Shown one piece after another: positions 1 through 46,787 of a DNA stretch of 46,787 nucleotides. This DNA is from an uncultured Candidatus Saccharibacteria bacterium. Lineage in GTDB: Bacteria; Patescibacteriota; Minisyncoccia; Phycocordibacterales; JACOZG01. Made by a program: the position numbers and the translations under genes. Location of the stretch: NCBI GenBank assembly GCA_964444555.1, contig CAYUHC010000004.1, positions 1-46,787 of the forward strand, written 5' to 3'. The notes beneath the pieces were generated by a model. It had not been told where the DNA came from. It did not search any database and saw nothing but the letters and a program-made list of their open reading frames with translations. Numbering within the stretch: position 1 is the first letter of the stretch; every line of letters begins with the position of its first letter.

Positions 1-9
1 TAGCGAAGG

Positions 10-82
10 CGGGACGTGGTGTAACGGCTAACATACACGATTCGGGTTCGTGTGACTCCGGGTTCGAATCCCGGCGTCCCGA
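10..82 (+). tRNA. tRNA-Pro (anticodon CGG)
   Basis: Hand-folded cloverleaf. Acceptor is CGGGACG/CGTCCCG and the anticodon stem is CACGA/TCGTG. The loop TTCGGGT gives anticodon CGG with G37. T arm is CCGGG-TTCGAAT-CCCGG and the discriminator is A82. The next bases are CAG, so no CCA is encoded. Confidence 0.85.
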
Positions 83-90
83 CAGCTTAA

Positions 91-546
91 TCACAAGAGC
101 AAATCTTCTAGATGCTCAATCTTAAGGACAACTCCTTGAGGATTTAAGTAGACCGTTAGAGCATCAACTTGCCAGTCAAGGTCATCAGAGACATTTTTGT
201 CTGTTAGATAGGTCGCGATCACCCGTCTCAATCGAGCGCGCTTCCAGGGGTGTAAATTATCTTCTGGTTCGTAATCTTCGCCCAAATTAGCCAAATGGTT
301 ACGTGTAACCGTCTTAACCTCAACAAATCGCAGGTCACTCCCCCGTCCGGCCACAATGTCGATCTCTCCCCACTTGCGCCAATAATTACGATCAATTATC
401 CGATAACCCAAGGCAATTAAGTGGGCGCAAGCCGCTTCTTCGCCCCTTTTTCCCACAATTTGCTTGTTAGTCTCAGCCACGTTTCTTATGAAACTTAGAC
501 ACCTTAAAAGCCAGATTATAAGCCATTTTCTAAGACAGCTAACCAA
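91..546 (-). CDS. YraN family (UPF0102) endonuclease-like protein
   Basis: The ORF translation contains GKRGEEAACAHLIALGYRIIDRNYWRKWGEIDIVAG...FVEVKT, which is typical of the YraN/UPF0102 PD-(D/E)XK-like family. The hydrophobic N-terminal 22 codons look like over-extension. An in-frame GTG at 480 (VAETNKQ...) would give a more typical length of about 129 aa. Confidence 0.85.
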   Translation of the reverse strand: MVSCLRKWLIIWLLRCLSFIRNVAETNKQIVGKRGEEAACAHLIALGYRIIDRNYWRKWGEIDIVAGRGSDLRFVEVKTVTRNHLANLGEDYEPEDNLHPWKRARLRRVIATYLTDKNVSDDLDWQVDALTVYLNPQGVVLKIEHLEDLLL

Positions 547-627
547 AAGGACTTGTCCTTATCCCCCTTGTCCCCATAGTTATCCCCAGTTTTTGGCTCA
601 AAACAAAACTTTTTAAAAGACTTCTAG

Positions 628-699
628 TGCTCCCGGAGGGACTCGAACCCCCAACGACGGTTCCGAAGACCGTTGTGATATCCATTTCACCACGGGAGC
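628..699 (-). tRNA. tRNA-Arg (anticodon TCG)
   Basis: The reverse complement folds as a cloverleaf. Acceptor is GCTCCCG/CGGGAGC and the anticodon stem is ACGGT/ACCGT. The loop CTTCGGA gives anticodon TCG. T arm is GGGGG-TTCGAGT-CCCTC. No CCA is encoded. Confidence 0.85.
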
Positions 700-751
700 A
701 GTCTCCACCAGTCTAGCAAAAATGAACCTCGCCTGCTATGATAACTTTGTT

Positions 752-822
752 GCGGGTATGGTTTAGTGGTAGAACACGTCCTTGCCAAGGATGAGACGGG
801 AGTTCGATTCTCCCTACCCGCA
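752..822 (+). tRNA. tRNA-Gly (anticodon GCC)
   Basis: Sequence is GCGGGTATGGTTTAGTGGTAGAACACGTCCTTGCCAAGGATGAGACGGGAGTTCGATTCTCCCTACCCGCA. Acceptor is GCGGGTA/TACCCGC and the loop TTGCCAA gives anticodon GCC. T loop is TTCGATT. The next bases are CCG, not CCA. Confidence 0.9.
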
Positions 823-831
823 CCGAAAAAC

Positions 832-2322
832 GTGGCCAAAAACTACAAAATTGTGGTTCCACCTCCAGTTTCACGTGCAACTAAAGCGCTCGAAGATGGG
901 GGATTTGAAGCCTATCTCGTAGGCGGCTGCGTGCGTGACCTTTTTCTTGATCCAGCCCCCAAATTAGGGCCAAAAGACTGGGATATTGCCACCAACGCCC
1001 AGCCAGAGCAGATTGTAGCCCTCTTTCCAAAAACCTTTTATGAGAACCGCTTCGGCACCGTGACCGTTGTTAACGAGGAGATTGAATCTGGCCCAGAACG
1101 ACAAATCGAAATAACGCCCTACCGTCAGGAGGGGAAATATAGCGATAATCGCCATCCGGACGAGATTACTTGGGCCAAAACGATTGAGGAGGACCTTAGC
1201 CGCCGAGACTTTACCATTAATGCCATGGCCCTTAATCACCAAACAGGGGAGTTAATTGATCCTTATGGTGGACTAGAGGACCTAAAAAACAAGCTAATTA
1301 GGGCCGTAGGAGACGGGTCAGAGCGTTTGGCCGAGGATCCTTTACGCATTCTCCGGGGCATCCGTTTAGCGGTTGAGCTTGGTTTTACTATCGAATCGGC
1401 CACGGCTGAGGCCATCCACGAGAAGGCCGAGCTAGTAAAAACGTTGTCGGCTGAGCGGGTGAGGGACGAATTTACCAAAATAATGCTTTCACGTGAACCA
1501 ATGCTGGGGCTTGGCCTAGCCCAAAAATTAGGAGTTTTGGCTTACTTTATACCCGAATTAGCCGAAGGGGTTCACGTGAAACAGAATGGCGATCACATTT
1601 ACGATGTTTGGGAACATACTCTAAGAGTGGCCCAGCACGCCGCCGAACGCGAAGCGACGCTAGAAGTTCGGCTAGCAGCCCTGTTACACGACGTCGGCAA
1701 GCCCCGGACGAGGGAATTTAGCCAAGAAAAAGGGGATTACACCTTCTACGGCCACGAGGTGGTAGGCGCCAAAATGGCCAAAAAGATTCTCGAACACTTA
1801 AAGTTTCCCGTGAAAACTACCGAGATCGTGGTTAAGTTGGTGAGAAACCATATGTTCTTTAGTGATATTGAGAAGATTACGCTCTCGGCCGTCCGGAGGA
1901 TTATCCGCAACGTTGGCCGCGAACACATTTGGGATCTAATGGAGGTACGGATGTGTGACCGAATTGGTATGGGCCGGCCAAAAGAAGAGTCCTATCGGCT
2001 CAGAAAATACGAAGCAATGATCGAGGAGGCCTTGCGGGCACCCACTTCGGTCGGGATGCTAGCCATCAACGGCCAGGACGTTATACGTGAAACTGGCCTG
2101 CCCGCCGGACCTAAAATCGGCCAAATTCTCCACGCCCTACTAGAAGAAACGCTGGATAATCCTAGTCTTAATACTAAAGAAATCTTAACGAACAAAGCCA
2201 AAGAATTGGCCGAGTTGAGCGATGAGGAGCTAAAAAAGCGGGGAGAGAGCGGCAAGGAAGCCAAAGATGATAAAGAGGAAGAGGAATTGGCCAAAATCCG
2301 TCAAAAGTTCCACGTGAAATGA
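832..2322 (+). CDS. cca: CCA-adding tRNA nucleotidyltransferase with C-terminal HD domain
   Basis: Motifs seen are GGCVRD, RRDFTINA and the HD-domain HDVGK. The track ORF starts at 766, but 766-822 is tRNA-Gly, so I start at the in-frame GTG at 832. GTG at 853 is also possible. Confidence 0.85.
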   Translation: MAKNYKIVVPPPVSRATKALEDGGFEAYLVGGCVRDLFLDPAPKLGPKDWDIATNAQPEQIVALFPKTFYENRFGTVTVVNEEIESGPERQIEITPYRQEGKYSDNRHPDEITWAKTIEEDLSRRDFTINAMALNHQTGELIDPYGGLEDLKNKLIRAVGDGSERLAEDPLRILRGIRLAVELGFTIESATAEAIHEKAELVKTLSAERVRDEFTKIMLSREPMLGLGLAQKLGVLAYFIPELAEGVHVKQNGDHIYDVWEHTLRVAQHAAEREATLEVRLAALLHDVGKPRTREFSQEKGDYTFYGHEVVGAKMAKKILEHLKFPVKTTEIVVKLVRNHMFFSDIEKITLSAVRRIIRNVGREHIWDLMEVRMCDRIGMGRPKEESYRLRKYEAMIEEALRAPTSVGMLAINGQDVIRETGLPAGPKIGQILHALLEETLDNPSLNTKEILTNKAKELAELSDEELKKRGESGKEAKDDKEEEELAKIRQKFHVK

Positions 2323-2338
2323 TTTAAAAGCAAACAAC

Positions 2339-2359
2339 CCACCTCGTGGAGGTGGATTT
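2339..2359 (+). terminator. Weak intrinsic terminator candidate downstream of cca
   Basis: A 7-bp GC-rich stem CCACCTC/GAGGTGG with loop GTG is followed by ATTT. The U-tract is short. Confidence 0.35.
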
Positions 2360-2715
2360 GGGTGGCGCCTGGAGCATAAAAGCTAGGCGGGGACTCTGTT
2401 CAAAGGACTTGCCCACTAATGGAGAACGAGCACATAAGTGGGTGGAGAGATAAAGGCGAGAATTAAGCTGGGTGGGATAAAAAAGCTAAATTCTGCTTGG
2501 AAACTCTAAAACACAGAGACGCTATTAAGTTGTATAGGACAAGTCCAGAACGAACGTCCTTAAAGATCAAATCGTACCTGTCCTTGATTATATAAGAGAC
2601 AGCTCTAAAGGACAACAAGCTTCGCTGTGGATAACTTGGCACAAGATTCGGCAAAACGCGACTTTCTCACCACGTTAAAAGATAATCAATTTGAAAATAT
2701 GTTAAAATTTAATTA

Positions 2716-2919
2716 ATGTCCACTTATATTTTATGGTTAGTAGTATTGGGAATTGTCTGTCTGCCATTCTTAGTTAGGATGCAAAAGAAAATAAATAAAA
2801 TTTCGTCAAACCTAAACGATATAAAGGAGGTCCTTAAGAGGATAGAAGCTAGACAACTTAACTCGTCCACCCAAGCTTTTGTTGACGCCATAGAGGGGGT
2901 AGCAAGTGAAGACAACTGA
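2716..2919 (+). CDS. Hypothetical small membrane protein (67 aa)
   Basis: The ORF has one clear N-terminal hydrophobic helix (ILWLVVLGIVCLPFLV) followed by a charged tail. It lies in a very AT-rich patch. I recognise no family, and the antisense ORF of equal size is also open. Confidence 0.35.
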   Translation: MSTYILWLVVLGIVCLPFLVRMQKKINKISSNLNDIKEVLKRIEARQLNSSTQAFVDAIEGVASEDN

Positions 2920-3093
2920 TCCTGTCTTGCTGGGGGGCGTCATTATCGAGGCGTTTTAGAAAGTTTTCCCCAAATTTTTAATCTGCACAGGGAAAAACTG
3001 TTATAATATCAACGAACACTTATAAGACAGTGAAACATTGACAAAAGATCTTGTAAGTGCTAATTAATTACTAGAATTAGAAGCTCACACTTG

Positions 3094-3178
3094 TGCCCCC
3101 GATGAGATTTGAACTCATACATCCTGCACGGATGGTGGTTTTGGAGACCACCGCGTCTACCGATTCCGCCACGGGGGC
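3094..3178 (-). tRNA. Type-II (long variable arm) tRNA with a Leu-like body but anticodon CCA (nominally Trp)
   Basis: The 85-nt reverse complement is GCCCCCG TG GCGGAATCGGTAGACGC G GTGGT CTCCAAA ACCAC CATCCGTGCAGGATGT ATGAG TTCAAAT CTCAT CGGGGGC A. The D arm AATCGGTAGA, the stem-containing variable arm and A73 are Leu-like. The only 7-nt loop I can draw is CTCCAAA, which gives anticodon CCA (plus-strand tgg at 3142-3144). Confidence 0.75.
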
Positions 3179-3200
3179 ATAAGCCTGAGCTCCTAATTTA

Positions 3201-3294
3201 GTTAGAGTAATGGGCTGGATTACCGAAATTACGGATCAAGCCAATGCTTATACCAAAGGCAAGATCATCCGGTAATCCAGCCCATTACTCTAAC
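3201..3294. repeat. Perfect 25-bp inverted repeat with a 44-nt spacer
   Basis: GTTAGAGTAATGGGCTGGATTACCG at 3201-3225 is the exact reverse complement of 3270-3294. The right arm overlaps the stop codon (3290-3292) of the minus-strand ORF 3290-3643. Confidence 0.9.
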
Positions 3295-3643
3295 CTTGAT
3301 TTTCAATCACGCGATAAATGCCGCGAGCGGTCTGCTCGATAGATTTTTTAGTATTTTTTGCGTAGGCGAGCGCGGAGGCAACTTTTTCACGATCAATACC
3401 GTAGCTGGGGTATTGCCTCTGCAAACTCAAAAGAATTTCCTGCGAACCAATACCCTCTACACCAGCCTCTCGCACAATTCGCAAAACTTCAGTACCAATC
3501 GAAAAACCGGCCGGAAGTACCGTCACTTTCTCTGGCTCCAAAAGAGACCGTAACTCGGCCTCCAACTCTTCCTGCCTTTGCAAGATTTGCTTAATCCGCT
3601 CTTTCTTATCCTCGTATCGGGACATGGGCCCATGATAGCACAT
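3290..3643 (-). CDS. Hypothetical protein, N-terminal coiled coil plus a possible winged-helix-like C-terminal half
   Basis: This is a 117-aa ORF. A more likely start is the ATG at 3625 (MSRYEDKK...). I recognise no family. Confidence 0.5.
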   Translation of the reverse strand: MCYHGPMSRYEDKKERIKQILQRQEELEAELRSLLEPEKVTVLPAGFSIGTEVLRIVREAGVEGIGSQEILLSLQRQYPSYGIDREKVASALAYAKNTKKSIEQTARGIYRVIENQG

Positions 3644-3868
3644 TACACTTTCTGTTGCAAATTCGGAGATCTAACTTCCATTTTTTTTATTCCACGTGGC
3701 TATAAATAAGGACATTTTAGGATTCCAATTAGTACAGAATCTTAAAATCAATAGGTAAATTGAAAATACTCAACGCAATAACGGCAATCAACATGACAAA
3801 ACTACCGCCGTGTTGAGCAACATTTTTTCCCTTTGATACGCGTTCGGGCAACGGCAGTGGATAACTGG

Positions 3869-4774
3869 CTAGCGGCGGCGGCGATTGTGGAAATTTTTAT
3901 GGATATCTCGAAGATGTTTGTCGGTGACGTGAGTATAAATCTGAGTGGTCGCAATATTGGCGTGACCAAGCATTGCTTGGACAGCACGGATATCCGCGCC
4001 GTTTTGGAGCAGGTCAGTAGCAAAACTATGGCGCAAAGTATGGGGCGTAACCTTGCGCGTAATACCCGAACGGACGGCATAATGCTTGATAATCCGCTCC
4101 ATACTGCGCGACGTTAAGCGGTCAACATCCTTGCCCTTCTGGAGACGTGATTTGAGATTAACAAATAAGGCCTCGGAGACGTCTTCGCGCTTGTCTAAAT
4201 AAGCCCGCACCGCCGATCTAGCGGCTTCCGACAAAAACACCAACCGAACCTTTTCGCCTTTGCCGCGGACCGAAAACTCATCCTTTTTGAGATCTAAATC
4301 ACGATCCAAACTGCAAAGCTCTGAGACGCGCAAGCCCGTCGAGAAAAAGAGCTCTAAGATGGCTCGATCGCGCAAAGACTTAAGATCCTGGCCCTTGGGT
4401 GCCGCCAGCAGGCGATTGAGCTCTTCGGTAGTAATCAGATCCAATTCACGAGCCGGCGTTTTAGCTAGTTCAATCCGATTAGGCTCCAGCGTCTTTACGC
4501 CACGCTTAATTAAGTACTTTAAAAAGGTTCTAATCGCGATTAAATAGTAATTTTGAGTGTTCTTTTTAAGCGTCCCGCGCCCAGCAGCCTGGCGGTTAAG
4601 CCAGAGACGAAAAGAACGGACGGACTCATCATTTATCTGATCAGCTCGTTTTAACTTAGTAAATGCCAAAAAACGGGTTAGATAACGGTCGTAGTTGGCC
4701 ACGGTTAGCAGAGAGCGCCCCTTCTCAATCTCCAGATACTCTAAGAACTCCTGTTTAAGCCGCGCCAAGTCCAT
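3869..4774 (-). CDS. Tyrosine site-specific recombinase, XerC/XerD family
   Basis: The protein is 301 aa. It has an N-terminal SAM-like core-binding domain (FLEYLEIEKGRSLLTVANYDRYL). The catalytic region carries RHSFATDLL and LGHANIATTQIYTHV. Confidence 0.85.
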   Translation of the reverse strand: MDLARLKQEFLEYLEIEKGRSLLTVANYDRYLTRFLAFTKLKRADQINDESVRSFRLWLNRQAAGRGTLKKNTQNYYLIAIRTFLKYLIKRGVKTLEPNRIELAKTPARELDLITTEELNRLLAAPKGQDLKSLRDRAILELFFSTGLRVSELCSLDRDLDLKKDEFSVRGKGEKVRLVFLSEAARSAVRAYLDKREDVSEALFVNLKSRLQKGKDVDRLTSRSMERIIKHYAVRSGITRKVTPHTLRHSFATDLLQNGADIRAVQAMLGHANIATTQIYTHVTDKHLRDIHKNFHNRRRR

Positions 4775-4833
4775 ATTCTTAGTAGTATAACCCGAACTTG
4801 CTTTTTAAAAGAATGCGTGCTAGTATCCTAGCC

Positions 4834-5091
4834 ATGCTGTCACTGAAGAAAAAGCAAAATATTATTAAGAAAAGCCGGTCCCACGAAAAGGATACCGGCT
4901 CGTCCGAGGTGCAAATCGCCCTTTTGAATGAACGTATTAGCGACTTAACCAAACATTTAAAAAAGAATCAGAAGGACAATAGTTCTCGACGCGGTTTACT
5001 TAAGCTGGTTTCCCAGCGCCGCGCTCATGAGAAGTATGTGACAGCAAAGCAGGCGAAAGCCACCGCGAAAGCCGCCTCGGCTAAGAAATAA
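4834..5091 (+). CDS. rpsO: 30S ribosomal protein S15
   Basis: [47 protein letters not shown] matches S15. The track ORF starts at 4798. The ATG at 4834 gives the expected length of about 85 aa. Confidence 0.9.
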
Positions 5092-5097
5092 TTTGGA

Positions 5098-5676
5098 ATG
5101 CCCATAATTAAACATCGGGGTCAACGTATCGCCATTCTAATCGATACGCAGAACCTCTATCACTGTGCCAAGAATTTATATCAAGCACGGGTCAATTTTG
5201 CCGCTGTTTTAAAAGAAGCCGTGGCTGATCGGACGCTGGTCCGCGCCGTAGCCTACATGGTTACGACCGAAGCCGGGGACGAAAAGAACTTCCTCGAATC
5301 GCTCCACAAAATGGGGATCGAAGTAAAATCTAAGGATTTGCAAATCTTTGCTGGGGGAGCGAAAAAGGCTGACTGGGACGTTGGCCTGGCCGTCGACGCC
5401 ATTAAATTGGCGCCCAAAGTTGACGCCATCATCATCGCCTCCGGTGACGGTGACTTTGTGCCACTAGTAGAATACTTACAAATCCACTCAGGCAATCAGG
5501 TGGAGGTTATCGCCTTCGGCCGAAGCACTTCGGGCAAACTGAAAGAAGCGGCTGACGACTTTATCGATCTTTGCGACAATCCTCGCAAATATCTACTGCG
5601 TAGCGGTTCGCCTCGTCGTTCGCCTCGTCGCGAAAGCGAAAATGGCAACAACCCAGCGCCCGCCGCGACTAACTAA
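5098..5676 (+). CDS. NYN domain (LabA/DUF88-like) protein
   Basis: IAILIDTQNLYHCAK and IIIASGDGDFVPLVEYL are typical NYN/LabA motifs. The C-terminal tail contains a 2 x 12-nt tandem duplication (5607-5630) encoding SPRRSPRR. Confidence 0.8.
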   Translation: MPIIKHRGQRIAILIDTQNLYHCAKNLYQARVNFAAVLKEAVADRTLVRAVAYMVTTEAGDEKNFLESLHKMGIEVKSKDLQIFAGGAKKADWDVGLAVDAIKLAPKVDAIIIASGDGDFVPLVEYLQIHSGNQVEVIAFGRSTSGKLKEAADDFIDLCDNPRKYLLRSGSPRRSPRRESENGNNPAPAATN

Positions 5677-5715
5677 TCTAGTGCGATCCACTCGGCTCGT
5701 AGTATAATAAGAGCG

Positions 5716-6270
5716 ATGCCTGACATTATAACTCCCTTGGGGGGTGAGGATGCTCGCGAAGCCGCTCGTCGCGCTCTCGAGGGTCCAGAACACACCGCCA
5801 AAAGAGAACAAGAAGAGAAAGAAAAGGTCCTCGCCGCCGAGCGCCAAGTTCTGGAAGCTAAGTTGAGCGAAATTGTCGCTCAAAAAGAGAAGTTAGAGCT
5901 AGCTTGGATTGAGCTCGATAATCAACGCAAAGCTGTCCGCACCGTGCTTAACCCCCTCGTCGCTCAAGAAAAAAAGCTCGAGGAAGAGGAGGCAACGCTA
6001 GAAGAAGCCGAGTCTCGCGCGGCCGACCCCGCCGAGCGTCACGCGACCGAGGAGAAGCGCTGGGCCATTCAAGCCGAGAGAAAAACGTTAGAAGAAAAGA
6101 AGTGGGCCGAAGAACAAAAGATTTTAGCCATTGAGCAGACGATTGAGACCAATACCAAACAATACCGAGCGCTCTTGGAAGAAGAGGATCGAGCCAGAGT
6201 AAAACTTGATCAGTTAAAGCTTGCCCAAATTCCCAATGCCGCCAACCCCATCAAACCCAGCGGAGAATAG
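5716..6270 (+). CDS. Hypothetical coiled-coil protein (184 aa, E/K/A-rich)
   Basis: The ORF has a strong heptad-like charged composition and no hydrophobic segment. The N-terminal motif is PLGGEDAREAARRALEG. Confidence 0.55.
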   Translation: MPDIITPLGGEDAREAARRALEGPEHTAKREQEEKEKVLAAERQVLEAKLSEIVAQKEKLELAWIELDNQRKAVRTVLNPLVAQEKKLEEEEATLEEAESRAADPAERHATEEKRWAIQAERKTLEEKKWAEEQKILAIEQTIETNTKQYRALLEEEDRARVKLDQLKLAQIPNAANPIKPSGE

Positions 6271-7438
6271 TGACCCGAAAACAGAAGCCAAGCGGGCCTT
6301 AGGCGGTGAGGACCGCGTTTTGGCCGAGCAGGCCGCCGAAGCCGCTCTAGAAAAGCGCCGCCTCGAAGCGGCACGAGCCATGGAAGGGGAGGTGGAGCGT
6401 AAACGCCGTGAGGTCCGAGAATTTCAGCGTCGCGAGCGAGAGCTCGCGACAGCCAACAGTGCCAGCGCCCAAGCCGCCGCCGCCGAACAGGCGGCCTGGC
6501 AGGCCGCCCAAACCAAAGCGGCGGCGGCCAAAGCCCAACGACTTGAGTCCCGCGAGGCCCAAGCCCGGCTCGAACGCATCGACCAAGCCACGACGCAGGT
6601 TAGCGAACTCCAAAAAGCACCCGTTAATCTTAACCCCCTGCGGACACTCCGAAGCGACATGGCTAAAGCCGTCCGCGAAGATGGCGTCTCGGCCGCCTCA
6701 ATCGCCCAAAGCGAAGACGGACGGCGCGCTCTGGCCACCGGCGAACCCACTCCGCCAAGCTCACGCGGGCTCTGGATCATTATTGGTCTCGTAGTCATCG
6801 GTGGGGGCTTGGGTGGTTGGTGGTATTGGTCTAACCAATCTCCAGCAGTCTCCACGCCCACACCCACCCCGGTCACTCCTGTGGCTAATCTAATTTTTGC
6901 CGAAAATACTTTAGATCTAGCCCTCGACACCGCTCGCACTCCCGGCGACGTGACTGGCGCCATTAACCAAATCCTTAATAATCCGCCCAGCGGCTTGATC
7001 GCTCTAACACCAACCGCTGGCGGCGCCCCTCTCTCTTTGATCGCGCTGGGTGAAAAAATTAAATGGCAACCACCCGCCTCCTTAGTGAACATTTTCGAAC
7101 CAGCATTTATGCTTGGCGCTCACCAAAGCGCCTCAAGTACCGAACGTTTTCTAATTTTAAAAACTCGACTGTACGATCAAGCGTTTGCTGGCATGATTGC
7201 TTGGGAAAAAACCCTCGCTGACGATCTCTGGCCTCTCTTTACCAAAAACAGCACGGCCGCACCCTTGATCACTAACTACAGCGACAAGTTGGTGCGCAAC
7301 AAAGACGCCCGACAAGCCACTAGACCAGATGGTTCGGTCGTCATCTTTTACGGCTTTCTAGACCAAAATACGATCGCGATCACCACTAATCAGGCCACCT
7401 TTAGCGAACTAGCGCTCCGCTACAGCAATCGTCAATAG
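6221..7438 (+). CDS. Hypothetical membrane-anchored protein: cytoplasmic Ala-rich coiled coil, one TM helix, extracytoplasmic domain
   Basis: The 405-aa ORF has a TM segment GLWIIIGLVVIGGGLGGWWYW. The N-terminal motif RALGGEDRVLAEQAAEAALE resembles that of the preceding gene. The start is uncertain (ATG 6221 or 6236) and overlaps the upstream gene. Confidence 0.6.
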   Translation: MPKFPMPPTPSNPAENSDPKTEAKRALGGEDRVLAEQAAEAALEKRRLEAARAMEGEVERKRREVREFQRRERELATANSASAQAAAAEQAAWQAAQTKAAAAKAQRLESREAQARLERIDQATTQVSELQKAPVNLNPLRTLRSDMAKAVREDGVSAASIAQSEDGRRALATGEPTPPSSRGLWIIIGLVVIGGGLGGWWYWSNQSPAVSTPTPTPVTPVANLIFAENTLDLALDTARTPGDVTGAINQILNNPPSGLIALTPTAGGAPLSLIALGEKIKWQPPASLVNIFEPAFMLGAHQSASSTERFLILKTRLYDQAFAGMIAWEKTLADDLWPLFTKNSTAAPLITNYSDKLVRNKDARQATRPDGSVVIFYGFLDQNTIAITTNQATFSELALRYSNRQ

Positions 7439-7479
7439 TTGGGCTTGCTATCGATAGGCAAGGGGAGTAGAATTGGACT

Positions 7480-7815
7480 ATGGCTATTGATTACGAATAT
7501 TTTAAAGAGAAACTCTTAAACGAAAAGCGTCTCCTGGAGGAAGAGCGGGCCAATCAACCAAGCAACACTACGGCTGAGTTTAATGACGAGATTGCCGACC
7601 GACTCGAAGAGCAAGAAGAACGTCAGGCCACCAACGTTGAGGTGGACCATCGCTACAAATTAGTCCTCCACGCCCTCCGCCGCCTAGAAGAGGGGACTTA
7701 TGGCCTCTGCGAGATCTCGGGCGAGCCCATTGAGACGGAACGTCTCGAGGCCAATCCCGCCGCCCGGACCGCCAAAGCTCATCTCGACCAAGAAGACAGT
7801 CTGCCTATTGCCTAA
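7480..7815 (+). CDS. DksA/TraR-family-like protein with a degenerate zinc finger
   Basis: The C-terminal half YGLCEISGEPIETERLEANPAARTAKAH fits the TraR/DksA finger region, but only one of the four usual cysteines is present. The N-terminal half is an acidic coiled coil. Confidence 0.65.
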   Translation: MAIDYEYFKEKLLNEKRLLEEERANQPSNTTAEFNDEIADRLEEQEERQATNVEVDHRYKLVLHALRRLEEGTYGLCEISGEPIETERLEANPAARTAKAHLDQEDSLPIA

Positions 7816-7821
7816 ACCTCT

Positions 7822-9381
7822 ATGGTTTCCAAACTTCACTCGGCACAAGTTGTCGGCCTCTCGGCTAACCACATTATTGTTGAGGTTGATATTGCCAAAG
7901 GCCTCCACTCCTTTGCCATCGTCGGCCTACCCGACAAGGCGATTGAAGAATCTAAAGATCGCATTAGCGCCGCGATCAAAAATTCGGGCTTTAAGTCTCC
8001 GCAAAAGAGCAACAAAAAAGTAATCGTTAGTCTCGCTCCGGCCGATCTTAAAAAAGAAGGGCCGGTTTTTGATTTGGCCGTCGCGATGGCCTACCTCTTA
8101 GCTGGCAAAGAAATAAATTTTAATGCCGAGCAACGACTAATCGTTGGTGAACTGGCGCTAGACGGGAGCGTACGGGAAATCAAGGGCGCTCTGATGATTG
8201 CCCGCCTAGCCAAGCGGGCCGGCTTTCGCGAACTATATCTACCCAGAGCCAACGCCGCCGAAGCCGCTTTGATCGCTGATTTAACCGTCTACCCCGTGGA
8301 CACGCTCAGACAATTAGCTGACCATCTCTCGCCACCCAATCCAACGGACGAATTAGAACCGCCTGTACGACAAGAAATTACTCCGGCTCCCGCGACCGAA
8401 ATCGTTTACACCGAAGCTCATTACCCAAGCGACATGAGCGAAATTCGCGGCCAAGAGACAGCTAAACGGGGACTAGAAATCGCCGCGGCCGGCGGTCACA
8501 ACGTGGCGATGTCTGGTCCACCAGGAACCGGCAAAACGATGCTGGCCAAGGCCTTTACCTCCATCCTGCCACCACTCTCGTTTAACGACATTTTGGAAGT
8601 GACCGGCATCCATTCTGCCGCTGGATTATTAGAAGAAACCTTAATCACCGCGGCGCCGTTCCGCTCACCTCATCACACCTCCTCTTACGTCTCGCTTGTC
8701 GGCGGTGGAGCCTGGCCCAAACCGGGCGAGATCACCTTGGCGCATCGCGGCGTCTTATTTTTGGACGAATTTCCAGAATTTGAAAAGCGAGTCATTGAGG
8801 CGCTCCGCCAACCGCTGGAAGATCGAGTGATCAACGTCGCTCGAGCTCGAGGCAGTTTAAGCTTTCCGGCTGATTTTATTTTGATCGCGGCTATGAATCC
8901 TTGCCCCTGCGGCCATCGCGGCTCGCGCGGTCGCGAATGCGTTTGCTCACCAATGGCTCTGGCCCGTTATGGACGAAAAATTTCTGGACCAATTATTGAT
9001 CGAATTGATCTGTGGCTAGAAGTCGGCCCGATTGATCACGAAAAGTTGGCCGGGCCAACACTGGGGGAGAGTTCGGCCAGCTTGCGAGCGCGAGTGGAAG
9101 GAGCGCGAGCCCGCCAGGCGGCGCGCCTGCGCGCCGCCGGCCGCGAAGCCCGGACCAACAGCCAACTAAACACCAAGGACTTACGACTCTTAGCGCCACT
9201 CTCAGAGAGTAGCACCAAGTTACTAAACGAAGCGGCCAAAAAATTAGACCTTTCTGCTCGCGCTTATCATCGGATCATTAAACTCGCCCGCACCATCGCC
9301 GATTTAGCGGGCGATGAGGGGATTAAAGACGAACATCTCATTGAAGCTTTGCAATACCGCCCCCGAGCTATTGCAGTTTAA
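7822..9381 (+). CDS. comM: YifB/ComM family Mg-chelatase-like AAA+ ATPase
   Basis: The N-terminal part is Lon-protease-like (ChlI N-terminal type). Walker A is GPPGTGKT and Walker B is VLFLDEFPEF. The Cys cluster CPCGHRGSRGRECVCSP and a C-terminal HRIIKLARTIADL are also present. Confidence 0.9.
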   Translation: MVSKLHSAQVVGLSANHIIVEVDIAKGLHSFAIVGLPDKAIEESKDRISAAIKNSGFKSPQKSNKKVIVSLAPADLKKEGPVFDLAVAMAYLLAGKEINFNAEQRLIVGELALDGSVREIKGALMIARLAKRAGFRELYLPRANAAEAALIADLTVYPVDTLRQLADHLSPPNPTDELEPPVRQEITPAPATEIVYTEAHYPSDMSEIRGQETAKRGLEIAAAGGHNVAMSGPPGTGKTMLAKAFTSILPPLSFNDILEVTGIHSAAGLLEETLITAAPFRSPHHTSSYVSLVGGGAWPKPGEITLAHRGVLFLDEFPEFEKRVIEALRQPLEDRVINVARARGSLSFPADFILIAAMNPCPCGHRGSRGRECVCSPMALARYGRKISGPIIDRIDLWLEVGPIDHEKLAGPTLGESSASLRARVEGARARQAARLRAAGREARTNSQLNTKDLRLLAPLSESSTKLLNEAAKKLDLSARAYHRIIKLARTIADLAGDEGIKDEHLIEALQYRPRAIAV

Positions 9382-9459
9382 AAGAAAAATTTTTACAATA
9401 GTACACGGAAATCGATCATCGGGATCGTTCCCCATGCTTCTCAATCAGGAGTTTGACTA

Positions 9460-9615
9460 ATGGATACGATTCCAACCCCGCTCTTCCCCGACATCCCAGT
9501 CTCAAGCGAATCACCAAGTCCAGAACCGGAAACCGCCGACGAAACAGCCGCGATCGGGGATCCGCCCGGGCAACTGACGCTCGAATTTGCAGAGACAGCG
9601 CCAGACAAAAGATAG
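9460..9615 (+). CDS. Candidate small acidic, proline-rich protein (51 aa)
   Basis: This ORF is below the track cutoff and was read by hand: MDTIPTPLFPDIPVSSESPSPEPETADETAAIGDPPGQLTLEFAETAPDKR. CAGGAG sits about 9 nt upstream of the ATG. A strong terminator lies 30 nt downstream of the stop. It could instead be a noncoding RNA. Confidence 0.25.
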   Translation: MDTIPTPLFPDIPVSSESPSPEPETADETAAIGDPPGQLTLEFAETAPDKR

Positions 9616-9643
9616 CTCTCAAAAACGGTTTACCTTGGACCCC

Positions 9644-9683
9644 GATCCCCCGAAGACTTGCCAATCTCCGGGGGATTTTTTTT
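9644..9683 (+). terminator. Intrinsic terminator
   Basis: An 8-bp stem ATCCCCCG/CGGGGGAT with a 16-nt loop is followed by 8 consecutive T (9676-9683). It abuts the stop codon of the convergent M23 gene at 9685. Confidence 0.6.
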
Positions 9684-9684
9684 A

Positions 9685-10749
9685 TTAAAACGGATTCTTC
9701 GCGCCGCGAATTTCGAAATGGAGGTGAGTACCGGTCGAACGGCCAGTATTACCCATATAACCAATCACTTGCCCCTGAGTTACCCGCGCGCCCATCGCCA
9801 CCGCCGTTGATTGGAGGTGAGCGTACAAAGTCTGAGTCCCGTTAGAGTGAGAGATGACGACATAATTACCATAGCCACCATTCCAACCACCCTCACGGCT
9901 GATAATTACTTGCCCCGCGGCCGAAGCGAGAATTGGGGTCCCCGATTTAGCGGCGAGGTCCACGCCGTTATAGCCGTGTAGACCTTGAGTTTTTACTCCG
10001 CCTACCAATGGCCGCAAATAGTAGCCCGCGTAACTTGGTCCGGTACTGCCCTTAACTGGTGGCTTAGCGCCCGGCTTAGTTGTCGTCACTGGCGCCACTT
10101 CGCCATTAGGCACAATCACCACCTGACCAATCTTAACTTCGTCACTTTCTAAGCCGTTAAATTGAGCGATTTCGGTCGCGTCACCCTTATATTTTTTAGC
10201 AATGCTGGCCAACGTTTCGCCGCGCGCCACCGTATGACGGACGCCAGAAACTGGCAGAATAATCAAAATCTGACCTTCCTTAAGTGGCGTCTTGGCCGAC
10301 ATGTCGTTAGCCCAAGCAATCGTGTTGACCGAGACGCCGTACATCTCCGCGATTTGCGAAATAGAATCACCAGCCCTCACCACATAGACGCTAATCTCGT
10401 CGGTGGTGGGGGAATCATCAAGATCTGCCAAAGTACCCTCTGGGCCAGACTCGGCCAAGAGAGCTGAGCCCGAAACAATGGTGTTGTCGCCACCGCCCAA
10501 ACCCCGTCCCGAACCCAAATTAACGCCCAAACTTGGCTCTAAACCAATCTTTTGAGAATTAACCGCCGCCAGATTAGAACCCGCTTCCACCCGAGCGGAA
10601 GAGATCACGTCAAACCAAGAAAATAAACCGGCCTCAACTGGTCGGGGAGCAACGCCGCCGGCCAAAATCACCGCGGCTACAGCGGCAACAAAAACTGGCC
10701 CGAAACGTCGTGCCCTTGAGAAATCGCTATTAAATTGAGGTCGATCCAA
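9685..10749 (-). CDS. LysM-domain M23 family peptidoglycan metalloendopeptidase
   Basis: It has an N-terminal TM or signal segment and two LysM repeats (YVVRAGDSISQIAEMYGVSVNTIAWAN and HTVARGETLASIAKKYKGDATEIAQFN). The M23 motifs are GYMGNTGRSTGTHLHFEIR. The start appears to be TTG at 10749. Confidence 0.85.
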   Translation of the reverse strand: MDRPQFNSDFSRARRFGPVFVAAVAAVILAGGVAPRPVEAGLFSWFDVISSARVEAGSNLAAVNSQKIGLEPSLGVNLGSGRGLGGGDNTIVSGSALLAESGPEGTLADLDDSPTTDEISVYVVRAGDSISQIAEMYGVSVNTIAWANDMSAKTPLKEGQILIILPVSGVRHTVARGETLASIAKKYKGDATEIAQFNGLESDEVKIGQVVIVPNGEVAPVTTTKPGAKPPVKGSTGPSYAGYYLRPLVGGVKTQGLHGYNGVDLAAKSGTPILASAAGQVIISREGGWNGGYGNYVVISHSNGTQTLYAHLQSTAVAMGARVTQGQVIGYMGNTGRSTGTHLHFEIRGAKNPF

Positions 10750-10895
10750 AATAAGCCTTAAAGTAAGCCCCGCTATCGATGTTCCGGTCTTAAAATGGCT
10801 CTACATAGCCATTTTAATCAATCATTCATCCAAGCTACGGAGGCATTATAGCGTCCCCTCCGCCAGCAAGCAAGCTATGTTACACTAAAGCGCAC

Positions 10896-12821
10896 ATGGA
10901 TCCTTTAGCTGGCCTTAATCCTTCGCAAACTACAGCCGCCGCTCACCAAAACGGCCCACTATTGGTGGTCGCCGGTGCCGGAGCCGGAAAAACGAAAACG
11001 GTCGCTCATCGGATCTGGAATCTAATCCACCACGGCGTGCCCCCAGAAGCGATTTTGGCCATCACCTTTACCAACAAAGCGGCCAGCGAAATGCGTGAAC
11101 GAGTCCACCGCTTGGTAACGGCCGCCACGGGAGAAAATCGACAACCCTTCGTCTCGACCTTCCACGCACTAGGAGTATTTATCATCCGAGAGAATGCTGC
11201 GCTTTTAGGATTAAGTAAATTTTTCTCGATCATTGACAAAGACGAAGCTTTGTCGGCCATTAAAAGTATTTTGAAGGAGCGCGGCCACGACCCCAAAACT
11301 GTCGAACCTAAAAAAGTTTTGAGCGCCATCTCGCGCGCCAAAGGGGCGGGGATTACTCAAAGCAATTTTGCCGAGCGTCACGTCGAAAGCTATTTTGGCG
11401 AAATTGTCTCAAGCGTTTGGCGCGCTTACGACTCGCGGCTCAAAGAGCAGGGGGCTCTCGACTTTGATGATCTGCTCCAAAAAACTGTCGAGCTCTGGAA
11501 AAATCATCCCGCCGTTTTGGAACGCTACCAAAACCGTTGGCGCTATCTGCACATCGACGAATATCAAGACACCAACAGCATCCAATATCAGATGGCGCGT
11601 CTTTTGGCTGCGCGTCATCGCAACATCTGCGTCGTGGGCGACATTGATCAATCAATTTATTCTTGGCGCGGCGCTGACTACAAAAATATTATGCGCTTCG
11701 AAGAAGATTACCCTGACGCCACCGTCGTCACCTTGGAACAAAATTATCGTTCGACCAAAACGATCCTGGCGGCGGCCAACGCCGTCATCAAAAAAAATCG
11801 CTCTCGCCGCGAAAAAAATCTGTTCACCGATAACGAAGACGGCGAATTGATCAAATTGATCGTAGCCTTCGACGGCAATGATGAAGCCGCCAGGATCGCG
11901 AACGAAGCAAACGCCCTCATTCGCAGTGGAACCAAAGCCAGCGACATTGCCGTGCTCTATCGAGCCAACTTCTTGTCGCGCGCGCTCGAAGAAGCTTTTT
12001 TGCGCGCCGGCGTCCATTATCACGTTTTAGGTACCCGCTTTTTTGAGCGGGCCGAAGTCAAAGATGTTTTAGCTTTTCTAAAAGCCGCGCTGAATCCGCA
12101 AGATATCGAAAGCACTAAAAGAATTATCAATGTACCAGCCCGCGGCATCGGCAAAGTAACGCTGGCCAAATTATTTGCTCACGGTCCAGACTCTCTCGCC
12201 AAAGAAGTGCGAAAAAAAGTTAACGACTTCTACGAAACAATGGCCGACATCAAGCGCGTTGCCGAACAAGAAAAACCCTCCGTCACGATTAAATACATTG
12301 TTGAACGAAGCGGTCTGGCCAACGCGCTGAAGGCCGGTGGTGATGACGATCTCGAGCGCCTAGAAAACGTCCGCGAACTCGCCACTCTCGCGACTAAGTA
12401 TGATGATCTCGGACCAGAGGAGGGGATTTGGAAACTCCTCACCGAAGCGGCGCTAATGTCGGATCAAGACGAACTAACCGAAGATCAAAAGGGCGTCCAC
12501 TTGATGACGGTCCATGCCGCCAAGGGTCTGGAATTTGATTACGTCTTTGTGGCTGGGTTAGAGCAAGATCTGTTCCCCAGTGGGCGATCGAAAAATGAGG
12601 ACGCCGACCACCGCGACGACGAAGAGGAGCGACGACTATTTTACGTTGCGGTGACGCGAGCCAAAAAACGACTCTACCTAACTTACGCTCAGATGCGCAC
12701 CATCTACGGTCAGCGGATGATGACTCTGCCCTCAGAATTTATCGGCGACATCGCGCCTGAATTGTTGGAGGCCGAAGATGCCGAAGATCCATTTAAAAAT
12801 TCCTATTTTATTGATTTTTAA
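10896..12821 (+). CDS. UvrD/PcrA/Rep family ATP-dependent DNA helicase
   Basis: Walker A is AGAGAGKTKT. Also present are DEYQDTN, VGDIDQSIYSWRGA, NYRST and TVHAAKGLEFDYVFV. Confidence 0.9.
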   Translation: MDPLAGLNPSQTTAAAHQNGPLLVVAGAGAGKTKTVAHRIWNLIHHGVPPEAILAITFTNKAASEMRERVHRLVTAATGENRQPFVSTFHALGVFIIRENAALLGLSKFFSIIDKDEALSAIKSILKERGHDPKTVEPKKVLSAISRAKGAGITQSNFAERHVESYFGEIVSSVWRAYDSRLKEQGALDFDDLLQKTVELWKNHPAVLERYQNRWRYLHIDEYQDTNSIQYQMARLLAARHRNICVVGDIDQSIYSWRGADYKNIMRFEEDYPDATVVTLEQNYRSTKTILAAANAVIKKNRSRREKNLFTDNEDGELIKLIVAFDGNDEAARIANEANALIRSGTKASDIAVLYRANFLSRALEEAFLRAGVHYHVLGTRFFERAEVKDVLAFLKAALNPQDIESTKRIINVPARGIGKVTLAKLFAHGPDSLAKEVRKKVNDFYETMADIKRVAEQEKPSVTIKYIVERSGLANALKAGGDDDLERLENVRELATLATKYDDLGPEEGIWKLLTEAALMSDQDELTEDQKGVHLMTVHAAKGLEFDYVFVAGLEQDLFPSGRSKNEDADHRDDEEERRLFYVAVTRAKKRLYLTYAQMRTIYGQRMMTLPSEFIGDIAPELLEAEDAEDPFKNSYFIDF

Positions 12822-12825
12822 TTTT

Positions 12826-13584
12826 ATGCAAGCAAAAAAGTCTCTGGGGCAAAATTGGCTCCGATCAGAAAGTGCCCGGCACGCCATCATCCAAGCGGCC
12901 GAGCTTAAAGCGAGGGATAAGGTGTTAGAAATTGGCCCCGGCGAAGGTTTTTTAACCGAAGCCCTGCTGGCCAGCGGCGCCAACGTCATGGCGATTGAGA
13001 AGGACGATCGACTCATTGGCCTACTTTCTACCAAATTTTCCTCCTTTCTCGCGTCGGGCCAACTCGAATTAATCCACGGCGACGCGCTAAATCAACCGCC
13101 GCCAGCCGATCAGTATAAAATCGTGGCCAATATCCCTTATTACCTAACCGGGGAGCTGTTGCGCCACTTCCTAACCCACTCCCACCAGCCAATTCAAATG
13201 GTCTTAATGGTCCAAAAAGAGGTGGCTGACCGGATTATTGCCCGAGATGGCAAAGAATCCTTGCTCTCAATCTCGGTGAAAGCTTATGGCGAGCCAGTTT
13301 ACGTCAAAACCGTGCCGCGCGGAGCCTTTTCGCCCGTACCCAACGTTGATTCGGCTATCCTTAACATCAAAAACATCTCTCGAGCTCGTCTAAACAAGGC
13401 AGAGGAGGCTCGTTTTTGGGAAATTCTCCATTTAGGCTTCGCTCATAAACGTAAGTTAGTCTTAAAAAACCTTGATTGTTCGACAGCCATCGCCGAGCTC
13501 TGTACAATTAGCCCCAAGGCGCGAGCAGAAAATCTAACTCTTAAACAATGGCTATGTCTAACGAATCAACCGAAACTCCAGTAA
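12826..13584 (+). CDS. rsmA: 16S rRNA (adenine1518/1519-N6)-dimethyltransferase
   Basis: KSLGQNWL, the SAM motif LEIGPGEGFLTEAL and NIPYY are present. The track ORF starts at 12778 inside the helicase gene. The ATG at 12826 (MQAKKSLGQNW) follows the helicase stop. Confidence 0.9.
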   Translation: MQAKKSLGQNWLRSESARHAIIQAAELKARDKVLEIGPGEGFLTEALLASGANVMAIEKDDRLIGLLSTKFSSFLASGQLELIHGDALNQPPPADQYKIVANIPYYLTGELLRHFLTHSHQPIQMVLMVQKEVADRIIARDGKESLLSISVKAYGEPVYVKTVPRGAFSPVPNVDSAILNIKNISRARLNKAEEARFWEILHLGFAHKRKLVLKNLDCSTAIAELCTISPKARAENLTLKQWLCLTNQPKLQ

Positions 13585-14135
13585 AATTACCCGGTTCAGG
13601 CTGGTTTATGGCCATTATTGGCCTCGCTTTGGTCGTTTTGGGGCTAGCGCACTCACTGGCTGGCAGTGCCAATCCGTCTCTGGCCAACGGGCCAAGAAGC
13701 ACCGCAAACCCGTCCATCACTGACGAAAATGCCACTTTACCGCTCAGCAAGGCCACCACTTCCAAAATCAAAATCAACAACTTAACCCTGGACGTCTTTT
13801 TGGCCACTGATCCGGTGGCTCAAGCCCGAGGCTTATCTGGCCGACCCGCTCTTGGCCCCCTCGAAGGCATGCTCTTTATTTTCAACCGCGACACCGAACC
13901 AAACTTCTGGATGAAGGACATGAACTTCGCCATCGACATTATTTGGATTAATCAAGCTGGCCAAGTAATCGCCATCGAACCCAATCTTACGCCCGACACT
14001 TACCCAAATTATTTTGCTCCGCCAGAACCAATTCGCTACGTCTTGGAAGTAAACGCCGGCTTTGCCGATACTCATCAAATTACGCTGGGCAATTTTATCC
14101 ACTTTCTTGAGCCAGAAGTCGTGAACACTCGGTGA
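13548..14135 (+). CDS. DUF192 domain protein with N-terminal membrane anchor
   Basis: ARGLSGRPALGPLEGMLFIF...FWMKDMNFAIDIIWIN is the DUF192 signature. The TM helix is WFMAIIGLALVVLGLA. Confidence 0.8.
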   Translation: MAMSNESTETPVKLPGSGWFMAIIGLALVVLGLAHSLAGSANPSLANGPRSTANPSITDENATLPLSKATTSKIKINNLTLDVFLATDPVAQARGLSGRPALGPLEGMLFIFNRDTEPNFWMKDMNFAIDIIWINQAGQVIAIEPNLTPDTYPNYFAPPEPIRYVLEVNAGFADTHQITLGNFIHFLEPEVVNTR

Positions 14136-14158
14136 AAAACAAGTTATAATAAACTTGG

Positions 14159-15013
14159 GTGAAGAGAAAAATATTTATTTTCGCGCTCGTCGCGATTCTT
14201 GTTGTAGGTGGCGGAGTAATTTTCTTGTGGACTTTAGGAAATAAAACACTCCAAGATCAAGAGCTCGCGGCTCAAGGTTTTAAAAAAATTGATCAACCAG
14301 ATTCAGACGGGGATGGTCTGGCTGACTGGGAGGAAGAGTTATGGGAGACGGATCCACAAAAATCCGACACGGACGGCGACGGCACTAGCGATGGGGAAGA
14401 AATTAAAGCCCGTCGCGACCCGCGACGGGCTGGACCAAATGACCAACTTAAAACTAGCAACGAACAGCTAGAAGCATTAGTCCATTCCGCGATCGAAAAG
14501 AAGCAGGCACCGATCGTCATTGCCCCGCCAGAAATGGTGGCCGCTCGCCAAGCCATCCCCAGCGCCGCCATTACCATCGCTCAAGTTAGCCCCGAGAGCT
14601 ATGGCCAAAATCTGACCGTGGCTTTAAAACCTTACCTCCTCACTCACCAGTCTAATATGGCGCGAGAGCTCACCAGCTTTCTCACCAACAACCAAACGAG
14701 CCACTTAACAACGATCAATCTGGCTAACAACGGGATCGCCACGTCTTTAAAAGCTCTGCCAAGTGTTTCGGTACCAGCAGAAATTGCCTCGAGCCACCGC
14801 GCCTTCGTCGAGCACTTAGTAAAAGTGGGAGAACTCTTGGGCTACATGAGCAAAGCGGCCACTGAACCGATTGTAGCTGTCCAAGCAGGGCAAGTTTACC
14901 AATACGAGTACGCCCAAGTGATAAAATTTTTATTAGAAATTAACGCCTTCTTAATCAAGAACAACGTTAAGCTGGATGCTTCGAGCACGCCACCCATTTT
15001 GATTAATTATTAA
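14159..15013 (+). CDS. Membrane-anchored protein with thrombospondin-type-3-like Ca-binding repeats
   Basis: The start is GTG and the TM helix is IFIFALVAILVVGGGVIFLW. Then come DSDGDGLADWEEELWETDPQKSDTDGDGTSDGEE (DxDxDG repeats). The C-terminal domain is unknown. This is the first gene of the 14159-26730 same-strand cluster. Confidence 0.6.
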   Translation: MKRKIFIFALVAILVVGGGVIFLWTLGNKTLQDQELAAQGFKKIDQPDSDGDGLADWEEELWETDPQKSDTDGDGTSDGEEIKARRDPRRAGPNDQLKTSNEQLEALVHSAIEKKQAPIVIAPPEMVAARQAIPSAAITIAQVSPESYGQNLTVALKPYLLTHQSNMARELTSFLTNNQTSHLTTINLANNGIATSLKALPSVSVPAEIASSHRAFVEHLVKVGELLGYMSKAATEPIVAVQAGQVYQYEYAQVIKFLLEINAFLIKNNVKLDASSTPPILINY

Positions 15014-15015
15014 AC

Positions 15016-18000
15016 ATGAAATCATTCACTTGGTACTCTCTAAGTTTAGTTCTAGCTCTAGTTAGTTTGGGTGGCGTCACAAAAGCCCAACAGGTCCTGT
15101 GTGTTGGCCCCAGTTGCGGACAAACTGTCTCGCAAAGTTTGGGCGCGCCAAGAAGCTCGGTTCCTAGCGGACAAACCATTATGGTTCGCCAGCGCAACGC
15201 CGATGGCCAACAATGCCAAGCCGAATCTGGTGGTGTTGGCGGTTTTATCGAACAAGCCATGAGCTTGCAGGGTATCCTGGGTTCCGGATTACAACAAACA
15301 CTTGGTTCCACGGTGCAAAATCTTTTCTCAAACAAAATTCCCGGGATCATCCAAGACCAAATCACCAATCGTCTCCCGTCCCTGATCGAGAGAGGAGTGC
15401 GTGACCAATTGCCTGGCAGAATCTCCCAACAAGTAAGCGGGATGCAACGCCGAGGCATGAGCGAAAGCGCGATCAAAGCCGCTTTACCCCAAATCGTTTC
15501 TCAACTTCTCCAACAACTCATCTCTGAGTTAGTAAAAAGCCAAACTCCGGTGGCCATTGAGGAGGGTCTACGCCGCGAATTGCCCGCCGACCTCGTCGCC
15601 GAATTTAACGCCAAGGTCCCAGAAATTTTAGAAACCGGCGGATTTAATGAACAAATAAACGATCTAGTCTCGAGCACCACGGCCGAACTTGGCAACCTGC
15701 GCTCAAGAATTAGCTCGCGAGATCGGGAAGAATACGCCGAACAATTATCCGAAGAACTGGCGACTCAAGTTCAACAAGGCATCAACACTTCCAGTGGGAT
15801 TAGCGACCTCGCCAATAGTTTAACTATCGCCTTTAGTGACGTGCTAATGCCGCAGATCGAACAGATTCTCGCCCCGCAACTCAATCAAATATTCTCCGGC
15901 GGAGGCAATAGCGGCTTTGGTGGATCAGTCGACACCACCGTCAGTGGCTTATTCGGCAATAACTTTTCGCTCTCCGGCGGTATCTCGGGCGATGTAATCA
16001 ATCCGATTGTCACTTCAATCAGTCCATCCATCGGCCAATTTGGTTGGTCGGCCGGCAATAGTATTGCCGGCGCTTTCGGCAATGGACAAATGTCTCCCGG
16101 TAAACTCCAAGCCATTGGCCAGGGGAGCGGCACTCAATCAGCGGAATTTCGTTCCAGTTTAGGTGGCGACGTCGACACCTCCCAACTCGATGCCGACATG
16201 GGTAAAGTCAGTCAAAGCGGCGCCTCGCAAGCCTCCAGCGGTTCGTCTCAAGCGGCGCAAAATGCCGCTACTAAAACTGGCGCCCTTGATGGGCTGAACA
16301 CTAGCATTAGTCAAGGATTTGTAAGTGGTGTCTCTGGCGGACTGGGCGGATTAGTCGGCGGGGTACCTTATGTAGGCGGCATCCTCTCACCAATTGTCCA
16401 AAATTACACCGAAGGGTTTTTAAGCGGTCTTCTTGGGCTCCAACCCGGACTTGGCTGGCCCGTCACCGACGTAGGAACCCAGCAAACTGTTTCTGGCGGC
16501 TTTCAAGAAAGCAACAAGATTCAAGGTAAAATCCAAGAGGCCTCTGATCAAACAAAAGAAAACACTTCTAAAGAGGTTACGCTCCAAACTCAAATGTGCA
16601 CTCTAGAAAAACAGCTCAAGGGGGTCGCTTACCGTACCGAAGAAAAAGAATTCGTTCTTGATCCAGCGGCTCGCAAAGCTGCCTTTCTAGCCTTCCAAGA
16701 ACTTTACAACGCTTACCGCGATTACTTTACGCGCGGCTACAACCCAGGCGACAGCGAAGTGGCGAGTGGAGACGGTAGCACCGGTCAAAGCGGCGAATCA
16801 TTTGTTGCCGACTACAATCTCGACCAAGAACGCGCCGCCGAAGAAGCGCGCGCCGACGTTGTTAGCAAACTACAAAATAGCGAAAATCCTTACGCCAGCG
16901 ACGTCGTTGAACAAATTATCGCGACCCAAAATCAATTTTACGGCCAACCGCTAGCCGAAGAGGAGTGCGCCAAACTAGCCCCAGACTCTGGAGCCAAATT
17001 AACTGGGGAAGAATACAACGAACTACTATTTAGTTGTTCTAATCCGATCAATTATCCTCGGGGCGTCCTCACGCTAACGCAAGACGCCATGAGCCAAGCC
17101 GCTAATCAGGCCGAACAAGAAGCCCGCGATCGCTATCTGGCCAATCAAGGAGTGCGCGACACCCGAGTTTGTGCTGAGTGGTCAGACAATCCACTGGAAG
17201 CCGGCAATCTTAGCGACTCGCTTACCAACAGTGGGGCAGGTGACATCTTAAGCGGCACACCCCTGGGAACCGGCGGTCGCTATTGTAAGCGCTGGGTGAC
17301 CACCACTCCGGGCTCAAGCAACAAATCCTACATGGATCGTTTGTTGACGGCCTTTGTGGACTTTATGGTCAACACTCACGAAGTAGGGGAAGACTTTATT
17401 AACGGCTATCAACTGCAACCACAAAAAGATCTCACTAATCTGGCTCAGAAAAATGATCCGATTCCGCAAACCAATGATCCCTGCCCCGACACGGGTGGCT
17501 GTCCAAACACCGGCTGGTCGTACAATCAAGTAGATACCTCGGCTCTAAATCAGGCGGCCCAAAATGGTGTGGAATCTCTCTTCTATAATCTAATCAACGG
17601 CGGTGGAGATGACGACTCGCCAAGCGGTGGTGGCTCCTTTAATCTGGGCGGCTTACCAAACTTTAACTTACCAGCCATCGACTTTAGCGCCTTGTTCCAA
17701 AATCAAGTCGCCACTCAGCCCGCAATCGCCGCACCATCAATTAGCATCCAACAATCAACGGTTGACGTGCCGCCCGCGAGCAAAAAATCTACCGTCTCTT
17801 GGACAACCGGCAACGCGAGCGTCTGCTTTACGGCCAGTGATTGGCTAAGCGGCACCTGGCCCGGGAACATCAGCACCACTACCGCCGGTGACATCCTGGA
17901 AACAACGGGGGAGTTAAGCATCGATTATCCAGCGGGCACGAAAGTCAACTTAGTCTACGCCATTAATTGTTATAATTCTCAGGGAGTAAGCAACGAAACC

Positions 18001-18024
18001 GAGGTTAACATCACGAATGAATAA
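15016..18024 (+). CDS. Large secreted protein of unknown function (1002 aa)
   Basis: The signal peptide MKSFTWYSLSLVLALVSLGGVTKAQQ is followed by G/S/Q-rich low-complexity segments. A central helical region and scattered Cys residues follow. The C-terminal segment looks beta-rich and Ig-like (STVSWTTGNASVCFTASDW...NLVYAINCYN). It overlaps the next gene by 8 nt. Confidence 0.7.
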   Translation: MKSFTWYSLSLVLALVSLGGVTKAQQVLCVGPSCGQTVSQSLGAPRSSVPSGQTIMVRQRNADGQQCQAESGGVGGFIEQAMSLQGILGSGLQQTLGSTVQNLFSNKIPGIIQDQITNRLPSLIERGVRDQLPGRISQQVSGMQRRGMSESAIKAALPQIVSQLLQQLISELVKSQTPVAIEEGLRRELPADLVAEFNAKVPEILETGGFNEQINDLVSSTTAELGNLRSRISSRDREEYAEQLSEELATQVQQGINTSSGISDLANSLTIAFSDVLMPQIEQILAPQLNQIFSGGGNSGFGGSVDTTVSGLFGNNFSLSGGISGDVINPIVTSISPSIGQFGWSAGNSIAGAFGNGQMSPGKLQAIGQGSGTQSAEFRSSLGGDVDTSQLDADMGKVSQSGASQASSGSSQAAQNAATKTGALDGLNTSISQGFVSGVSGGLGGLVGGVPYVGGILSPIVQNYTEGFLSGLLGLQPGLGWPVTDVGTQQTVSGGFQESNKIQGKIQEASDQTKENTSKEVTLQTQMCTLEKQLKGVAYRTEEKEFVLDPAARKAAFLAFQELYNAYRDYFTRGYNPGDSEVASGDGSTGQSGESFVADYNLDQERAAEEARADVVSKLQNSENPYASDVVEQIIATQNQFYGQPLAEEECAKLAPDSGAKLTGEEYNELLFSCSNPINYPRGVLTLTQDAMSQAANQAEQEARDRYLANQGVRDTRVCAEWSDNPLEAGNLSDSLTNSGAGDILSGTPLGTGGRYCKRWVTTTPGSSNKSYMDRLLTAFVDFMVNTHEVGEDFINGYQLQPQKDLTNLAQKNDPIPQTNDPCPDTGGCPNTGWSYNQVDTSALNQAAQNGVESLFYNLINGGGDDDSPSGGGSFNLGGLPNFNLPAIDFSALFQNQVATQPAIAAPSISIQQSTVDVPPASKKSTVSWTTGNASVCFTASDWLSGTWPGNISTTTAGDILETTGELSIDYPAGTKVNLVYAINCYNSQGVSNETEVNITNE

Positions 18025-20434
18025 ATGGTTTAAAAATTTACTGCTGATCTCACTCGTCCTGCTTGGTGCGGGGTGGGGTAACAAAGCGTGGGCCCAGAAT
18101 GCTTCAGGTATGTCTGGGGCTGTAAACGCAGCGGCTCAACAAAATCCTAAAAATCAACCAAAAGCCCTCCAGGTCAGCCAGCAAATTGCGGCTCTAGACA
18201 AAAAACTTGCCCTAGATCCAACCAATCAAACCTTACTCGACCAAAGAAAGTTTATGCTCCTAGAGTACGGTTGTTACTCGATGGGCGTTTGCAATGATGC
18301 TGTCCAAGGAGGAGAGTGGATTCCGATGTTTGTCACCGGTGGAGAATTAGACACCTGGAACTACGCTCGACTCATGGCCATGGTCAGACACCTGTCACAG
18401 CAAAAAGATCCAATCAATTACTACGACGATGTACGTAATGCCATTACAAGTCAGCACCAAGCTTTATTAGCATCTTTAGATCAAGACCCAAATCTAAAAG
18501 CCAAAGCCGAGCAACGGGCCGCGGCATTACTAGGCAACGACGTTCGTGTCGAAAACGCCGATGACCTAAAATGTAGCATCTTTGATCTGCAACTTGGCAA
18601 CTGTCTTTTGGTCTTTGTGAGGGCGGCTAATGTTTACGTCTTAGAACCTGCCAGTAGCTTGTTGGTTGGCCTCGCCAACGAAATTTTTGATCTGTCATTC
18701 AAATATTCGGTCCGAGATTTTGGCACCTACTTAAAAGCGCCCACTAACGCGCCGATCGTGGCTGGCTGGACAGTGGTCCGAGACTTCGTCAACATCGTCT
18801 TTATCTTTGCCTTGCTGTATGCCGCCCTCTCACTGATCGTCCAGATTCGGGGCTTTAATCAAGGCGTTGATGGCAAAAAACTGGTCGGCTACATCGTGGT
18901 CGGCGCTCTGCTAGTTAACTTTAGCGCCTTCTTTGTGGGTATCGTAATCAATCTGAGCAACTCCCTAGCCAACCAGATCTACTGTACCGCGGCCGATTGC
19001 AGCAAGGAGACTCCCGACCTAGCCATCAATTTAGTGCGCTTCAATAATCGAGAACTTTATAAATTACACAACGCCAATAACGGTTTCGAGGTAGCGATCA
19101 AGGGAGCATTTATCGGTTGGGGAACCGTCCTATTCAGCGTGATCACGGCAATCTCGCTACTAGTCGCCGCTTTGCTAATGATCATTCGCTTTATCCAATT
19201 AATCCTGGTGATCGTCTTCTCACCAATCTTGTTTTTGGGTTCAACCTTTGGGATCTTCAGCGGTCTAGCTAAAAAAATAAAAGATACGCTACTAAAACAA
19301 GCTATTTTCGCCCCGGCCTTCCTCTTTATGATCCTGATTATTACCAGATTCGTAAGCAATAACGGCCTATTTAATGACAACTTAACCACTCTCACCAGCG
19401 CAGCCATCTACGTCGTGATCCTCAATGGCCTGATTATCTCCAGCATGCTGTTGAGCAATTACATGGGACTTTACGGCGCCGCCACTCTCAATACCTACGG
19501 CAAAAAAATGATCGGGGGAGCCACTGTTGGCGCGGCGGGACGTTTGGGTCGCGCCACCATTGGGCGAGCGGGCAAAAATTTGACGGAAAGTGGCAGCTTG
19601 CGAGATGCGGCCAGCCAGCGAGGGGCTCGTGGCTGGATTGCTCGCCAAACGTTGCGAGCTGGTGATACAGCTTCCAAGCTAAGCTTTGACGCTCGGGCAG
19701 TTGACTCAGTTAAAAAACTTGGACTAGGCAATGCTCAAAAGGGTGGTTACGTTGGCGACATCAAGAAAAAGGCAGAGATCGCCGATAGAGACGCTAAGCT
19801 TTTGGCGGGCAAAGACAGCGCGGGGAATGAAGTAAGTGCTCGCGAAAATGAACGCGTAGAAGGAGTAAGACTTGAGGCAACCAATAATGCTCAAAAAATT
19901 AGGGAACAAGCTGAAAGCGCGAAAGCCACTGCAATCTCCAGTGCCGAGCCCCAAATTACAGCCAAGGAGGCAGAGTTAGCTCGAGAACTAGATCAGATTC
20001 GGCAAGATGCTAATTCTCAGCTAGATAGTGGTTCAAGCAATCCTGAAGACGTAAAAGCCGAAAGAGAAAATAAGGAGGCACAGGTTCGCGATCGTATCAA
20101 CGGGGAAGTTGAAAAAATTAAAAAACTTCGTGACGAAGAGATCGCCAAGGCCCAAAAAGAAATTGATCTATCAGAAGAGATCAAAACCAAAACAGATAAG
20201 ATCCAGCCTCGTAAGCGCATTCAAGAATTGGCTGACCAGTTTGACGATCAAGAAGGCAAAGAACCTCAATCATGGTATCGCTTTAACCGTTGGCGCGGCA
20301 AGGTAACGCGCACGCGCAAGGCTCAAGCCGCGGCCATCCGTAAACAAGCTAAATCACCACAAGAAAAATACAAAGAAAACCTAAATAAACTTCTCGAACA
20401 AGTCGAAAAACCACCAGAAAAACCAACTGCCTAA
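18017..20434 (+). CDS. VirB6/TrbL-like polytopic membrane protein with a long charged C-terminal tail
   Basis: A signal or TM segment is followed by an extracytoplasmic domain of about 230 aa and about 6 hydrophobic helices (residues ~250-480). The final ~300 aa are K/E/R/A/Q-rich. The assignment rests on topology and context, not on a motif match. Confidence 0.6.
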   Translation: MNKWFKNLLLISLVLLGAGWGNKAWAQNASGMSGAVNAAAQQNPKNQPKALQVSQQIAALDKKLALDPTNQTLLDQRKFMLLEYGCYSMGVCNDAVQGGEWIPMFVTGGELDTWNYARLMAMVRHLSQQKDPINYYDDVRNAITSQHQALLASLDQDPNLKAKAEQRAAALLGNDVRVENADDLKCSIFDLQLGNCLLVFVRAANVYVLEPASSLLVGLANEIFDLSFKYSVRDFGTYLKAPTNAPIVAGWTVVRDFVNIVFIFALLYAALSLIVQIRGFNQGVDGKKLVGYIVVGALLVNFSAFFVGIVINLSNSLANQIYCTAADCSKETPDLAINLVRFNNRELYKLHNANNGFEVAIKGAFIGWGTVLFSVITAISLLVAALLMIIRFIQLILVIVFSPILFLGSTFGIFSGLAKKIKDTLLKQAIFAPAFLFMILIITRFVSNNGLFNDNLTTLTSAAIYVVILNGLIISSMLLSNYMGLYGAATLNTYGKKMIGGATVGAAGRLGRATIGRAGKNLTESGSLRDAASQRGARGWIARQTLRAGDTASKLSFDARAVDSVKKLGLGNAQKGGYVGDIKKKAEIADRDAKLLAGKDSAGNEVSARENERVEGVRLEATNNAQKIREQAESAKATAISSAEPQITAKEAELARELDQIRQDANSQLDSGSSNPEDVKAERENKEAQVRDRINGEVEKIKKLRDEEIAKAQKEIDLSEEIKTKTDKIQPRKRIQELADQFDDQEGKEPQSWYRFNRWRGKVTRTRKAQAAAIRKQAKSPQEKYKENLNKLLEQVEKPPEKPTA

Positions 20435-20437
20435 TCT

Positions 20438-21217
20438 ATGACTACCAACCCCTTAATTGAGCGTCTTAACGAATTGCCAGCCGAGTGGCGAGCGGATCTT
20501 AAGAAGATCAATCTACCGGAAGTCATTAGCAAACTCGCAACGGACTACAAATTAGACGCCGAACAAACCAGCCAACTAGAAGCAGAAATCCTACTCATCG
20601 CCACCGGTCTAGAGTACCGCGAAAGTTTGCCGACCAATCTGATGGCGGCACTCCACACCGATTCGGCCAAACTAATTTCGATCAAAGAACGACTGGAGCG
20701 TGAGGTTTTTAGTCCTCTAGCCAAACATCTCGACCAAACCGAGCAGGAGATCAAACGGGCCGAGGCGGAGGAGCGGGAAAAATATAAGCACCTGCCAGCC
20801 GAACTACAAGAAGTGATTCTCGACGCCCACACCGAAGAGACCTTAGCCGCCCTAAGCGATAAGTATCAACTCCACATTGACCAAGCCGGCGTCCTTTACG
20901 ACGTCACCGATCAAGTCCTGACGGGCAAGATTAAAGCTCGAGACTTTGTGGCGGAACTAGTCCGCACCTCCTCGCTCAGCACGGAATTAGCCAATAAGCT
21001 GGCGGGGGATCTCAACCAGCAATTATTCCAACCCGTCCAAGCTACTCTCCGCGCGCTAGAAAATCAGCCCCCAACCGTCTTCGAAGCAAAGTTAAAAGGA
21101 CTCTGGAGCGGCAACCAAAATCAAAGTTCGAGCGAAATTTTGATCAAACCCCAACCCGCCACCACCGCCACCACGCCCGCCAAAGTTGCCGATCCCTACC
21201 TAGAACCCTTAGAATAA
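20438..21217 (+). CDS. Hypothetical cytoplasmic acidic protein with two internal helical repeats
   Basis: The 259-aa protein has no hydrophobic segments. It carries a repeated module, ISKLATDYKLDAEQTSQLEAEILLIATG... and LAALSDKYQLHIDQAGVLYDVTDQVLTG.... It is tightly packed within the cluster. Confidence 0.6.
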   Translation: MTTNPLIERLNELPAEWRADLKKINLPEVISKLATDYKLDAEQTSQLEAEILLIATGLEYRESLPTNLMAALHTDSAKLISIKERLEREVFSPLAKHLDQTEQEIKRAEAEEREKYKHLPAELQEVILDAHTEETLAALSDKYQLHIDQAGVLYDVTDQVLTGKIKARDFVAELVRTSSLSTELANKLAGDLNQQLFQPVQATLRALENQPPTVFEAKLKGLWSGNQNQSSSEILIKPQPATTATTPAKVADPYLEPLE

Positions 21218-21221
21218 AGTC

Positions 21222-21623
21222 ATGAACTTCCAAGTACCCCAATTTATCGAGGTCGAAGACAAAATTTTCGGCCCCTTTACCTTTAAACAATTCGTCTACT
21301 TGGCCGGTTCAGCTGGCGCCGCCTTTTTAATTTGGGTTTACATCCCGGTTCGCTTTGTTGCCTTGATTTTCGTCATTCCTGTTTTAATCTTAGGCCTCTT
21401 ATTAACCTTTTACCGAGTTAATAACCGTCCGTTTGTTTCTATTTTAGAGGCTGCGGCTCGCTATGCCTTAACTCACAAACTTTATATTTGGCAAAGATCT
21501 AGCACTCCCACCAAAACTAACGTCACCGCGCCCACTGCCTCCGGTTTAAAAATTCCCAAGCTCTCTGATAGCAAACTAAAAGACCTCTCCTGGAGTCTAG
21601 ATGTGAAAGAAAAAATCCAGTAA
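21222..21623 (+). CDS. PrgI-family (VirB3-like) small membrane protein
   Basis: The N-terminus VPQFIEVEDKIFGPFTFKQFVYLAG is followed by two TM helices, the pattern of PrgI-family T4SS proteins of monoderm bacteria. It lies immediately upstream of the VirB4-like genes. Confidence 0.7.
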   Translation: MNFQVPQFIEVEDKIFGPFTFKQFVYLAGSAGAAFLIWVYIPVRFVALIFVIPVLILGLLLTFYRVNNRPFVSILEAAARYALTHKLYIWQRSSTPTKTNVTAPTASGLKIPKLSDSKLKDLSWSLDVKEKIQ

Positions 21624-21643
21624 CAATGGTACACTAATAGGCA

Positions 21644-22291
21644 ATGGCCGCTGACACTAAAGCCAAAGCTTCACAAGAATTTATTCCGATTAAAGAAATT
21701 CGGGATGGGGTAGTAATCCTCAAAGATGGGGGAATGCGTTTAGGTTTGATCGTTTCGTCGATTAACTTTGCGCTCAAGTCCGCCGACGAACAAACAGCGA
21801 TCTTGCTCCAGTTCCAAAACTTTCTTAACTCGCTGGATTTCGACATCCAACTCTTTGTGGAATCACGCAAACTAGATATCGCGCCCTACCTCACCATGCT
21901 AGAGGAAAGATTGGTGGCTCAAACTAACGATTTAATGAAGGTCCAAACTCGAGAGTACATCGAATTTATCAAAAAATTTACCGAAACCACCGACATTATG
22001 TCGAAGAGTTTTTTCGTTATCGTCCCTTTCAATCCTTCGATTATTAGTGGCGCCAAATCGCAAAGTCTGATTGGCCGCTTCTGGCCCGGGAGCCAGCAAT
22101 CGCCGAGCGTCGAGCAAGACCAGCTTAATAATTTTGAAGAAAATCGCACTCAATTAGAACAACGAGCGGCCGTCGTCGCCGGCGGCCTGGGGGCCGCCGG
22201 CCTCCGAGTCTCTCAACTCGGCACCGAAGAATTGGTCGAGTTATACTTTAAGATGTTTAACCCAGGGGAGCGCGAAATCCCTTCGATCTAA
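21644..22291 (+). CDS. Hypothetical protein resembling the N-terminal module of VirB4/TrsE-type ATPases
   Basis: FIPIKEIRDGVVILKDGGMRLGLIVSSINFALKSADEQTAILLQFQNFLNSLDFDIQLFV parallels the start of the next gene (LRDVIAPSALKV...RTFYVISYP...FDISIHIHPID). No P-loop is present. Confidence 0.55.
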   Translation: MAADTKAKASQEFIPIKEIRDGVVILKDGGMRLGLIVSSINFALKSADEQTAILLQFQNFLNSLDFDIQLFVESRKLDIAPYLTMLEERLVAQTNDLMKVQTREYIEFIKKFTETTDIMSKSFFVIVPFNPSIISGAKSQSLIGRFWPGSQQSPSVEQDQLNNFEENRTQLEQRAAVVAGGLGAAGLRVSQLGTEELVELYFKMFNPGEREIPSI

Positions 22292-22295
22292 ATTT

Positions 22296-24131
22296 ATGTC
22301 TTTATTTAATTTTGGCAAAAAAACTGAGGCCACGCCCACGCTCACTCCCATCCTGCCTCAAGATATTTACCAACTGGGAGTCTTGCAGCTGCGCGACGTC
22401 ATCGCTCCATCGGCACTTAAGGTGACGCCTAAGATGCTCCATCTTGGCGATCGATTGGCACGCACTTTTTACGTTATTTCTTACCCGCGATTCCTGTCTG
22501 GCGACTGGTTTTCCCCGATCATCAATCTCGACAAAATTTTTGATATTTCGATTCACATCCACCCGATCGATAGCGCCTTGGCTCTGCGCCAACTAGAAAA
22601 GAAGGTAGCCGAAGTGCAAAGTCAGATCAGCATGAAAGAGGATCGGGGATTGGTCCGTGACCCGGTGCTCGACACGGCCTACCAAGACATCGAAGATCTT
22701 CGCGATAGTCTCCAACAAGCCCGCGAAAAGATTTTCGATGTCGGAATTTATATCACGATTTATGGTGATAGCGAAGAAGATCTCGACCGAGTGGAAACCG
22801 AGGTTAAAGGGATTCTCGATGCTAAATTAGTCTACTTAAAGCCCGCTCTATTCCAACAGGCCGAGGGCTTCCGCAGTGTCTTGCCTACCGCCACCGACGA
22901 ACTAAGCGTCAATTACAAACTTAATTCTTCGCCCCTGTCGAGCGTTTTTCCCTTCGTCTCTTTTGACCTCACCTCCAACCGCGGCATTCTTTACGGCATC
23001 AATCGCCACAACTCCAGCCTCGTGCTCTTTGACCGCTTCTCGCTCGAAAACTACAATTCAGTGATCTTTGCCAAATCTGGTTCGGGCAAATCTTACGCCA
23101 CCAAATTAGAAATCTTGCGTAGCTTAATGTTTGATACCGATGTCATCGTCATTGACCCCGAGCGCGAATACGAATTCCTCTCCGAAGCGGTTGGGGGACG
23201 ATACTTCAACATCTCACTCTCTTCCGAACATCACATCAACCCATTCGATCTCCCTTTCCCGCGAGAGGATGAGTCACCGGCCGATGTTCTCCGTTCCCAC
23301 ATCATCAATCTCGTCGGACTCTTTCGCTTAATGCTCGGCGGCCTCACGCCAGAAGAAGATGCGATTATCGACCGCGCTATTACCGAAACTTACGCCCTCA
23401 AAGACATTACCGCCGACATTGACTACACCACCAAACCGGCGCCACTTCTCTCAGATTTGGAATTAGTCCTGGCGGGCATGGAGGGCGGGGAGAGCTTAGC
23501 ACAACGTCTGCTTAAATATACTCGCGGCACCTGGTCCGGCTTTATCAACAAGCCAACCAATGTCGACATCAACAAGAAATTTATTGTTTTCTCCGTCCGC
23601 GACATGGAGGATGAGTTAAAGCCGGTGGCAATGTACATCGTCATGCACAATATCTGGAACTCCATCCGACGCAATCTTAAAAAGCGCCTGTTGGTAATCG
23701 ATGAAGCGTGGTGGATGATGAAATCCAAAGACACCGCTTCTTTCCTCTTCTCGCTCGTTAAGCGAGGGCGCAAATATTATCTCGGCGTCGCGACAATTAC
23801 CCAGGACGTGGGTGACTTCTTGCGCTCGGAGTATGGCACGCCAATCATTACCAACTCCTCAATCCAGCTCTTACTCAAACAGTCGCCAGCTTCGATTGAC
23901 CTTGTCCAACAAACCTTCCAATTAACCGACGAAGAAAAATATTTACTCCTCGAGTCAGCGGTCGGGGAGGGGATCTTCTTCGCGGGCCTAAAGCACGTCG
24001 CAATCAAAATCATTTCTTCTTACACCGAAAATCAAATTATCACTTCTGATCCGTCAGAAATTTTGGCCATCCGCCAAGCCAAAAAGGACTTAGCAACTCT
24101 AAACAACAATGAAAGCGTCCCCGAAAATTAG
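22296..24131 (+). CDS. VirB4/TrsE-like type IV secretion ATPase
   Basis: Walker A is FAKSGSGKSYATK and Walker B is KRLLVIDEAWWMM. The downstream ATITQDVGDF motif is present. The N-terminal domain has the YPRFLSGDWFSPII pattern typical of VirB4 of monoderm systems. Confidence 0.85.
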   Translation: MSLFNFGKKTEATPTLTPILPQDIYQLGVLQLRDVIAPSALKVTPKMLHLGDRLARTFYVISYPRFLSGDWFSPIINLDKIFDISIHIHPIDSALALRQLEKKVAEVQSQISMKEDRGLVRDPVLDTAYQDIEDLRDSLQQAREKIFDVGIYITIYGDSEEDLDRVETEVKGILDAKLVYLKPALFQQAEGFRSVLPTATDELSVNYKLNSSPLSSVFPFVSFDLTSNRGILYGINRHNSSLVLFDRFSLENYNSVIFAKSGSGKSYATKLEILRSLMFDTDVIVIDPEREYEFLSEAVGGRYFNISLSSEHHINPFDLPFPREDESPADVLRSHIINLVGLFRLMLGGLTPEEDAIIDRAITETYALKDITADIDYTTKPAPLLSDLELVLAGMEGGESLAQRLLKYTRGTWSGFINKPTNVDINKKFIVFSVRDMEDELKPVAMYIVMHNIWNSIRRNLKKRLLVIDEAWWMMKSKDTASFLFSLVKRGRKYYLGVATITQDVGDFLRSEYGTPIITNSSIQLLLKQSPASIDLVQQTFQLTDEEKYLLLESAVGEGIFFAGLKHVAIKIISSYTENQIITSDPSEILAIRQAKKDLATLNNNESVPEN

Positions 24132-24429
24132 TGGTTTAAACGCCATTGGCTTAGTAATCGTTAGCTTATTCTTCGACATCTTAAGTTTTGTCCCACTTTT
24201 AAACATTATTACCGGCTTGATTGGTTGGTTCATTTTTTCTTTGTGGTTCTTCCTGCTCGGCTTTGGTTTACTGGAGGGGCGCCGACTCGTCACCATGATG
24301 TCTTCAATGATTATTGAGGTTGTTCCTTTCCTGAGTTGGCTACCCACAATGACTATCGGTGTTATCGCGCTCATTCTAATGGTAAACTTAAAGCGTGTCT
24401 TACCTCTCCCCAAAGTTGATTCTCGTTAG
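24109..24429 (+). CDS. Small polytopic membrane protein (106 aa)
   Basis: It has three to four hydrophobic helices and no recognisable family. It overlaps the VirB4-like stop by 23 nt. Confidence 0.55.
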   Translation: MKASPKISGLNAIGLVIVSLFFDILSFVPLLNIITGLIGWFIFSLWFFLLGFGLLEGRRLVTMMSSMIIEVVPFLSWLPTMTIGVIALILMVNLKRVLPLPKVDSR

Positions 24430-25138
24430 TCTCGCATTCCTAACCTCGAGTCTAACCGCCTACGCTCAAACCGCTCCCATTGTTGATCTAATTTGGGAAG
24501 CCGATAGTTATTTACCGGCTTTTTACCCCGGCCATAGCCGGCCAGCTCCCGGTAGCACCGTCCGCCTGGCCGCTTTGGCTCACTTTACTGATCCAGCCAC
24601 CGGCCGAAGTTTGGGGCCAGAGAGTCTCACTTACACTTGGTCTAAAAACGGCCAAACCATGGCTGGCGTCTCGGGATTAGGTAAAGATTCAATTATTTTT
24701 AGCGCTACCGAGCAAGCTATTTTTCGGGTCGCCGTAAGCTACCCGGCCAGTGGCGTAAGCGCGGCCAGCCAAGTCTCGATTAGCCCTCAGCCCGCCCTGA
24801 TTAAACTTTATTACGAAGAACCACTCTTGGGTACGGCCTACCATCAACCCGTCGCCACCACCTTTGAGATGCCCGAAGGTGAGATCAATTTGAGAGCCGA
24901 ACCGTTTTATTTTTCCAAAAACGCTTATCTCAACAAAAAAATCCAATTCCAATGGACCATCAACGGCGAAAATATTGTTTCTGACGCCGCCGATCCGGGT
25001 TTAATCACGATCGCCAAGCCAGAAACGGGGGTGGGGGAGAACGCTTTTACCGTCACGGCCAAAAATTTAGCTAACGTCTTGCAAACCGCGACTAATAAAT
25101 TCACAATTAAGTTCAACAGCAGTAATATTTCTTTTTAA
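24395..25138 (+). CDS. Secreted protein of unknown function (247 aa)
   Basis: The start is GTG and the signal peptide ends in LTAYA-QT. The composition is beta-rich. Confidence 0.6.
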   Translation: MSYLSPKLILVSLAFLTSSLTAYAQTAPIVDLIWEADSYLPAFYPGHSRPAPGSTVRLAALAHFTDPATGRSLGPESLTYTWSKNGQTMAGVSGLGKDSIIFSATEQAIFRVAVSYPASGVSAASQVSISPQPALIKLYYEEPLLGTAYHQPVATTFEMPEGEINLRAEPFYFSKNAYLNKKIQFQWTINGENIVSDAADPGLITIAKPETGVGENAFTVTAKNLANVLQTATNKFTIKFNSSNISF

Positions 25139-25140
25139 CC

Positions 25141-25503
25141 ATGAACCCTCTTTACGCCGCTCAAAATACCAAACAAGTCGTGCTTATTCCTAACGCCATC
25201 ATCCCTGGCACCGAAAATCCCCAAGACTTCACTGATTTTGTCGGTGGCCTTCTACCTCAGATCATTACCGTTTTAGTCCTGCTCACCGTTATCTCGCTCG
25301 CGTGGTGGGGGATTGGCTACTTTCTAAAAAACATCCCGGGCTTTAAGTCTTATGCCAAAACGAGAATTTGGGACATTATTTTAGGTCTAATCCTAATTTT
25401 TGGCGCCTATCTCATTTTGCAAGTGGTCAACCCCAACATCAACAACAGTAAAATCTTTGATAACTCTTTAAATCAGATCAAGAATTCGAGCCCAGCCAAG
25501 TAA
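25141..25503 (+). CDS. VirB2/TrbC-like pilin candidate (120 aa)
   Basis: It has a short N-terminal region and then two hydrophobic helices (LLPQIITVLVLLTVISLAWWGIGYF and IWDIILGLILIFGAYLILQVV). This matches the size and topology of T4SS pilins. The call is made from topology only. Confidence 0.5.
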   Translation: MNPLYAAQNTKQVVLIPNAIIPGTENPQDFTDFVGGLLPQIITVLVLLTVISLAWWGIGYFLKNIPGFKSYAKTRIWDIILGLILIFGAYLILQVVNPNINNSKIFDNSLNQIKNSSPAK

Positions 25504-25506
25504 ATC

Positions 25507-26730
25507 ATGCGGCGCCTTCTTATTATCATCCTTTTAGTAGCCATCAGCTTAGCCGGCGGCGGCTGGTGGTTGTGGCAAAGAGCCCAAACCAGTGGCGTTC
25601 TTTACGAGCCGCCAGCGGCTACCATCAACTTCCCCAAAGGCGAGGACCGCCCAGGCACCAGTCGCTCAACCAGCAGCGCCACTCTGATTCTGCCAGACCT
25701 CTCAAGTGGCCCACTCCAAACAGCCTCTAATCGACCGGTGGTCGGCGTGATGAGCTTCGGTTCGGCGTCTTCGTCCCTAGAAATCTACGCCGAAGCGGTG
25801 AGTGGTCATCTTTATCTCGCCGGTGGCGGCCGCCTCTCCAACACCACCATCGCCGGACTACGTCGGATCGTCGGGGCTAGCCAGGGCAAAAACATCAAAC
25901 TCCTTCTGACGACTCAAACAGGAACCATGCCCGAAACTTTGCTCGCCACCTTTATTCCACCCAAAGAAAACGCCAACAGCTTCGTTGATAACATCGAATC
26001 CGAAACCGCCCTCCAAACTCAAACACTATCTCGGCTAATTAGAGAACCGGTCATCAGTCCAACAGGCGATGCTTGGGCCTATCTCACCCCCAAAGGGACC
26101 AAAACTGAAGTCGTGATTAATCAATTCAGCAGTAGTAGTCCAATTTCGCTTTATTCTTCGCCGCTCGAAGAATGGATTCTCGATTGGCCAGCAACCTCGA
26201 CCATCACCCTTCAAACCAAACCCGCCAGCTTTATTTCTGGTACTTTAATTGGCCTAAATCCAAAAACTAAAGTGGCGACTCGACTAATCGGCGGGGTATC
26301 GGGTCTCTCAGCCAATCTAAGCCCCGATGGCCAAGCCATCGTCTACAGCGGCGCCGCCACTAATGGAATTTTTCTCGGACTTTACTACCCAGCCACGGAT
26401 CTATTAACCCGCGCACCTTTTATCACTCTGGCCGATAAGTGCACTTGGTCTAAAGATAGTCAAACTCTTTACTGCGCAGTCCCCAAAACCATCCCCACGG
26501 GCAATTATCCCGAAGATTGGTACCAAAGTAACGTTAATTTTAGCGATATTTTCTGGAAATTCGACCGCCGAACCAACCGAGCAGAAATTATTTACAATCC
26601 CGAATTAGCCAATCCTAGTCGGTCGCTTGATGCCGCCAATCTAGTCGTCAGCGTGGATGAAAGCAAACTCTACTTTAAAAATAAAGCTGACCAACTTCTC
26701 TGGAGTCTTAACCTTAAGACAGGATTTTAG
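25507..26730 (+). CDS. Membrane-anchored or secreted protein, possible beta-propeller (TolB-like repeats)
   Basis: The N-terminal TM is LLIIILLVAISLAGGGWWLW. Repeats of the type SPTGDAWAY and SPDGQAIVYSG resemble TolB/DPP-IV-type propeller blades. This is the last gene of the cluster and converges on yidC. Confidence 0.55.
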   Translation: MRRLLIIILLVAISLAGGGWWLWQRAQTSGVLYEPPAATINFPKGEDRPGTSRSTSSATLILPDLSSGPLQTASNRPVVGVMSFGSASSSLEIYAEAVSGHLYLAGGGRLSNTTIAGLRRIVGASQGKNIKLLLTTQTGTMPETLLATFIPPKENANSFVDNIESETALQTQTLSRLIREPVISPTGDAWAYLTPKGTKTEVVINQFSSSSPISLYSSPLEEWILDWPATSTITLQTKPASFISGTLIGLNPKTKVATRLIGGVSGLSANLSPDGQAIVYSGAATNGIFLGLYYPATDLLTRAPFITLADKCTWSKDSQTLYCAVPKTIPTGNYPEDWYQSNVNFSDIFWKFDRRTNRAEIIYNPELANPSRSLDAANLVVSVDESKLYFKNKADQLLWSLNLKTGF

Positions 26731-27436
26731 CTCGACGACGAACCCACAACTCGTGGACAATGGCAAAACAATTGCTCGTTACCCAATAGAGCACTACCGC
26801 GGCCGGAAAGCCTAACGCCACAAAAGTAATCATCACGGGGAAGATAAACCGCATTTGCATATTCATACTCCGAGCTAAGTCGGCTTTTAACGACGGCTGG
26901 TCTTGATTAGAGCTCTTGGGCAGGGGAGGAACCGCTAAACTGATTTGAAAATACTGGGAGACACCGGCCACCAACGCCAAAGGGATGCTACGAGCCGTTA
27001 GATCAAGTAGCCCCAAAAAATGAGCATTAACCCCGAGCGGCGGAGCAATAAACGCATACAACCACTGACTATTAATCGTTAAACTGTCACGAAAAACGTA
27101 AAACAAAGCAAACAGAATCGGTAATTGAATAAGCAAAGTCACAAAACCAGAAAATGGATTAACTCCGTGGGCACGATAAAGAGCCATAATCGCCTGGGCT
27201 TGAGCGGCGCTATCACTTTGATGTTTAGCTTTAAGCGCCGCAATCTCCGCCTCCAACTCCTTAAGCTTCTTCTGGGTGGTTAGCGCTCGATGTTGGAGAG
27301 GAAGTAACGCAAACTTAACTAACAAGGTTAATAAAATGATCGCCACACCTAAATCATGGCCAGGAACAATGGACGACAACCAAATCAAAAGATTGTAGAG
27401 CGGTTCAAAAAAAATCGTTCGAAAAAGAGCCCGCAT
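26714..27436 (-). CDS. yidC: YidC/Oxa1 family membrane protein insertase (short form)
   Basis: The 240-aa protein has FFEPLYNLLIWL, five TM segments and a coiled-coil loop (KKLKELEAEIAALKAK). Its conserved position is downstream of rnpA. Confidence 0.9.
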   Translation of the reverse strand: MRALFRTIFFEPLYNLLIWLSSIVPGHDLGVAIILLTLLVKFALLPLQHRALTTQKKLKELEAEIAALKAKHQSDSAAQAQAIMALYRAHGVNPFSGFVTLLIQLPILFALFYVFRDSLTINSQWLYAFIAPPLGVNAHFLGLLDLTARSIPLALVAGVSQYFQISLAVPPLPKSSNQDQPSLKADLARSMNMQMRFIFPVMITFVALGFPAAVVLYWVTSNCFAIVHELWVRRRAKILS

Positions 27437-27442
27437 AGAGAT

Positions 27443-27775
27443 TTATAGTATACCCGCTTCGCGCAGCAAAGACAGTATTGACGCCTTAAGTTCGGGATAG
27501 GAATAGTTAAGCAGGGGAGCGCCGAGGAAAAAAGCCCCTCCTTGACCTCGCTTTAAACGATAAAACTCTTGAGTAACCACGGCCCGGACCCGACGGCGAA
27601 GGCGATTACGATCAACCGCTCGACGCAGAGCTTTACGACCCACGATAAAGGCAAATCTAGGTCCAATTTGAGCATTTTGGAGAGGGTGGAGAGTTAACGA
27701 CAGCGGAAAATGGCCATATTTATGGCCATTTTTAATGACTGCGGTCAGAAAATCGCGGTCGAGAGCGTTTTTCAC
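27443..27775 (-). CDS. rnpA: Ribonuclease P protein component
   Basis: The basic RNR-type motif RRAVDRNRLRRRVRAV is present. The start is GTG. It sits in the rpmH-rnpA-yidC arrangement. Confidence 0.85.
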   Translation of the reverse strand: MKNALDRDFLTAVIKNGHKYGHFPLSLTLHPLQNAQIGPRFAFIVGRKALRRAVDRNRLRRRVRAVVTQEFYRLKRGQGGAFFLGAPLLNYSYPELKASILSLLREAGIL

Positions 27776-27778
27776 AAT

Positions 27779-27913
27779 TTAAACAGACAACCGAGCGCGA
27801 CCTTTACGTCGACGACTTTGCAAAACCTTGCGTCCGCCGGGCGTCCGACTCCGAACTAGAAAGCCGTGCGTTCGGGCGCGTTTGCGCTTTTTTGGTTGGT
27901 AGGTAACAGACAT
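27779..27913 (-). CDS. rpmH: 50S ribosomal protein L34
   Basis: This ORF is below the track cutoff and was read by hand: [44 protein letters not shown] (44 aa). That is a canonical L34 sequence. Confidence 0.9.
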
Positions 27914-28001
27914 GCGGCCATACTAGCTTATTTATCTAATTGGTTCAAGCCTAGAGCCGCCCAAGCGACTTATACTAAAGACATCCCCAGTTTCAAGTCA
28001 G

Positions 28002-28042
28002 TCATCCACAGTAATTCACAGCTTATTAACAGGTGGGGATAA
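28002..28042. promoter_or_regulatory. DnaA-box-like sites upstream of dnaA
   Basis: TCATCCACA (28002-28010), TAATTCACA (28012-28020) and TGGGGATAA (28034-28042, reverse complement TTATCCCCA) each differ from TTATCCACA by 1-2 bases. Confidence 0.4.
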
Positions 28043-28067
28043 GTTGCTTCTCCCTCCGACTAAAGCA

Positions 28068-28073
28068 TATAAT
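28068..28073 (+). promoter_or_regulatory. -10 hexamer TATAAT, 6 nt upstream of the dnaA ATG (leaderless-type promoter candidate)
   Basis: This is a perfect TATAAT. There is no purine-rich SD between it and the ATG at 28080. The same geometry recurs at many operon heads (see findings). Confidence 0.45.
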
Positions 28074-28079
28074 TGATCC

Positions 28080-29444
28080 ATGAATGATTTGGCTAAATTG
28101 TGGAACGAGGCTTTGCTAGATATCGAGACCACAATTTCTAAAGCCAACTTTGGCACGTGGTTTAAAAACACTCGGATTGTTCGTCACGATAGCGGCGTTA
28201 TTTACCTAGGCGTACCCAATGCCTTCGTTAAAGAATGGCTCTCCACTAAGTATCACAAATTTATCCTCAAAGCCGTCCGCAATCTCTACCCCGAAGTGCG
28301 CGCCCTGGAGTATCAGATCGTTAAAAACGAAGAAATGGCTAAGTTTAAGGTTGCCGACACCACTCCCAAGCCAATTTTTGGTGGGCAATTAGAAATGCCC
28401 GAGATTTACATCAACCGAGAAGATAATCTTAACCCCCGCTACGTCTTTGATAGCTTTATTGTTGGCTCTTTTAACGAATTAGCCCATGCCGCCACTCAAG
28501 CGGTGATCAGAAATCCTGGCAGTGTTTATAATCCACTCTTTATTTACGGCAACACGGGAGTAGGCAAGACCCATCTCATCCAATCAGCCGGGAATCATAT
28601 CAAAAAGAATTTGCCCCAGAAAAAGGTTTTTTACGTCACTTCGGAACAATTCGCGATCGACTACGTTAATGCCCTCCAAAGCAACAAAATTCACATTTTT
28701 AAGGAACGTTACCGTAAATATGACCTGCTAATCATTGATGACGTGCAGTTTTTCTCCAACAAAGACAAAATGCAGGAGGAGTTATTCCATTTGTTCAACA
28801 GTTTTCACGAGCAAAACAAACAAATCATCTTTTCTTCTGATAAACCACCTAAATACATCCCCAATTTAGAGGATCGCCTGCGCTCACGCTTCGAAGGAGG
28901 AATGATTGTGGACGTGGCTAAGCCAGATTATGAGTCTCGATTAGCGATTCTCCAGACCAAAGCTAAGCAAGCGGCGATTCCTCCCGGTGGAGAAATTCTA
29001 GATTTCTTAGCTAACTCCATTCAAGACAGTATTCGGGAGCTGGAAGGCACTCTAAATACCGTCATTTGCCAAGCGCAAGTAAAAAATCGCCCTCTCAGCA
29101 TCCAAGAAGTTAAATTATTGGTCAAAAATAACCTCAAACCCAAAAAAGTGCCCTCGGTTAAGAATGTTGCTGAAATCATTTCTTCTTTCTACAACATCGC
29201 CGAACGAGCACTCTACGACAAAACACGCCGCAAAGAAGTGGTTAAACCTCGTCAGATAATGATGTATATTCTCCGCGAAGACTTTAATACGTCTTACCCA
29301 ACTATCGGTCAGAAGTTAGGCGGTCGCGATCACACCACCGTCATTCACGCTTACGAAAAAGTAAAAAATGATCTGAAGGGCGACAGTGTTTTGACTCAAG
29401 AACTAGAACAGATCCGCACCATGCTTTATAACGAACAATCTTAA
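28080..29444 (+). CDS. dnaA: Chromosomal replication initiator protein DnaA
   Basis: Walker A is GNTGVGKTHL. Also present are LLIIDDVQFF and the sensor region. The C-terminal DNA-binding helix is RRKEVVKPRQIMMYILRE...IGQKLGGRDHTTVIHA. Confidence 0.95.
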   Translation: MNDLAKLWNEALLDIETTISKANFGTWFKNTRIVRHDSGVIYLGVPNAFVKEWLSTKYHKFILKAVRNLYPEVRALEYQIVKNEEMAKFKVADTTPKPIFGGQLEMPEIYINREDNLNPRYVFDSFIVGSFNELAHAATQAVIRNPGSVYNPLFIYGNTGVGKTHLIQSAGNHIKKNLPQKKVFYVTSEQFAIDYVNALQSNKIHIFKERYRKYDLLIIDDVQFFSNKDKMQEELFHLFNSFHEQNKQIIFSSDKPPKYIPNLEDRLRSRFEGGMIVDVAKPDYESRLAILQTKAKQAAIPPGGEILDFLANSIQDSIRELEGTLNTVICQAQVKNRPLSIQEVKLLVKNNLKPKKVPSVKNVAEIISSFYNIAERALYDKTRRKEVVKPRQIMMYILREDFNTSYPTIGQKLGGRDHTTVIHAYEKVKNDLKGDSVLTQELEQIRTMLYNEQS

Positions 29445-29451
29445 TCCCCAG

Positions 29452-29593
29452 TTATCACCAAAGTTATGCACAACAACCATTCATTAAACAGCTCTCTAAC
29501 TAAGGATATTTTGGGCTATCCACCTATCCACACCCCTAATAGTATTAGTAATAGAGTTATCTTTAAAATACTTTAATTAATACTATTAGAGAT
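29452..29593. other. Candidate oriC core: DnaA-box cluster plus AT-rich unwinding region in the dnaA-dnaN spacer
   Basis: The boxes are TTATCACCA (29452-29460), TTATGCACA (29464-29472), CTATCCACC (29516-29524) and CTATCCACA (29524-29532). They are followed by about 55 nt that are almost pure A/T (29538-29593). Confidence 0.5.
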
Positions 29594-30697
29594 ATGAAAT
29601 TTTCTTGTCCCACCTCCCAGTTACGTTTAGCGATCACGACCGCCGAAAGATTGACGGGGAAAAATTTGTCGCTGCCGGCCTTAGCTCATTTGTATTTGGC
29701 GGTAGTTGATGATCAGGTGGTAATTAGATCAACTAACTTGGATATTGGTTTGGAGCTAAAGTTGGCGGCTAACCAAACCAAGTCTGGCGCGGTGATGGTT
29801 TCGGGTGCGGTTTTGGGTAACTTCTTGAGTAATTTACCTAGTTCCCAAGAAATTACTGTTGAGTTAGATAAAAATATCTTGAAACTTAAAGGTGGACGGA
29901 CGCAAAGTTCAGTCGTAACTTATCCGGTTGATGATTTTCCGACAATTCCTCGTCTGACCGAAGGGGAGACGGTGGAATTTCCGGTGGCGACGATGGTCGC
30001 GGCTTTTAAAAATGTTTGGTATGCCGCTTCGTTGTCGGATATTAAGCCAGAAATTGCTAGTGTTTATGCTTACGCCGATAATCGTGATCTCGTCTTGGTC
30101 GCGACGGACTCCTTTCGTTTAGCGGAAAAGAAGGTTTCTTTTTCTGCAACCCTGCCTGATAATTTAAAATTAATTATTCCGTTCAAAAACGCGGTGGAAT
30201 TAGTGAGGGTGTTTGAGCACAGTGAAGAAGTTGCGACTTTGTCTTACACGGCCAATCAATTTACAGTTACGACTCCTACGGTTTTCTTTTCGTCACGTTT
30301 GGTTGACGGTATTTATCCTGATTATCGACAAATTGTTCCGACGGCTTCAACCACTCGAGTGGTGGTAAGCAAGCCCGAGCTGCAGAATGCTCTTAAAATC
30401 TCCACCATCTTCTCCGACAAGCTTAATCAGATCTCGCTACGCGTTGATGTGGAAAGTGGTCGCTGTGAGCTTTCTGCGCGCAATAGCGAGGTAGGAGAGA
30501 GTGCGACGGAGCTGTCGGCACGAGTGGAAGGCGAAACTTTGGAAGTAAGTTATAACGTTAAATATTTATTAGACGCTTTCCAGTCCTTAAATACCGATAC
30601 GATTTCACTTTCGTGGAATGGTAAACAACGACCTCTTTCAGTTATTGCCGTTGGCGATCCAAGCTTTTTGTATTTGGTAATGCCGCTCAATCGTTAG
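29594..30697 (+). CDS. dnaN: DNA polymerase III beta sliding clamp
   Basis: The protein is 367 aa with a three-domain clamp pattern (LVATDSFRLA, FSSRLVDGIYPDYRQIVP, MPLNR C-terminus). It lies directly downstream of dnaA. Confidence 0.95.
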   Translation: MKFSCPTSQLRLAITTAERLTGKNLSLPALAHLYLAVVDDQVVIRSTNLDIGLELKLAANQTKSGAVMVSGAVLGNFLSNLPSSQEITVELDKNILKLKGGRTQSSVVTYPVDDFPTIPRLTEGETVEFPVATMVAAFKNVWYAASLSDIKPEIASVYAYADNRDLVLVATDSFRLAEKKVSFSATLPDNLKLIIPFKNAVELVRVFEHSEEVATLSYTANQFTVTTPTVFFSSRLVDGIYPDYRQIVPTASTTRVVVSKPELQNALKISTIFSDKLNQISLRVDVESGRCELSARNSEVGESATELSARVEGETLEVSYNVKYLLDAFQSLNTDTISLSWNGKQRPLSVIAVGDPSFLYLVMPLNR

Positions 30698-30699
30698 GC

Positions 30700-30957
30700 A
30701 TGCAGGGAATCCATTTTTTTCTCGAAAAATTTCGCCATCTTGTCCCAGCTGATAAAGAGTTGAAAGAAGCGGTGGTCGCGGCTGTTAAGCAGGTAACGGG
30801 CCGTGATTTGCCCGTCGCTGATGTTTCGGTGCAGAAATGGAATGTTTACATCAAAACTAAACCCGCCTTGAAGAGCGAAATTTTTTTAAATCACGATGAG
30901 ATTAATCAGGCGCTAGAGAGGGCGTTAGCGAGTCGTCGACCGCGGCGAGTCGTCTAG
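30700..30957 (+). CDS. DUF721/DciA-like small protein (85 aa)
   Basis: The position after dnaN and the pattern VSVQKWNVYIKTKPALKSEIFLNHDEINQAL resemble DUF721 (...LTV.V.SSAWAQEL.F.K..IL..LN). This is a weak by-eye match. Confidence 0.45.
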   Translation: MQGIHFFLEKFRHLVPADKELKEAVVAAVKQVTGRDLPVADVSVQKWNVYIKTKPALKSEIFLNHDEINQALERALASRRPRRVV

Positions 30958-33063
30958 ATCTAATTTTTGGCTTTTGGCCCAGGTTTGGATCGGTTCTTCC
31001 CAGAGCGAATATTGCGGATCATTAGTCCGACCGAGCCAGTATAAAATTGAATGGATTTTAGGAATGATTTCTTCTTGGACGCCGTCATCGGTTTCGATTA
31101 AGCGACTTTCTCCGCCTTGCCAGTAACCACGATAATAGGGTGGCAGAGCAGGATCAATTGGTTCTGGATCATTAAAACGTTCGGTCGGAAGTTTTCGAAG
31201 GGCTTCTCTCATGAAGGCGTTCCACATTGGAGCCACAACTAAGCCGGCCACCTTCTTTTCGATGGGAGAATTATCATTATTTCCCGCCCAAGCGCCGACG
31301 GCGATGGTGGGAGTGTAGCCCATAATCCAAGTGTCGCGAAAATCGTTAGTGGTACCAGTTTTGGCAGCCACATCGTAGCCAGGCAAGTACAGGGGCGAGT
31401 TGGCCGAATAACTCGGTTGGCGAGCGTCGTTGTCTGAGAGAATATCAGAAATAACTCGGGCGGTATTGGGGGCCAAAACTTGCTCGGAAGCTTCTTCGAA
31501 CTCACGAATGACTGTACCGTCGCGTTCTTCGATCCGGAGGATGGCGGCGTAAGGATTTCTTACTCCTTCGTTAGCGAAAACGCCATAAGCGCTAGTTAAA
31601 TCAAGGAGAGAAACTTCACCACCACCCAAAACGAGGGTTAGACCATAGCGTCGCCAGTCGCCGAGAGTTTGGATCCCCATTCTTTTAGCCAAATCTAGTG
31701 TATCTTTAACGCCGGCTAAGTAGAGAACTTTAATGGCGGGAATGTTGATTGATTGAGCCAGGGCAGTGCGGAAGGTCATTGGTCCGCGGAATTGGTCATC
31801 ATAGTTGGAAGGGGCGTAACAGCGCTCCGGATTAGCCGAACAGCCGGTATCAAATTGGGTGGGTAGGTCAAAGATGGCGGTTTCAGAGGTGAAGCCCTTG
31901 TTTAAGGCCTCGGCATAAGCAAATGGTTTAAAGGTTGAGCCCGGTTGTCGTTTGGCTAGGGCAATATTGTAATTACCGTCAATTTCGTCACTAAAGTAAT
32001 CTTTGGAACCGACCAGGGTCAAGATTTGTCCGGTTTTGGGGTCGATGGCGACTAAAGCGGCGTTAGAGGCATTAAAGTTCTTTAAATTTTCGGCCGCGTA
32101 GTTGGTGACAATTTCTTCGGCTTTCTCTTGGAGTTCCCAATCGAGAGTTGTGATCACTTTATAACCTCGCGTGCGGATGGCCTCCTCGCCCAACTCTTTT
32201 TCTAATTGTTCGCGGACCATCAAGACAAAATGGGGCGCTCGAATGTTACCTTTGGGTGGTTTTTGAAAATCAACTTGGATTTTGTTGGCCGCTTCGCGTT
32301 GCTCTGACGTAATAAAGCCAATTTCCTCCATTCGCTTGAGGACTAAATTTTTCCGCTCTTCTAATTTATCCCGATGTTCACCGAAGGGGGAGTAGTAGGT
32401 CGGAGCCTTAGGAATGGCCGCTAGATATGCCGCTTCCGGTAGGGTTACCTCGGCCGCCGGTTTGCCAAAAAAGGCCCTCGCCGCTTCCTCGACGCCATAA
32501 ATTGTGCCGCCGTACGGTGACTCATTGAGATAAATGCTTAAAATTTGCTCTTTGCTGAGGACTCGCTCCATTTTGGTAGCCAAGATGGCCTCCTTGATCT
32601 TGCGAGTCCAAGTTTTTTCGGTGGTCAGGAGAGAGTTTTTAACCACTTGCTGACTAATCGTTGAGCCACCTTGGACTTTAGCCCCCGCTAAAATATTGAC
32701 GATCATGGCGCGGACAATGGCCATGGGCTTAACGCCCGAATGTTCGTAAAATTCGCTATCTTCAATGGCCACCGTCGCGTTCTTTATTTCTTTGGAGATG
32801 TCCTCAAAGGGCACCACCTGTCTTTTGACTTGATCATAGACGTCATAGAGCACCACTTTGCCCGTTCGATCATAAATTTTAGTTGACTCGCTGACGATAC
32901 GATTTTCGAAGGAGTCAAAATCGGGGAGGGGGAGAGTGGCGATCCAAAACAAAATTACTCCGGTTCCCAAGAAGCCGGCGATTAGGGCCAAGATTAGGGC
33001 GGAGCGCCACCAAGCGGGCAGCCGCCACCAAGTCCTTTTCCTCATGTTCTTTGATCGTAGCAT
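30925..33063 (-). CDS. Class A penicillin-binding protein (PBP1A family transglycosylase/transpeptidase)
   Basis: It has an N-terminal TM helix. The GT51 motifs are EDSEFYEHSGV and GGSTISQQ. The transpeptidase motifs are GSTFKP (SxxK), SIN and KTGTT. Confidence 0.9.
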   Translation of the reverse strand: MLRSKNMRKRTWWRLPAWWRSALILALIAGFLGTGVILFWIATLPLPDFDSFENRIVSESTKIYDRTGKVVLYDVYDQVKRQVVPFEDISKEIKNATVAIEDSEFYEHSGVKPMAIVRAMIVNILAGAKVQGGSTISQQVVKNSLLTTEKTWTRKIKEAILATKMERVLSKEQILSIYLNESPYGGTIYGVEEAARAFFGKPAAEVTLPEAAYLAAIPKAPTYYSPFGEHRDKLEERKNLVLKRMEEIGFITSEQREAANKIQVDFQKPPKGNIRAPHFVLMVREQLEKELGEEAIRTRGYKVITTLDWELQEKAEEIVTNYAAENLKNFNASNAALVAIDPKTGQILTLVGSKDYFSDEIDGNYNIALAKRQPGSTFKPFAYAEALNKGFTSETAIFDLPTQFDTGCSANPERCYAPSNYDDQFRGPMTFRTALAQSINIPAIKVLYLAGVKDTLDLAKRMGIQTLGDWRRYGLTLVLGGGEVSLLDLTSAYGVFANEGVRNPYAAILRIEERDGTVIREFEEASEQVLAPNTARVISDILSDNDARQPSYSANSPLYLPGYDVAAKTGTTNDFRDTWIMGYTPTIAVGAWAGNNDNSPIEKKVAGLVVAPMWNAFMREALRKLPTERFNDPEPIDPALPPYYRGYWQGGESRLIETDDGVQEEIIPKIHSILYWLGRTNDPQYSLWEEPIQTWAKSQKLDLDDSPRSTTR

Positions 33064-33101
33064 GGTGGTCAGACGCCGGCAAAGTATGATACATTCTTTT
33101 T

Positions 33102-34253
33102 ATGGCTGAACTATTAACTCGCGGCGTGGAGCGGATTTACCCCTCTTTGGACGAACTCGAAAAGGTTTTGGCGAGTGGTAAAAAATTAAAGATTTATTTT
33201 GGGATTGATCCGACGGGCCCAGCTCTGCACATTGGTCACCTGGCTAATTTGTTGCGGCTTAGAGATTTTCAAGATCAAGGGCACGAAATTACCATTTTGA
33301 TTGGTGACTTTACGGCGATGATTGGCGACCCCACCGACAAGACGGCGGCGCGAATCAAGTTGACCTCGGATCAGGTAGCTGAAAATCTTAAAAATTACCG
33401 ATCACAGATCGAGAAAATTTTAAGTCCCGAAAAAACAAAATTTGTTTTTAACAGTAGTTGGTTGGCTGGTTTGAACTTTGGAGCGATTCTGGAGTTGGCT
33501 TCGGAGTTTACGGTGAGCCAACTTTTGGAGCGGGACATGTTTCAAGAGCGATTGCGTCGCGAACAGCCGGTTTATTTGCATGAGTTTTTGTACCCTTTGA
33601 TGCAGGGTTACGATTCGGTAGTGCTGGGAGTGGATTTAGAAATTGGCGGTAACGATCAGACGTTTAATATGTTGGCTGGTCGGCAAATGCAAAAGCGTCG
33701 AGGTCAGGAGAAGTTTGTTTTGGCCGGGAAATTACTCGTTGATGGCGCTGGCAAAAAAATGGGTAAGACTGAAGGCAATATGGTGATGCTAAGCGATCAA
33801 CCCAGCGAGATCTTCGGCAAGGTGATGAGTTGGCCTGACGAGCTTTTGCCCCTGGGCTTCGAATTGTGCACTCGTTTACCTATGGCGGACCAGTCGGCGC
33901 TCATTGCTGATAACCCTAAGTTAGCCAAGATGCAATTGGCGCGAGAGATTATCAGTTTGCTCTACGGTTCGGCTGAGGCTCAATTGGCGGAGGAACATTT
34001 TGTTAATACTTTTCAAAAAAAGGAAATTCCCGAATCAATCGAAGAAATTGTGATTGAGTCGGGGGAGTTGTTGGGAGACGCCTTGGTTCGGGCGGGAATT
34101 GTGGCCTCCAAGTCGGAGTTCCGTCGCTTGGTTGAGCAAGGAGGCATTCATGATTTAGATGGTTCGGTGATTATCGACCCACTCTTGCCGGCTACGTCAG
34201 ACTTGCGGTTGCGGGTAGGTAAACGTCGGTTTGTAAAGTTAGTTGCTCAGTAA
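33102..34253 (+). CDS. tyrS: Tyrosine--tRNA ligase
   Basis: GIDPTGPALHIGH is the HIGH motif and KMGKT is the KMSKS motif. A C-terminal S4-like domain is present (ASKSEFRRLVEQGGI). Confidence 0.9.
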   Translation: MAELLTRGVERIYPSLDELEKVLASGKKLKIYFGIDPTGPALHIGHLANLLRLRDFQDQGHEITILIGDFTAMIGDPTDKTAARIKLTSDQVAENLKNYRSQIEKILSPEKTKFVFNSSWLAGLNFGAILELASEFTVSQLLERDMFQERLRREQPVYLHEFLYPLMQGYDSVVLGVDLEIGGNDQTFNMLAGRQMQKRRGQEKFVLAGKLLVDGAGKKMGKTEGNMVMLSDQPSEIFGKVMSWPDELLPLGFELCTRLPMADQSALIADNPKLAKMQLAREIISLLYGSAEAQLAEEHFVNTFQKKEIPESIEEIVIESGELLGDALVRAGIVASKSEFRRLVEQGGIHDLDGSVIIDPLLPATSDLRLRVGKRRFVKLVAQ

Positions 34254-34283
34254 AAACCACCCCGCAACTGCGGGGTGGTTTTT
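34252..34283. terminator. Bidirectional intrinsic terminator
   Basis: A perfect 14-bp palindromic stem AAAAACCACCCCGC / GCGGGGTGGTTTTT with loop AACT has an A-run and a T-run on either side. It lies between convergent tyrS and the small acidic ORF. Confidence 0.75.
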
Positions 34284-34292
34284 AGAAAGTCT

Positions 34293-34430
34293 TTACATTA
34301 CTTCTTCCTCTTCTTCCTCATCGTCCTCGCCATCACCTTCGCCCAAGTCGGCTAGTTCATCATCCTCTTCTTCATCTAAAATTTCTTTTTCTTCGTCTAA
34401 CACATCATCTCCAAGAATTGAATCGTCCAT
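34293..34430 (-). CDS. Candidate very acidic microprotein (45 aa)
   Basis: Read by hand: MDDSILGDDVLDEEKEILDEEEDDELADLGEGDGEDDEEEEEEVM. It ends 10 nt before the bidirectional terminator. The plus-strand poly-Ser ORF in the track is its mirror image. No SD is present. Confidence 0.35.
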   Translation of the reverse strand: MDDSILGDDVLDEEKEILDEEEDDELADLGEGDGEDDEEEEEEVM

Positions 34431-34458
34431 AGTTTGAAAACTTATTTTTTAAATTTGC

Positions 34459-34481
34459 CCACCTCAAATTTTTTGAGGTGG
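34459..34481 (-). terminator. Hairpin downstream of ruvC (weak terminator candidate)
   Basis: A 10-bp stem CCACCTCAAA/TTTGAGGTGG with a 3-nt loop lies 38 nt past the ruvC stop. On the minus strand it is followed only by a short TTT. Confidence 0.4.
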
Positions 34482-34518
34482 CTCTATTGTAAACAACCGG
34501 ATTAATTTTGCAATACCT

Positions 34519-35043
34519 TTAAGAAATATCTGTGGACAAAGCCGCCAGTCCAATCGCAATGGCGTCATATTCGTCATCATGTCGTTGGCCGTTTGGGAGC
34601 TTAACTAGTCGCTTAACCATGTTTTGTACTTGAGCTTTGTCGGCCTTGCCATAACCCGTGACGGCCAACTTGATGCTCTGGGGATTTAGTTCACGAATGC
34701 TAGCGCCCGCTTTGGCCGAAAGGTAGAGAATGACGCCTCGGGTCTCAGCCACAGCGCTCGCGGTTTTGCGATTAGTCGAGAAAAAAAGTGTTTCCAAAGC
34801 GACCAGATTTGGTTGCCACTCGCTGATTAGATCTTCTAGCTGCTGACCAATTTCTGCTAGTCGATCGGGAAAAGAGTTGGTTTTTTTGGAGGTGAGGCAG
34901 GTCGAAAACTTTACGACCTCGCGACCTTGTTCGCGTTTGATCACTGCGACGCCCAATCGGTCGTAACCAGGATCAAGGGCCAGCACGGTTAACTGATCTT
35001 TAGAGATCGGGGACATTGGTGGTGACGGTTTTGACGTCCTCAT
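34519..35043 (-). CDS. ruvC: Crossover junction endodeoxyribonuclease RuvC
   Basis: VLALDPGYDRLGVAVI carries the catalytic Asp. Also present are LVALETLFFSTN and DDEYDAIAIGLA. An alternative start at 35016 (MSPISKDQ) would shorten the overlap with yebC. Confidence 0.85.
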   Translation of the reverse strand: MRTSKPSPPMSPISKDQLTVLALDPGYDRLGVAVIKREQGREVVKFSTCLTSKKTNSFPDRLAEIGQQLEDLISEWQPNLVALETLFFSTNRKTASAVAETRGVILYLSAKAGASIRELNPQSIKLAVTGYGKADKAQVQNMVKRLVKLPNGQRHDDEYDAIAIGLAALSTDIS

Positions 35044-35536
35044 TTTCTTCTAAGGCATCGAGGAGGTCGGCTAGTTGTTGCGCCTCAAATTCGGTGATTT
35101 CTAGCGGCGAGAGGGGCGCCCAACCAAGATCAGTTTTTTTAAAGGCCCAGGTGACGGAACCTGGTGTGGCCAAGTTTGATCCATAGAGGGAGAGGAGGTG
35201 TTTAAGTTCTTGAGAGGTGCGATTTTTGTTATCGGTGATGCCTTCAATCAGAATGGCGCTACCGCCCGGGCCGTAGGCTTCGTAGAGAACCTCTGTTAAG
35301 TCCGCGGCACCAGCCCCCGTCGCCGAGGCGATGGCTCGCTCGATATTCTCGTTCGGCATATTAACGGCTCGGGCACGTTCGATGGCCGAACGGACCTTGG
35401 GGTGGTGGCGGTCGCCGCCGGCTCTTTTGATCTCTACATTGATGGCCTTGGCGTGCATGCCAAAAACCTTGCTTCGTTTTTGATCTTCGACTCCTTTTTT
35501 TCTTTTGATTTGTGACCACTTGCTATGACCAGACAT
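35000..35536 (-). CDS. yebC: YebC/PmpR family DNA-binding regulator (short, 178 aa)
   Basis: MSGHSKWSQIKRKKG and YEAYGPGGSAILIEGITDNKNRT are canonical. By eye, about 60 residues of the usual third domain appear to be missing relative to typical ~240-aa members. Confidence 0.85.
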   Translation of the reverse strand: MSGHSKWSQIKRKKGVEDQKRSKVFGMHAKAINVEIKRAGGDRHHPKVRSAIERARAVNMPNENIERAIASATGAGAADLTEVLYEAYGPGGSAILIEGITDNKNRTSQELKHLLSLYGSNLATPGSVTWAFKKTDLGWAPLSPLEITEFEAQQLADLLDALEENEDVKTVTTNVPDL

Positions 35537-35653
35537 GTCGGCAGTTTATCATATTTAGGGAGGCCTAACCCTTGACAATATTTTAATTAAATGCTAGTTT
35601 CCCGATGAACGAACTCGGGTGAGTTCGAGGTCTTTTTAAGGAAGGAGCGCATA

Positions 35654-36277
35654 ATGCGCCAGGCGATGTGGAAGATTGTGGCGGTGGTGGCGGTGGCAGG
35701 GATGACGGCGACGACGGCCTCGGCGAACTCGATCGTGGGGGTGAATTATTCTCATGATCGGTTTGATGTGAGCGTCAACCACGGTTACGGTTATCAGGAC
35801 CGGGCGGTGGCATCGGTCGATCTGTCGAGCGCGGCTCGACAGATCGACGAGGTACGCACGCAGATCACCCCCATCTGGGGCGACGATCCCGGGCTTACCG
35901 TTTGGATGACTTTTTACGGGCGCCTGGAGGCGCCCGGCAAGCCCAAGCGGTGGCTACATCTCGGCCAGGCCGTCGAGGGCCTGGAACTCGGATCGTCGCT
36001 CGGTGGTGGCAGTGACGACCAGAAGGTCGTTGATTATGCCCATACTTGGGTGTACGTTGATGGTTTTAGTTGGTCCGGCGCTTGGACCAACTACCACACC
36101 TTCCCGTATGGGAAGGGCAGTCTCAACCAGCCGATGGGTTTCCAGTGGACGTTCGCGTTCACTGGAAGTTTCGAGGATCCGGTCAAGGGGCGAGCGACGC
36201 TCGCGGCCTTGCCGGAGCCGAGCGCGGCCTTACTCCTTATAATTGGCGCCGTTCCTTTTTTGCGGCGCCGGCGTTAA
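35654..36277 (+). CDS. PEP-CTERM sorting-signal protein (207 aa)
   Basis: The signal peptide is MRQAMWKIVAVVAVAGMTATTASA. The C-terminus LPEPSAALLLIIGAVPFLRRRR-stop is a textbook PEP motif, TM helix and Arg cluster. A strong SD AAGGAAGGAG lies 6 nt upstream of the ATG. The sequence is GC-rich (40 of the first 60 nt are G or C). Confidence 0.75.
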   Translation: MRQAMWKIVAVVAVAGMTATTASANSIVGVNYSHDRFDVSVNHGYGYQDRAVASVDLSSAARQIDEVRTQITPIWGDDPGLTVWMTFYGRLEAPGKPKRWLHLGQAVEGLELGSSLGGGSDDQKVVDYAHTWVYVDGFSWSGAWTNYHTFPYGKGSLNQPMGFQWTFAFTGSFEDPVKGRATLAALPEPSAALLLIIGAVPFLRRRR

Positions 36278-36311
36278 GATGGTAGAGAGTTGAGTCGTGC
36301 GCTGGCGACTC

Positions 36312-36357
36312 CCCCGGGTGAGCACTTAATTGTGTCACCCGGGGTTTTTCTTTTTTT
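36312..36357 (+). terminator. Strong intrinsic terminator after the first PEP-CTERM gene
   Basis: A 10-bp stem CCCCGGGTGA/TCACCCGGGG with a 13-nt loop is followed by TTTTTCTTTTTTT. Confidence 0.8.
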
Positions 36358-36465
36358 AAAATGGGACTTATGCACAACCGAACAGAGCTATATATGCTAG
36401 AGTAATAAAAGAAGAGTCCGGTGTTCGGATTCGCTCAGTCCTTTTTGAGTGAGAGAGGAGGATTT

Positions 36466-37149
36466 ATGCGCGGAATTTTGATTGGTTGGTGCTTGTTTGG
36501 GCTGGTTGATTTCGCTTCGGGGACCACCATTAGGATGGCGTCTGGCTACGCTCCCAATCGGGCTTGGGCTTCTCTGACTGGCGCCTTGGCGGTAGAGACG
36601 GCCAACCACAGCTTTGTGTTTTGGGAGACGGACGAGGGCGCGCGCTGGAATCTAACCCTGTCCGCCACGGGTAGAGTGGTGACTGCCGAAGCTGGTAGCC
36701 CGCCAATTTTTGGTAGTTATCAAATTCCCGGGCACGATTTGGTGGCTAGGTGGGAGATGCTTTTGCCTGGTGATTGGTATGCCACGGCTGACGTTTGGGG
36801 TGGAGTTATCGAGAGCGCGACCCCAATGCTTGAAGCCCTGGGTGACGATCGCTGGCGGGCGGCCATTTTTATTACCGGCCAAACCGCGCCCGAACCGAGT
36901 TTGCTTTTTAGTTTTGTGGTTTTGGCTCTTTGGTTAAACACCCGCCGGAGGGGGCGGGTGTTTTTGTTGGTTTTAAAGCAGTTTGTCTTGCGCGGCTTCG
37001 GGGTAATCGTAACCCAAATGGTCGTAGGCTTTTTTGGTAACGACGCGACCGCGAGGGGTCCGTTCCAAAAATCCGAGTTGGATCAGGTAAGGCTCGTGGA
37101 CTTCTTCGATGGCGGCATCTTCTTCGGAGGTGGCGGTGGCGATCGTTGA
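36466..37149 (+). CDS. Second PEP-CTERM-type protein; the 3' end is doubtful
   Basis: The start is taken at ATG 36466 with AGGAGG 4-5 nt upstream (the track ORF begins at 36421). The signal peptide is MRGILIGWCLFGLVDFASG. APEPSLLFSFVVLALWLNTRRRG is a PEP-CTERM signal, but no stop follows. The frame runs on antisense to ruvB up to 37149. The biological end is probably near 36975. Confidence 0.55.
   Translation: MRGILIGWCLFGLVDFASGTTIRMASGYAPNRAWASLTGALAVETANHSFVFWETDEGARWNLTLSATGRVVTAEAGSPPIFGSYQIPGHDLVARWEMLLPGDWYATADVWGGVIESATPMLEALGDDRWRAAIFITGQTAPEPSLLFSFVVLALWLNTRRRGRVFLLVLKQFVLRGFGVIVTQMVVGFFGNDATARGPFQKSELDQVRLVDFFDGGIFFGGGGGDR
36938..36965 (+). terminator. Intrinsic terminator embedded in the codons for the Arg cluster of the second PEP-CTERM gene
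   Basis: A 9-bp stem ACACCCGCC/GGCGGGTGT with loop GGAGGG is followed by TTTTTGTTGGTTTT. It lies 12 nt from the ruvB stop codon on the opposite strand. Confidence 0.6.
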
Positions 37150-37983
37150 GACTCCCACTGGTCCGCCATTAAATTTTTCGATAATGGTTTCTAAAATTTT
37201 TCGATCGGTGCTGGTTAAGCCGTGTTCATCAATCCCCATTAAATTAAGAGTATCTTGAACCACTTTTTTATTAATTGACTGCTTATTGAGTTGCGCAAAG
37301 TCTCGACAGCGTTTTAGAAATTGGTTAGCGATGCGCGGGGTGAAGCGGCTTCTCTCGGCGATGATGTGGGCCGCTTCTGGTTCTAATTGGATATTGAGAA
37401 TGTCGGCCGAGCGAGAGACGATCGTGGCAATTTCTTGAGGAGTGTAAAATTCGAGGCGGAAAGTGCCACCCGAAAAGCGTGATCGGAGTGGCGAAGAGAG
37501 GAGGGCAATGCGCGTAGTGGCCGCGACGAGCGTAAATGGCGGTAGGTCTAGTTGGATGACGCGTGCTCCCGGCCCCTTGCCGATAATGATATTGAGATTG
37601 CCCGACTCCATCGCTGGGTAAAGCACCTCTTCGATTAGTTTGTTAAGCCGATGGATCTCGTCAATAAAGAGAATATCGCCCGCTGATAGGTTGGTGAGAA
37701 TTGAGGCCAAGTCACCGACCTTTTCGATCGCTGGGCCGGAGGTAACCTTCATTTGAGCGCCTATTTCCTTAGCAATTAGGTGGGCGAGCGTTGTTTTGCC
37801 GAGCCCAGGTGGGCCATAAAACAAGAGGTGTTCCGGTGGGTGCTTGCGCTCGGCGGCCGCTTTCAGTAGAATCTTCAGGTTGTCTTTTATTGAGGATTGA
37901 CCCACATAATCATCCCACGAGTCTGGTCGCAGGGCGCTGTCGTTAAAACGTTCTGATTTGTCGGAGGGGGTTATGCTTGACAT
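36973..37983 (-). CDS. ruvB: Holliday junction branch migration helicase RuvB
   Basis: LRPDSWDDYVGQ, Walker A GPPGLGKTT and Walker B ILFIDEIHRL are present. The C-terminal winged helix is EPYLIQLGFLERTPRGR. Confidence 0.95.
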   Translation of the reverse strand: MSSITPSDKSERFNDSALRPDSWDDYVGQSSIKDNLKILLKAAAERKHPPEHLLFYGPPGLGKTTLAHLIAKEIGAQMKVTSGPAIEKVGDLASILTNLSAGDILFIDEIHRLNKLIEEVLYPAMESGNLNIIIGKGPGARVIQLDLPPFTLVAATTRIALLSSPLRSRFSGGTFRLEFYTPQEIATIVSRSADILNIQLEPEAAHIIAERSRFTPRIANQFLKRCRDFAQLNKQSINKKVVQDTLNLMGIDEHGLTSTDRKILETIIEKFNGGPVGVSTIATATSEEDAAIEEVHEPYLIQLGFLERTPRGRVVTKKAYDHLGYDYPEAAQDKLL

Positions 37984-38036
37984 ACTAAATTTGGTATGCT
38001 ATATTGGCGCTGTTCAATCACAAGTCTTGGTATTTT

Positions 38037-38213
38037 CGAATCGAGGCCATAAACCTCTAAGCAATAAGCTTCCACGCTTAAACGGGTTTTTACAAAAGGA
38101 CGGGTTGGTGTTCGTTTTTAACGAAAGTGCTGGCCCCATCCTTGCGTAATTACCTCACTTTTTGTATTCAGTACAGAAAGGATTGCTTAGAGGTTTATGC
38201 TCTCGATTTTTTT
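38037..38213 (+). ncRNA. Structured RNA candidate (rod-like, closed by a ~27-bp helix and ending in a U-run); the alternative is a MITE-like inverted-repeat element
   Basis: The arm 38039-38065 pairs with 38182-38208. There are 18 consecutive Watson-Crick pairs (CATAAACCTCTAAGCAAT / ATTGCTTAGAGGTTTATG) plus 7 more after a small internal loop. An apical hairpin TTCGTT-TTTA-AACGAA is present. Seven T at 38207-38213 overlap and follow the 3' arm. No ORF is present. Confidence 0.35.
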
Positions 38214-38233
38214 GTTCAAGTGCTGTCGACAGT

Positions 38234-39928
38234 CTAGATGATCTCTTCGTTCAAATCAATCACGCGCGCTAGTTCATCAAGCGAGGTGATTCCCGTCAAT
38301 ACCTTAATTACCCCATCCTCGCGCATTTCGAGGATTTTTTGGGCTTTAGCGGCGATTCTAATGTCGCGTTCGTTAGGATTTTTTACAATCGTGTCCGCCA
38401 TGGGCGAGTCAATGATCACGGCCTCAAAGATGCCTTGCCGGCCGCGGTAACCGGTATGATTACAGGCGGCACAGCCAGCGGCTTGCCAGATCTGGTAGGG
38501 CGCTTCAGGAAGCGAGATTTCTGGGCGCTTGATTTTGATGTTTTGGCAAACCGCGCTCAGTATCTCGGTTTGCTCGGTGGTGGGGTTAATCGGCTGGCGA
38601 CAGTCCGGGCATAATTTGCGCAATAGCCGCTGAGCGATGGACAAGTTTAGCGCGGCTTCAATAATTTTTGGATTAATTCCGAGGTCAATTAAGCGAGGGA
38701 TGGTACCGGCGGCGTTATTGGTGTGGAGAGTCGAGAAGACGAGGTGGCCCGTGAGTGAGGCGTTGATGGCAATTTTGGCCGTTTCCGCATCCCGAATTTC
38801 GCCGACCATGATGATGTCGGGATCTTGGCGGAGGGCGCTACGCAAACCGGAAAGGAAAGTGTAATTCTTTTTAGGATCAACCTGGGTCTGGTTAATTCCT
38901 TTAAGATGGTATTCGATCGGATCTTCGATGGTGATGATTTTGGTTTCTGGACTGTTGACGGTGCGGAGAAAGGAGTAGAGGGTGGTGGTTTTTCCTGAGC
39001 CGGTTGGACCAGTCAGTAAAACGAGGCCATTAGGTTTGGAAATTTCTTTTTGGATAATATTAAAGAGAGCTGGTTCGATGCCTAAGGTTTCAAAGGTCAC
39101 GGCGATTGCTTTGGGGTTGAGAATTCTTAGCACGATTGATTCGCCATAAGCTCCCGGCAAGATGGCGGTGCGGATTTCGATTTCTTCGTCCTTGATTTTG
39201 ATGGAGAAGCGTCCGTCTTGGGCACTCCGTTGGATGTTGAGTTTAAGGCCGGAAACTAATGTGACGCGTGAGAGGATATTGCGATAAAGCTTGTGATCTA
39301 AATAGGTGATGTCTTGCAAGACGCCGTCGAGCCGATAACGTAAGCGCACTTTTTCGTCTTGGGGCTCGATGTGGATGTCGGAGGCGAGAGTGACTAAACT
39401 GCCGGCTAAAATGATCTCCAGCAAAGCCGAGATCCCGCCCGCGGCTAGTTCGGTAACGCCTTCGCTTTGGAGAATTTGTTTGACGTCATCAATTGTTTTT
39501 ATTTGATTAACGGCACTTTCGATACTATCGGGAGTGATGTCGATGACTCCGGCGTGTGAAATGCTTGATTTGGAAATTTCTTGATAGCGTTCCCAAGCTC
39601 GCTTTAAACTCGCCGGCGAGCCGATGTATGATTCGAGATTATAATTTTTATTCCGCAAATCTTCTAGGATGCCAGCTACCCGAGGATTGGCCGGCGCGCC
39701 CAAGACTAGGTAGAGATTTTTTCCCACCAATTTAAACGCGGCTATATCAGCGGCGCGAGCCTCTTCTTCGGGAATAAGACGGAGGGCATCGGTGTTAATC
39801 GAAAATTTAGAGAGATCAATATAGGGGAGATTGTATTTTTGCGATAGAACTTGAGCTAACTCTTCGGCTTCTTGGCTGTAGAGCTCGCTAAGTTTTTTGG
39901 CTCCAGTGGCATCGTCAAAGCGCAACAT
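38234..39928 (-). CDS. GspE/PilB family type IV pilus / type II secretion ATPase
   Basis: It has an N-terminal T2SSE_N-like domain. Walker A is GPTGSGKTT. The Asp and His boxes are present. The tetracysteine motif is CPDCRQ...CAACNHTGYRGRQG. Confidence 0.85.
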   Translation of the reverse strand: MLRFDDATGAKKLSELYSQEAEELAQVLSQKYNLPYIDLSKFSINTDALRLIPEEEARAADIAAFKLVGKNLYLVLGAPANPRVAGILEDLRNKNYNLESYIGSPASLKRAWERYQEISKSSISHAGVIDITPDSIESAVNQIKTIDDVKQILQSEGVTELAAGGISALLEIILAGSLVTLASDIHIEPQDEKVRLRYRLDGVLQDITYLDHKLYRNILSRVTLVSGLKLNIQRSAQDGRFSIKIKDEEIEIRTAILPGAYGESIVLRILNPKAIAVTFETLGIEPALFNIIQKEISKPNGLVLLTGPTGSGKTTTLYSFLRTVNSPETKIITIEDPIEYHLKGINQTQVDPKKNYTFLSGLRSALRQDPDIIMVGEIRDAETAKIAINASLTGHLVFSTLHTNNAAGTIPRLIDLGINPKIIEAALNLSIAQRLLRKLCPDCRQPINPTTEQTEILSAVCQNIKIKRPEISLPEAPYQIWQAAGCAACNHTGYRGRQGIFEAVIIDSPMADTIVKNPNERDIRIAAKAQKILEMREDGVIKVLTGITSLDELARVIDLNEEII

Positions 39929-40006
39929 TGTGCTTTAAGTGTAACATGGGCCCGAATTAGCGTCACAGCTAGTCCCGGCTTTCGGAGGGTGTTACAATCC
40001 GAAGGT

Positions 40007-40428
40007 ATGGAGCGTTATCTGATTAAGGGGGTCAACGATATGCAGAGGTTCGCGGCTGACTTGGCGCGGCGGCTTAAACCTCAAGCTTCGGGCGCGACGG
40101 TTTTAGGATTGGTCGGAGACTTAGGTTCGGGCAAAACGACTTTTACTCAAGGCGTGGCTGAGGCCTTGGGGGTCAGAGGGGCGGTAACGAGTCCGACTTT
40201 TGTCATCGAGAAGGTTTACGATGGGGCCAACTCATCCACATTGATACTTATCGTTTAGAGCGAGCTGATGAGTTATTGACTTTAGGTTGGGAGCGAATTA
40301 TTAAGCCTCCGGAGAATTTGGTTTTAGTTGAATGGGCCGATCGCGTGGGTGAGCTTTTGCCCGCTTCGGCTCGGAAATTATATTTTAAATTTATCGATGA
40401 AGAAACCAGAGAAATTAGTCTTGCTTGA
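40007..40428 (+). pseudogene. tsaE: tRNA t6A37 biosynthesis ATPase TsaE, interrupted by a frameshift at a G4 run
   Basis: Frame 1 from ATG 40007 gives ...GDLGSGKTTFTQG...TSPTFVIEKVYDG and then stops at 40256-40258. The -1 coordinate frame continues GQLIHIDTYRLERADELLTLGWERII...LVLVEWADRV... to TGA 40426-40428. One extra G in GGGG (40223-40226) would join them into a normal ~140-aa TsaE. Confidence 0.75.
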
Positions 40429-42733
40429 TGTCCACGCGATTTTGCATCGCGCCTATCATGCTTTGCCGGACTTTTCTTCGAGCAAAGGTGAGGCGACGGG
40501 AGGATTGTATGGATTGGTTTCGATGTTGCTTAGGATTGTGAGCGAGATCAAGCCCGATTACGTCGTAGCTTGTTATGATTTGCCCGAGCCAACTTTTCGC
40601 AAGCAATTATATGATGAGTATAAGGCGGGCCGGCCTAAAGCCGACGAATCTTTGGTCTCGCAAATTATCCGCTCGCGCGACGTTTTTGCCGCTTTTAATA
40701 TTCCGATTTACGATACTCCCGGTTTTGAGGCCGACGATATTATTGGCACGATCGTGGAGCAATTAAAGGATCAGGAAAATCTGCAGGTGATTATTGCTTC
40801 CGGCGACATGGATACCTTGCAGTTGGTTCGCGATGATCAGGTGGTGGTGTTTACCCTTAAGAAAGGTATTAACGACACGATTCTTTATAACGAGTCGGCA
40901 GTGTTTAACCGTTTTGGTTTTGGGCCAGAGCGGTTGCCAGATTATAAAGGTTTACGCGGTGATCCTTCGGATAACATTATTGGGATCGCGGGCATTGGCG
41001 AAAAGACAGCGACAGAATTAATCACTCAATTTGGCTCACTGGAGCAAATTTACGAGCAGTTAAAGAAAGACGAGTCAGTTTTTAAGCGCGCTGGGATTAA
41101 GGATCGAGTAATTGGCTTGTTGCGTGAGGGTGAAGAAGAGGCGTTCTTTTCTAAAACTTTAGCCACGATTAGACGAGATGCGCCGATTAAGTTTGTTTTG
41201 CCGGGGTCATTTCGTCAGGGCGTGACGGTGGCGCAGGTTGAGGCGTTGTTCGCGGAGTTTGAGTTTCGGACCCTGGGTCAGAGATTGCGAGCCGCTTTGG
41301 CTGATCGTGGCGTAATGGAGGTTTCGGCGGTGCCGCCGGTATCGGCGGCACCGCTTTCGGCTGAGTTGGCGATCGCGGTCTGGCTTTTGGATTCCAACCT
41401 AACTACTCCCACCGCCGAAGACGCTTGCCGTTTGGCGGGTGTCGAAAATTTAGCGGCAGCCGAGCCAAGAATTATGGCACAGATTAAGGAACAAGGTTTA
41501 GAGACGGTCTATCGGGAGATTGAATTGCCTTTAATTCCGATTATCGCCGCGGCGGAGCGCCGAGGGATTGTGGTGGATGTGGGTTATTTGGCCAATCTTT
41601 CTCGTGAGTATCATCAGTTATTAGATCGAGAGGCGGCAGAGGTTTATCGCCAGGCGGGCCGCGAATTTAATCTTAATTCTCCTAAACAGTTGGGCGAGGT
41701 TTTGTTTGATCACTTGGGTTTATCGACGAAGGGTTTAAAAAAGACGGCCGGTGGCGCGCGCTCGACCCGCGAATCAGAATTGGCAAAGCTGGCCGACGAG
41801 CATGCGATTGTTAAAAATATTTTAGAATATCGCGAACTGTCAAAATTAGTTTCGACTTATATTGATAGCATTCCGAACTTGGTTGATCGGGATGGACGTT
41901 TGCACACTCACTTGCATCAGACCGGAACGACAACGGGTCGAATGTCTAGTTCGGAACCAAATTTGCAAAATATTCCTGCGGGCGGGGCGAGAGGTGAGGC
42001 GATTCGGCGCGCCTTTAAGCCCGGCGACGGTTTTGTGTGGGCCGGTTTTGATTACTCGCAAATTGAGATGAGGGTGTTGGCCTTACTCTCGCGTGATCCT
42101 GAGCTCGAAAGAATTTTTAAGGCCGGCGAAGATATCCATACCGGCGTGGCAGCTCGAGTTTTTAGGGTCGAGGCCGAAGCAGTAACTAAAGATATGAGAC
42201 GCCAAGCCAAGGTGATTAATTTCGGCATTATTTATGGCATGGGAGTTAACGCCTTGCGCGTTAATTTGGGTTCGACTCGCGATGAGGCTCAGGCTTTTTA
42301 TAATAATTATTTTGAAACTTTCCCGACGATTAAAAATTATTTCGAGCAGGTTAAGGCCGAAACTCTCGAGCGAGGTTACACTGAGACTTATTTTGGTCGC
42401 CGCCGCCACTTCCCAGGTTTAAATTCGCGCTTGCCGCAAGTTAGAGCGATGAATGAGCGCATGGCGATGAACGCGCCACTCCAAGGTACGGCGGCAGATA
42501 TTGTAAAAAAGGCGATGATTGCTGTCGATCAAAAGATCGTTGAGCAGGGTCTGGGGTCGGAGGCTTTCTTGCTGTTGCAGGTCCATGACGAATTAATTTA
42601 TGAGCTAAAGTCCGAGTCGGTCGAGCGGCTTTTGCCTCTAATTAGAAGCGCGATGGAGGGGGTAATGACGGAAACGAATTTGCCTTTTCCCACCTCTTTG
42701 GCCTTGGGGCCAAATTGGGCCGATGCTAAATAG
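40397..42733 (+). CDS. polA: DNA polymerase I (5'-3' exonuclease plus polymerase domains; reduced middle domain)
   Basis: The 5' nuclease N-terminus is LVLLDVHAILHRAYHALP and GFEADDIIGT. Pol motif A is DYSQIEMRVLA. Motif B is RRQAKVINFGIIYGM. Motif C is QVHDELIYE. The start is taken at ATG 40397 (MKKPEKL); the track ORF starts at 40328. Confidence 0.9.
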   Translation: MKKPEKLVLLDVHAILHRAYHALPDFSSSKGEATGGLYGLVSMLLRIVSEIKPDYVVACYDLPEPTFRKQLYDEYKAGRPKADESLVSQIIRSRDVFAAFNIPIYDTPGFEADDIIGTIVEQLKDQENLQVIIASGDMDTLQLVRDDQVVVFTLKKGINDTILYNESAVFNRFGFGPERLPDYKGLRGDPSDNIIGIAGIGEKTATELITQFGSLEQIYEQLKKDESVFKRAGIKDRVIGLLREGEEEAFFSKTLATIRRDAPIKFVLPGSFRQGVTVAQVEALFAEFEFRTLGQRLRAALADRGVMEVSAVPPVSAAPLSAELAIAVWLLDSNLTTPTAEDACRLAGVENLAAAEPRIMAQIKEQGLETVYREIELPLIPIIAAAERRGIVVDVGYLANLSREYHQLLDREAAEVYRQAGREFNLNSPKQLGEVLFDHLGLSTKGLKKTAGGARSTRESELAKLADEHAIVKNILEYRELSKLVSTYIDSIPNLVDRDGRLHTHLHQTGTTTGRMSSSEPNLQNIPAGGARGEAIRRAFKPGDGFVWAGFDYSQIEMRVLALLSRDPELERIFKAGEDIHTGVAARVFRVEAEAVTKDMRRQAKVINFGIIYGMGVNALRVNLGSTRDEAQAFYNNYFETFPTIKNYFEQVKAETLERGYTETYFGRRRHFPGLNSRLPQVRAMNERMAMNAPLQGTAADIVKKAMIAVDQKIVEQGLGSEAFLLLQVHDELIYELKSESVERLLPLIRSAMEGVMTETNLPFPTSLALGPNWADAK

Positions 42734-42756
42734 CTTCGTGCTACAATAACGGCATT

Positions 42757-43269
42757 ATGCGGCTTGGCCTTTTTTCTAAACCAGAAGTTTTGCTCGCGGT
42801 GCCTTTTTTTAAGCAAGATCGTAATTTTACCTGCGGGCCTACTGCCGTCCAAATGGCCTGCGCTTTTTGGGGCGCTCGGTTGAGCGAGTCTAAGCTGGCT
42901 AAATTGGCCCACTCTAGTCCTCTCGGCACTTCTCATGGCGGCCTATTGCAAAGTGTTCTCGACGCCCGTCTGTATTGTTATCTTAATGCTGATACTTCGA
43001 TTGAGGAAATTAAATATCTCCTGCGTAGCGGTTGGCCGGTGATTGTTAATTACACCGAGCCATCGACCAATGATGGTCATTACGCCGTAGCGATTGGTTT
43101 TTCTGATCGATCAATTATCCTTAACGATCCGTGGAATGGTCCCAACTTTAAGTTGCCTTGGCCGGAGTTTGAGCGACGTTGGTATGATCATGGACTTCAC
43201 CGATCTAGTCGCTGGCTTTTGGCGGTGGCTGATCAGCCCTTTACTCTCGGGAGAACTTACGCGCCATGA
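42757..43269 (+). CDS. Stand-alone C39-like papain-fold cysteine peptidase domain protein
   Basis: The Gln/Cys region is FFKQDRNFTCGPTAVQMA, the His region is NDGHYAVAIGF and the Asp region is IILNDPWNG. There is no ABC transporter fusion and no obvious signal peptide. Confidence 0.65.
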   Translation: MRLGLFSKPEVLLAVPFFKQDRNFTCGPTAVQMACAFWGARLSESKLAKLAHSSPLGTSHGGLLQSVLDARLYCYLNADTSIEEIKYLLRSGWPVIVNYTEPSTNDGHYAVAIGFSDRSIILNDPWNGPNFKLPWPEFERRWYDHGLHRSSRWLLAVADQPFTLGRTYAP

Positions 43270-44042
43270 GCGAATATTATAAAGCAAATCGTGGGGCGGA
43301 TTGGAATTACGGCGGCAAGAACTGGAAGCTTAGTCGCTCAAAAATTGATTTGTTTTTAGAGTGTCCGAGATGCTTTTATTTAGATAATAAGCTTGGCGTT
43401 AAGCGAGTCCCGGGCTTCCCTTTTTCTTTAAACAGCGCGGTCGACCACTTACTTAAGCAGGAATTTGATTCTCATCGGGCCAAGGGGGAGTCGCATCCGC
43501 TTCAAATTGAATACCAAGTTAAAGCCCGACCCGCGACTCATCCGGAACTCGATGAGTGGCGACGTAACTTTGGTGGCGTAAAACATTTACATCAAAAGAC
43601 CGGGCTTTTAGTCTGCGGGGCGATCGATGATCTGTGGATTAGCGACCAAGATGATTATCTGGTTGTTGACTACAAGGCTACCGCCAAAGAAGAGGCGGTT
43701 AAAGAGCTTGATAAAGAGTGGCAGATTGGCTACAAAAGGCAGATGGAAGTGTATCAATGGTTATTGCGACAGAATGGCTTAAAAGTTTCTGACACCGGTT
43801 ATTTTGTTTACTGCACTGGCAAGTTGGACCGGCAAGCCTTTGATAAAAAAATCGAATTTGATGTTAACTTGATCTCTTACACCGGCAATGATTCGTGGGT
43901 CGAGCCAACTCTGGAAGCAATCAAAGTTTGCTTGGAAGATCCAAAGTTGCCGAACTCAGGTTCCGATTGCGATCACTGTAAGTATTGGAATGCTCGCCAG
44001 CGGCTTGAACCGGTTGAGGGCGGACAAATGAGAATGCTATAA
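43266..44042 (+). CDS. PD-(D/E)XK nuclease, Cas4/RecB-like with four flanking cysteines
   Basis: ECPRCFYL lies near the N-terminus. The motifs GAIDDLWIS...YLVVDYKAT and QMEVYQWLL (QhxxY-like) are present. CDHCKYW lies near the C-terminus. The ATG overlaps the upstream stop (ATGA at 43266-43269). Confidence 0.7.
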   Translation: MSEYYKANRGADWNYGGKNWKLSRSKIDLFLECPRCFYLDNKLGVKRVPGFPFSLNSAVDHLLKQEFDSHRAKGESHPLQIEYQVKARPATHPELDEWRRNFGGVKHLHQKTGLLVCGAIDDLWISDQDDYLVVDYKATAKEEAVKELDKEWQIGYKRQMEVYQWLLRQNGLKVSDTGYFVYCTGKLDRQAFDKKIEFDVNLISYTGNDSWVEPTLEAIKVCLEDPKLPNSGSDCDHCKYWNARQRLEPVEGGQMRML

Positions 44043-44049
44043 TTTATTT

Positions 44050-44535
44050 ATGACTGAACTAATCCCTAGTCTCTCTGACGAAATTGTTTTGCGATTAATT
44101 TTGGCGGTAGTTTTGGGGGCATTGTTGGGCTTGGAGCGAACGTTGGCCGGCAAGACGGCGGGGATGAGGACTTACACCTTAGTTACTTTGGGCTCGGCTA
44201 TTTTTATCATCGTGTCCCAATTAATTACTGATCATTATTTTGCGTTGGGCGTAAGAGCGTTTGATCCACTGCGCGTAGCTTCGCAATTGGTGGTGGGAAT
44301 TGGCTTTTTGGGCGCTGGCCTGATTATTTTCCAAGATCAAAAATTGCGTGGCCTCACAACGGCCGCCGGATTGTGGGTGGCTTGTGCTTTAGGTATGGCG
44401 ATTGGCTTTGGGCTCTATCTTTTGGCGATTGCCGCAACGATTTTAACCCTGTTCATTTTTACTATTCTGCTCAAAGTTGAACAATTTCTGGAACGAAAGA
44501 TTCGGCCGCAATGGGACGAAGCTCACAAAAAATAA
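44050..44535 (+). CDS. MgtC/SapB family membrane protein
   Basis: LRLILAVVLGALLGLERTLAGKTAGMRTYTLVTLGSAIF is the MgtC family signature. It has four to five TM helices. Confidence 0.85.
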   Translation: MTELIPSLSDEIVLRLILAVVLGALLGLERTLAGKTAGMRTYTLVTLGSAIFIIVSQLITDHYFALGVRAFDPLRVASQLVVGIGFLGAGLIIFQDQKLRGLTTAAGLWVACALGMAIGFGLYLLAIAATILTLFIFTILLKVEQFLERKIRPQWDEAHKK

Positions 44536-45119
44536 CTGACCTGCGAGATCTGCGCGAGGCCGTGCTGGCTTTACCAAGTTCGGAGTTGGTTAACTTCCGT
44601 CGAGAAAATAGTTATCAGCCAGTCATTGGTGAGGGTGATCCTGACGCTCGATTAATTTTAATTGGTGAGGCTCCGGGCAAGAACGAAGCCCTTTCTGGCC
44701 GGCCTTTTTGCGGAGCCTCGGGGAAGATTCTGGACCAAATTTTGGCTGAGGTTGGCTTGGCTCGCTCGGCGATCTATATCACCAGTATTGTGAAGGACCG
44801 CCCGCCAGCCAATCGCGACCCGCAACCAGAGGAAATTGCCACTTATGCGCCTTTTTTGGATCAGCAGTTGTTGATCATCCAGCCTACGGTGATTGGTACT
44901 TTGGGCCGATTTTCGATGCAGTATATTTTGTCTCGTCTGGGCCTGGCCGAGCAGATGGGACCGATCAGTTCTCTGCACGGCCAAGTTTTTGAGGCCAAAC
45001 CCCCTTACGGAGGCGTTAAAGTGATGCCTCTGTACCATCCGGCGGCGACGATTTATAATCAGGGCCTGCGAGGCGCTTTGCTCGAAGATTTTAAAAAACT
45101 TAAGCGGCTAGTTAATTAA
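44511..45119 (+). CDS. Uracil-DNA glycosylase superfamily protein (family 4/5-like)
   Basis: Motif A is LIGEAPGKNEALSGRPFCGASGKIL and motif B is LYHPAATIYN. The N-terminal Fe-S cysteines of classical family 4 are not evident. Confidence 0.8.
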   Translation: MGRSSQKITDLRDLREAVLALPSSELVNFRRENSYQPVIGEGDPDARLILIGEAPGKNEALSGRPFCGASGKILDQILAEVGLARSAIYITSIVKDRPPANRDPQPEEIATYAPFLDQQLLIIQPTVIGTLGRFSMQYILSRLGLAEQMGPISSLHGQVFEAKPPYGGVKVMPLYHPAATIYNQGLRGALLEDFKKLKRLVN

Positions 45120-45898
45120 TGAAGCGGACACTAATCTCTTGGAATGTTAATGGCATCCGCGCCGCGGAGCGTAAGGGTTTTTTGCCCTGGTTGGCGGCGG
45201 GTAACTATGATTTGGTCTCGATCCAAGAAACCAAAGTCAGTCGCGACGTTAAGTTGACGCCAGAGCTGGTCTCGCCGCCCGGCTATCAATCTTATTGGGA
45301 TTACGCCGAGAAGAAAGGCTACAGTGGTGTAGCTAGTTTTGCCCGTCAGGATTTTTTACCCACAAAGATTGTGACAGAATTTAATGATCGCACCCTGGCT
45401 CAGGAGGGGAGATTGCTAGAATTAGCTTACCCCGAATTCTCGTTATTTAACGTTTACTTCCCCAACGGCAAACGCGACGCCACTCGGCTAAAATATAAGT
45501 TGGATTTTTATGAACATTTCTTAGCCTATCTTAAAGAGTTGCAAGCGGCGGGTCGTTCCGTTATTTTTTGCGGCGACGTCAATACTGCTCACCAAGAAAT
45601 TGATTTGGCGCGGCCAAAAGAAAATTCCAAGGTTTCTGGTTTTTTGCCGGTCGAACGAGAGTGGTTGGACCGAGTTGTTGATGCTGGCTTTGTTGATACG
45701 CTGCGCCTGTTCCACCCTGAACCAAATTTGTATAGCTGGTGGGATCAGTATAGTTTTGCCCGTGAGCGTAATGTGGGTTGGCGAATTGATTATTTTTTCG
45801 TGAGCGCCGATTTGGCGCCGAAGGTGACGGACGCTTTTATTCTAACTGACGTTTACGGTTCTGATCACGCGCCAGTTGGTCTCACTGTTGATTTATGA
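45119..45898 (+). CDS. xth: Exodeoxyribonuclease III
   Basis: ISWNVNGIRA, SIQETK, CGDVNTAH and the C-terminal GSDHAPV are present. Confidence 0.9.
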   Translation: MKRTLISWNVNGIRAAERKGFLPWLAAGNYDLVSIQETKVSRDVKLTPELVSPPGYQSYWDYAEKKGYSGVASFARQDFLPTKIVTEFNDRTLAQEGRLLELAYPEFSLFNVYFPNGKRDATRLKYKLDFYEHFLAYLKELQAAGRSVIFCGDVNTAHQEIDLARPKENSKVSGFLPVEREWLDRVVDAGFVDTLRLFHPEPNLYSWWDQYSFARERNVGWRIDYFFVSADLAPKVTDAFILTDVYGSDHAPVGLTVDL

Positions 45899-46611
45899 TC
45901 TACTTTTTTTTCGGCACTGATCAGGTCACGGCTCGCGCCAAGTGGCGCGCGGTCGGCGAATCATTTGCGAGTAAATATCCTACGGGGTCGTGCTTTGTCT
46001 TCGAAGCGGAAAATTTTAATCCTACGGTCTGGGAGGAGTTGGCGGCGGGTGCCGATCTTTTTGGGGACAAGCGCCTGGTGTTAGCTGATCGGGTGAGTGA
46101 GAATCCGGAGGCCGCGGCTTTTATTGAAACTCATTTGGCCGAATTAGTGGCGGCGCCGGTGGTTTTTGCTTGTTTAGAAACTAGTTTGGCGCCGGCCTGG
46201 CGGAAAAAATTGGAACAGGCCGGCGCCAAACTCTCGGAGTCCAAGTCAGGCAAAGTGGCCGGAGAAAGCTTTAACCCTTTTGCCCTCAGTGACGCCGTGT
46301 TAGCTCGCGATCGCAAAGCTCTGTGGTTGGAGTATCAGAAGTTGTTGGCTCTGCGGTTAGCGCCAGAAGAAATTTTTTGGAAGTTGGTTTGGCCGGTTAA
46401 GAATATGTTGTTGGTTAAGTCCGCAGGAGGTGGGGGGACGAGCCGCTTGAGCCCGGGGGTCGCCAGTCGGGCGCGTTCGGCGCTTAGTCGTTTTGCCGAT
46501 GGTGAGGTCGAAGAGTTGTCGGGGCGGTTGGTGAGATTGTGGCACGAGACCAAAGAGGAGGGGGGAGGCGACTTTGCCATTGGTCTTGAGCAATTGATCT
46601 TAACGTTATAA
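45895..46611 (+). CDS. holA: DNA polymerase III delta subunit-like protein (short)
   Basis: The N-terminus is IYFFFGTDQ. The domain-III-like segment is FNPFALSDAVLARDRKALWLEYQKLLALRLAPEEIFWKLVWPVKNMLLVK. It is shorter than typical HolA, so this is a moderate-confidence call. Confidence 0.55.
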   Translation: MIYFFFGTDQVTARAKWRAVGESFASKYPTGSCFVFEAENFNPTVWEELAAGADLFGDKRLVLADRVSENPEAAAFIETHLAELVAAPVVFACLETSLAPAWRKKLEQAGAKLSESKSGKVAGESFNPFALSDAVLARDRKALWLEYQKLLALRLAPEEIFWKLVWPVKNMLLVKSAGGGGTSRLSPGVASRARSALSRFADGEVEELSGRLVRLWHETKEEGGGDFAIGLEQLILTL

Positions 46612-46634
46612 TAGATTAGTATTTCGTTGCATGA

Positions 46635-46707
46635 GCCCTGTTAGCTCAGTTGGTAGAGCAGCTGCCTTTTAAGCAGACGGTCGCAGGTTCGATTCCTGCA
46701 CAGGGCA
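46635..46707 (+). tRNA. tRNA-Lys (anticodon TTT)
   Basis: Acceptor is GCCCTGT/ACAGGGC and the D arm is GCTCAGTTGGTAGAGC. The loop CTTTTAA gives anticodon TTT. T arm is GCAGG-TTCGATT-CCTGC. The next bases are CTT, so no CCA is encoded. Confidence 0.9.
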
Positions 46708-46717
46708 CTTGGATACG

Positions 46718-46787
46718 GTGCTTATTCTCGATAATCTCCGCAGTGCCGAAAATGTTGGCGCGATTTTCCGTACGGCCGATGCCGCTG
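46718..46787 (+). CDS. SpoU/TrmH family RNA 2'-O-methyltransferase, 5' fragment running off the window
   Basis: From GTG 46718 the translation is VLILDNLRSAENVGAIFRTADAA, which matches SpoU motif 1 (NxGxIxRtA). Only 23 codons are visible. Confidence 0.5.
   Translation, partial: MLILDNLRSAENVGAIFRTADAA

What the first reader, a model, noticed from the sequence alone, without database searches (positions are those of the whole stretch)
3094..3178. Chimeric tRNA: leucine-type body carrying a tryptophan (CCA) anticodon
The 85-nt gene has the hallmarks of bacterial tRNA-Leu. These are the D arm GCGGAATCGGTAGACGC, a long variable arm with its own 5-bp stem (CATCC/GGATG) and discriminator A73. The anticodon stem GTGGT/ACCAC leaves only the loop CTCCAAA, the same loop sequence as in E. 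coli tRNA-Trp, so the anticodon is CCA. Established knowledge says bacterial LeuRS does not read the anticodon, using A73 and tertiary core features instead. TrpRS relies on CCA and G73. Such a tRNA could therefore be leucylated and insert Leu at UGG, or be dual-identity. One substitution (C35 to A, plus-strand g3143 to t) would make it an ordinary tRNA-Leu(CAA). It could thus be a recent missense-suppressor-like mutant, a deliberate mistranslating tRNA, or a base-call error. It lies in the AT-rich accessory patch.
Basis: partly seen in the sequence, partly recalled or inferred. Interest (0 to 1): 0.65.

Follow-up and report, generated by a model that had tools for sequence, protein, structure and literature searches.

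The report
Transposon-borne leucine-type tRNA reading tryptophan codon
The odd tRNA is real: an intact leucine-shaped tRNA with a tryptophan anticodon, left in this tiny bacterium's genome by a jumping gene whose relatives carry similar tRNAs with other mismatched anticodons, so it may put the wrong amino acid into proteins.

Summary
Window 3094-3178 (- strand) is an intact 85-nt class-II tRNA with a leucine-type body, A73 and anticodon CCA. Contigs from two samples show the same sequence.

It is not a point mutant of the resident tRNA-Leu(CAA), and it is not evidence that UGG is reassigned. It lies on a 1,230-bp insertion that the sister species lacks.

The insertion is a transposase-less relic of an IS1595-family element. 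The cargo is a small winged-helix protein, a rod-like hairpin and a tRNA held in a leader-trailer helix, followed by a convergent promoter.

I read the neighbourhoods of twelve homologues of the cargo protein. Seven have a tRNA at this position, and in all seven the body and anticodon do not match:
- Leu-type body with UGU (five homologues, with compensatory stem changes)
- Ser-type body with AUC (one)
- class-I body with ACU (one)

Intact copies have terminal inverted repeats. One has an 8-bp target duplication.

The canonical tRNA-Trp is missing from the assembly together with its whole neighbourhood, so this looks like an assembly gap.

The most likely mechanism is inferred, not shown: LeuRS charges the tRNA, and regulated low-level Leu insertion at UGG follows. 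A test for a "private codon" in the related transposases was inconclusive.

The closest published kinds are allo-tRNAs and tRNA-ProX. I rate this a new variant of a known kind.

The parts
2627..2636 (.). Left copy of the 10-bp direct repeat GTGGATAACT at the edge of the insertion. With the two bases before it, it reads TGTGGATAA, a DnaA-box-like word.
   Evidence: the repeat finder D1. Comparison with sister genome G001, which has one copy and no insert.
2637..3866 (.). 1,230-bp insertion absent from the sister species. It lies between the cca gene (CCA-adding enzyme) and a resident tyrosine recombinase gene. The last 10 bp are the right copy of the repeat.
   Evidence: G001 has 317 bp between the two genes and G000 has 1,547 bp. 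The flanks align base for base.
2716..2919 (+). 67-aa ORF with a hydrophobic N-terminus, inside the insertion but outside the degenerate IS repeats. Function unknown.
   Evidence: the ORF listing and translate. No Pfam match above threshold.
2986..3002 (.). Degenerate terminal inverted repeat at the tRNA-side end of the relic element.
   Evidence: the repeat finder I2 pairs it with 3819-3835 (17 nt, 88%). It resembles, with an internal deletion, the IR GGGACTTATATACAATGTTACCC of intact relatives; that resemblance was judged by eye.
3038..3066 (+). Convergent promoter-like site, TTGACA-17 nt-TAATTA, pointing antisense into the tRNA. The -10 is degenerate in this copy.
   Evidence: Sequence. The same TTGACA-N16/17-TAnnnT stands at this position in 8 of 8 related cassettes.
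3077..3087 (-). 3' trailer strand (UGAGCUUCUAA) of the leader-trailer helix that clamps the tRNA.
   Evidence: Pairs with 3186-3196. Helix 1 is 92.7% paired across 5 cassettes. L261 has a 20-bp helix of unrelated sequence at the same place.
3094..3178 (-). The tRNA: class II, Leu-type body, A73, anticodon CCA (C34 = 3145, C35 = 3144, A36 = 3143).
3186..3196 (-). 5' leader strand (UUAGGAGCUCA) of the leader-trailer helix.
3201..3294 (-). Rod-like hairpin with a 25-bp perfect stem and a 44-nt loop, between the small ORF and the tRNA.
   Evidence: the repeat finder I1. Fold -60.5 kcal/mol, z = -10. Equivalent hairpins of unrelated sequence occur in 6 related cassettes, z -5 to -7.8.
3290..3643 (-). 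Cargo protein 'ORF117' (probably 111 aa, starting at 3625): an N-terminal long helix plus a C-terminal winged-helix domain.
   Evidence: 41 homologues at E <= 0.01, all without a precomputed Pfam domain. AlphaFold2 pLDDT 85.6. Foldseek hits to winged-helix domains (MCM, Fur, PadR, BlaI) are weak, E >= 2.7e-3.
3632..3660 (-). Promoter-like site, TTGCAA-17-TATCAT with TG, upstream of ORF117. It is the likely source of an ORF117-hairpin-tRNA transcript.
   Evidence: Consensus scan only.
3819..3835 (.). Degenerate terminal inverted repeat at the ORF-side end of the relic element.
   Evidence: the repeat finder I2.

Best explanation
The gene is a genuine, structurally intact class-II tRNA with a leucine-type body and the tryptophan anticodon CCA. 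It did not arise in place. It arrived on a 1.23-kb insertion that is a transposase-less relic of an IS1595-family insertion sequence.

Intact relatives of this element occur in other Patescibacteria-like metagenome contigs. Between their terminal inverted repeats they carry a DDE transposase and a conserved cargo: a small winged-helix protein, a long rod-like hairpin and, in most cases read, a tRNA clamped in a leader-trailer helix. A strong convergent promoter follows. In every tRNA-bearing case the anticodon does not match the body (Leu-type/UGU, Leu-type/CCA, Ser-type/AUC, class-I/ACU).

Shown here: the gene, the insertion, the cassette family, the IS borders, the covariation, and the standard meaning of UGG in the host's cca gene.

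Inferred:
(1) The tRNA is co-transcribed with the small ORF and released by processing of the leader-trailer duplex.
(2) LeuRS charges it, because bacterial LeuRS reads A73 and the tertiary core (A15:U48, placement of G18G19) and not the anticodon. TrpRS should charge it poorly, because it lacks the G73 that this lineage's own tRNA-Trp has.
(3) It therefore inserts Leu at some UGG codons.
(4) The winged-helix protein, the clamp helix and the antisense transcript keep this low or conditional.

The copy in this genome is an orphan. Its antisense -10 box is degenerate, so it may be less controlled or already silent.

The confidence given is for the whole statement. The origin (IS-borne cassette with a mismatched tRNA) I hold at about 0.85, and actual Leu insertion at UGG in vivo at about 0.4.
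For: Gene and fold. Same sequence in contigs of two samples.

Insertion: the sister genome G001 (CCA-enzyme 96% identical) lacks it, and 10-bp direct repeats flank it.

Linked ORF: it has no relative in the other 30 genomes of the family but has 41 metagenomic homologues.

tRNA directly downstream on the same strand in 7 of the 12 homologue neighbourhoods read:
- Leu-type/UGU in L239, L240 (same contig family as L241, L242), L243, L251 (same as L252) and L267
- Ser-type with G73/AUC in L261
- class-I/ACU in L244 (same as L245, L246)

IS borders: 25/25 IR in L261, IRs in L251, L239 and L257, and an 8-bp target duplication AAAGTTGT in L239.

Covariation across the 5 Leu-type cassette tRNAs: 90.5% of cells paired, 19 pairs with changes on both sides, 0 of 500 shuffles as high, slid controls 30-43% paired.

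Other conserved parts: hairpins with z -5 to -10 and the convergent promoter in 8 of 8 relatives.

Host machinery: a bacterial-type leuS (cut by a contig end) and trpS are both present.

Identity marks: the relatives' tRNA-Trp is class I with G73. The CUCCAAA loop has the U33 and A37 expected of a decoding tRNA.

Literature: LeuRS, SerRS and AlaRS do not read the anticodon (PMC11028032, PMC11415595).
Against: There are no expression, processing or aminoacylation data. No RNA run holds the stretch.

The G000 copy has no transposase, its IRs are degenerate, and there is no clean 8-bp duplication at the IR borders. No IS1595 transposase is found anywhere in the assembly. It could therefore be a silent relic.

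Five of the 12 homologue neighbourhoods have the hairpin but no tRNA. The tRNA is an optional part of the cassette.

The ACU tRNA of L244 has two mismatches in its anticodon stem.

The cassette is rare. A tRNA with this trailer was found in 1 of 401 class genomes, and no other long-arm CCA tRNA in 401 order genomes.

By overall identity the G000 tRNA is no closer to the cassette UGU tRNAs (59-64%) than to the resident Leu tRNAs (60-65%). Its membership rests on position and flanking motifs.

Leu at Trp codons should be harmful, which argues for tight silencing or for a role outside translation.
Confidence: 0.55

Rival explanations
1. The tRNA-shaped RNA is not used for decoding. It could serve the element in another way. 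It might be an RNase P/RNase Z processing handle that matures or stabilises the ORF117 transcript. It might be the target of the convergent antisense RNA, as a stable toxic RNA paired with a labile antisense RNA in an addiction module. Or it might be a decoy whose anticodon loop copies a host tRNA loop that some protein binds or cuts.
For: The tRNA is always enclosed in a leader-trailer helix that includes the -1:73 pair. A consensus promoter points antisense into it in 8 of 8 relatives. The cassette exists without the tRNA in 5 of 12 neighbourhoods. The anticodon loops equal the host-type loops: CUCCAAA, and UUUGUAA as in G000's own tRNA-Thr(UGU). Mukai et al. suggest that many allo-tRNA(UAU) genes near transposons and toxin-antitoxin loci may not be used for translation (PMC5389517).
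Against: The bodies are those of synthetases that ignore the anticodon (Leu, Ser), which a mere processing handle or decoy would not need. The whole cloverleaf, including the acceptor stem and T arm, is kept by compensatory changes. U33, A37 and a 7-nt loop are kept.
Confidence: 0.2
2. Private codon dialect. The element's tRNA gives one codon a second meaning that its own transposase gene depends on: ACA read as Leu in the UGU elements, and UGG read as Leu in the ancestor of this copy. Transposase activity would then be tied to expression of the tRNA.
For: In the transposase genes of UGU-bearing elements (L239, L240, L251), ACA codons lie at family columns that are mostly hydrophobic in 6 of 21 cases, against 2 of 44 for ACC, ACG and ACT. 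I then picked P0045 because it has three Thr at hydrophobic columns. Its contig carries the UGU tRNA, and two of those three codons are ACA.
Against: The invariant Thr columns (YLLTT) also use ACA, including in L261, which has no UGU tRNA. The hydrophobic columns are mainly Ile/Val, not Leu. Ordinary family members already have 0.6 Thr per 65 hydrophobic columns. Against the fairer control, Thr codons at variable non-hydrophobic columns (8 of 15 are ACA), the excess is not significant by my hand binomial (about 0.19). GAU codons in L261 give no Ser signal. G000 has no transposase to test, and ORF117 has no Trp codon.
Confidence: 0.08
3. The G000 copy is a functionless orphan: a still-intact passenger of a dead element that is not expressed and is on its way to decay.
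For: There is no transposase in the insertion or anywhere in the assembly. The IRs are degenerate. The antisense -10 box is degenerate. The cassette is unique among 401 order genomes and 401 class genomes.
Against: All tRNA stems are perfectly paired. ORF117 keeps all 7 invariant residues of its family. The hairpin stem is 25/25. A promoter-like site precedes the ORF. This means either a recent arrival or continued selection.
Confidence: 0.12
4. It is this organism's real tRNA-Trp, charged by TrpRS through the CCA anticodon, and it has replaced the canonical gene.
For: No canonical tRNA-Trp is in the assembly. The anticodon loop is identical to a tRNA-Trp loop. trpS is present.
Against: Of the 30 other family genomes, 27 match the tRNA-Trp pattern, and all 22 loci checked with ARAGORN hold a canonical 72-76-nt tRNA-Trp. 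It lies within about 1 kb of tRNA-Tyr and/or tRNA-Arg(CCG) in most of them, and next to rpmG in G001. G000 lacks that whole neighbourhood: clpB C-terminus, rpmG, lexA, tRNA-Tyr, tRNA-Arg(CCG), tRNA-Leu(CAA). This points to an assembly gap. Short contigs about 90-93% identical to G001's rpmG, one of them joined to a tRNA-Trp start, occur at G000-like depth (3.8-5.3) in the same runs. The odd tRNA has A73, while the lineage's tRNA-Trp has G73.
Confidence: 0.04
5. Artefact, or a one-step mutant: a base-call or assembly error, or a recent C35 mutation in the resident tRNA-Leu(CAA). A genome-wide reassignment of UGG to Leu is considered here as well.
For: Formally, a single change (C35 to A) gives CAA. 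Depth is low, about 5x.
Against: Contigs from two samples are identical. The resident Leu(CAA) of the family differs throughout its anticodon, variable and T arms and lies elsewhere in the genome. The tRNAs at the same cassette position in relatives carry UGU, AUC or ACU. In G000's cca gene, the three Trp columns that are invariant across the five sequences aligned (four genera) are all Trp under the standard code. UGG therefore means Trp there.
Confidence: 0.02

Closest known systems
Allo-tRNAs and irregular tRNA polycistrons of soil bacteria (Mukai et al. 2017, Nucleic Acids Res, PMC5389517)
   Same: Ser- or Leu-type long-arm tRNAs with anticodons for many other amino acids. They were found in metagenomes, often beside transposon-related genes or toxin-antitoxin loci, and their role is unclear. 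Some are active in E. coli and some are probably not used in translation.
   Different: Allo-tRNAs are defined by an 8/4 or 9/3 acceptor/T-stem arrangement. This tRNA and its cassette relatives have the canonical 7/5 arrangement. The allo-tRNA passages I read do not describe an IS1595 cargo, the winged-helix ORF, the rod hairpin, the leader-trailer clamp or the convergent promoter. The hosts are also different: Acidobacteria and others, against Patescibacteria here.
tRNA-ProX with ProRSx of Streptomyces and Kitasatospora (reviewed in PMC11415595)
   Same: Naturally encoded bacterial tRNAs whose body identity (Pro) does not match their anticodon (Ala, Asn, Thr). They cause mistranslation when expressed in E. 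coli.
   Different: Those are accompanied by a dedicated synthetase and have A33 and A15-A48. Here no synthetase is linked, U33 and A15/U48 are normal, and the bodies belong to synthetases that ignore the anticodon. This gene is also cargo of an insertion sequence.
Anticodon variants of tRNA-Ser, tRNA-Leu and tRNA-Ala in eukaryotes (human variants; CUG-clade yeasts) (PMC11028032, PMC11415595)
   Same: The same logic applies. Because SerRS, LeuRS and AlaRS do not read the anticodon, an anticodon change gives a mistranslating tRNA.
   Different: Those are point variants of resident genes, or fixed reassignments of one codon. This one is horizontally mobile, sits in a dedicated regulatory cassette, and co-exists with standard decoding.
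IS1595-family insertion sequences with passenger genes (ISfinder subgroups; from my own knowledge)
   Same: DDE transposase with an N-terminal zinc ribbon (PF12760 + PF12762), terminal inverted repeats, an 8-bp target duplication, and extra cargo genes in some subgroups.
   Different: As far as I know, no tRNA cargo has been described for this family. The G000 copy has lost the transposase.

Membership tests
Bacterial tRNA-Leu (class II) | Long variable arm with its own stem, and a 3-bp D stem with Leu-type placement of G18G19 | tested here: met
   Infernal alignment and fold. The D arm GCGGAAUCGGUAGACGC differs by two bases (U17C, C20U) from G000's own tRNA-Leu(UAA) D arm.
Bacterial tRNA-Leu (class II) | Discriminator A73 and an A15:U48 tertiary pair (E. 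coli LeuRS identity set; from my own knowledge) | tested here: met
   A73, A15 and U48 can be read directly in the sequence. They are also kept in the five UGU cassette tRNAs.
Bacterial tRNA-Leu (class II) | A leucine anticodon (NAG or NAA) | tested here: not met
   The anticodon is CCA.
Bacterial tRNA-Leu (class II) | Aminoacylation by LeuRS | not testable with these tools
   A bacterial-type leuS is present but cut by a contig end. There are no biochemical data.
Bacterial tRNA-Trp | Anticodon CCA in a CUCCAAA loop | tested here: met
Bacterial tRNA-Trp | Class-I body with a short variable loop, and G73 | tested here: not met
   The tRNA-Trp genes of the family are 72-76 nt in all 22 loci checked, and the one I read in full (G001) has G73. 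This gene is 85 nt with a long arm and A73.
Bacterial tRNA-Trp | Conserved genomic place (next to rpmG in G001; near tRNA-Tyr and/or tRNA-Arg-CCG in most of this family) | tested here: not met
   It lies in an insertion between the cca and recombinase genes.
Allo-tRNA (Mukai 2017) | 12-bp acceptor branch arranged 8/4 or 9/3 | tested here: not met
   7-bp acceptor stem and 5-bp T stem.
Allo-tRNA (Mukai 2017) | Ser- or Leu-type long arm with a non-cognate anticodon, near mobile or toxin-antitoxin genes | tested here: met
IS1595-family cargo cassette (ORF117, hairpin, clamped tRNA) | ORF117 homologue immediately upstream on the same strand | tested here: met
   P0001 is 50-69% identical to its nearest homologues and keeps all 7 invariant residues of the 39-sequence alignment.
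IS1595-family cargo cassette (ORF117, hairpin, clamped tRNA) | Rod hairpin between the ORF and the tRNA; leader-trailer helix with the UUAGGAnnUCA / UGAnnUUCUAA motif | tested here: met
IS1595-family cargo cassette (ORF117, hairpin, clamped tRNA) | DDE transposase (PF12760/PF12762) within the same terminal inverted repeats, with an 8-bp target duplication | tested here: not met
   G000 has only a degenerate 17-nt IR pair, no transposase, and no 8-bp duplication at those borders. The feature is met in relatives L239, L251 and L261. I therefore file G000 as a relic.
tRNA-ProX / ProRSx type mistranslation pair | Dedicated synthetase gene beside the tRNA; A33 or G33 | tested here: not met
   The neighbours are a winged-helix ORF, a 67-aa ORF and a recombinase. 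U33 is present.

The most novel reading that the evidence does not exclude
The cargo of these IS1595 elements may be a self-contained code-bending module. A stable tRNA, charged by a synthetase that is blind to the anticodon, is aimed at a chosen sense codon (UGG here; ACA, GAU and AGU in relatives). The leader-trailer clamp, a convergent antisense RNA and a winged-helix repressor hold it in check.

The element could use it in one of two ways. It could act as an RNA toxin with an antisense antidote, punishing loss of the element. Or it could give one codon a second meaning that the element's own genes rely on.

Either way, a transposon would be spreading sense-codon mistranslation between tiny symbiotic bacteria.
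Probability: 0.15. Interest if true: 0.9.

Novelty: new variant of a known kind. Interest (0 to 1): 0.68.

Why it matters
Natural tRNAs whose body and anticodon disagree are rare. They are among the few known genetic routes to deliberate mistranslation or to codon reassignment.

Here such a tRNA rides on an insertion sequence together with what looks like its own control gear. Sister elements carry the same design with different anticodons and different anticodon-blind bodies.

If these tRNAs are charged and used, mobile DNA can move sense-codon ambiguity between genomes. That bears on how genetic codes change and on how transposons affect their hosts. It would also supply ready-made missense-suppressor scaffolds for synthetic biology.

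For annotation the practical point is simple. Standard tools call this gene tRNA-Trp (ARAGORN does so here), which would hide both its nature and the fact that the real tRNA-Trp is missing from the assembly.

Tried and rejected
1. Base-call error: rejected. Contigs of two runs agree.

2. Point mutant of the resident Leu(CAA): rejected. The family's Leu(CAA) has different arms and a different locus.

3. UGG reassigned: rejected. The three invariant Trp columns of the cca gene product are Trp in G000 under the standard code.

4. Real loss of the canonical tRNA-Trp: unlikely. The whole rpmG/tRNA-Tyr/tRNA-Trp/lexA neighbourhood is absent from the assembly. rpmG-like contigs at matching depth exist in the same runs, although I could not tie them to this organism.

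5. Collection scans that led nowhere:
- The genome contigs pattern GGYAGACRCNNNNNNCTCCAAA was too loose. None of the 40 hits checked was a tRNA at the match.
- The metagenome pattern for the anticodon arm found only tRNA-Cys and chance hits.
- The viral-contig scan found nothing.

6. Search for other long-arm CCA tRNAs in 401 genomes of the order: matches were at chance level and none was a tRNA. Search for the tRNA plus trailer motif in 401 genomes of the class: only G000.

7. BLAST of the tRNA against relatives: only 27-nt D-arm matches.

8. RNA runs holding the stretch: none.

9. Codon test for a private ACA meaning in related transposases: suggestive but not significant against the proper control.

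10. Chimera made by integrase crossover within a tRNA: rejected. Both halves of every stem match each other.

11. Pfam for ORF117: no significant family.

12. Overall sequence identity does not place the G000 tRNA nearer to the cassette tRNAs than to the host Leu tRNAs.
Full report
**1.

ARAGORN finds five tRNA genes in the window. One lies at 3093-3178 on the minus strand and has anticodon CCA. Rfam's tRNA model scores 3094-3178 (-) at 57.6 bits against a gathering score of 29. It places CUCCAAA in the anticodon loop and a 13-nt insertion in the variable region. The minimum-free-energy fold is the same cloverleaf with an extra variable-arm hairpin.

The RNA reads GCCCCCG UG GCGG AAUCGGUAGA CGC G GUGGU CUCCAAA ACCAC C AUCC GUGCA GGAU G U AUGAG UUCAAAU CUCAU CGGGGGC A. 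It therefore has a 7/5 acceptor/T arrangement, a 3-bp D stem, A15 and U48, U33, A37 and A73.

Logan contigs of two wastewater runs, from two samples of one study, cover the gene without a single difference. The CCA anticodon is not an assembly slip. Depth is only about 5x, and one of the two runs may be the source of the assembly.

**2. The genome, and why the normal tRNA-Trp is missing**

The window is a whole contig of a 534-kb, 17-contig genome estimated to be 95% complete. Earlier notes of this scan place it in the Paceibacteria (Patescibacteria).

Its 34 tRNA genes include Leu CAG, UAA, UAG and GAG. There is no Leu(CAA), no canonical Trp, no Tyr and no Arg(CCG).

Of the 30 other genomes of the family, 27 match the tRNA-Trp pattern. 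All 22 loci I checked with ARAGORN hold a canonical 72-76-nt tRNA-Trp. In most of them it lies within about 1 kb of tRNA-Tyr and/or tRNA-Arg(CCG).

In the sister species G001 the order is clpB - tRNA-Tyr - small ORF - rpmG - tRNA-Trp - lexA. That tRNA-Trp has G73. None of those G001 proteins has any match in G000, so the whole neighbourhood is absent from the assembly.

G001's Leu(CAA) lies about 8.5 kb from its tRNA-Trp on the same contig.

In the same two runs there are short contigs about 90-93% identical to G001's rpmG at depth 3.8-5.3. One of them runs from the end of rpmG into the start of a tRNA-Trp. This is consistent with an unassembled canonical locus, but I could not tie these contigs to this organism.

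A trpS gene above the NCBIfam cut-off is present. So is the C-terminal half of a bacterial-type leuS, cut by a contig end.

In the cca gene (CCA-adding enzyme), the three Trp columns that are invariant across the five sequences aligned (four genera) are Trp in G000 under the standard code. UGG means Trp in this organism.

**3. The gene sits on an insertion**

G001's CCA-adding enzyme is 96% identical to G000's. In G001 317 bp separate the cca gene from a 301-aa tyrosine recombinase gene. In G000 the distance is 1,547 bp.

The flanks align base for base. G000 has 1,230 extra bases bounded by a direct repeat GTGGATAACT (2627-2636 and 3857-3866), of which G001 has one copy.

The insert holds, in window coordinates:
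- a 67-aa ORF (2716-2919, +)
- the tRNA (3094-3178, -)
- a perfect 25-bp inverted repeat (3201-3225 / 3270-3294)
- a 117-aa ORF (3290-3643, -; the called product is 111 aa)

The 117-aa ORF has no relative in any other genome of the family. The resident Leu(CAA) of the family has quite different anticodon, variable and T arms. The odd tRNA is therefore not that gene with one mutation.

**4. The ORF and the tRNA belong to a mobile cassette**

The 117-aa protein has 41 homologues at E <= 0.01 in the large protein collection. None has a precomputed Pfam domain. The few that are named come from Patescibacteria.

I read the neighbourhoods of 11 homologues. I read a twelfth, a more distant ORF117-like protein judged by eye, on L267, reached through the transposase P0045. 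Seven of the 12 have a tRNA a short way downstream on the same strand. In every one the body and the anticodon disagree:
- Leu-type body with A73 and anticodon UGU (loop UUUGUAA or CUUGUAA) in L239, L240 (also L241, L242), L243, L251 (also L252) and L267
- Ser-type body (GGAGGG..., long arm, G73) with anticodon AUC in L261, which belongs to the most remote homologue
- a 72-nt class-I body with anticodon ACU in L244 (also L245, L246), whose anticodon stem has two mismatches

The other five neighbourhoods have no tRNA there.

An IS1595-family transposase (PF12760 + PF12762) lies next to the cassette in L239, L240, L241, L251, L252, L257, L258, L261 and L267. Terminal inverted repeats of the type GGGACTTATATACAATGTTACCC enclose ORF, hairpin, tRNA and transposase together:
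- 25/25 in L261 (2336-4416)
- L251 (3825-6035)
- L239 (267-3606, where the element also carries a DNA methyltransferase)
- a different IR in L257, which has no tRNA

L239 has the 8-bp target duplication AAAGTTGT on both sides. I saw no duplication in L251 or L261.

In G000 a degenerate 17-nt inverted pair (2986-3002 / 3819-3835, 88%) brackets ORF, hairpin and tRNA. There is no transposase in the insert or anywhere in the assembly. The G000 copy is a relic.

**5. Anatomy shared by the cassettes**

(a) Cloverleaf. I aligned the G000 tRNA with four of the UGU tRNAs and their flanks. In the cloverleaf plus flanking helix, 90.5% of cells are paired and 19 pairs have changes on both sides. None of 500 shuffles reaches these values, and the slid controls pair at 30-43%. 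The acceptor stem is 100% paired, with four of its seven pairs changed on both sides. These are selected tRNA shapes, not decaying copies.

(b) Clamp helix. The tRNA is always enclosed in a helix formed by its 5' leader and 3' trailer. In the Leu-type members the strands are UUAGGAnnUCA and UGAnnUUCUAA (92.7% paired). In L261 the helix is about 20 bp of unrelated sequence. The helix runs up to the -1:73 pair.

(c) Rod hairpin. Between ORF and tRNA there is a 93-134-nt rod-like hairpin. Its sequence is not conserved but its fold is. The z-scores are -5.0 to -10.0 in seven cassettes, including the tRNA-less L257.

(d) Convergent promoter. About 26-35 nt beyond the tRNA's 3' end, on the opposite strand, stands TTGACA-N17-TAnnnT (N16 in L257), often preceded by TGC. 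It occurs in 8 of 8 related cassettes and points antisense into the tRNA. G000 has the perfect -35 and the 17-nt spacer, but its -10 is a poor TAATTA.

(e) Sense promoter. A promoter-like site precedes ORF117 in G000.

(f) The protein. ORF117 is predicted with mean pLDDT 85.6 as a long N-terminal helix followed by a winged-helix domain. Its best structural neighbours are winged-helix DNA-binding domains (MCM C-terminus, Fur, PadR, BlaI), with weak E-values from 2.7e-3 upward. I read it as a small DNA-binding regulator. That is an inference.

**6. What the tRNA most likely does**

From established knowledge, bacterial LeuRS and SerRS do not read the anticodon (PMC11028032; PMC11415595). E. coli LeuRS relies on A73 and the tertiary core (my own knowledge). 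The G000 tRNA has these marks. It lacks the G73 of the lineage's tRNA-Trp.

The bodies found in the cassettes are mostly those of anticodon-blind synthetases. The anticodon loops are the proper decoding loops for their codons. UUUGUAA equals the loop of G000's own tRNA-Thr(UGU), and CUCCAAA is the usual tRNA-Trp loop.

The simplest reading is a tRNA that LeuRS charges and that decodes UGG as Leu. The clamp helix, the antisense transcript and the winged-helix protein would keep its activity low or conditional.

None of the steps from transcription onward is shown. No RNA run holds the stretch.

**7. Tests of the bolder readings**

I tested whether the related elements use the tRNA's codon in a special way in their own transposase genes.

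In L239, L240 and L251, ACA codons fall on columns of a 124-sequence transposase alignment that are mostly hydrophobic in 6 of 21 cases. For ACC, ACG and ACT together the figure is 2 of 44.

I then chose P0045 because it has three Thr at hydrophobic columns. Its contig does carry the UGU cassette, and two of the three codons are ACA, the third ACT.

Four things weigh against the idea:
- The invariant Thr columns also use ACA, even in L261, which has no UGU tRNA.
- The hydrophobic columns are mostly Ile/Val, not Leu.
- Ordinary family members average 0.6 Thr per 65 hydrophobic columns.
- ACA is already the commonest Thr codon at variable, non-hydrophobic columns (8 of 15).

Against that last control the excess is not significant (my hand binomial gives about 0.19). 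I leave the 'private codon' idea at about 8%.

The toxin-plus-antisense idea rests only on architecture.

**8. Comparison with what is known**

The closest published kind is the allo-tRNAs and irregular tRNAs of Mukai et al. (PMC5389517). Those are Ser- or Leu-type tRNAs with many non-cognate anticodons, often near transposon or toxin-antitoxin genes. They are defined by 8/4 or 9/3 stems, which this tRNA does not have.

tRNA-ProX with ProRSx (PMC11415595) shares the mismatch but comes with its own synthetase and an abnormal residue at position 33.

My four literature searches found no description of an IS1595 cargo of this design.

After I had worked this out, I found that other agents of this scan had noted IS-borne mismatched tRNAs in other genomes, including a Leu-type/UGU family in Patescibacteria. 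Those are unchecked AI notes. They agree with what I found here but are not independent evidence.

**9. Verdict**

It is wrong on origin, because the gene is neither a point mutant nor an error.

The gene is an orphan member of a mobile cassette family that typically carries tRNAs with mismatched anticodons. I rate it a new variant of a known kind, with interest 0.68. The function is still to be shown.

Noticed in passing
G000 contig C1:26430-26506 (outside the window): The genome has a tRNA-Ile with anticodon UAU. Bacteria usually read AUA with a lysidine-modified CAU tRNA, so this organism may decode AUA without TilS, as Mycoplasma mobile does.
   Followed up: no
G000 assembly as a whole: The clpB - tRNA-Tyr - rpmG - tRNA-Trp - lexA neighbourhood of the sister species is missing, as are tRNA-Arg(CCG), tRNA-Leu(CAA) and several other essential tRNAs (Pro-UGG, Val-UAC, Gly-UCC). 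leuS is cut at the start of contig C10. The '95% complete' genome therefore lacks a tRNA-rich region.
   Followed up: partly
window 2624-2636 and 3854-3866: The insertion site repeat contains a DnaA-box-like word (TGTGGATAA). Similar words (GTGGATAAAT, AGTGGATAGT) lie about 90-110 nt downstream of the cassette tRNA in L244 and L251, and one cassette (L253) sits next to parA-parB. The cassettes may favour origin-proximal sites.
   Followed up: no
L239:3647-3813: A partial RNase P RNA match (class A, 32.5 bits, cut by the contig end) starts about 40 nt beyond the right inverted repeat of the IS. This element has landed next to rnpB.
   Followed up: no
L239:2162-3552; L253/L254; L259/L260; L247/L248: ORF117 homologues are repeatedly found beside DNA methyltransferases or restriction-enzyme genes (N6_N4_Mtase, MvaI_BcnI, RE_EcoO109I, DNA_methylase). 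In L239 the methyltransferase lies inside the IS repeats.
   Followed up: no
L253:4460-4545: Downstream of the tRNA-less ORF117 homologue next to parAB there is a stretch that looks by eye like a decayed tRNA: acceptor-like GCGGGGG...CCUUCGC and a T-arm-like CACGGGUUUGACUCCCGU. Neither ARAGORN nor Infernal calls it.
   Followed up: partly
window 2716-2919 (+): A 67-aa ORF with a hydrophobic N-terminal segment lies inside the 1,230-bp insertion but outside the degenerate IS repeats. It has no family match, so the insertion holds more than the relic cassette.
   Followed up: no
window 3094-3178 (+ strand) and L253, L255: The reverse complement of Leu-type and other tRNAs gives weak matches to Rfam 'Plastid-ycf2 5UTR RNA' (24.9-31 bits, far below its gathering score). 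This is an artefact of that model overlapping the plastid trnL gene.
   Followed up: yes

Follow-up and report, generated by a model that had tools for sequence, protein, structure and literature searches.

The window analyzed here, a 46.8-kb contig, carries at 14159-26730 a cluster of eleven tightly packed ORFs on the plus strand (Table 1), in which neighbors either lie 2-20 nt apart or overlap by 8, 23 or 35 nt. The original prediction had described an eleven-gene, same-strand cluster, and all of its ORFs were recovered at their exact positions. The cluster lies between ksgA/DUF192 on one side and yidC-rnpA-rpmH-dnaA on the other, and the minimum of the cumulative GC-skew falls near 30 kb of the window. 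The GC content of the cluster (0.45-0.52) resembles that of its immediate flanks (0.42-0.54), as had also been predicted. For comparison, we used the closest 80 loci, which are species-level, all from Patescibacteria MAGs and mostly of Paceibacteria lineages; 79 of these are loci other than the window.

Table 1. Genes of the cluster and neighboring features of the window.
Feature	Position	Strand	Remarks
Gene 1, N-terminally anchored surface protein	14159..15013	+	Ca-binding TSP3 repeats, variable helical C-terminal domain
Gene 2, 1002-aa secreted protein	15016..18024	+	Signal peptide visible in translation
Gene 3, VirB6-like polytopic membrane protein (supported)	18017..20434	+	
Gene 4, acidic 259-aa cytoplasmic protein	20438..21217	+	Neither TM helix nor signal peptide predicted
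Gene 5, PrgI (VirB3-like) membrane protein	21222..21623	+	Two TM helices predicted
Gene 6, TrsD-like protein	21644..22291	+	Free-standing VirB4 N-terminal domain
Gene 7, VirB4 ATPase	22296..24131	+	Motor domain without N-terminal domain
Gene 8, 106-aa protein	24109..24429	+	Three TM helices predicted
Gene 9, secreted tandem Ig-like 247-aa protein (modeled)	24395..25138	+	
Gene 10, VirB2-type T4SS pilin (supported)	25141..25503	+	Two TM helices predicted
Gene 11, N-terminally anchored extracellular 407-aa protein	25507..26730	+	One N-terminal TM helix
yidC	26714-27436	-	Cluster flank
rnpA	27443-27775	-	Cluster flank
rpmH	27779-27913	-	Cluster flank; dnaA and dnaN come next
Tyrosine recombinase	3869-4774		Upstream; does not border the cluster
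comM	7822-9381		Origin-proximal
M23/LysM peptidase	9685-10749	-	
PilB-type T2SSE ATPase	38234-39928		Origin-proximal; MshEN domain

Family searches identified the gene 7 product as a Gram-positive, CD1110-type VirB4: its score of 373 bits against the NCBIfam CD1110 model exceeds the curated cut-off of 325, with model positions 185-733 of 752 aligned. Pfam models also matched (P-loop_TraG, 4e-26; AAA_10 and DUF87), and the Walker A (AKSGSGKS) and Walker B (LLVIDEAW) motifs are visible in the translation. Identity to the proteins of 79 other Paceibacteria species was 73-87%. Gene 6, originally read as a VirB4-N-like protein of 215 residues, matched NCBIfam models for VirB4_plasma (positions 99-233, E 6.5e-9), CD1110 (positions 2-118, E 2.3e-5) and TrsD/TraD (E 7e-4), was colinear with residues 21-193 of an unsplit VirB4 of Clostridium perfringens (BLASTP, E 5e-6), and has an orthologue in locus L001 with a precomputed TraC-like match. 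In the alignments, TrsD and VirB4 are jointly colinear with one unsplit Firmicutes VirB4, and in 78 of the 79 loci an ORF of its own, about 215 aa long, encodes the TrsD-like protein. Gene 5 scored 39.5 bits against PrgI (PF12666; gathering score 27), and PrgI was present in 76 of the 79 loci, at 40-66% identity.

Two further T4SS parts were recognized through their orthologues. Gene 3 has a signal peptide, a variable helical ectodomain of ~220 aa, six TM helices (aa 247-479) and a charged, coiled-coil cytoplasmic tail of ~325 aa, and it lies upstream of PrgI-VirB4, as in MPF-FATA systems. A Pfam search with gene 3 itself gave no direct match; seven of 40 orthologues matched TrbL/VirB6 (PF04610), the best at E 6e-5, and P0128 did so at E 0.003 over aa 272-461. 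A low-confidence AF2 model (pLDDT 61) exceeded a Foldseek TM-score of 0.4 only with TrwI/VirB6 of R388 (7o3v_G, probability 0.91; 8rt9_F; 8rtd_L), at E-values of about 0.5-1. These sub-threshold orthologue matches and the weak fold match support gene 3 as a VirB6-like protein. For gene 10, its own matches were below the Pfam gathering thresholds (TrbC, E 0.0045; Mbov_0395 pilin-like, E 0.011; T4SS_pilin, E 0.038), and 21 of 26 positional orthologues matched T4SS_pilin (PF18895; best E 1.1e-10). Together with the conserved GG..Y...K and INP motifs present in gene 10, these orthologues support a VirB2-type pilin. All four T4SS components named in the original prediction (VirB4, PrgI/VirB3, VirB6/TrbL and VirB2) were borne out, the first two above family cut-offs and the latter two by way of relatives, and so was its VirB4-N-like reading of gene 6.

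The proteins at the upstream end of the cluster were the most changeable. Gene 1 has one N-terminal TM helix and matched TSP3_bac at 30 bits (cut-off 25), in keeping with the TSP3-repeat anchor protein that had been proposed, and TSP3 also occurs in same-position proteins of other loci (10/79 upstream proteins). Conservation with L001 (about 87% DNA identity) is seen in the N-terminal third of gene 1, and no DNA similarity was found by blastn from nt 14443 on. Gene 2 is the most variable member of the cluster, sharing 37% identity with a same-genus orthologue, with synonymous sites saturated. Helical repeats at its N-terminus are followed by a middle rich in Gly and Ser and by a C-terminal part that contains Cys. 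Searches of Pfam and NCBIfam matched no family for gene 2, and a search of 1.84 billion representative proteins yielded no more than 70 relatives; five of 43 relatives matched DUF445, a helical family, and the only PDB matches of the gene 2 profile were designed helical repeat proteins. Elsewhere this slot is filled by proteins with discoidin (F5/8 type C), surface Ig-like or lysozyme domains. The region between the end of gene 1 and the membrane domain of the VirB6-like protein is a deeply diverged variable cassette, which the present analysis adds to the description of the locus.

The analysis also adds to what can be said of several conserved accessory proteins. In gene 4, two copies of a helical domain of ~90 aa are combined with a Pro-rich linker, and the C-terminus bears a DPY-x-E motif; searches of Pfam and the PDB gave no match. 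In an alignment of 29 positional orthologues, the domain (LHiDQ.G.L...N..iF.PiR) was present in two copies in the window, L001 and L003 alone, and DPY(R/H/L)E, close to the very C-terminus, was at least 90% conserved, an almost invariant ending for this acidic protein. Gene 8, for which Pfam and NCBIfam searches gave no family match, shares the motifs FD, WF and E..IP...LP.WT with 37 positional orthologues. Gene 9, found in 74 of the 79 loci, was modeled by AF2 as an all-beta protein (pLDDT 89.9, pTM 0.81) whose best Foldseek matches in the PDB were the Ig-like domains of phage Hoc (E 1e-6), sidekick Ig, SiiE BIg and FN3. On this model it is a tandem Ig-like protein, with two beta-sandwich domains in the window copy and apparently three in most orthologues; its database relatives are all "hypothetical" Paceibacteria proteins without a Pfam domain. 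The original prediction of a propeller-like fold for gene 11 agreed with our searches, in which a profile of 42 orthologues matched TolB (7mx5_A, E 1.3e-5) and designed "Cake" propellers (E 1.7e-6), and single orthologues gave weak DPPIV_N and PD40 matches. Gene 11, present in 66 of the 79 loci, accordingly resembles a TolB-like propeller, and has invariant residues K311, C312, C323 and P326, with a conserved Cys pair.

The eleven-slot architecture is conserved among the related loci. PrgI, TrsD, VirB4, genes 9 and 11, yidC and dnaA occur all together in 55 of the 79 other loci, and the order uvrD/ksgA-cluster-yidC-rnpA-dnaA-dnaN was kept across the set of 80 species-level Paceibacteria genomes, the same position and order recurring in dozens of them. 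The dN/dS of VirB4 (0.009) is close to that of DnaA (0.011), and VirB4 was the more conserved of the two in 57 of 57 genome pairs; by these estimates, purifying selection on the core is very strong and matches that on DnaA. Within the window there was no relaxase, VirD4-type coupling protein or VirB11, nor were flanking direct (att-like) repeats, oriT-like repeats or a bordering integrase found. The PilB-type ATPase was considered as a VirB11 and rejected, as its size and MshEN domain indicate a pilus ATPase.

These observations bear on the reading of the cluster as a conjugative element or decaying ICE that integrated beside the origin by chance. Its core genes do descend from Gram-positive conjugation genes and the window does hold a tyrosine recombinase; however, the recombinase is 9.4 kb off with housekeeping genes intervening, and the core, constrained like DnaA, is not decaying. 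The recurrent position, the flank-like composition, the missing mobility parts and the purifying selection effectively refute this reading, which we regard as highly improbable. Because the gene order recurs, VirB4 evolves as slowly as DnaA, and the window has no relaxase, T4CP, att repeats or bordering integrase, we consider the cluster to be resident and vertically inherited, which upholds the original view of a non-conjugative envelope apparatus with a minimal T4SS core.

We identify the cluster as the chromosomal T4SS of the ultrasmall Patescibacteria in its Paceibacteria form: derived from the conjugation machinery of Gram-positive bacteria (MPF-FATA), vertically inherited, origin-adjacent and without a relaxase. 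Drawing on the known roles of homologous parts, we infer that VirB4 and its separately encoded N-terminal domain, TrsD, would dock on PrgI/VirB3 and the VirB6-like protein to form a membrane platform. By analogy with other T4SSs, VirB4 would pull the VirB2-type pilin out of the membrane to polymerize into a wall-crossing pilus or tube. By location, topology and fold only, the TolB-like propeller, the tandem Ig-like protein and the small 3-TM protein may form a wall-spanning scaffold, a job done elsewhere by VirB8/9/10-type parts. The Sec-exported, fast-changing proteins of genes 1 and 2, with the VirB6 ectodomain, could be the distal, host-contacting part that sets host specificity. Neither a VirB8-like nor, as predicted, a VirB1-like protein was found in the cluster, which counts against the proposed assembly through the wall; an M23/LysM peptidase is encoded 3.4 kb upstream. 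The machine would most likely serve an episymbiont in exploiting a host cell through contact. We give this explanation as a whole, identity, mechanism and purpose, a probability of roughly 0.7.

Two other uses of such a machine have to be weighed. It might work like archaeal Ced or Helicobacter ComB and take up nucleic acids or other macromolecules from the host, which would feed an organism unable to make nucleotides. The window without relaxase or T4CP, the comM and PilB-type ATPase genes in the same origin-proximal neighborhood, and a partial match of VirB4 to the DNA-import ATPase CedB (E 2.2e-9) would suit this, as would tubular structures, perhaps T4SS pili, and the acquisition of host RNA, both reported in a cultivated relative (2026 preprint, 10.64898/2026.06.21.733656). 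However, the CedB match covers the P-loop region only and is far weaker than that to CD1110 (36.5 vs 373 bits), ComB- or Ced-specific components were not detected, and the sequence carries no sign of transport direction. In addition, deletion of comEC in S. epibionticum ended competence and did not affect viability (FEMS review, PMC12857230); therefore the essentiality of its T4SS is not via ComEC-dependent DNA uptake. We consider uptake unlikely.

The machine might instead inject proteins into the host, either with a coupling protein encoded elsewhere or independently of a T4CP, like Bordetella Ptl and Brucella VirB. The absence of a coupling protein, part of the original prediction, was established for the present 46.8-kb contig only, and such a protein may be encoded elsewhere in the genome; VirD4 homologues are reported in most Patescibacteria genomes, usually distant from virB4 (PMC12102498). 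Protein-secreting T4SSs without a T4CP also exist (PMC12102498), and the conserved cytoplasmic gene 4 protein could be an adaptor or substrate, although that role is speculation. Against translocation, the distant T4CP homologue of S. epibionticum is non-essential whereas the T4SS genes are essential (PMC12102498), and neither effector-like genes nor toxin/immunity pairs were recognized in or beside the cluster. Effector delivery is, like uptake, an improbable alternative to the contact-dependent exploitation proposed above.

Among known systems, Bordetella Ptl and Brucella VirB resemble the cluster in having no coupling protein and in a possible role in display or export of Sec-dependent proteins, but are Gram-negative MPF-T systems with VirB7-11, and their sequence affinity to the window is limited to VirB4, VirB3, VirB6 and VirB2. 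Gram-positive MPF-FATA systems (CTn2/CD1110; pGO1/pIP501 Trs/Tra; pCF10 Prg/Pcf) share the best VirB4 model, CD1110, PrgI upstream of VirB4, a separate TrsD in the pGO1 subclass, and the lack of VirB7/9/10 outer-membrane parts. The MPF-FATA reference plasmid has the same VirB6-PrgI-VirB4 order, but also MobC, relaxase, VirD4, SLT hydrolase and topoisomerase, none of which is in the window. Conversely, the Gram-positive systems are without the VirB2 pilin seen here, and the VirB4 N-domain, split off in the cluster, is fused in the CD1110 type.

The Saccharibacteria T4SS of Southlakia epibionticum (SEML1_0006-0019), with its essential pilin array, is essential for epibiotic growth (Wang 2023, Cell; PMC10633639). 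It is likewise origin-proximal (low locus-tag numbers), has no recognizable coupling or relaxase protein, and comprises VirB4, a TrsD-like protein, PrgI, VirB2-type pilins and large VirB6-like proteins with helical cytoplasmic tails; an adjoining gene for an exported Ig-like (PEGA) protein is a further likeness. It differs in having six pilin genes and two VirB6-like proteins of ~1000 aa, where the window has one of each, and a 1113-aa protein and a lysozyme/peptidase downstream of VirB4, where the cluster has no hydrolase inside. The TolB-like propeller, 3-TM protein, DPY-x-E protein and TSP3 anchor protein are the window's. Essentiality was shown only for S. epibionticum; in Paceibacterales enrichments, T4SS pilins and Ig-like and galactose-binding-fold proteins were among the most highly expressed unknown genes (PMC10936435).

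The closest counterpart is the MPF-FATA-derived, relaxase-less Patescibacteria clade with TrsD, PrgI, VirB6 and VirB2 pilins (Quinonero-Coronel 2025, Microb Genom; PMC12102498). The cluster shares its MPF-FATA-affine VirB4, the adjacent TrsD, PrgI/VirB3, VirB6-like and VirB2-like pilin genes, the missing nearby relaxase, and the dnaA/dnaN/rnpA/ksgA/rpmH neighborhood, reported specifically in Paceibacteria and Microgenomatia. Nothing spoke against membership. As a difference, the cluster has a single pilin gene in place of a pilin array. The system is not an unnoticed one, both papers having described its kind. The main text of PMC12102498 leaves the other neighbor genes unnamed and does not contain "TolB", "propeller", "Ig-like" or "hypervariable"; in the window, this published kind of system comes with several accessory proteins that are conserved and as yet unnamed.

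The cluster contains the eleven closely packed, same-strand genes of the original prediction, all on the plus strand and separated by gaps of 2–20 nt or overlapping by 8–35 nt. Upstream of it are uvrD, ksgA and a DUF192 gene. Since the cumulative GC skew reached its minimum near 30 kb, the replication origin was placed no more than a few kb from the cluster, whose GC content (0.45–0.52) was similar to that of its immediate flanks. Most genes to the left of the origin, the T4SS operon included (5098–26730), are on the plus strand, where GC skew is negative, which places them on the lagging strand with transcription running head-on into replication. The cluster and yidC retained their convergent orientation in related loci. 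Promoter-like and terminator-like sites were no more frequent in the window than in shuffled sequence and, for this reason, we do not claim operon boundaries.

Coordinates of the cluster genes and of other features in the window
Feature	Position	Strand	Remark
tRNA, 86 nt	3093-3178	minus	tRNA-Leu-type class-II body
Xer-like tyrosine recombinase	3869-4774		family scan
405-aa ORF	6221-7438		local GC peak
ComM	7822-9381		family scan
LysM + M23 peptidase	9685-10749	minus	3.4 kb upstream of cluster
Gene 1	14159-15013	plus	TSP3 anchor protein
Gene 2	15016-18024	plus	1002 aa
Gene 3	18017-20434	plus	likely VirB6-like, 805 aa
Gene 4	20438-21217	plus	DPY-x-E protein
Gene 5	21222-21623	plus	PrgI/VirB3-like
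Gene 6	21644-22291	plus	TrsD-like, 215 aa
Gene 7	22296-24131	plus	VirB4-type ATPase
Gene 8	24109-24429	plus	three TM helices
Gene 9	24395-25138	plus	Ig-like, 247 aa
Gene 10	25141-25503	plus	VirB2-like pilin, 120 aa
Gene 11	25507-26730	plus	TolB-like propeller, 407 aa
yidC	26714-27436	opposite to cluster	downstream neighbor
rnpA	27443-27775	opposite to cluster	downstream of cluster
rpmH	27779-27913	opposite to cluster	downstream, then dnaA, dnaN
dnaA	28080-29444		compared with VirB4 for conservation
PilB-type type IV pilus ATPase (T2SSE + MshEN)	38234-39928	minus	family scan

The best match of gene 7, which had been predicted to encode a VirB4-type ATPase, was the NCBIfam CD1110-family model (373 bits versus a cut-off of 325; model positions 185–733 of 752). 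Pfam P-loop_TraG, AAA_10 and DUF87 also matched, as did TraC, VirB4/CagE and CedB more weakly, and the assignment was confirmed. Gene 6 ends 4 nt before virB4 and matched TrsD/TraD models and the N-terminal parts only of VirB4 models. It was colinear with residues 21–193 of an unsplit Clostridium perfringens VirB4 (BLASTP E 5e-6), consistent with its having been predicted to resemble a VirB4 N-domain. VirB4 is therefore encoded in two pieces, as a TrsD-like N-domain protein and a separate motor protein, and 78 of 79 related loci share this split. The PrgI/VirB3 assignment of gene 5 was likewise supported, as its PF12666 score of 39.5 bits exceeded the gathering score of 27. For gene 10, predicted to be VirB2-like, its own TrbC/VirB2 match was sub-threshold, and 21 of its 26 positional orthologues matched PF18895 T4SS_pilin (best E 1.1e-10), which upheld the prediction; a search of its profile against PDB sequences returned nothing useful.

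The product of gene 3 combines a signal peptide with six TM helices (aa 247–479) and a long charged tail, a topology that fits a VirB6-like protein. Gene 3 itself had no direct Pfam match; TrbL/VirB6 was matched over the TM region, in all cases below gathering score, by P0128, a relative with 37% identity, and by seven of the 40 orthologues, the best of them at E 6e-5. Only nine homologues were retrieved for modeling, probably as the coiled-coil tail swamped the word filter, and consequently the AF2 model was shallow and of low confidence (pLDDT 61). In Foldseek, only three R388 TrwI/VirB6 chains gave a TM-score above 0.4 with this low-confidence model (best probability 0.91), at non-significant E values of about 0.5. 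An hhalign comparison of the family with the candidate VirB6 of one C. perfringens (Firmicutes) plasmid detected no similarity, and a profile search of PDB sequences gave coiled-coil noise only. Gene 3 is likely, although not proven, to encode a VirB6-like protein.

More than 567 relatives were retrieved in a scan that took a single genome for each species, and the best 80 of them were analyzed. These 80 were all Patescibacteria MAGs (73–99% identity), mostly from Paceibacteria lineages (Kaiser-, Taylor-, Vogel-, Campbell-, Nomura- and Zambryskibacteria). Searches of their loci with the window proteins by tblastn revealed a common order of uvrD, ksgA, the cluster, yidC (minus), rnpA (minus), dnaA and dnaN. 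PrgI, TrsD, VirB4, gene 9, gene 11, yidC and dnaA were jointly detected in 55 of 79 loci, and many of the other loci were truncated contigs. ORF maps showed eleven slots common to the class: an anchored protein of ~300 aa, one or more large variable secreted proteins, a protein of 650–1000 aa with 6–8 TM helices, a soluble protein of ~200 aa, PrgI, TrsD, VirB4, a small protein with 2–4 TM helices, a secreted protein of ~340 aa, a pilin-like protein and an anchored protein of ~420 aa. Across these species VirB4 was 73–87% identical versus 49–69% for DnaA. In each of the 57 related genomes in which both were found, VirB4 was better conserved than DnaA (median identity 76% versus 58%); ranking of the loci by VirB4 identity introduces a slight bias, but the comparison was made within genome pairs. 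Against L001, the related locus from a genome of the same genus, dN/dS was 0.009 for VirB4, 0.014 for PrgI, 0.045 for TrsD and 0.011 for DnaA. The estimated constraint on VirB4, equal to or stronger than that on DnaA by dN/dS, is unusual for a secretion ATPase.

These data bear on whether the cluster is a conjugative element or ICE. No relaxase domain was present in any scanned ORF of at least 100 aa within the 46.8-kb window, and no VirD4/TcpA coupling protein was encoded on the 46.8-kb contig, an absence that holds for that contig only. Family scans of the window's large ORFs identified no VirB11, VirB8-like or VirB1-like protein, and the eleven cluster genes held no hydrolase or VirB8-like (NTF2-fold) domain. 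There were no att-like, oriT-like or flanking repeats in the window, nor any notable inverted or direct repeats, and the cluster is bordered by ksgA/DUF192 and yidC, so the predicted absence of relaxase, coupling protein, VirB11, oriT-like repeats and a bordering integrase was borne out in the window. The ATPase gene at 38234–39928 was considered as VirB11 and rejected, being PilB-type. An ICE was rejected based on the missing relaxase, coupling protein and flanking repeats in the window and on the unchanged position of the cluster in those related species that were examined. The cluster is instead a vertically inherited core function; its conserved site and order, the low VirB4 dN/dS and the lack of flanking repeats agree with the resident apparatus originally proposed.

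Conservation was not uniform along the cluster. At the DNA level the window and L001 were ~87% identical over 12928–14443 and 19670–34126, and blastn aligned almost nothing at 14443–19670. This divergent segment comprises the gene 1 C-terminus, gene 2, and the ectodomain and TM region of the VirB6-like protein, with a weak extension to ~21200. Protein identity to L001 was 53%, 37% and 49% for genes 1, 2 and 3, respectively; the divergence of gene 3 affected its ectodomain and a large part of its TM region, and the last ~250 residues were more alike. Synonymous differences were saturated in genes 1–3 (pS 0.67–0.76 versus 0.31–0.50 in the flanks), with gene 4 intermediate (0.62). As the silent sites were also far more diverged, the history of the segment is older than that of its flanks. 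Judged by these sites, the segment at 14443–19670 is a case of allelic replacement by recombination or of long-maintained alleles, beyond faster protein evolution alone. Related patterns were seen in independent close pairs of loci: L075 and L078 (DnaA 99% and VirB4 98% identical) had VirB6-like proteins only 54% identical and unmatched pilins, the pilins of L039 and L080 were also unmatched, and L024 and L041 (VirB4 94% identical) shared 26% identity in slots 1–2 and 28% in the pilin. The pair L037 and L038 was uniform, without such divergence.

The remaining genes encode accessory proteins. The high-confidence gene 9 model (pLDDT 89.9) consisted of two tandem Ig-like beta-sandwiches, with FN3, SiiE BIg, sidekick Ig and phage Hoc domains as structural neighbors; judging by the consensus, most orthologues apparently carry a third repeat. 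Its profile found nothing useful among PDB sequences. The orthologue profile of gene 11, which has an invariant Cys pair, matched TolB beta-propellers (E 1.3e-5), in accord with the propeller-like protein predicted. Pfam scans of all gene 11 and gene 4 orthologues gave single weak matches only. Gene 8 has three TM helices and conserved FD, WF and E..IP...LP.WT motifs; it matched no known family, and, as in the gene 3 comparison, hhalign detected no similarity, here to a small neighboring protein. Gene 4 encodes a cytoplasmic protein that lacks a TM helix or signal peptide and has a helical domain of ~90 aa, duplicated only in the window, L001 and the related locus L003, followed by a Pro-rich linker and, near the C-terminus, a DPY(R/H/L)E motif conserved at 90% or more. 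This end looks like a docking peptide and matched no known family or partner; a profile search of PDB sequences with gene 4 was unproductive. The family of gene 2 is narrow, with 70 representatives among 1.84 billion proteins. Gene 2 shows helical repeats and conserved cysteines; no enzymatic domain was found, and its profile matched only designed helical repeats among PDB sequences. Slot 1–2 proteins of other loci contain TSP3, discoidin (F5/8 type C) or surface Ig-like domains and, in a single case, a lysozyme domain; a surface or host-binding role would fit this domain content.

We speculate, with a probability of roughly one in three, that the Paceibacteria locus represents a subtype of the Patescibacteria T4SS with an architecture of its own, in which the lineage-specific propeller, Ig-like, 3-TM and cytoplasmic DPY-x-E proteins are integral to the machine and replace VirB8/9/10-type scaffolds, and the distal module (gene 1 C-terminus, gene 2, VirB6 ectodomain and membrane region) is a recombining, anciently diverged host-recognition cassette. 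In this reading, synonymous sites of the cassette are saturated between genomes with DnaA and VirB4 99% identical. If this speculation is correct, the host range of these episymbionts would be set by cassette swapping, not by point mutation.

The data support the homologies assigned to the membrane platform and the pilin, the resident status of the cluster and the selective constraint on it. From the established roles of homologues, VirB4 and TrsD would dock on PrgI and VirB6 and power pilin extraction and polymerization, with genes 8, 9 and 11 possibly forming an envelope scaffold and genes 1–2 and the VirB6 ectodomain the host-contact part. Such a machine could export effectors or import host nucleic acid; for import, a 2026 preprint on a cultivated relative describes tubes, which may be T4SS pili, and acquisition of host RNA.

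Several features of the origin neighborhood merit description. Family scans of the other large ORFs also identified a CCA-adding enzyme, NYN, UvrD, KsgA, PBP1, a class-I Trp/Tyr-type synthetase, RuvB and PolA. The PilB-type ATPase and ComM genes flank the origin region, one on each side, and thus several envelope and DNA-uptake functions are grouped around oriC. VirB1-like proteins of Patescibacteria frequently have M23 and LysM domains (PMC12102498), and by analogy the LysM and M23 peptidase could be a candidate for the absent wall-opening enzyme. In L082 (GCA_964651115.1, same genus; 169–4425), eight additional small genes, including those for a NUDIX protein and a short protein matching the Asparaginase Pfam, lie between uvrD and ksgA, which overlap directly in the window (12778–12821). 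A local GC peak (0.59 versus ~0.50) at 6000–7500 covers the 405-aa ORF, with overlapping ORFs on both strands; a family search with this ORF had no match.

The tRNA has a Leu-like D-arm, a 16-nt variable arm and A73, and its anticodon loop, CUCCAAA, bears the Trp anticodon CCA, equivalent to tRNA-Leu(CAA) with A35C. At least ten more such tRNAs (83–91 nt) were among the metagenome matches listed, nine read as CCA and one as a four-base CCAA; nine of the ten had A73, and L129 had T73. Their stem sequences vary yet stay complementary, which marks the Leu-type tRNA with CCA as a genuine gene that recurs. Both the share of UGG among codons (0.96%) and a conserved Trp in DnaA suggest that UGG continues to be read as Trp.

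Patescibacteria represent a large share of bacterial diversity and are mostly unculturable. In Southlakia epibionticum, the sole species tested by Tn-seq, epibiotic growth requires an origin-proximal T4SS (SEML1_0006–0019) that is like Gram-positive conjugative systems, has essential pilins and lacks recognizable coupling and relaxase proteins (Wang et al. 2023, PMC10633639). VirB4 was found in 2,417 of 3,035 Patescibacteria genomes as a clade nested in MPF-FATA, near TrsD, PrgI/VirB3, VirB6 and VirB2-like pilins, with relaxases almost absent; in Paceibacteria and Microgenomatia the T4SS neighbors dnaA, dnaN, rnpA, ksgA and rpmH (Quinonero-Coronel et al. 2025, PMC12102498). In a 2025 review, such T4SSs count as established newcomers (PMC12857230). 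The cluster likewise has an apparently MPF-FATA-affine VirB4 with adjoining TrsD, PrgI/VirB3 and a VirB2-like pilin, no relaxase in the window, and a chromosomal position near the same five genes, with synteny kept in related loci. The original prediction is therefore a published system re-derived from raw sequence; the feature is real and was correctly read. A search of the main text of PMC12102498 turned up neither the deeply diverged stretch from gene 1 to VirB6 nor the TolB-like, Ig-like, 3-TM and DPY-x-E proteins. The locus brings no new principle, and offers a clean Paceibacteria example with a defined list of conserved, unnamed partner proteins. It also gives evidence that the outward-facing part, including the VirB6-like protein, is swapped or kept as very old alleles, whereas the motor is frozen, a contrast that points to candidate genes for host specificity. 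Compared with the MPF-FATA class, which has a VirB1-like hydrolase and a VirB8-like protein and no VirB2 pilin, the cluster is the reverse on all three counts; its system works like a derivative of that class with a different composition.

What the first reader, a model, noticed from the sequence alone, without database searches (positions are those of the whole stretch)
35560..36975. GC-rich, Shine-Dalgarno-bearing island encoding two PEP-CTERM proteins with no exosortase in sight
Two plus-strand genes sit between minus-strand yebC and ruvB. Each encodes a signal peptide, a domain of about 150 aa with no family I recognise, and a textbook PEP-CTERM sorting signal (LPEPSAALLLIIGAVPFLRRRR and APEPSLLFSFVVLALWLNTRRRG). 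Three sequence features mark the block as foreign. First, 40 of the first 60 nt of gene 1 are G or C, against 28 of 60 in a sample of the neighbouring pilB gene. Second, both genes have strong AGGAGG-type ribosome-binding sites (35638-35647 and 36455-36461), while native genes in the window have essentially none. Third, the block has its own TTGACA-type promoter (35571-35576) and strong private terminators. By established knowledge, PEP-CTERM signals are processed by exosortase (EpsH/XrtA family) and are associated with diderm, exopolysaccharide-producing bacteria. No polytopic exosortase-like ORF is in this window, and the rest of the window looks like a reduced, probably monoderm-like organism. 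Possible explanations are recent horizontal acquisition (perhaps from a host bacterium), an unrecognised sortase partner, or a chimeric assembly.
Basis: partly seen in the sequence, partly recalled or inferred. Interest (0 to 1): 0.7.

Follow-up and report, generated by a model that had tools for sequence, protein, structure and literature searches.

The report
Native PEP-CTERM surface-protein cassette in Patescibacteria
Two small secreted proteins with a PEP-CTERM sorting tail are real, but they are not a foreign island: they are an old, fast-evolving cassette, apparently built for high expression, kept at one fixed chromosomal site in a clade of tiny Patescibacteria, a group not known to use this sorting system.

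Summary
The description holds. Two plus-strand genes lie between yebC and ruvB. Each has a signal peptide, a domain of unknown family and a PEP/TM/Arg tail, plus its own promoter, Shine-Dalgarno (SD) site and terminator. Gene 1 is a composition outlier (GC3 0.73 versus 0.41-0.60). No exosortase is in the window.

The "foreign, recent HGT or chimera" reading fails. All relatives of gene 1 looked up, seven diverged lineages at 22-86% identity, sit in the same yebC-ruvB slot of syntenic Patescibacteria contigs. Synonymous divergence matches the flanking genes, and dN/dS is 0.15-0.29. The SD site is kept in every lineage, the TTGACA / TGnTAnnnT promoter in all seven aligned, and high GC3 in most. 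PEP and RRR are invariant. Other, unrelated PEP-CTERM genes occur nearby in two relatives.

So this is a native sorting-signal system. The proteins look like major surface proteins built for high expression. The processing enzyme was not found and could not be searched genome-wide.

One correction: gene 2 has no stop codon after RRRG. A conserved terminator hairpin encodes NTRRRG, and the stop was lost at least twice.

The parts
35572..35600 (+). Promoter of gene 1: -35 TTGACA (35572-35577), 17-nt spacer, extended -10 TGCTAGTTT (35592-35600)
   Evidence: Sequence. TTGAC[A/G]A and TGnTAnnnT are invariant or nearly so in seven lineages (A5).
35610..35627 (+). Stem-loop in the 5' UTR (CGAACTC-GGGT-GAGTTCG), followed by TCTTTTT
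   Evidence: Other lineages have different stems at the same place (GCTCC..GGAGC, GCTCT..AGAGC, GCCC..GGGC). A role in mRNA stability or regulation is inferred.
35638..35647 (+). Shine-Dalgarno site of gene 1 (AAGGAAGGAG), 6 nt before the ATG
   Evidence: A GGAGG- or GGGAG-type SD site is present before every gene 1 homologue.
35654..36277 (+). Gene 1, 207 aa: signal peptide (residues 1-24, ...ASA|N), beta-rich Trp/Tyr/Gly-rich domain of unknown family, and PEP-CTERM tail (residues 186-207, nt 36209-36274)
   Evidence: dN/dS 0.19-0.29. GC3 0.726.
36292..36357 (+). Intrinsic terminator of gene 1: two stacked hairpins followed by TTTTTCTTTTTTT
   Evidence: The folded stretch 36278-36345 gives -36.5 kcal/mol, z = -4.9, with 0 of 200 shuffles as stable. 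Conserved in L003 and L001.
36395..36403 (+). Extended -10 box of the gene 2 promoter (TGCTAGAGT)
   Evidence: It has the same TGCTAG core as the gene 1 promoter. The gene1-gene2 intergenic region is 88% identical between window and L001, versus 72% for the CDSs.
36414..36461 (+). Gene 2 leader: stem-loop 36414-36432, a UCCUUUUU stretch that can pair with the SD site, and SD GAGGAGG at 36455-36461
   Evidence: Fold (z = -1.5, not significant on its own). Sequence is almost invariant in L003 and L001.
36466..36957 (+). Gene 2, conserved part of 164 aa: signal peptide (…FASG|T), domain of unknown family, and PEP-CTERM tail (residues 142-163, nt 36889-36954). The ORF has no stop here and continues to 37149.
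   Evidence: dN/dS 0.15-0.23.
36936..36975 (+). Intrinsic terminator inside the gene 2 ORF. The stem AAACACCCGCC/GGCGGGTGTTT encodes N-T-R-R-R-G. The T-tract follows, and the 3' end abuts the ruvB stop (36973-36975, minus strand).
   Evidence: The hairpin is conserved in 5 lineages, while the adjacent TM-coding DNA is only 50% identical.
36958..37149 (+). Non-conserved read-through extension of the gene 2 ORF, antisense to the 3' end of ruvB. Probably not a functional peptide.
   Evidence: The length after RRRG differs by lineage: 7 aa (L007), 37 aa (L001, L003), 64 aa (window), 87 aa in another frame (L091).
35000..35536 (-). yebC, left border of the slot, transcribed divergently from gene 1
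36973..37983 (-). ruvB, right border of the slot, convergent with gene 2

Best explanation
The block is a native, vertically inherited cassette of a Patescibacteria clade. The closest named relatives are Ca. Vogelbacteria / Paceibacterota. It encodes two unrelated secreted proteins, each ending in a PEP-CTERM-type tripartite sorting signal.

Each gene is its own transcription unit. It has a near-consensus sigma-70 promoter, a structured leader, a strong SD site and a strong terminator. It lies about 7 kb from oriC on the leading strand. This design suggests high expression, but that is inferred.

Proposed mechanism, all steps inferred. The proteins are exported through Sec and held in the cytoplasmic membrane by the C-terminal helix and Arg cluster. 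They are then recognised at the invariant Pro-Glu-Pro by a dedicated sorting enzyme encoded elsewhere in the genome, most likely an exosortase/archaeosortase-family protein. That enzyme removes the anchor and leaves the mature domain attached to, or released at, the cell surface. By this reading they are fast-evolving surface or matrix proteins, perhaps used in host or particle contact.

What is shown: the sequence features, synteny, conservation, selection regime and signal-motif invariance. What is inferred: export, cleavage, the identity of the enzyme and the expression level.
For: - Fixed site. All relatives of gene 1 looked up lie directly next to yebC, and between yebC and ruvB wherever the contig reaches that far (window, L001, L003-5, L007, L086, L087/88, L089/90, L091/92, L093, L094). 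A profile search of 1.84 billion representative proteins found only about 10 full-length members.
- Vertical descent and real coding. dS matches the flanking genes. dN/dS is 0.15-0.29, against 0.02-0.10 for the flanks.
- Invariant tail. In a 10-member alignment at 22-28% identity to gene 1, 6 of the 10 invariant columns are P-E-P and R-R-R. Gene 2 homologues keep PEP and NTRRR at 34% identity.
- HMM support. TIGR02595 passes its cutoff in P0006 (25.1 bits), P0017 (22.9), P0019 (21.2), P0009 (20.5), gene 2 (16.3-18.5) and the second gene of L094 (18.6).
- Several unrelated substrates. Besides gene 1 and gene 2 there are L094 1649-2260 and L087 6661-7230, each with its own SD-led leader, and the L087 gene with a TTGACAA promoter.
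- Conserved expression signals. The promoter is invariant in 7 lineages. An SD site is present in all. Intergenic regions are more conserved than the CDSs.
- Fits the original description. PEP-CTERM genes were described as single-gene operons with long upstream regions, signal peptides and no other homology (PMC1569441).
Against: - No exosortase, archaeosortase, rhombosortase or sortase hit in the 46.8-kb window. None is visible in the precomputed Pfam annotations of the 10 kb to the right on the relative's contig.
- Gene 1 itself scores below the TIGR02595 cutoff.
- The tail of gene 2 is not at the end of its ORF.
- PEP-CTERM was defined in bacteria that have an outer membrane and EPS genes. 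Patescibacteria are thought to lack both (established knowledge).
- No paper in the searched library links exosortase or PEP-CTERM with CPR bacteria.
- The G-ending codon bias of gene 1 differs from the C-ending bias of its neighbours and is unexplained.
- The structure models are too poor to suggest a function.
Confidence: 0.7

Rival explanations
1. Recent horizontal acquisition of a foreign island, for example from a diderm host.
For: Gene 1 is a composition outlier (GC 0.61, GC3 0.73) with G-ending codon preference. SD-led translation stands out in a genome that otherwise lacks SD sites. In many related Patescibacteria, ruvB abuts yebC with nothing between them.
Against: The cassette is at the same site in lineages down to 22% protein identity. 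Its dS matches the flanks. High GC3 in most lineages and the SD site in all are conserved gene properties. The promoter uses the lineage's own TGCTAnnnT box. No integrase or flanking repeats were found. No non-Patescibacteria homologue of the domain turned up among 1.84 billion representatives.
Confidence: 0.03
2. Chimeric or mis-assembled contig.
For: None beyond the composition shift.
Against: The same gene order and junction sequences appear in independent assemblies from different samples and pipelines.
Confidence: 0.01
3. Ancient transfer. A PEP-CTERM protein gene, perhaps together with a sorting enzyme, entered the ancestor of this clade from a PEP-CTERM-rich diderm and has been inherited vertically since. 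This concerns origin and is compatible with the best explanation.
For: The slot is empty or holds other cargo in sister lineages. The tails match canonical PEP-CTERM models built from diderm bacteria. Some members show weak similarity to the betaproteobacterial PepA family beyond the tail: P0008 residues 109-218 at 26.7 bits, and P0011 residues 4-105 at 22.6 bits. GC3 is persistently high.
Against: The PepA scores are far below the cutoff of 80 and are partly driven by the tail and signal peptide. No donor-lineage homologue was found. Composition should have ameliorated over this much divergence.
Confidence: 0.25
4. The tail is only a C-terminal membrane anchor and is not cleaved. These genomes have no sorting enzyme. 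This would resemble Chlorobium tepidum, which had two PEP-CTERM proteins and no EpsH.
For: No enzyme was found in about 57 kb examined. Few PEP-CTERM genes are visible per genome, two per locus. The C. tepidum precedent is in PMC1569441.
Against: Pro-Glu-Pro is invariant across about 25%-identity homologues and across four unrelated protein families. That is hard to explain for a mere anchor. The loss of the stop codon in gene 2 is tolerated, as expected if the tail is discarded.
Confidence: 0.15
5. The signal is processed by an enzyme that is not an exosortase: a sortase, a CPBP/myxosortase-like or rhomboid protease, or a new family.
For: The envelope is monoderm-like, and sortases are common in CPR bacteria (established knowledge). 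New sorting-enzyme families are still being found for orphan signals (bioRxiv 10.1101/2023.06.07.544157).
Against: The motif is PEP[ST], not LPXTG, GlyGly or a Cys-containing motif. All hits are to PEP-CTERM models. The GlyGly-CTERM (MprA_tail) and LAVTG models score below their cutoffs.
Confidence: 0.1

Closest known systems
PEP-CTERM / exosortase (EpsH, XrtA) protein-sorting system (TIGR02595, PF07589; Haft et al. 2006, PMC1569441)
   Same: N-terminal signal peptide. A domain with no known homology. A tripartite tail of Pro-Glu-Pro, a TM helix and an Arg cluster. Single-gene transcription units with long conserved upstream regions. Several unrelated proteins carry the same tail. HMM hits are above cutoff for gene 2 and for several gene 1 homologues.
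   Different: The host is a Patescibacterium, with no outer membrane or EPS locus expected. No exosortase was seen. The promoter is sigma-70-like rather than the sigma-54 / PrsR type of Proteobacteria. Only two genes per locus are visible. Gene 1 scores below the cutoff. The tail of gene 2 is not at the ORF end.
PepA, flocculation-associated PEP-CTERM protein (NF033554; Aquincola/Zoogloea, PMC9850573)
   Same: Small secreted PEP-CTERM protein (HMM of 261 positions). Own promoter and stem-loop terminator. High transcription. Weak HMM similarity that in two family members extends beyond the tail.
   Different: Scores of 16-27 bits against a cutoff of 80, so not a member. PepA is RpoN-dependent and betaproteobacterial, and it acts with EPS.
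PGF-CTERM / archaeosortase A on archaeal S-layer glycoproteins
   Same: A tripartite C-terminal signal on abundant surface proteins in cells without an outer membrane. The anchor is removed and replaced by a lipid (PMC7157517 listed, plus established knowledge). This is the best functional analogy for a monoderm cell.
   Different: The motif is PGF, not PEP. The system is archaeal. No archaeosortase was tested or found here.
LPXTG / sortase
   Same: Same tripartite architecture. It is the usual system in monoderm bacteria.
   Different: The motif is [LAV]PEP[STG]. There is no Thr-Gly, and the LAVTG model scores 13.6 bits against a cutoff of 27.

Membership tests
PEP-CTERM sorting-domain proteins (TIGR02595) | Tripartite tail: Pro-Glu-Pro motif, about 20 hydrophobic residues, Arg cluster | tested here: met
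   Gene 1 has LPEPSAALLLIIGAVPFLRRRR. Gene 2 has APEPSLLFSFVVLALWLNTRRRG. PEP and RRR are invariant in both families.
PEP-CTERM sorting-domain proteins (TIGR02595) | Tail at or very near the protein C-terminus | tested here: inconclusive
   Gene 1 meets this, with the stop directly after RRRR. Gene 2 does not meet it in the window ORF, which runs 64 aa further, but does in L007, which runs 7 aa further. A terminator lies inside the ORF.
PEP-CTERM sorting-domain proteins (TIGR02595) | HMM score at or above the curated cutoff (16 bits) | tested here: inconclusive
   Gene 1 scores 12.4 bits and fails. Gene 2 scores 16.3-18.5 bits and passes. Among gene 1 homologues, P0006 scores 25.1, P0017 22.9, P0019 21.2 and P0009 20.5, all passing. 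Nine of 10 members hit at E <= 1.
PEP-CTERM sorting-domain proteins (TIGR02595) | N-terminal signal peptide | tested here: met
   By inspection of the sequence and alignments: MRQAMWK + hydrophobic stretch + ASA|N for gene 1, and MRGILIGWCLFGLVDFASG|T for gene 2. No dedicated signal-peptide predictor was run.
PEP-CTERM sorting-domain proteins (TIGR02595) | Several instances per genome, on unrelated proteins | tested here: met
   Two in the window. Two within 12.5 kb in L087. Two in L094. Together these are four unrelated N-terminal domains. Whole-genome counts could not be made.
PEP-CTERM sorting-domain proteins (TIGR02595) | Co-occurrence with an exosortase (EpsH/Xrt family) in the same genome | not testable with these tools
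   None in the window. None is visible in the precomputed Pfam annotations of 10 kb further on the relative's contig. Whole genomes could not be fetched.
PEP-CTERM sorting-domain proteins (TIGR02595) | Host has an outer membrane and EPS biosynthesis genes (original 2006 definition) | not testable with these tools
   The window shows a Gram-positive-type T4SS (PrgI, VirB4), PBP1 and PilB. Patescibacteria lack an outer membrane by established knowledge. No EPS genes are in the window.
LPXTG / sortase substrates | LPXTG-type (or LAXTG) motif before the TM helix | tested here: not met
   The motif is [LAV]PEP[STG]. The LAVTG model scores 13.6 bits against a cutoff of 27.
GlyGly-CTERM / rhombosortase substrates | Gly-Gly motif and HMM above cutoff | tested here: not met
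   MprA_tail scores 17.4 bits against a cutoff of 19.7 and matches only the TM and Arg part. There is no GG motif.
floc_PepA (NF033554) | Full-length HMM score of at least 80 bits | tested here: not met
   The best score is 26.7 bits (P0008). P0003 scores 16.6 bits on the tail only. Gene 1 itself has no hit at E <= 10.
Horizontally acquired genomic island | Absent from sister genomes, with independent divergence, mobility genes or flanking repeats | tested here: not met
   The cassette is present at the same site in all lineages of the clade. Its dS equals that of the flanks. No integrase or flanking direct repeats were found. Only the composition criterion is met.

The most novel reading that the evidence does not exclude
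A clade of Patescibacteria (CPR bacteria), with a monoderm-type envelope and tiny genomes, runs a true PEP-CTERM sorting pathway for its major surface proteins using an enzyme that is not a recognisable exosortase. That enzyme would be either a new sorting-enzyme family or, more speculatively, the exosortase of a PEP-CTERM-rich host. In addition, gene 2 would routinely be expressed from stop-less, terminator-ended transcripts, because the C-terminal tail is discarded anyway.
Probability: 0.15. Interest if true: 0.8.

Novelty: new member of a known kind. Interest (0 to 1): 0.5.

Why it matters
Surface proteins of CPR/Patescibacteria are the likely mediators of attachment to hosts, and very few are known. 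This cassette gives a conserved and easily recognised locus, next to oriC between yebC and ruvB. It encodes surface proteins that evolve fast and appear to be highly expressed.

It also extends the PEP-CTERM signal to a lineage without an outer membrane, where it had not been reported in the literature searched. That creates a clear test: does this clade carry an exosortase or archaeosortase homologue, or is a new sorting enzyme at work?

The finding also shows that deviant GC3 and a Shine-Dalgarno site can be stable, selected properties of a native gene in a genome that otherwise starts translation without SD sites. They are not reliable marks of foreign DNA.

Tried and rejected
- Structure. 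AlphaFold2 models from 3-sequence alignments were poor (pLDDT 47 and 37). Foldseek against the PDB gave TM-scores of 0.24 or less. PDB sequence searches gave nothing.
- Domain families. Pfam found no domain in either protein. Gene 1 and gene 2 are not paralogues apart from the tail.
- RNA families. Rfam found no known family in the leaders or terminators.
- Literature. Seven searches linking exosortase, archaeosortase or PEP-CTERM with CPR, Patescibacteria, Parcubacteria, Saccharibacteria or monoderm bacteria found nothing relevant. The 2012 archaeosortase paper is not held.
- Metagenome scan. The gene 1 family alignments were too diverged to use as a query.
- Walking the relative's 444-kb contig. 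One step through a cluster id gave 10 kb more, holding SpoU, Fpg, a Mur ligase, RuvA, S20, RuvX and PilM/N. It held no exosortase by Pfam annotation and no PEP-CTERM gene among ORFs of at least 100 aa.
- Other candidates in the window. The 805-aa protein with seven TM helices sits in a T4SS operon and has no exosortase hit. The C39 peptidase (42757-43269) is absent at that position in cassette-bearing L091. MgtC is a clear family match. All three were rejected as the sorting enzyme.
- Lipoprotein reading of gene 2. Rejected, because LIGWC is not a lipobox.
Full report
**1. What is there**

The stretch between yebC (35000-35536, minus strand) and ruvB (36973-37983, minus strand) holds two plus-strand genes.

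Gene 1 (35654-36277, 207 aa) begins with a signal-peptide-like N-terminus (MRQAMWK-IVAVVAVAGMTATTASA|N). It ends LPEPSAALLLIIGAVPFLRRRR followed by a stop.

Gene 2 starts at ATG 36466. It has the N-terminus MRGILIGWCLFGLVDFASG|T and carries APEPSLLFSFVVLALWLNTRRRG.

Pfam finds no domain in either protein. NCBIfam TIGR02595 (PEP_CTERM, cutoff 16 bits) scores gene 1 at 12.4 bits and gene 2 at 16.3-18.5 bits. Apart from the tail, the two proteins are unrelated.

**2.

- Forty of the first 60 nt of gene 1 are G or C.
- Gene 1 has GC 0.611 and GC3 0.726. Gene 2 has GC3 0.60-0.61. The other 42 genes have GC3 0.41-0.60.
- AAGGAAGGAG (35638-35647) and GAGGAGG (36455-36461) are the only strong Shine-Dalgarno sites placed correctly before a clear gene start.
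- Only 4 of 44 genes have any 5-mer SD core.
- Twenty of 44 genes instead have a TAnnnT box starting 11-18 nt before the start codon, against a background of 10%. This suggests leaderless or near-leaderless mRNAs.
- TTGACA lies at 35572-35577, followed after 17 nt by TAGTTT, which is preceded by TGC.
- Strong hairpin-plus-T-run terminators follow gene 1 (folded stretch 36278-36345: -36.5 kcal/mol, z = -4.9) and lie at the end of gene 2 (hairpin 36936-36963; folded stretch 36925-36980: -22 kcal/mol, z = -2.9).
- No window protein scanned matches an exosortase, archaeosortase, rhombosortase or sortase model.

**3. Organism**

The window carries the following genes:
- dnaA and dnaN, with the cumulative GC-skew minimum at about 29 kb
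- yidC and rnpA
- a class A PBP
- ruvC, yebC and ruvB
- pilB
- polA
- a Gram-positive-type type IV secretion operon (PrgI, a VirB4-like ATPase, a TrbC-like pilin)

A scan of one genome per species with YebC returned Patescibacteria. The closest named relatives are Ca. Vogelbacteria and Paceibacterota.

**4. The cassette is not foreign**

- A close strain (L003-L005) has gene 1 at 86% and gene 2 at 96% identity. A different species (GCA_964651115.1, L001) has them at 62% and 71%. Both have the same order ruvC-yebC-gene1-gene2-ruvB.
- A more distant genome (L007, YebC 67% identical) has both genes at 27-29% identity in the same place.
- A profile search of 1.84 billion representative proteins found only about ten full-length relatives of gene 1, at 22-28% identity.
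- Every relative that was looked up lies directly next to yebC, and between yebC and ruvB wherever the contig reaches that far. The contigs are syntenic Patescibacteria contigs from NCBI, ENA, JGI and Logan assemblies (L086, L087/88, L089/90, L091/92, L093, L094).
- Between window and L001, dS of gene 1 (0.91) and gene 2 (1.04) falls within the range of the flanking genes (0.56-2.2). dN/dS is 0.15-0.29, against 0.02-0.10 for the flanks. These are real genes under purifying selection. They were inherited with their neighbours and evolve several times faster at the protein level.
- No mobility gene or flanking direct repeat is present.

Chimerism and recent transfer are therefore excluded.

In other Patescibacteria the same slot is empty, with ruvB abutting yebC. 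Elsewhere it holds different cargo: two small ORFs of 97 and 120 aa plus a secreted protein in L008, and a second pilB plus a kinase-like gene in L015. The slot is variable on a deep time scale, so an ancient insertion cannot be excluded.

**5. The marks read as foreign are conserved properties of the genes**

- Gene 1 homologues have GC3 0.68-0.78, against 0.47-0.65 for their neighbours, in most lineages. The excess is weak or absent in L089 and L093.
- All gene 1 homologues have a GGAGG- or GGGAG-type SD site. Neighbouring genes instead have a TGnTAnnnT box just upstream of the ATG.
- The gene 1 promoter (TTGAC[A/G]A, 17-nt spacer, TGnTAnnnT) is invariant in seven lineages. It is followed by a 5' stem-loop whose sequence differs between lineages while the stem is kept.
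- The extended -10 box of the cassette promoters (TGCTAG..T) is the same box seen before the lineage's housekeeping genes.
- Intergenic regions are more conserved between window and L001 (83-88%) than the coding sequences (72%).

Taken together, the features are a consensus promoter, a structured leader, a strong SD site, a strong terminator, and a leading-strand position about 7 kb from oriC. This points to genes built for high expression, which is an inference. The G-ending codon preference of gene 1 remains unexplained.

**6. The tail is a true sorting-signal candidate**

In the 10-member gene 1 alignment, six of the ten invariant columns are P-E-P and R-R-R. Gene 2 homologues keep PEP and NTRRR at 34% identity.

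Several relatives pass the TIGR02595 cutoff: P0006 at 25.1 bits, P0017 at 22.9, P0019 at 21.2 and P0009 at 20.5.

Two further PEP-CTERM genes with unrelated domains lie nearby in relatives:
- L094 1649-2260 (…VPEPTTFSFVLVGIWWLILSRRRC) lies downstream of the gene 1 homologue.
- L087 6661-7230 (…IPEPATLALLAPTALLLRRRRH) lies between the PBP gene and tyrS. It has a TTGACAA promoter, an SD site and what looks like a terminator.

So one conserved tail sits on four unrelated domains, each encoded by a single-gene unit. That is the pattern by which PEP-CTERM was originally defined (PMC1569441). The general attributes of tripartite sorting signals are given in bioRxiv 10.1101/2023.06.07.544157. The motif is not LPXTG, GlyGly or Cys-containing.

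**7. The missing partner**

No candidate enzyme lies in the window. None is visible in the precomputed Pfam annotations of the 10 kb to its right on the relative's 444-kb contig. Whole genomes could not be retrieved. No paper in the library connects exosortases or PEP-CTERM with CPR bacteria.

By analogy with archaeal PGF-CTERM and archaeosortase A, an outer membrane is not needed for this kind of sorting. I therefore favour an exosortase/archaeosortase-family enzyme encoded elsewhere. This is inference only.

**8. An oddity in gene 2**

The ORF does not stop after RRRG. The terminator TAAACACCCGCCGGA(G)GGGGCGGGTGTTTT is conserved in five lineages, although the TM-coding DNA just upstream is only 50% identical. 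Its stem encodes N-T-R-R-R-G.

- In L007 a TAA follows seven codons later and overlaps the complement of the ruvB stop.
- In the window clade one extra G shifts the frame. The ORF then runs 37-64 aa further, antisense to ruvB.
- In L091 a different change gives 87 aa in another frame.

The stop was therefore lost at least twice, and the extension is not conserved. Two readings fit. Transcripts may end in the U-tract without a stop codon. Alternatively, the variable cytoplasmic tail may be harmless because it is removed together with the anchor. This is unresolved.

**9. Function of the mature domains**

The function is unknown. The gene 1 domain is rich in Trp, Tyr and Gly and is predicted to be all-beta, but the models are of low confidence and match nothing. 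Two family members show weak similarity to the flocculation protein PepA that extends beyond the tail, at 23-27 bits against a cutoff of 80 (PMC9850573). That is a lead, not a membership.

**10. Verdict**

The foreign-island and chimera interpretations are refuted.

What remains is a native, clade-specific PEP-CTERM-type surface-protein cassette in Patescibacteria. It is a new member of a known kind of sorting-signal system, found in an unexpected lineage, with its sorting enzyme still to be found.

Noticed in passing
window, upstream of 20 of 44 genes (e.g. dnaA 28080, yidC 27436, tyrS 33102, pilB 39928, mgtC 44050): A -10-like TAnnnT box (often TGnTAnnnT) starts 11-18 nt before the start codon in 45% of genes, against a 10% background. 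SD motifs are almost absent. This suggests mostly leaderless or SD-independent translation in this lineage.
   Followed up: partly
window 36936-37149: Gene 2 has no in-frame stop after its PEP-CTERM tail. A conserved terminator hairpin encodes NTRRRG, and the ORF runs on antisense to ruvB. The stop was lost independently in two lineages.
   Followed up: partly
window 14159-26730: A long plus-strand operon next to oriC encodes a Gram-positive-type type IV secretion system: PrgI, a VirB4/TraG-like ATPase, a TrbC/VirB2-like pilin, and an 805-aa protein with seven TM helices. It also encodes a 1002-aa protein with no family match and a TSP3-repeat protein.
   Followed up: partly
L008 3740-5824; L015 3333-5624; many loci with ruvB abutting yebC: The yebC-ruvB junction is a variable cargo slot across Patescibacteria. 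It can be empty. It can hold two small ORFs (97 and 120 aa, function not tested) plus a 311-aa secreted protein. It can hold a second PilB ATPase plus a kinase-like gene.
   Followed up: partly
window 34293-34430 (-); L091 8611-8742 (-); also L001, L086, L087, L089: A small (41-58 aa), extremely acidic ORF (MDDSILGDDVLDEEKEILDEEEDDELADLGEGDGEDDEEEEEEVM) is called downstream of ruvC in several lineages. Its function is unknown.
   Followed up: no
window 35816-35848: A perfect 15-bp inverted repeat with a 3-nt spacer (GTCGATCTGTCGAGC GCG GCTCGACAGATCGAC) lies inside the gene 1 coding sequence. It is degraded in L003 and L001, so it may be recent or due to chance.
   Followed up: no
L087 6661-7230 (-); L094 1649-2260 (+): Further PEP-CTERM genes with unrelated N-terminal domains occur near the cassette in two relatives. 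Both have an SD-led leader, and the L087 gene also has a TTGACAA promoter and a terminator-like hairpin.
   Followed up: partly
P0014, P0016 (and P0010, P0012, P0013, P0015): These are long database 'proteins' with several matched stretches that each hit the tail of the gene 1 profile. In P0014 and P0016, the two read, each internal PEP-CTERM tail is followed by a new signal peptide. They look like tandem PEP-CTERM genes fused by gene calling in other organisms.
   Followed up: no
L086 4036-5754: A 572-aa Hint/intein-domain protein is inserted between dnaN and the PBP gene in one relative.
   Followed up: no
window 10-83, 627-699, 752-824, 3093-3178, 46635-46708: tRNA genes (Pro-CGG, Arg-TCG, Gly-GCC, Trp-CCA, Lys-TTT) lie near both ends of the contig. 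The window is the whole contig, 46787 bp.
   Followed up: no
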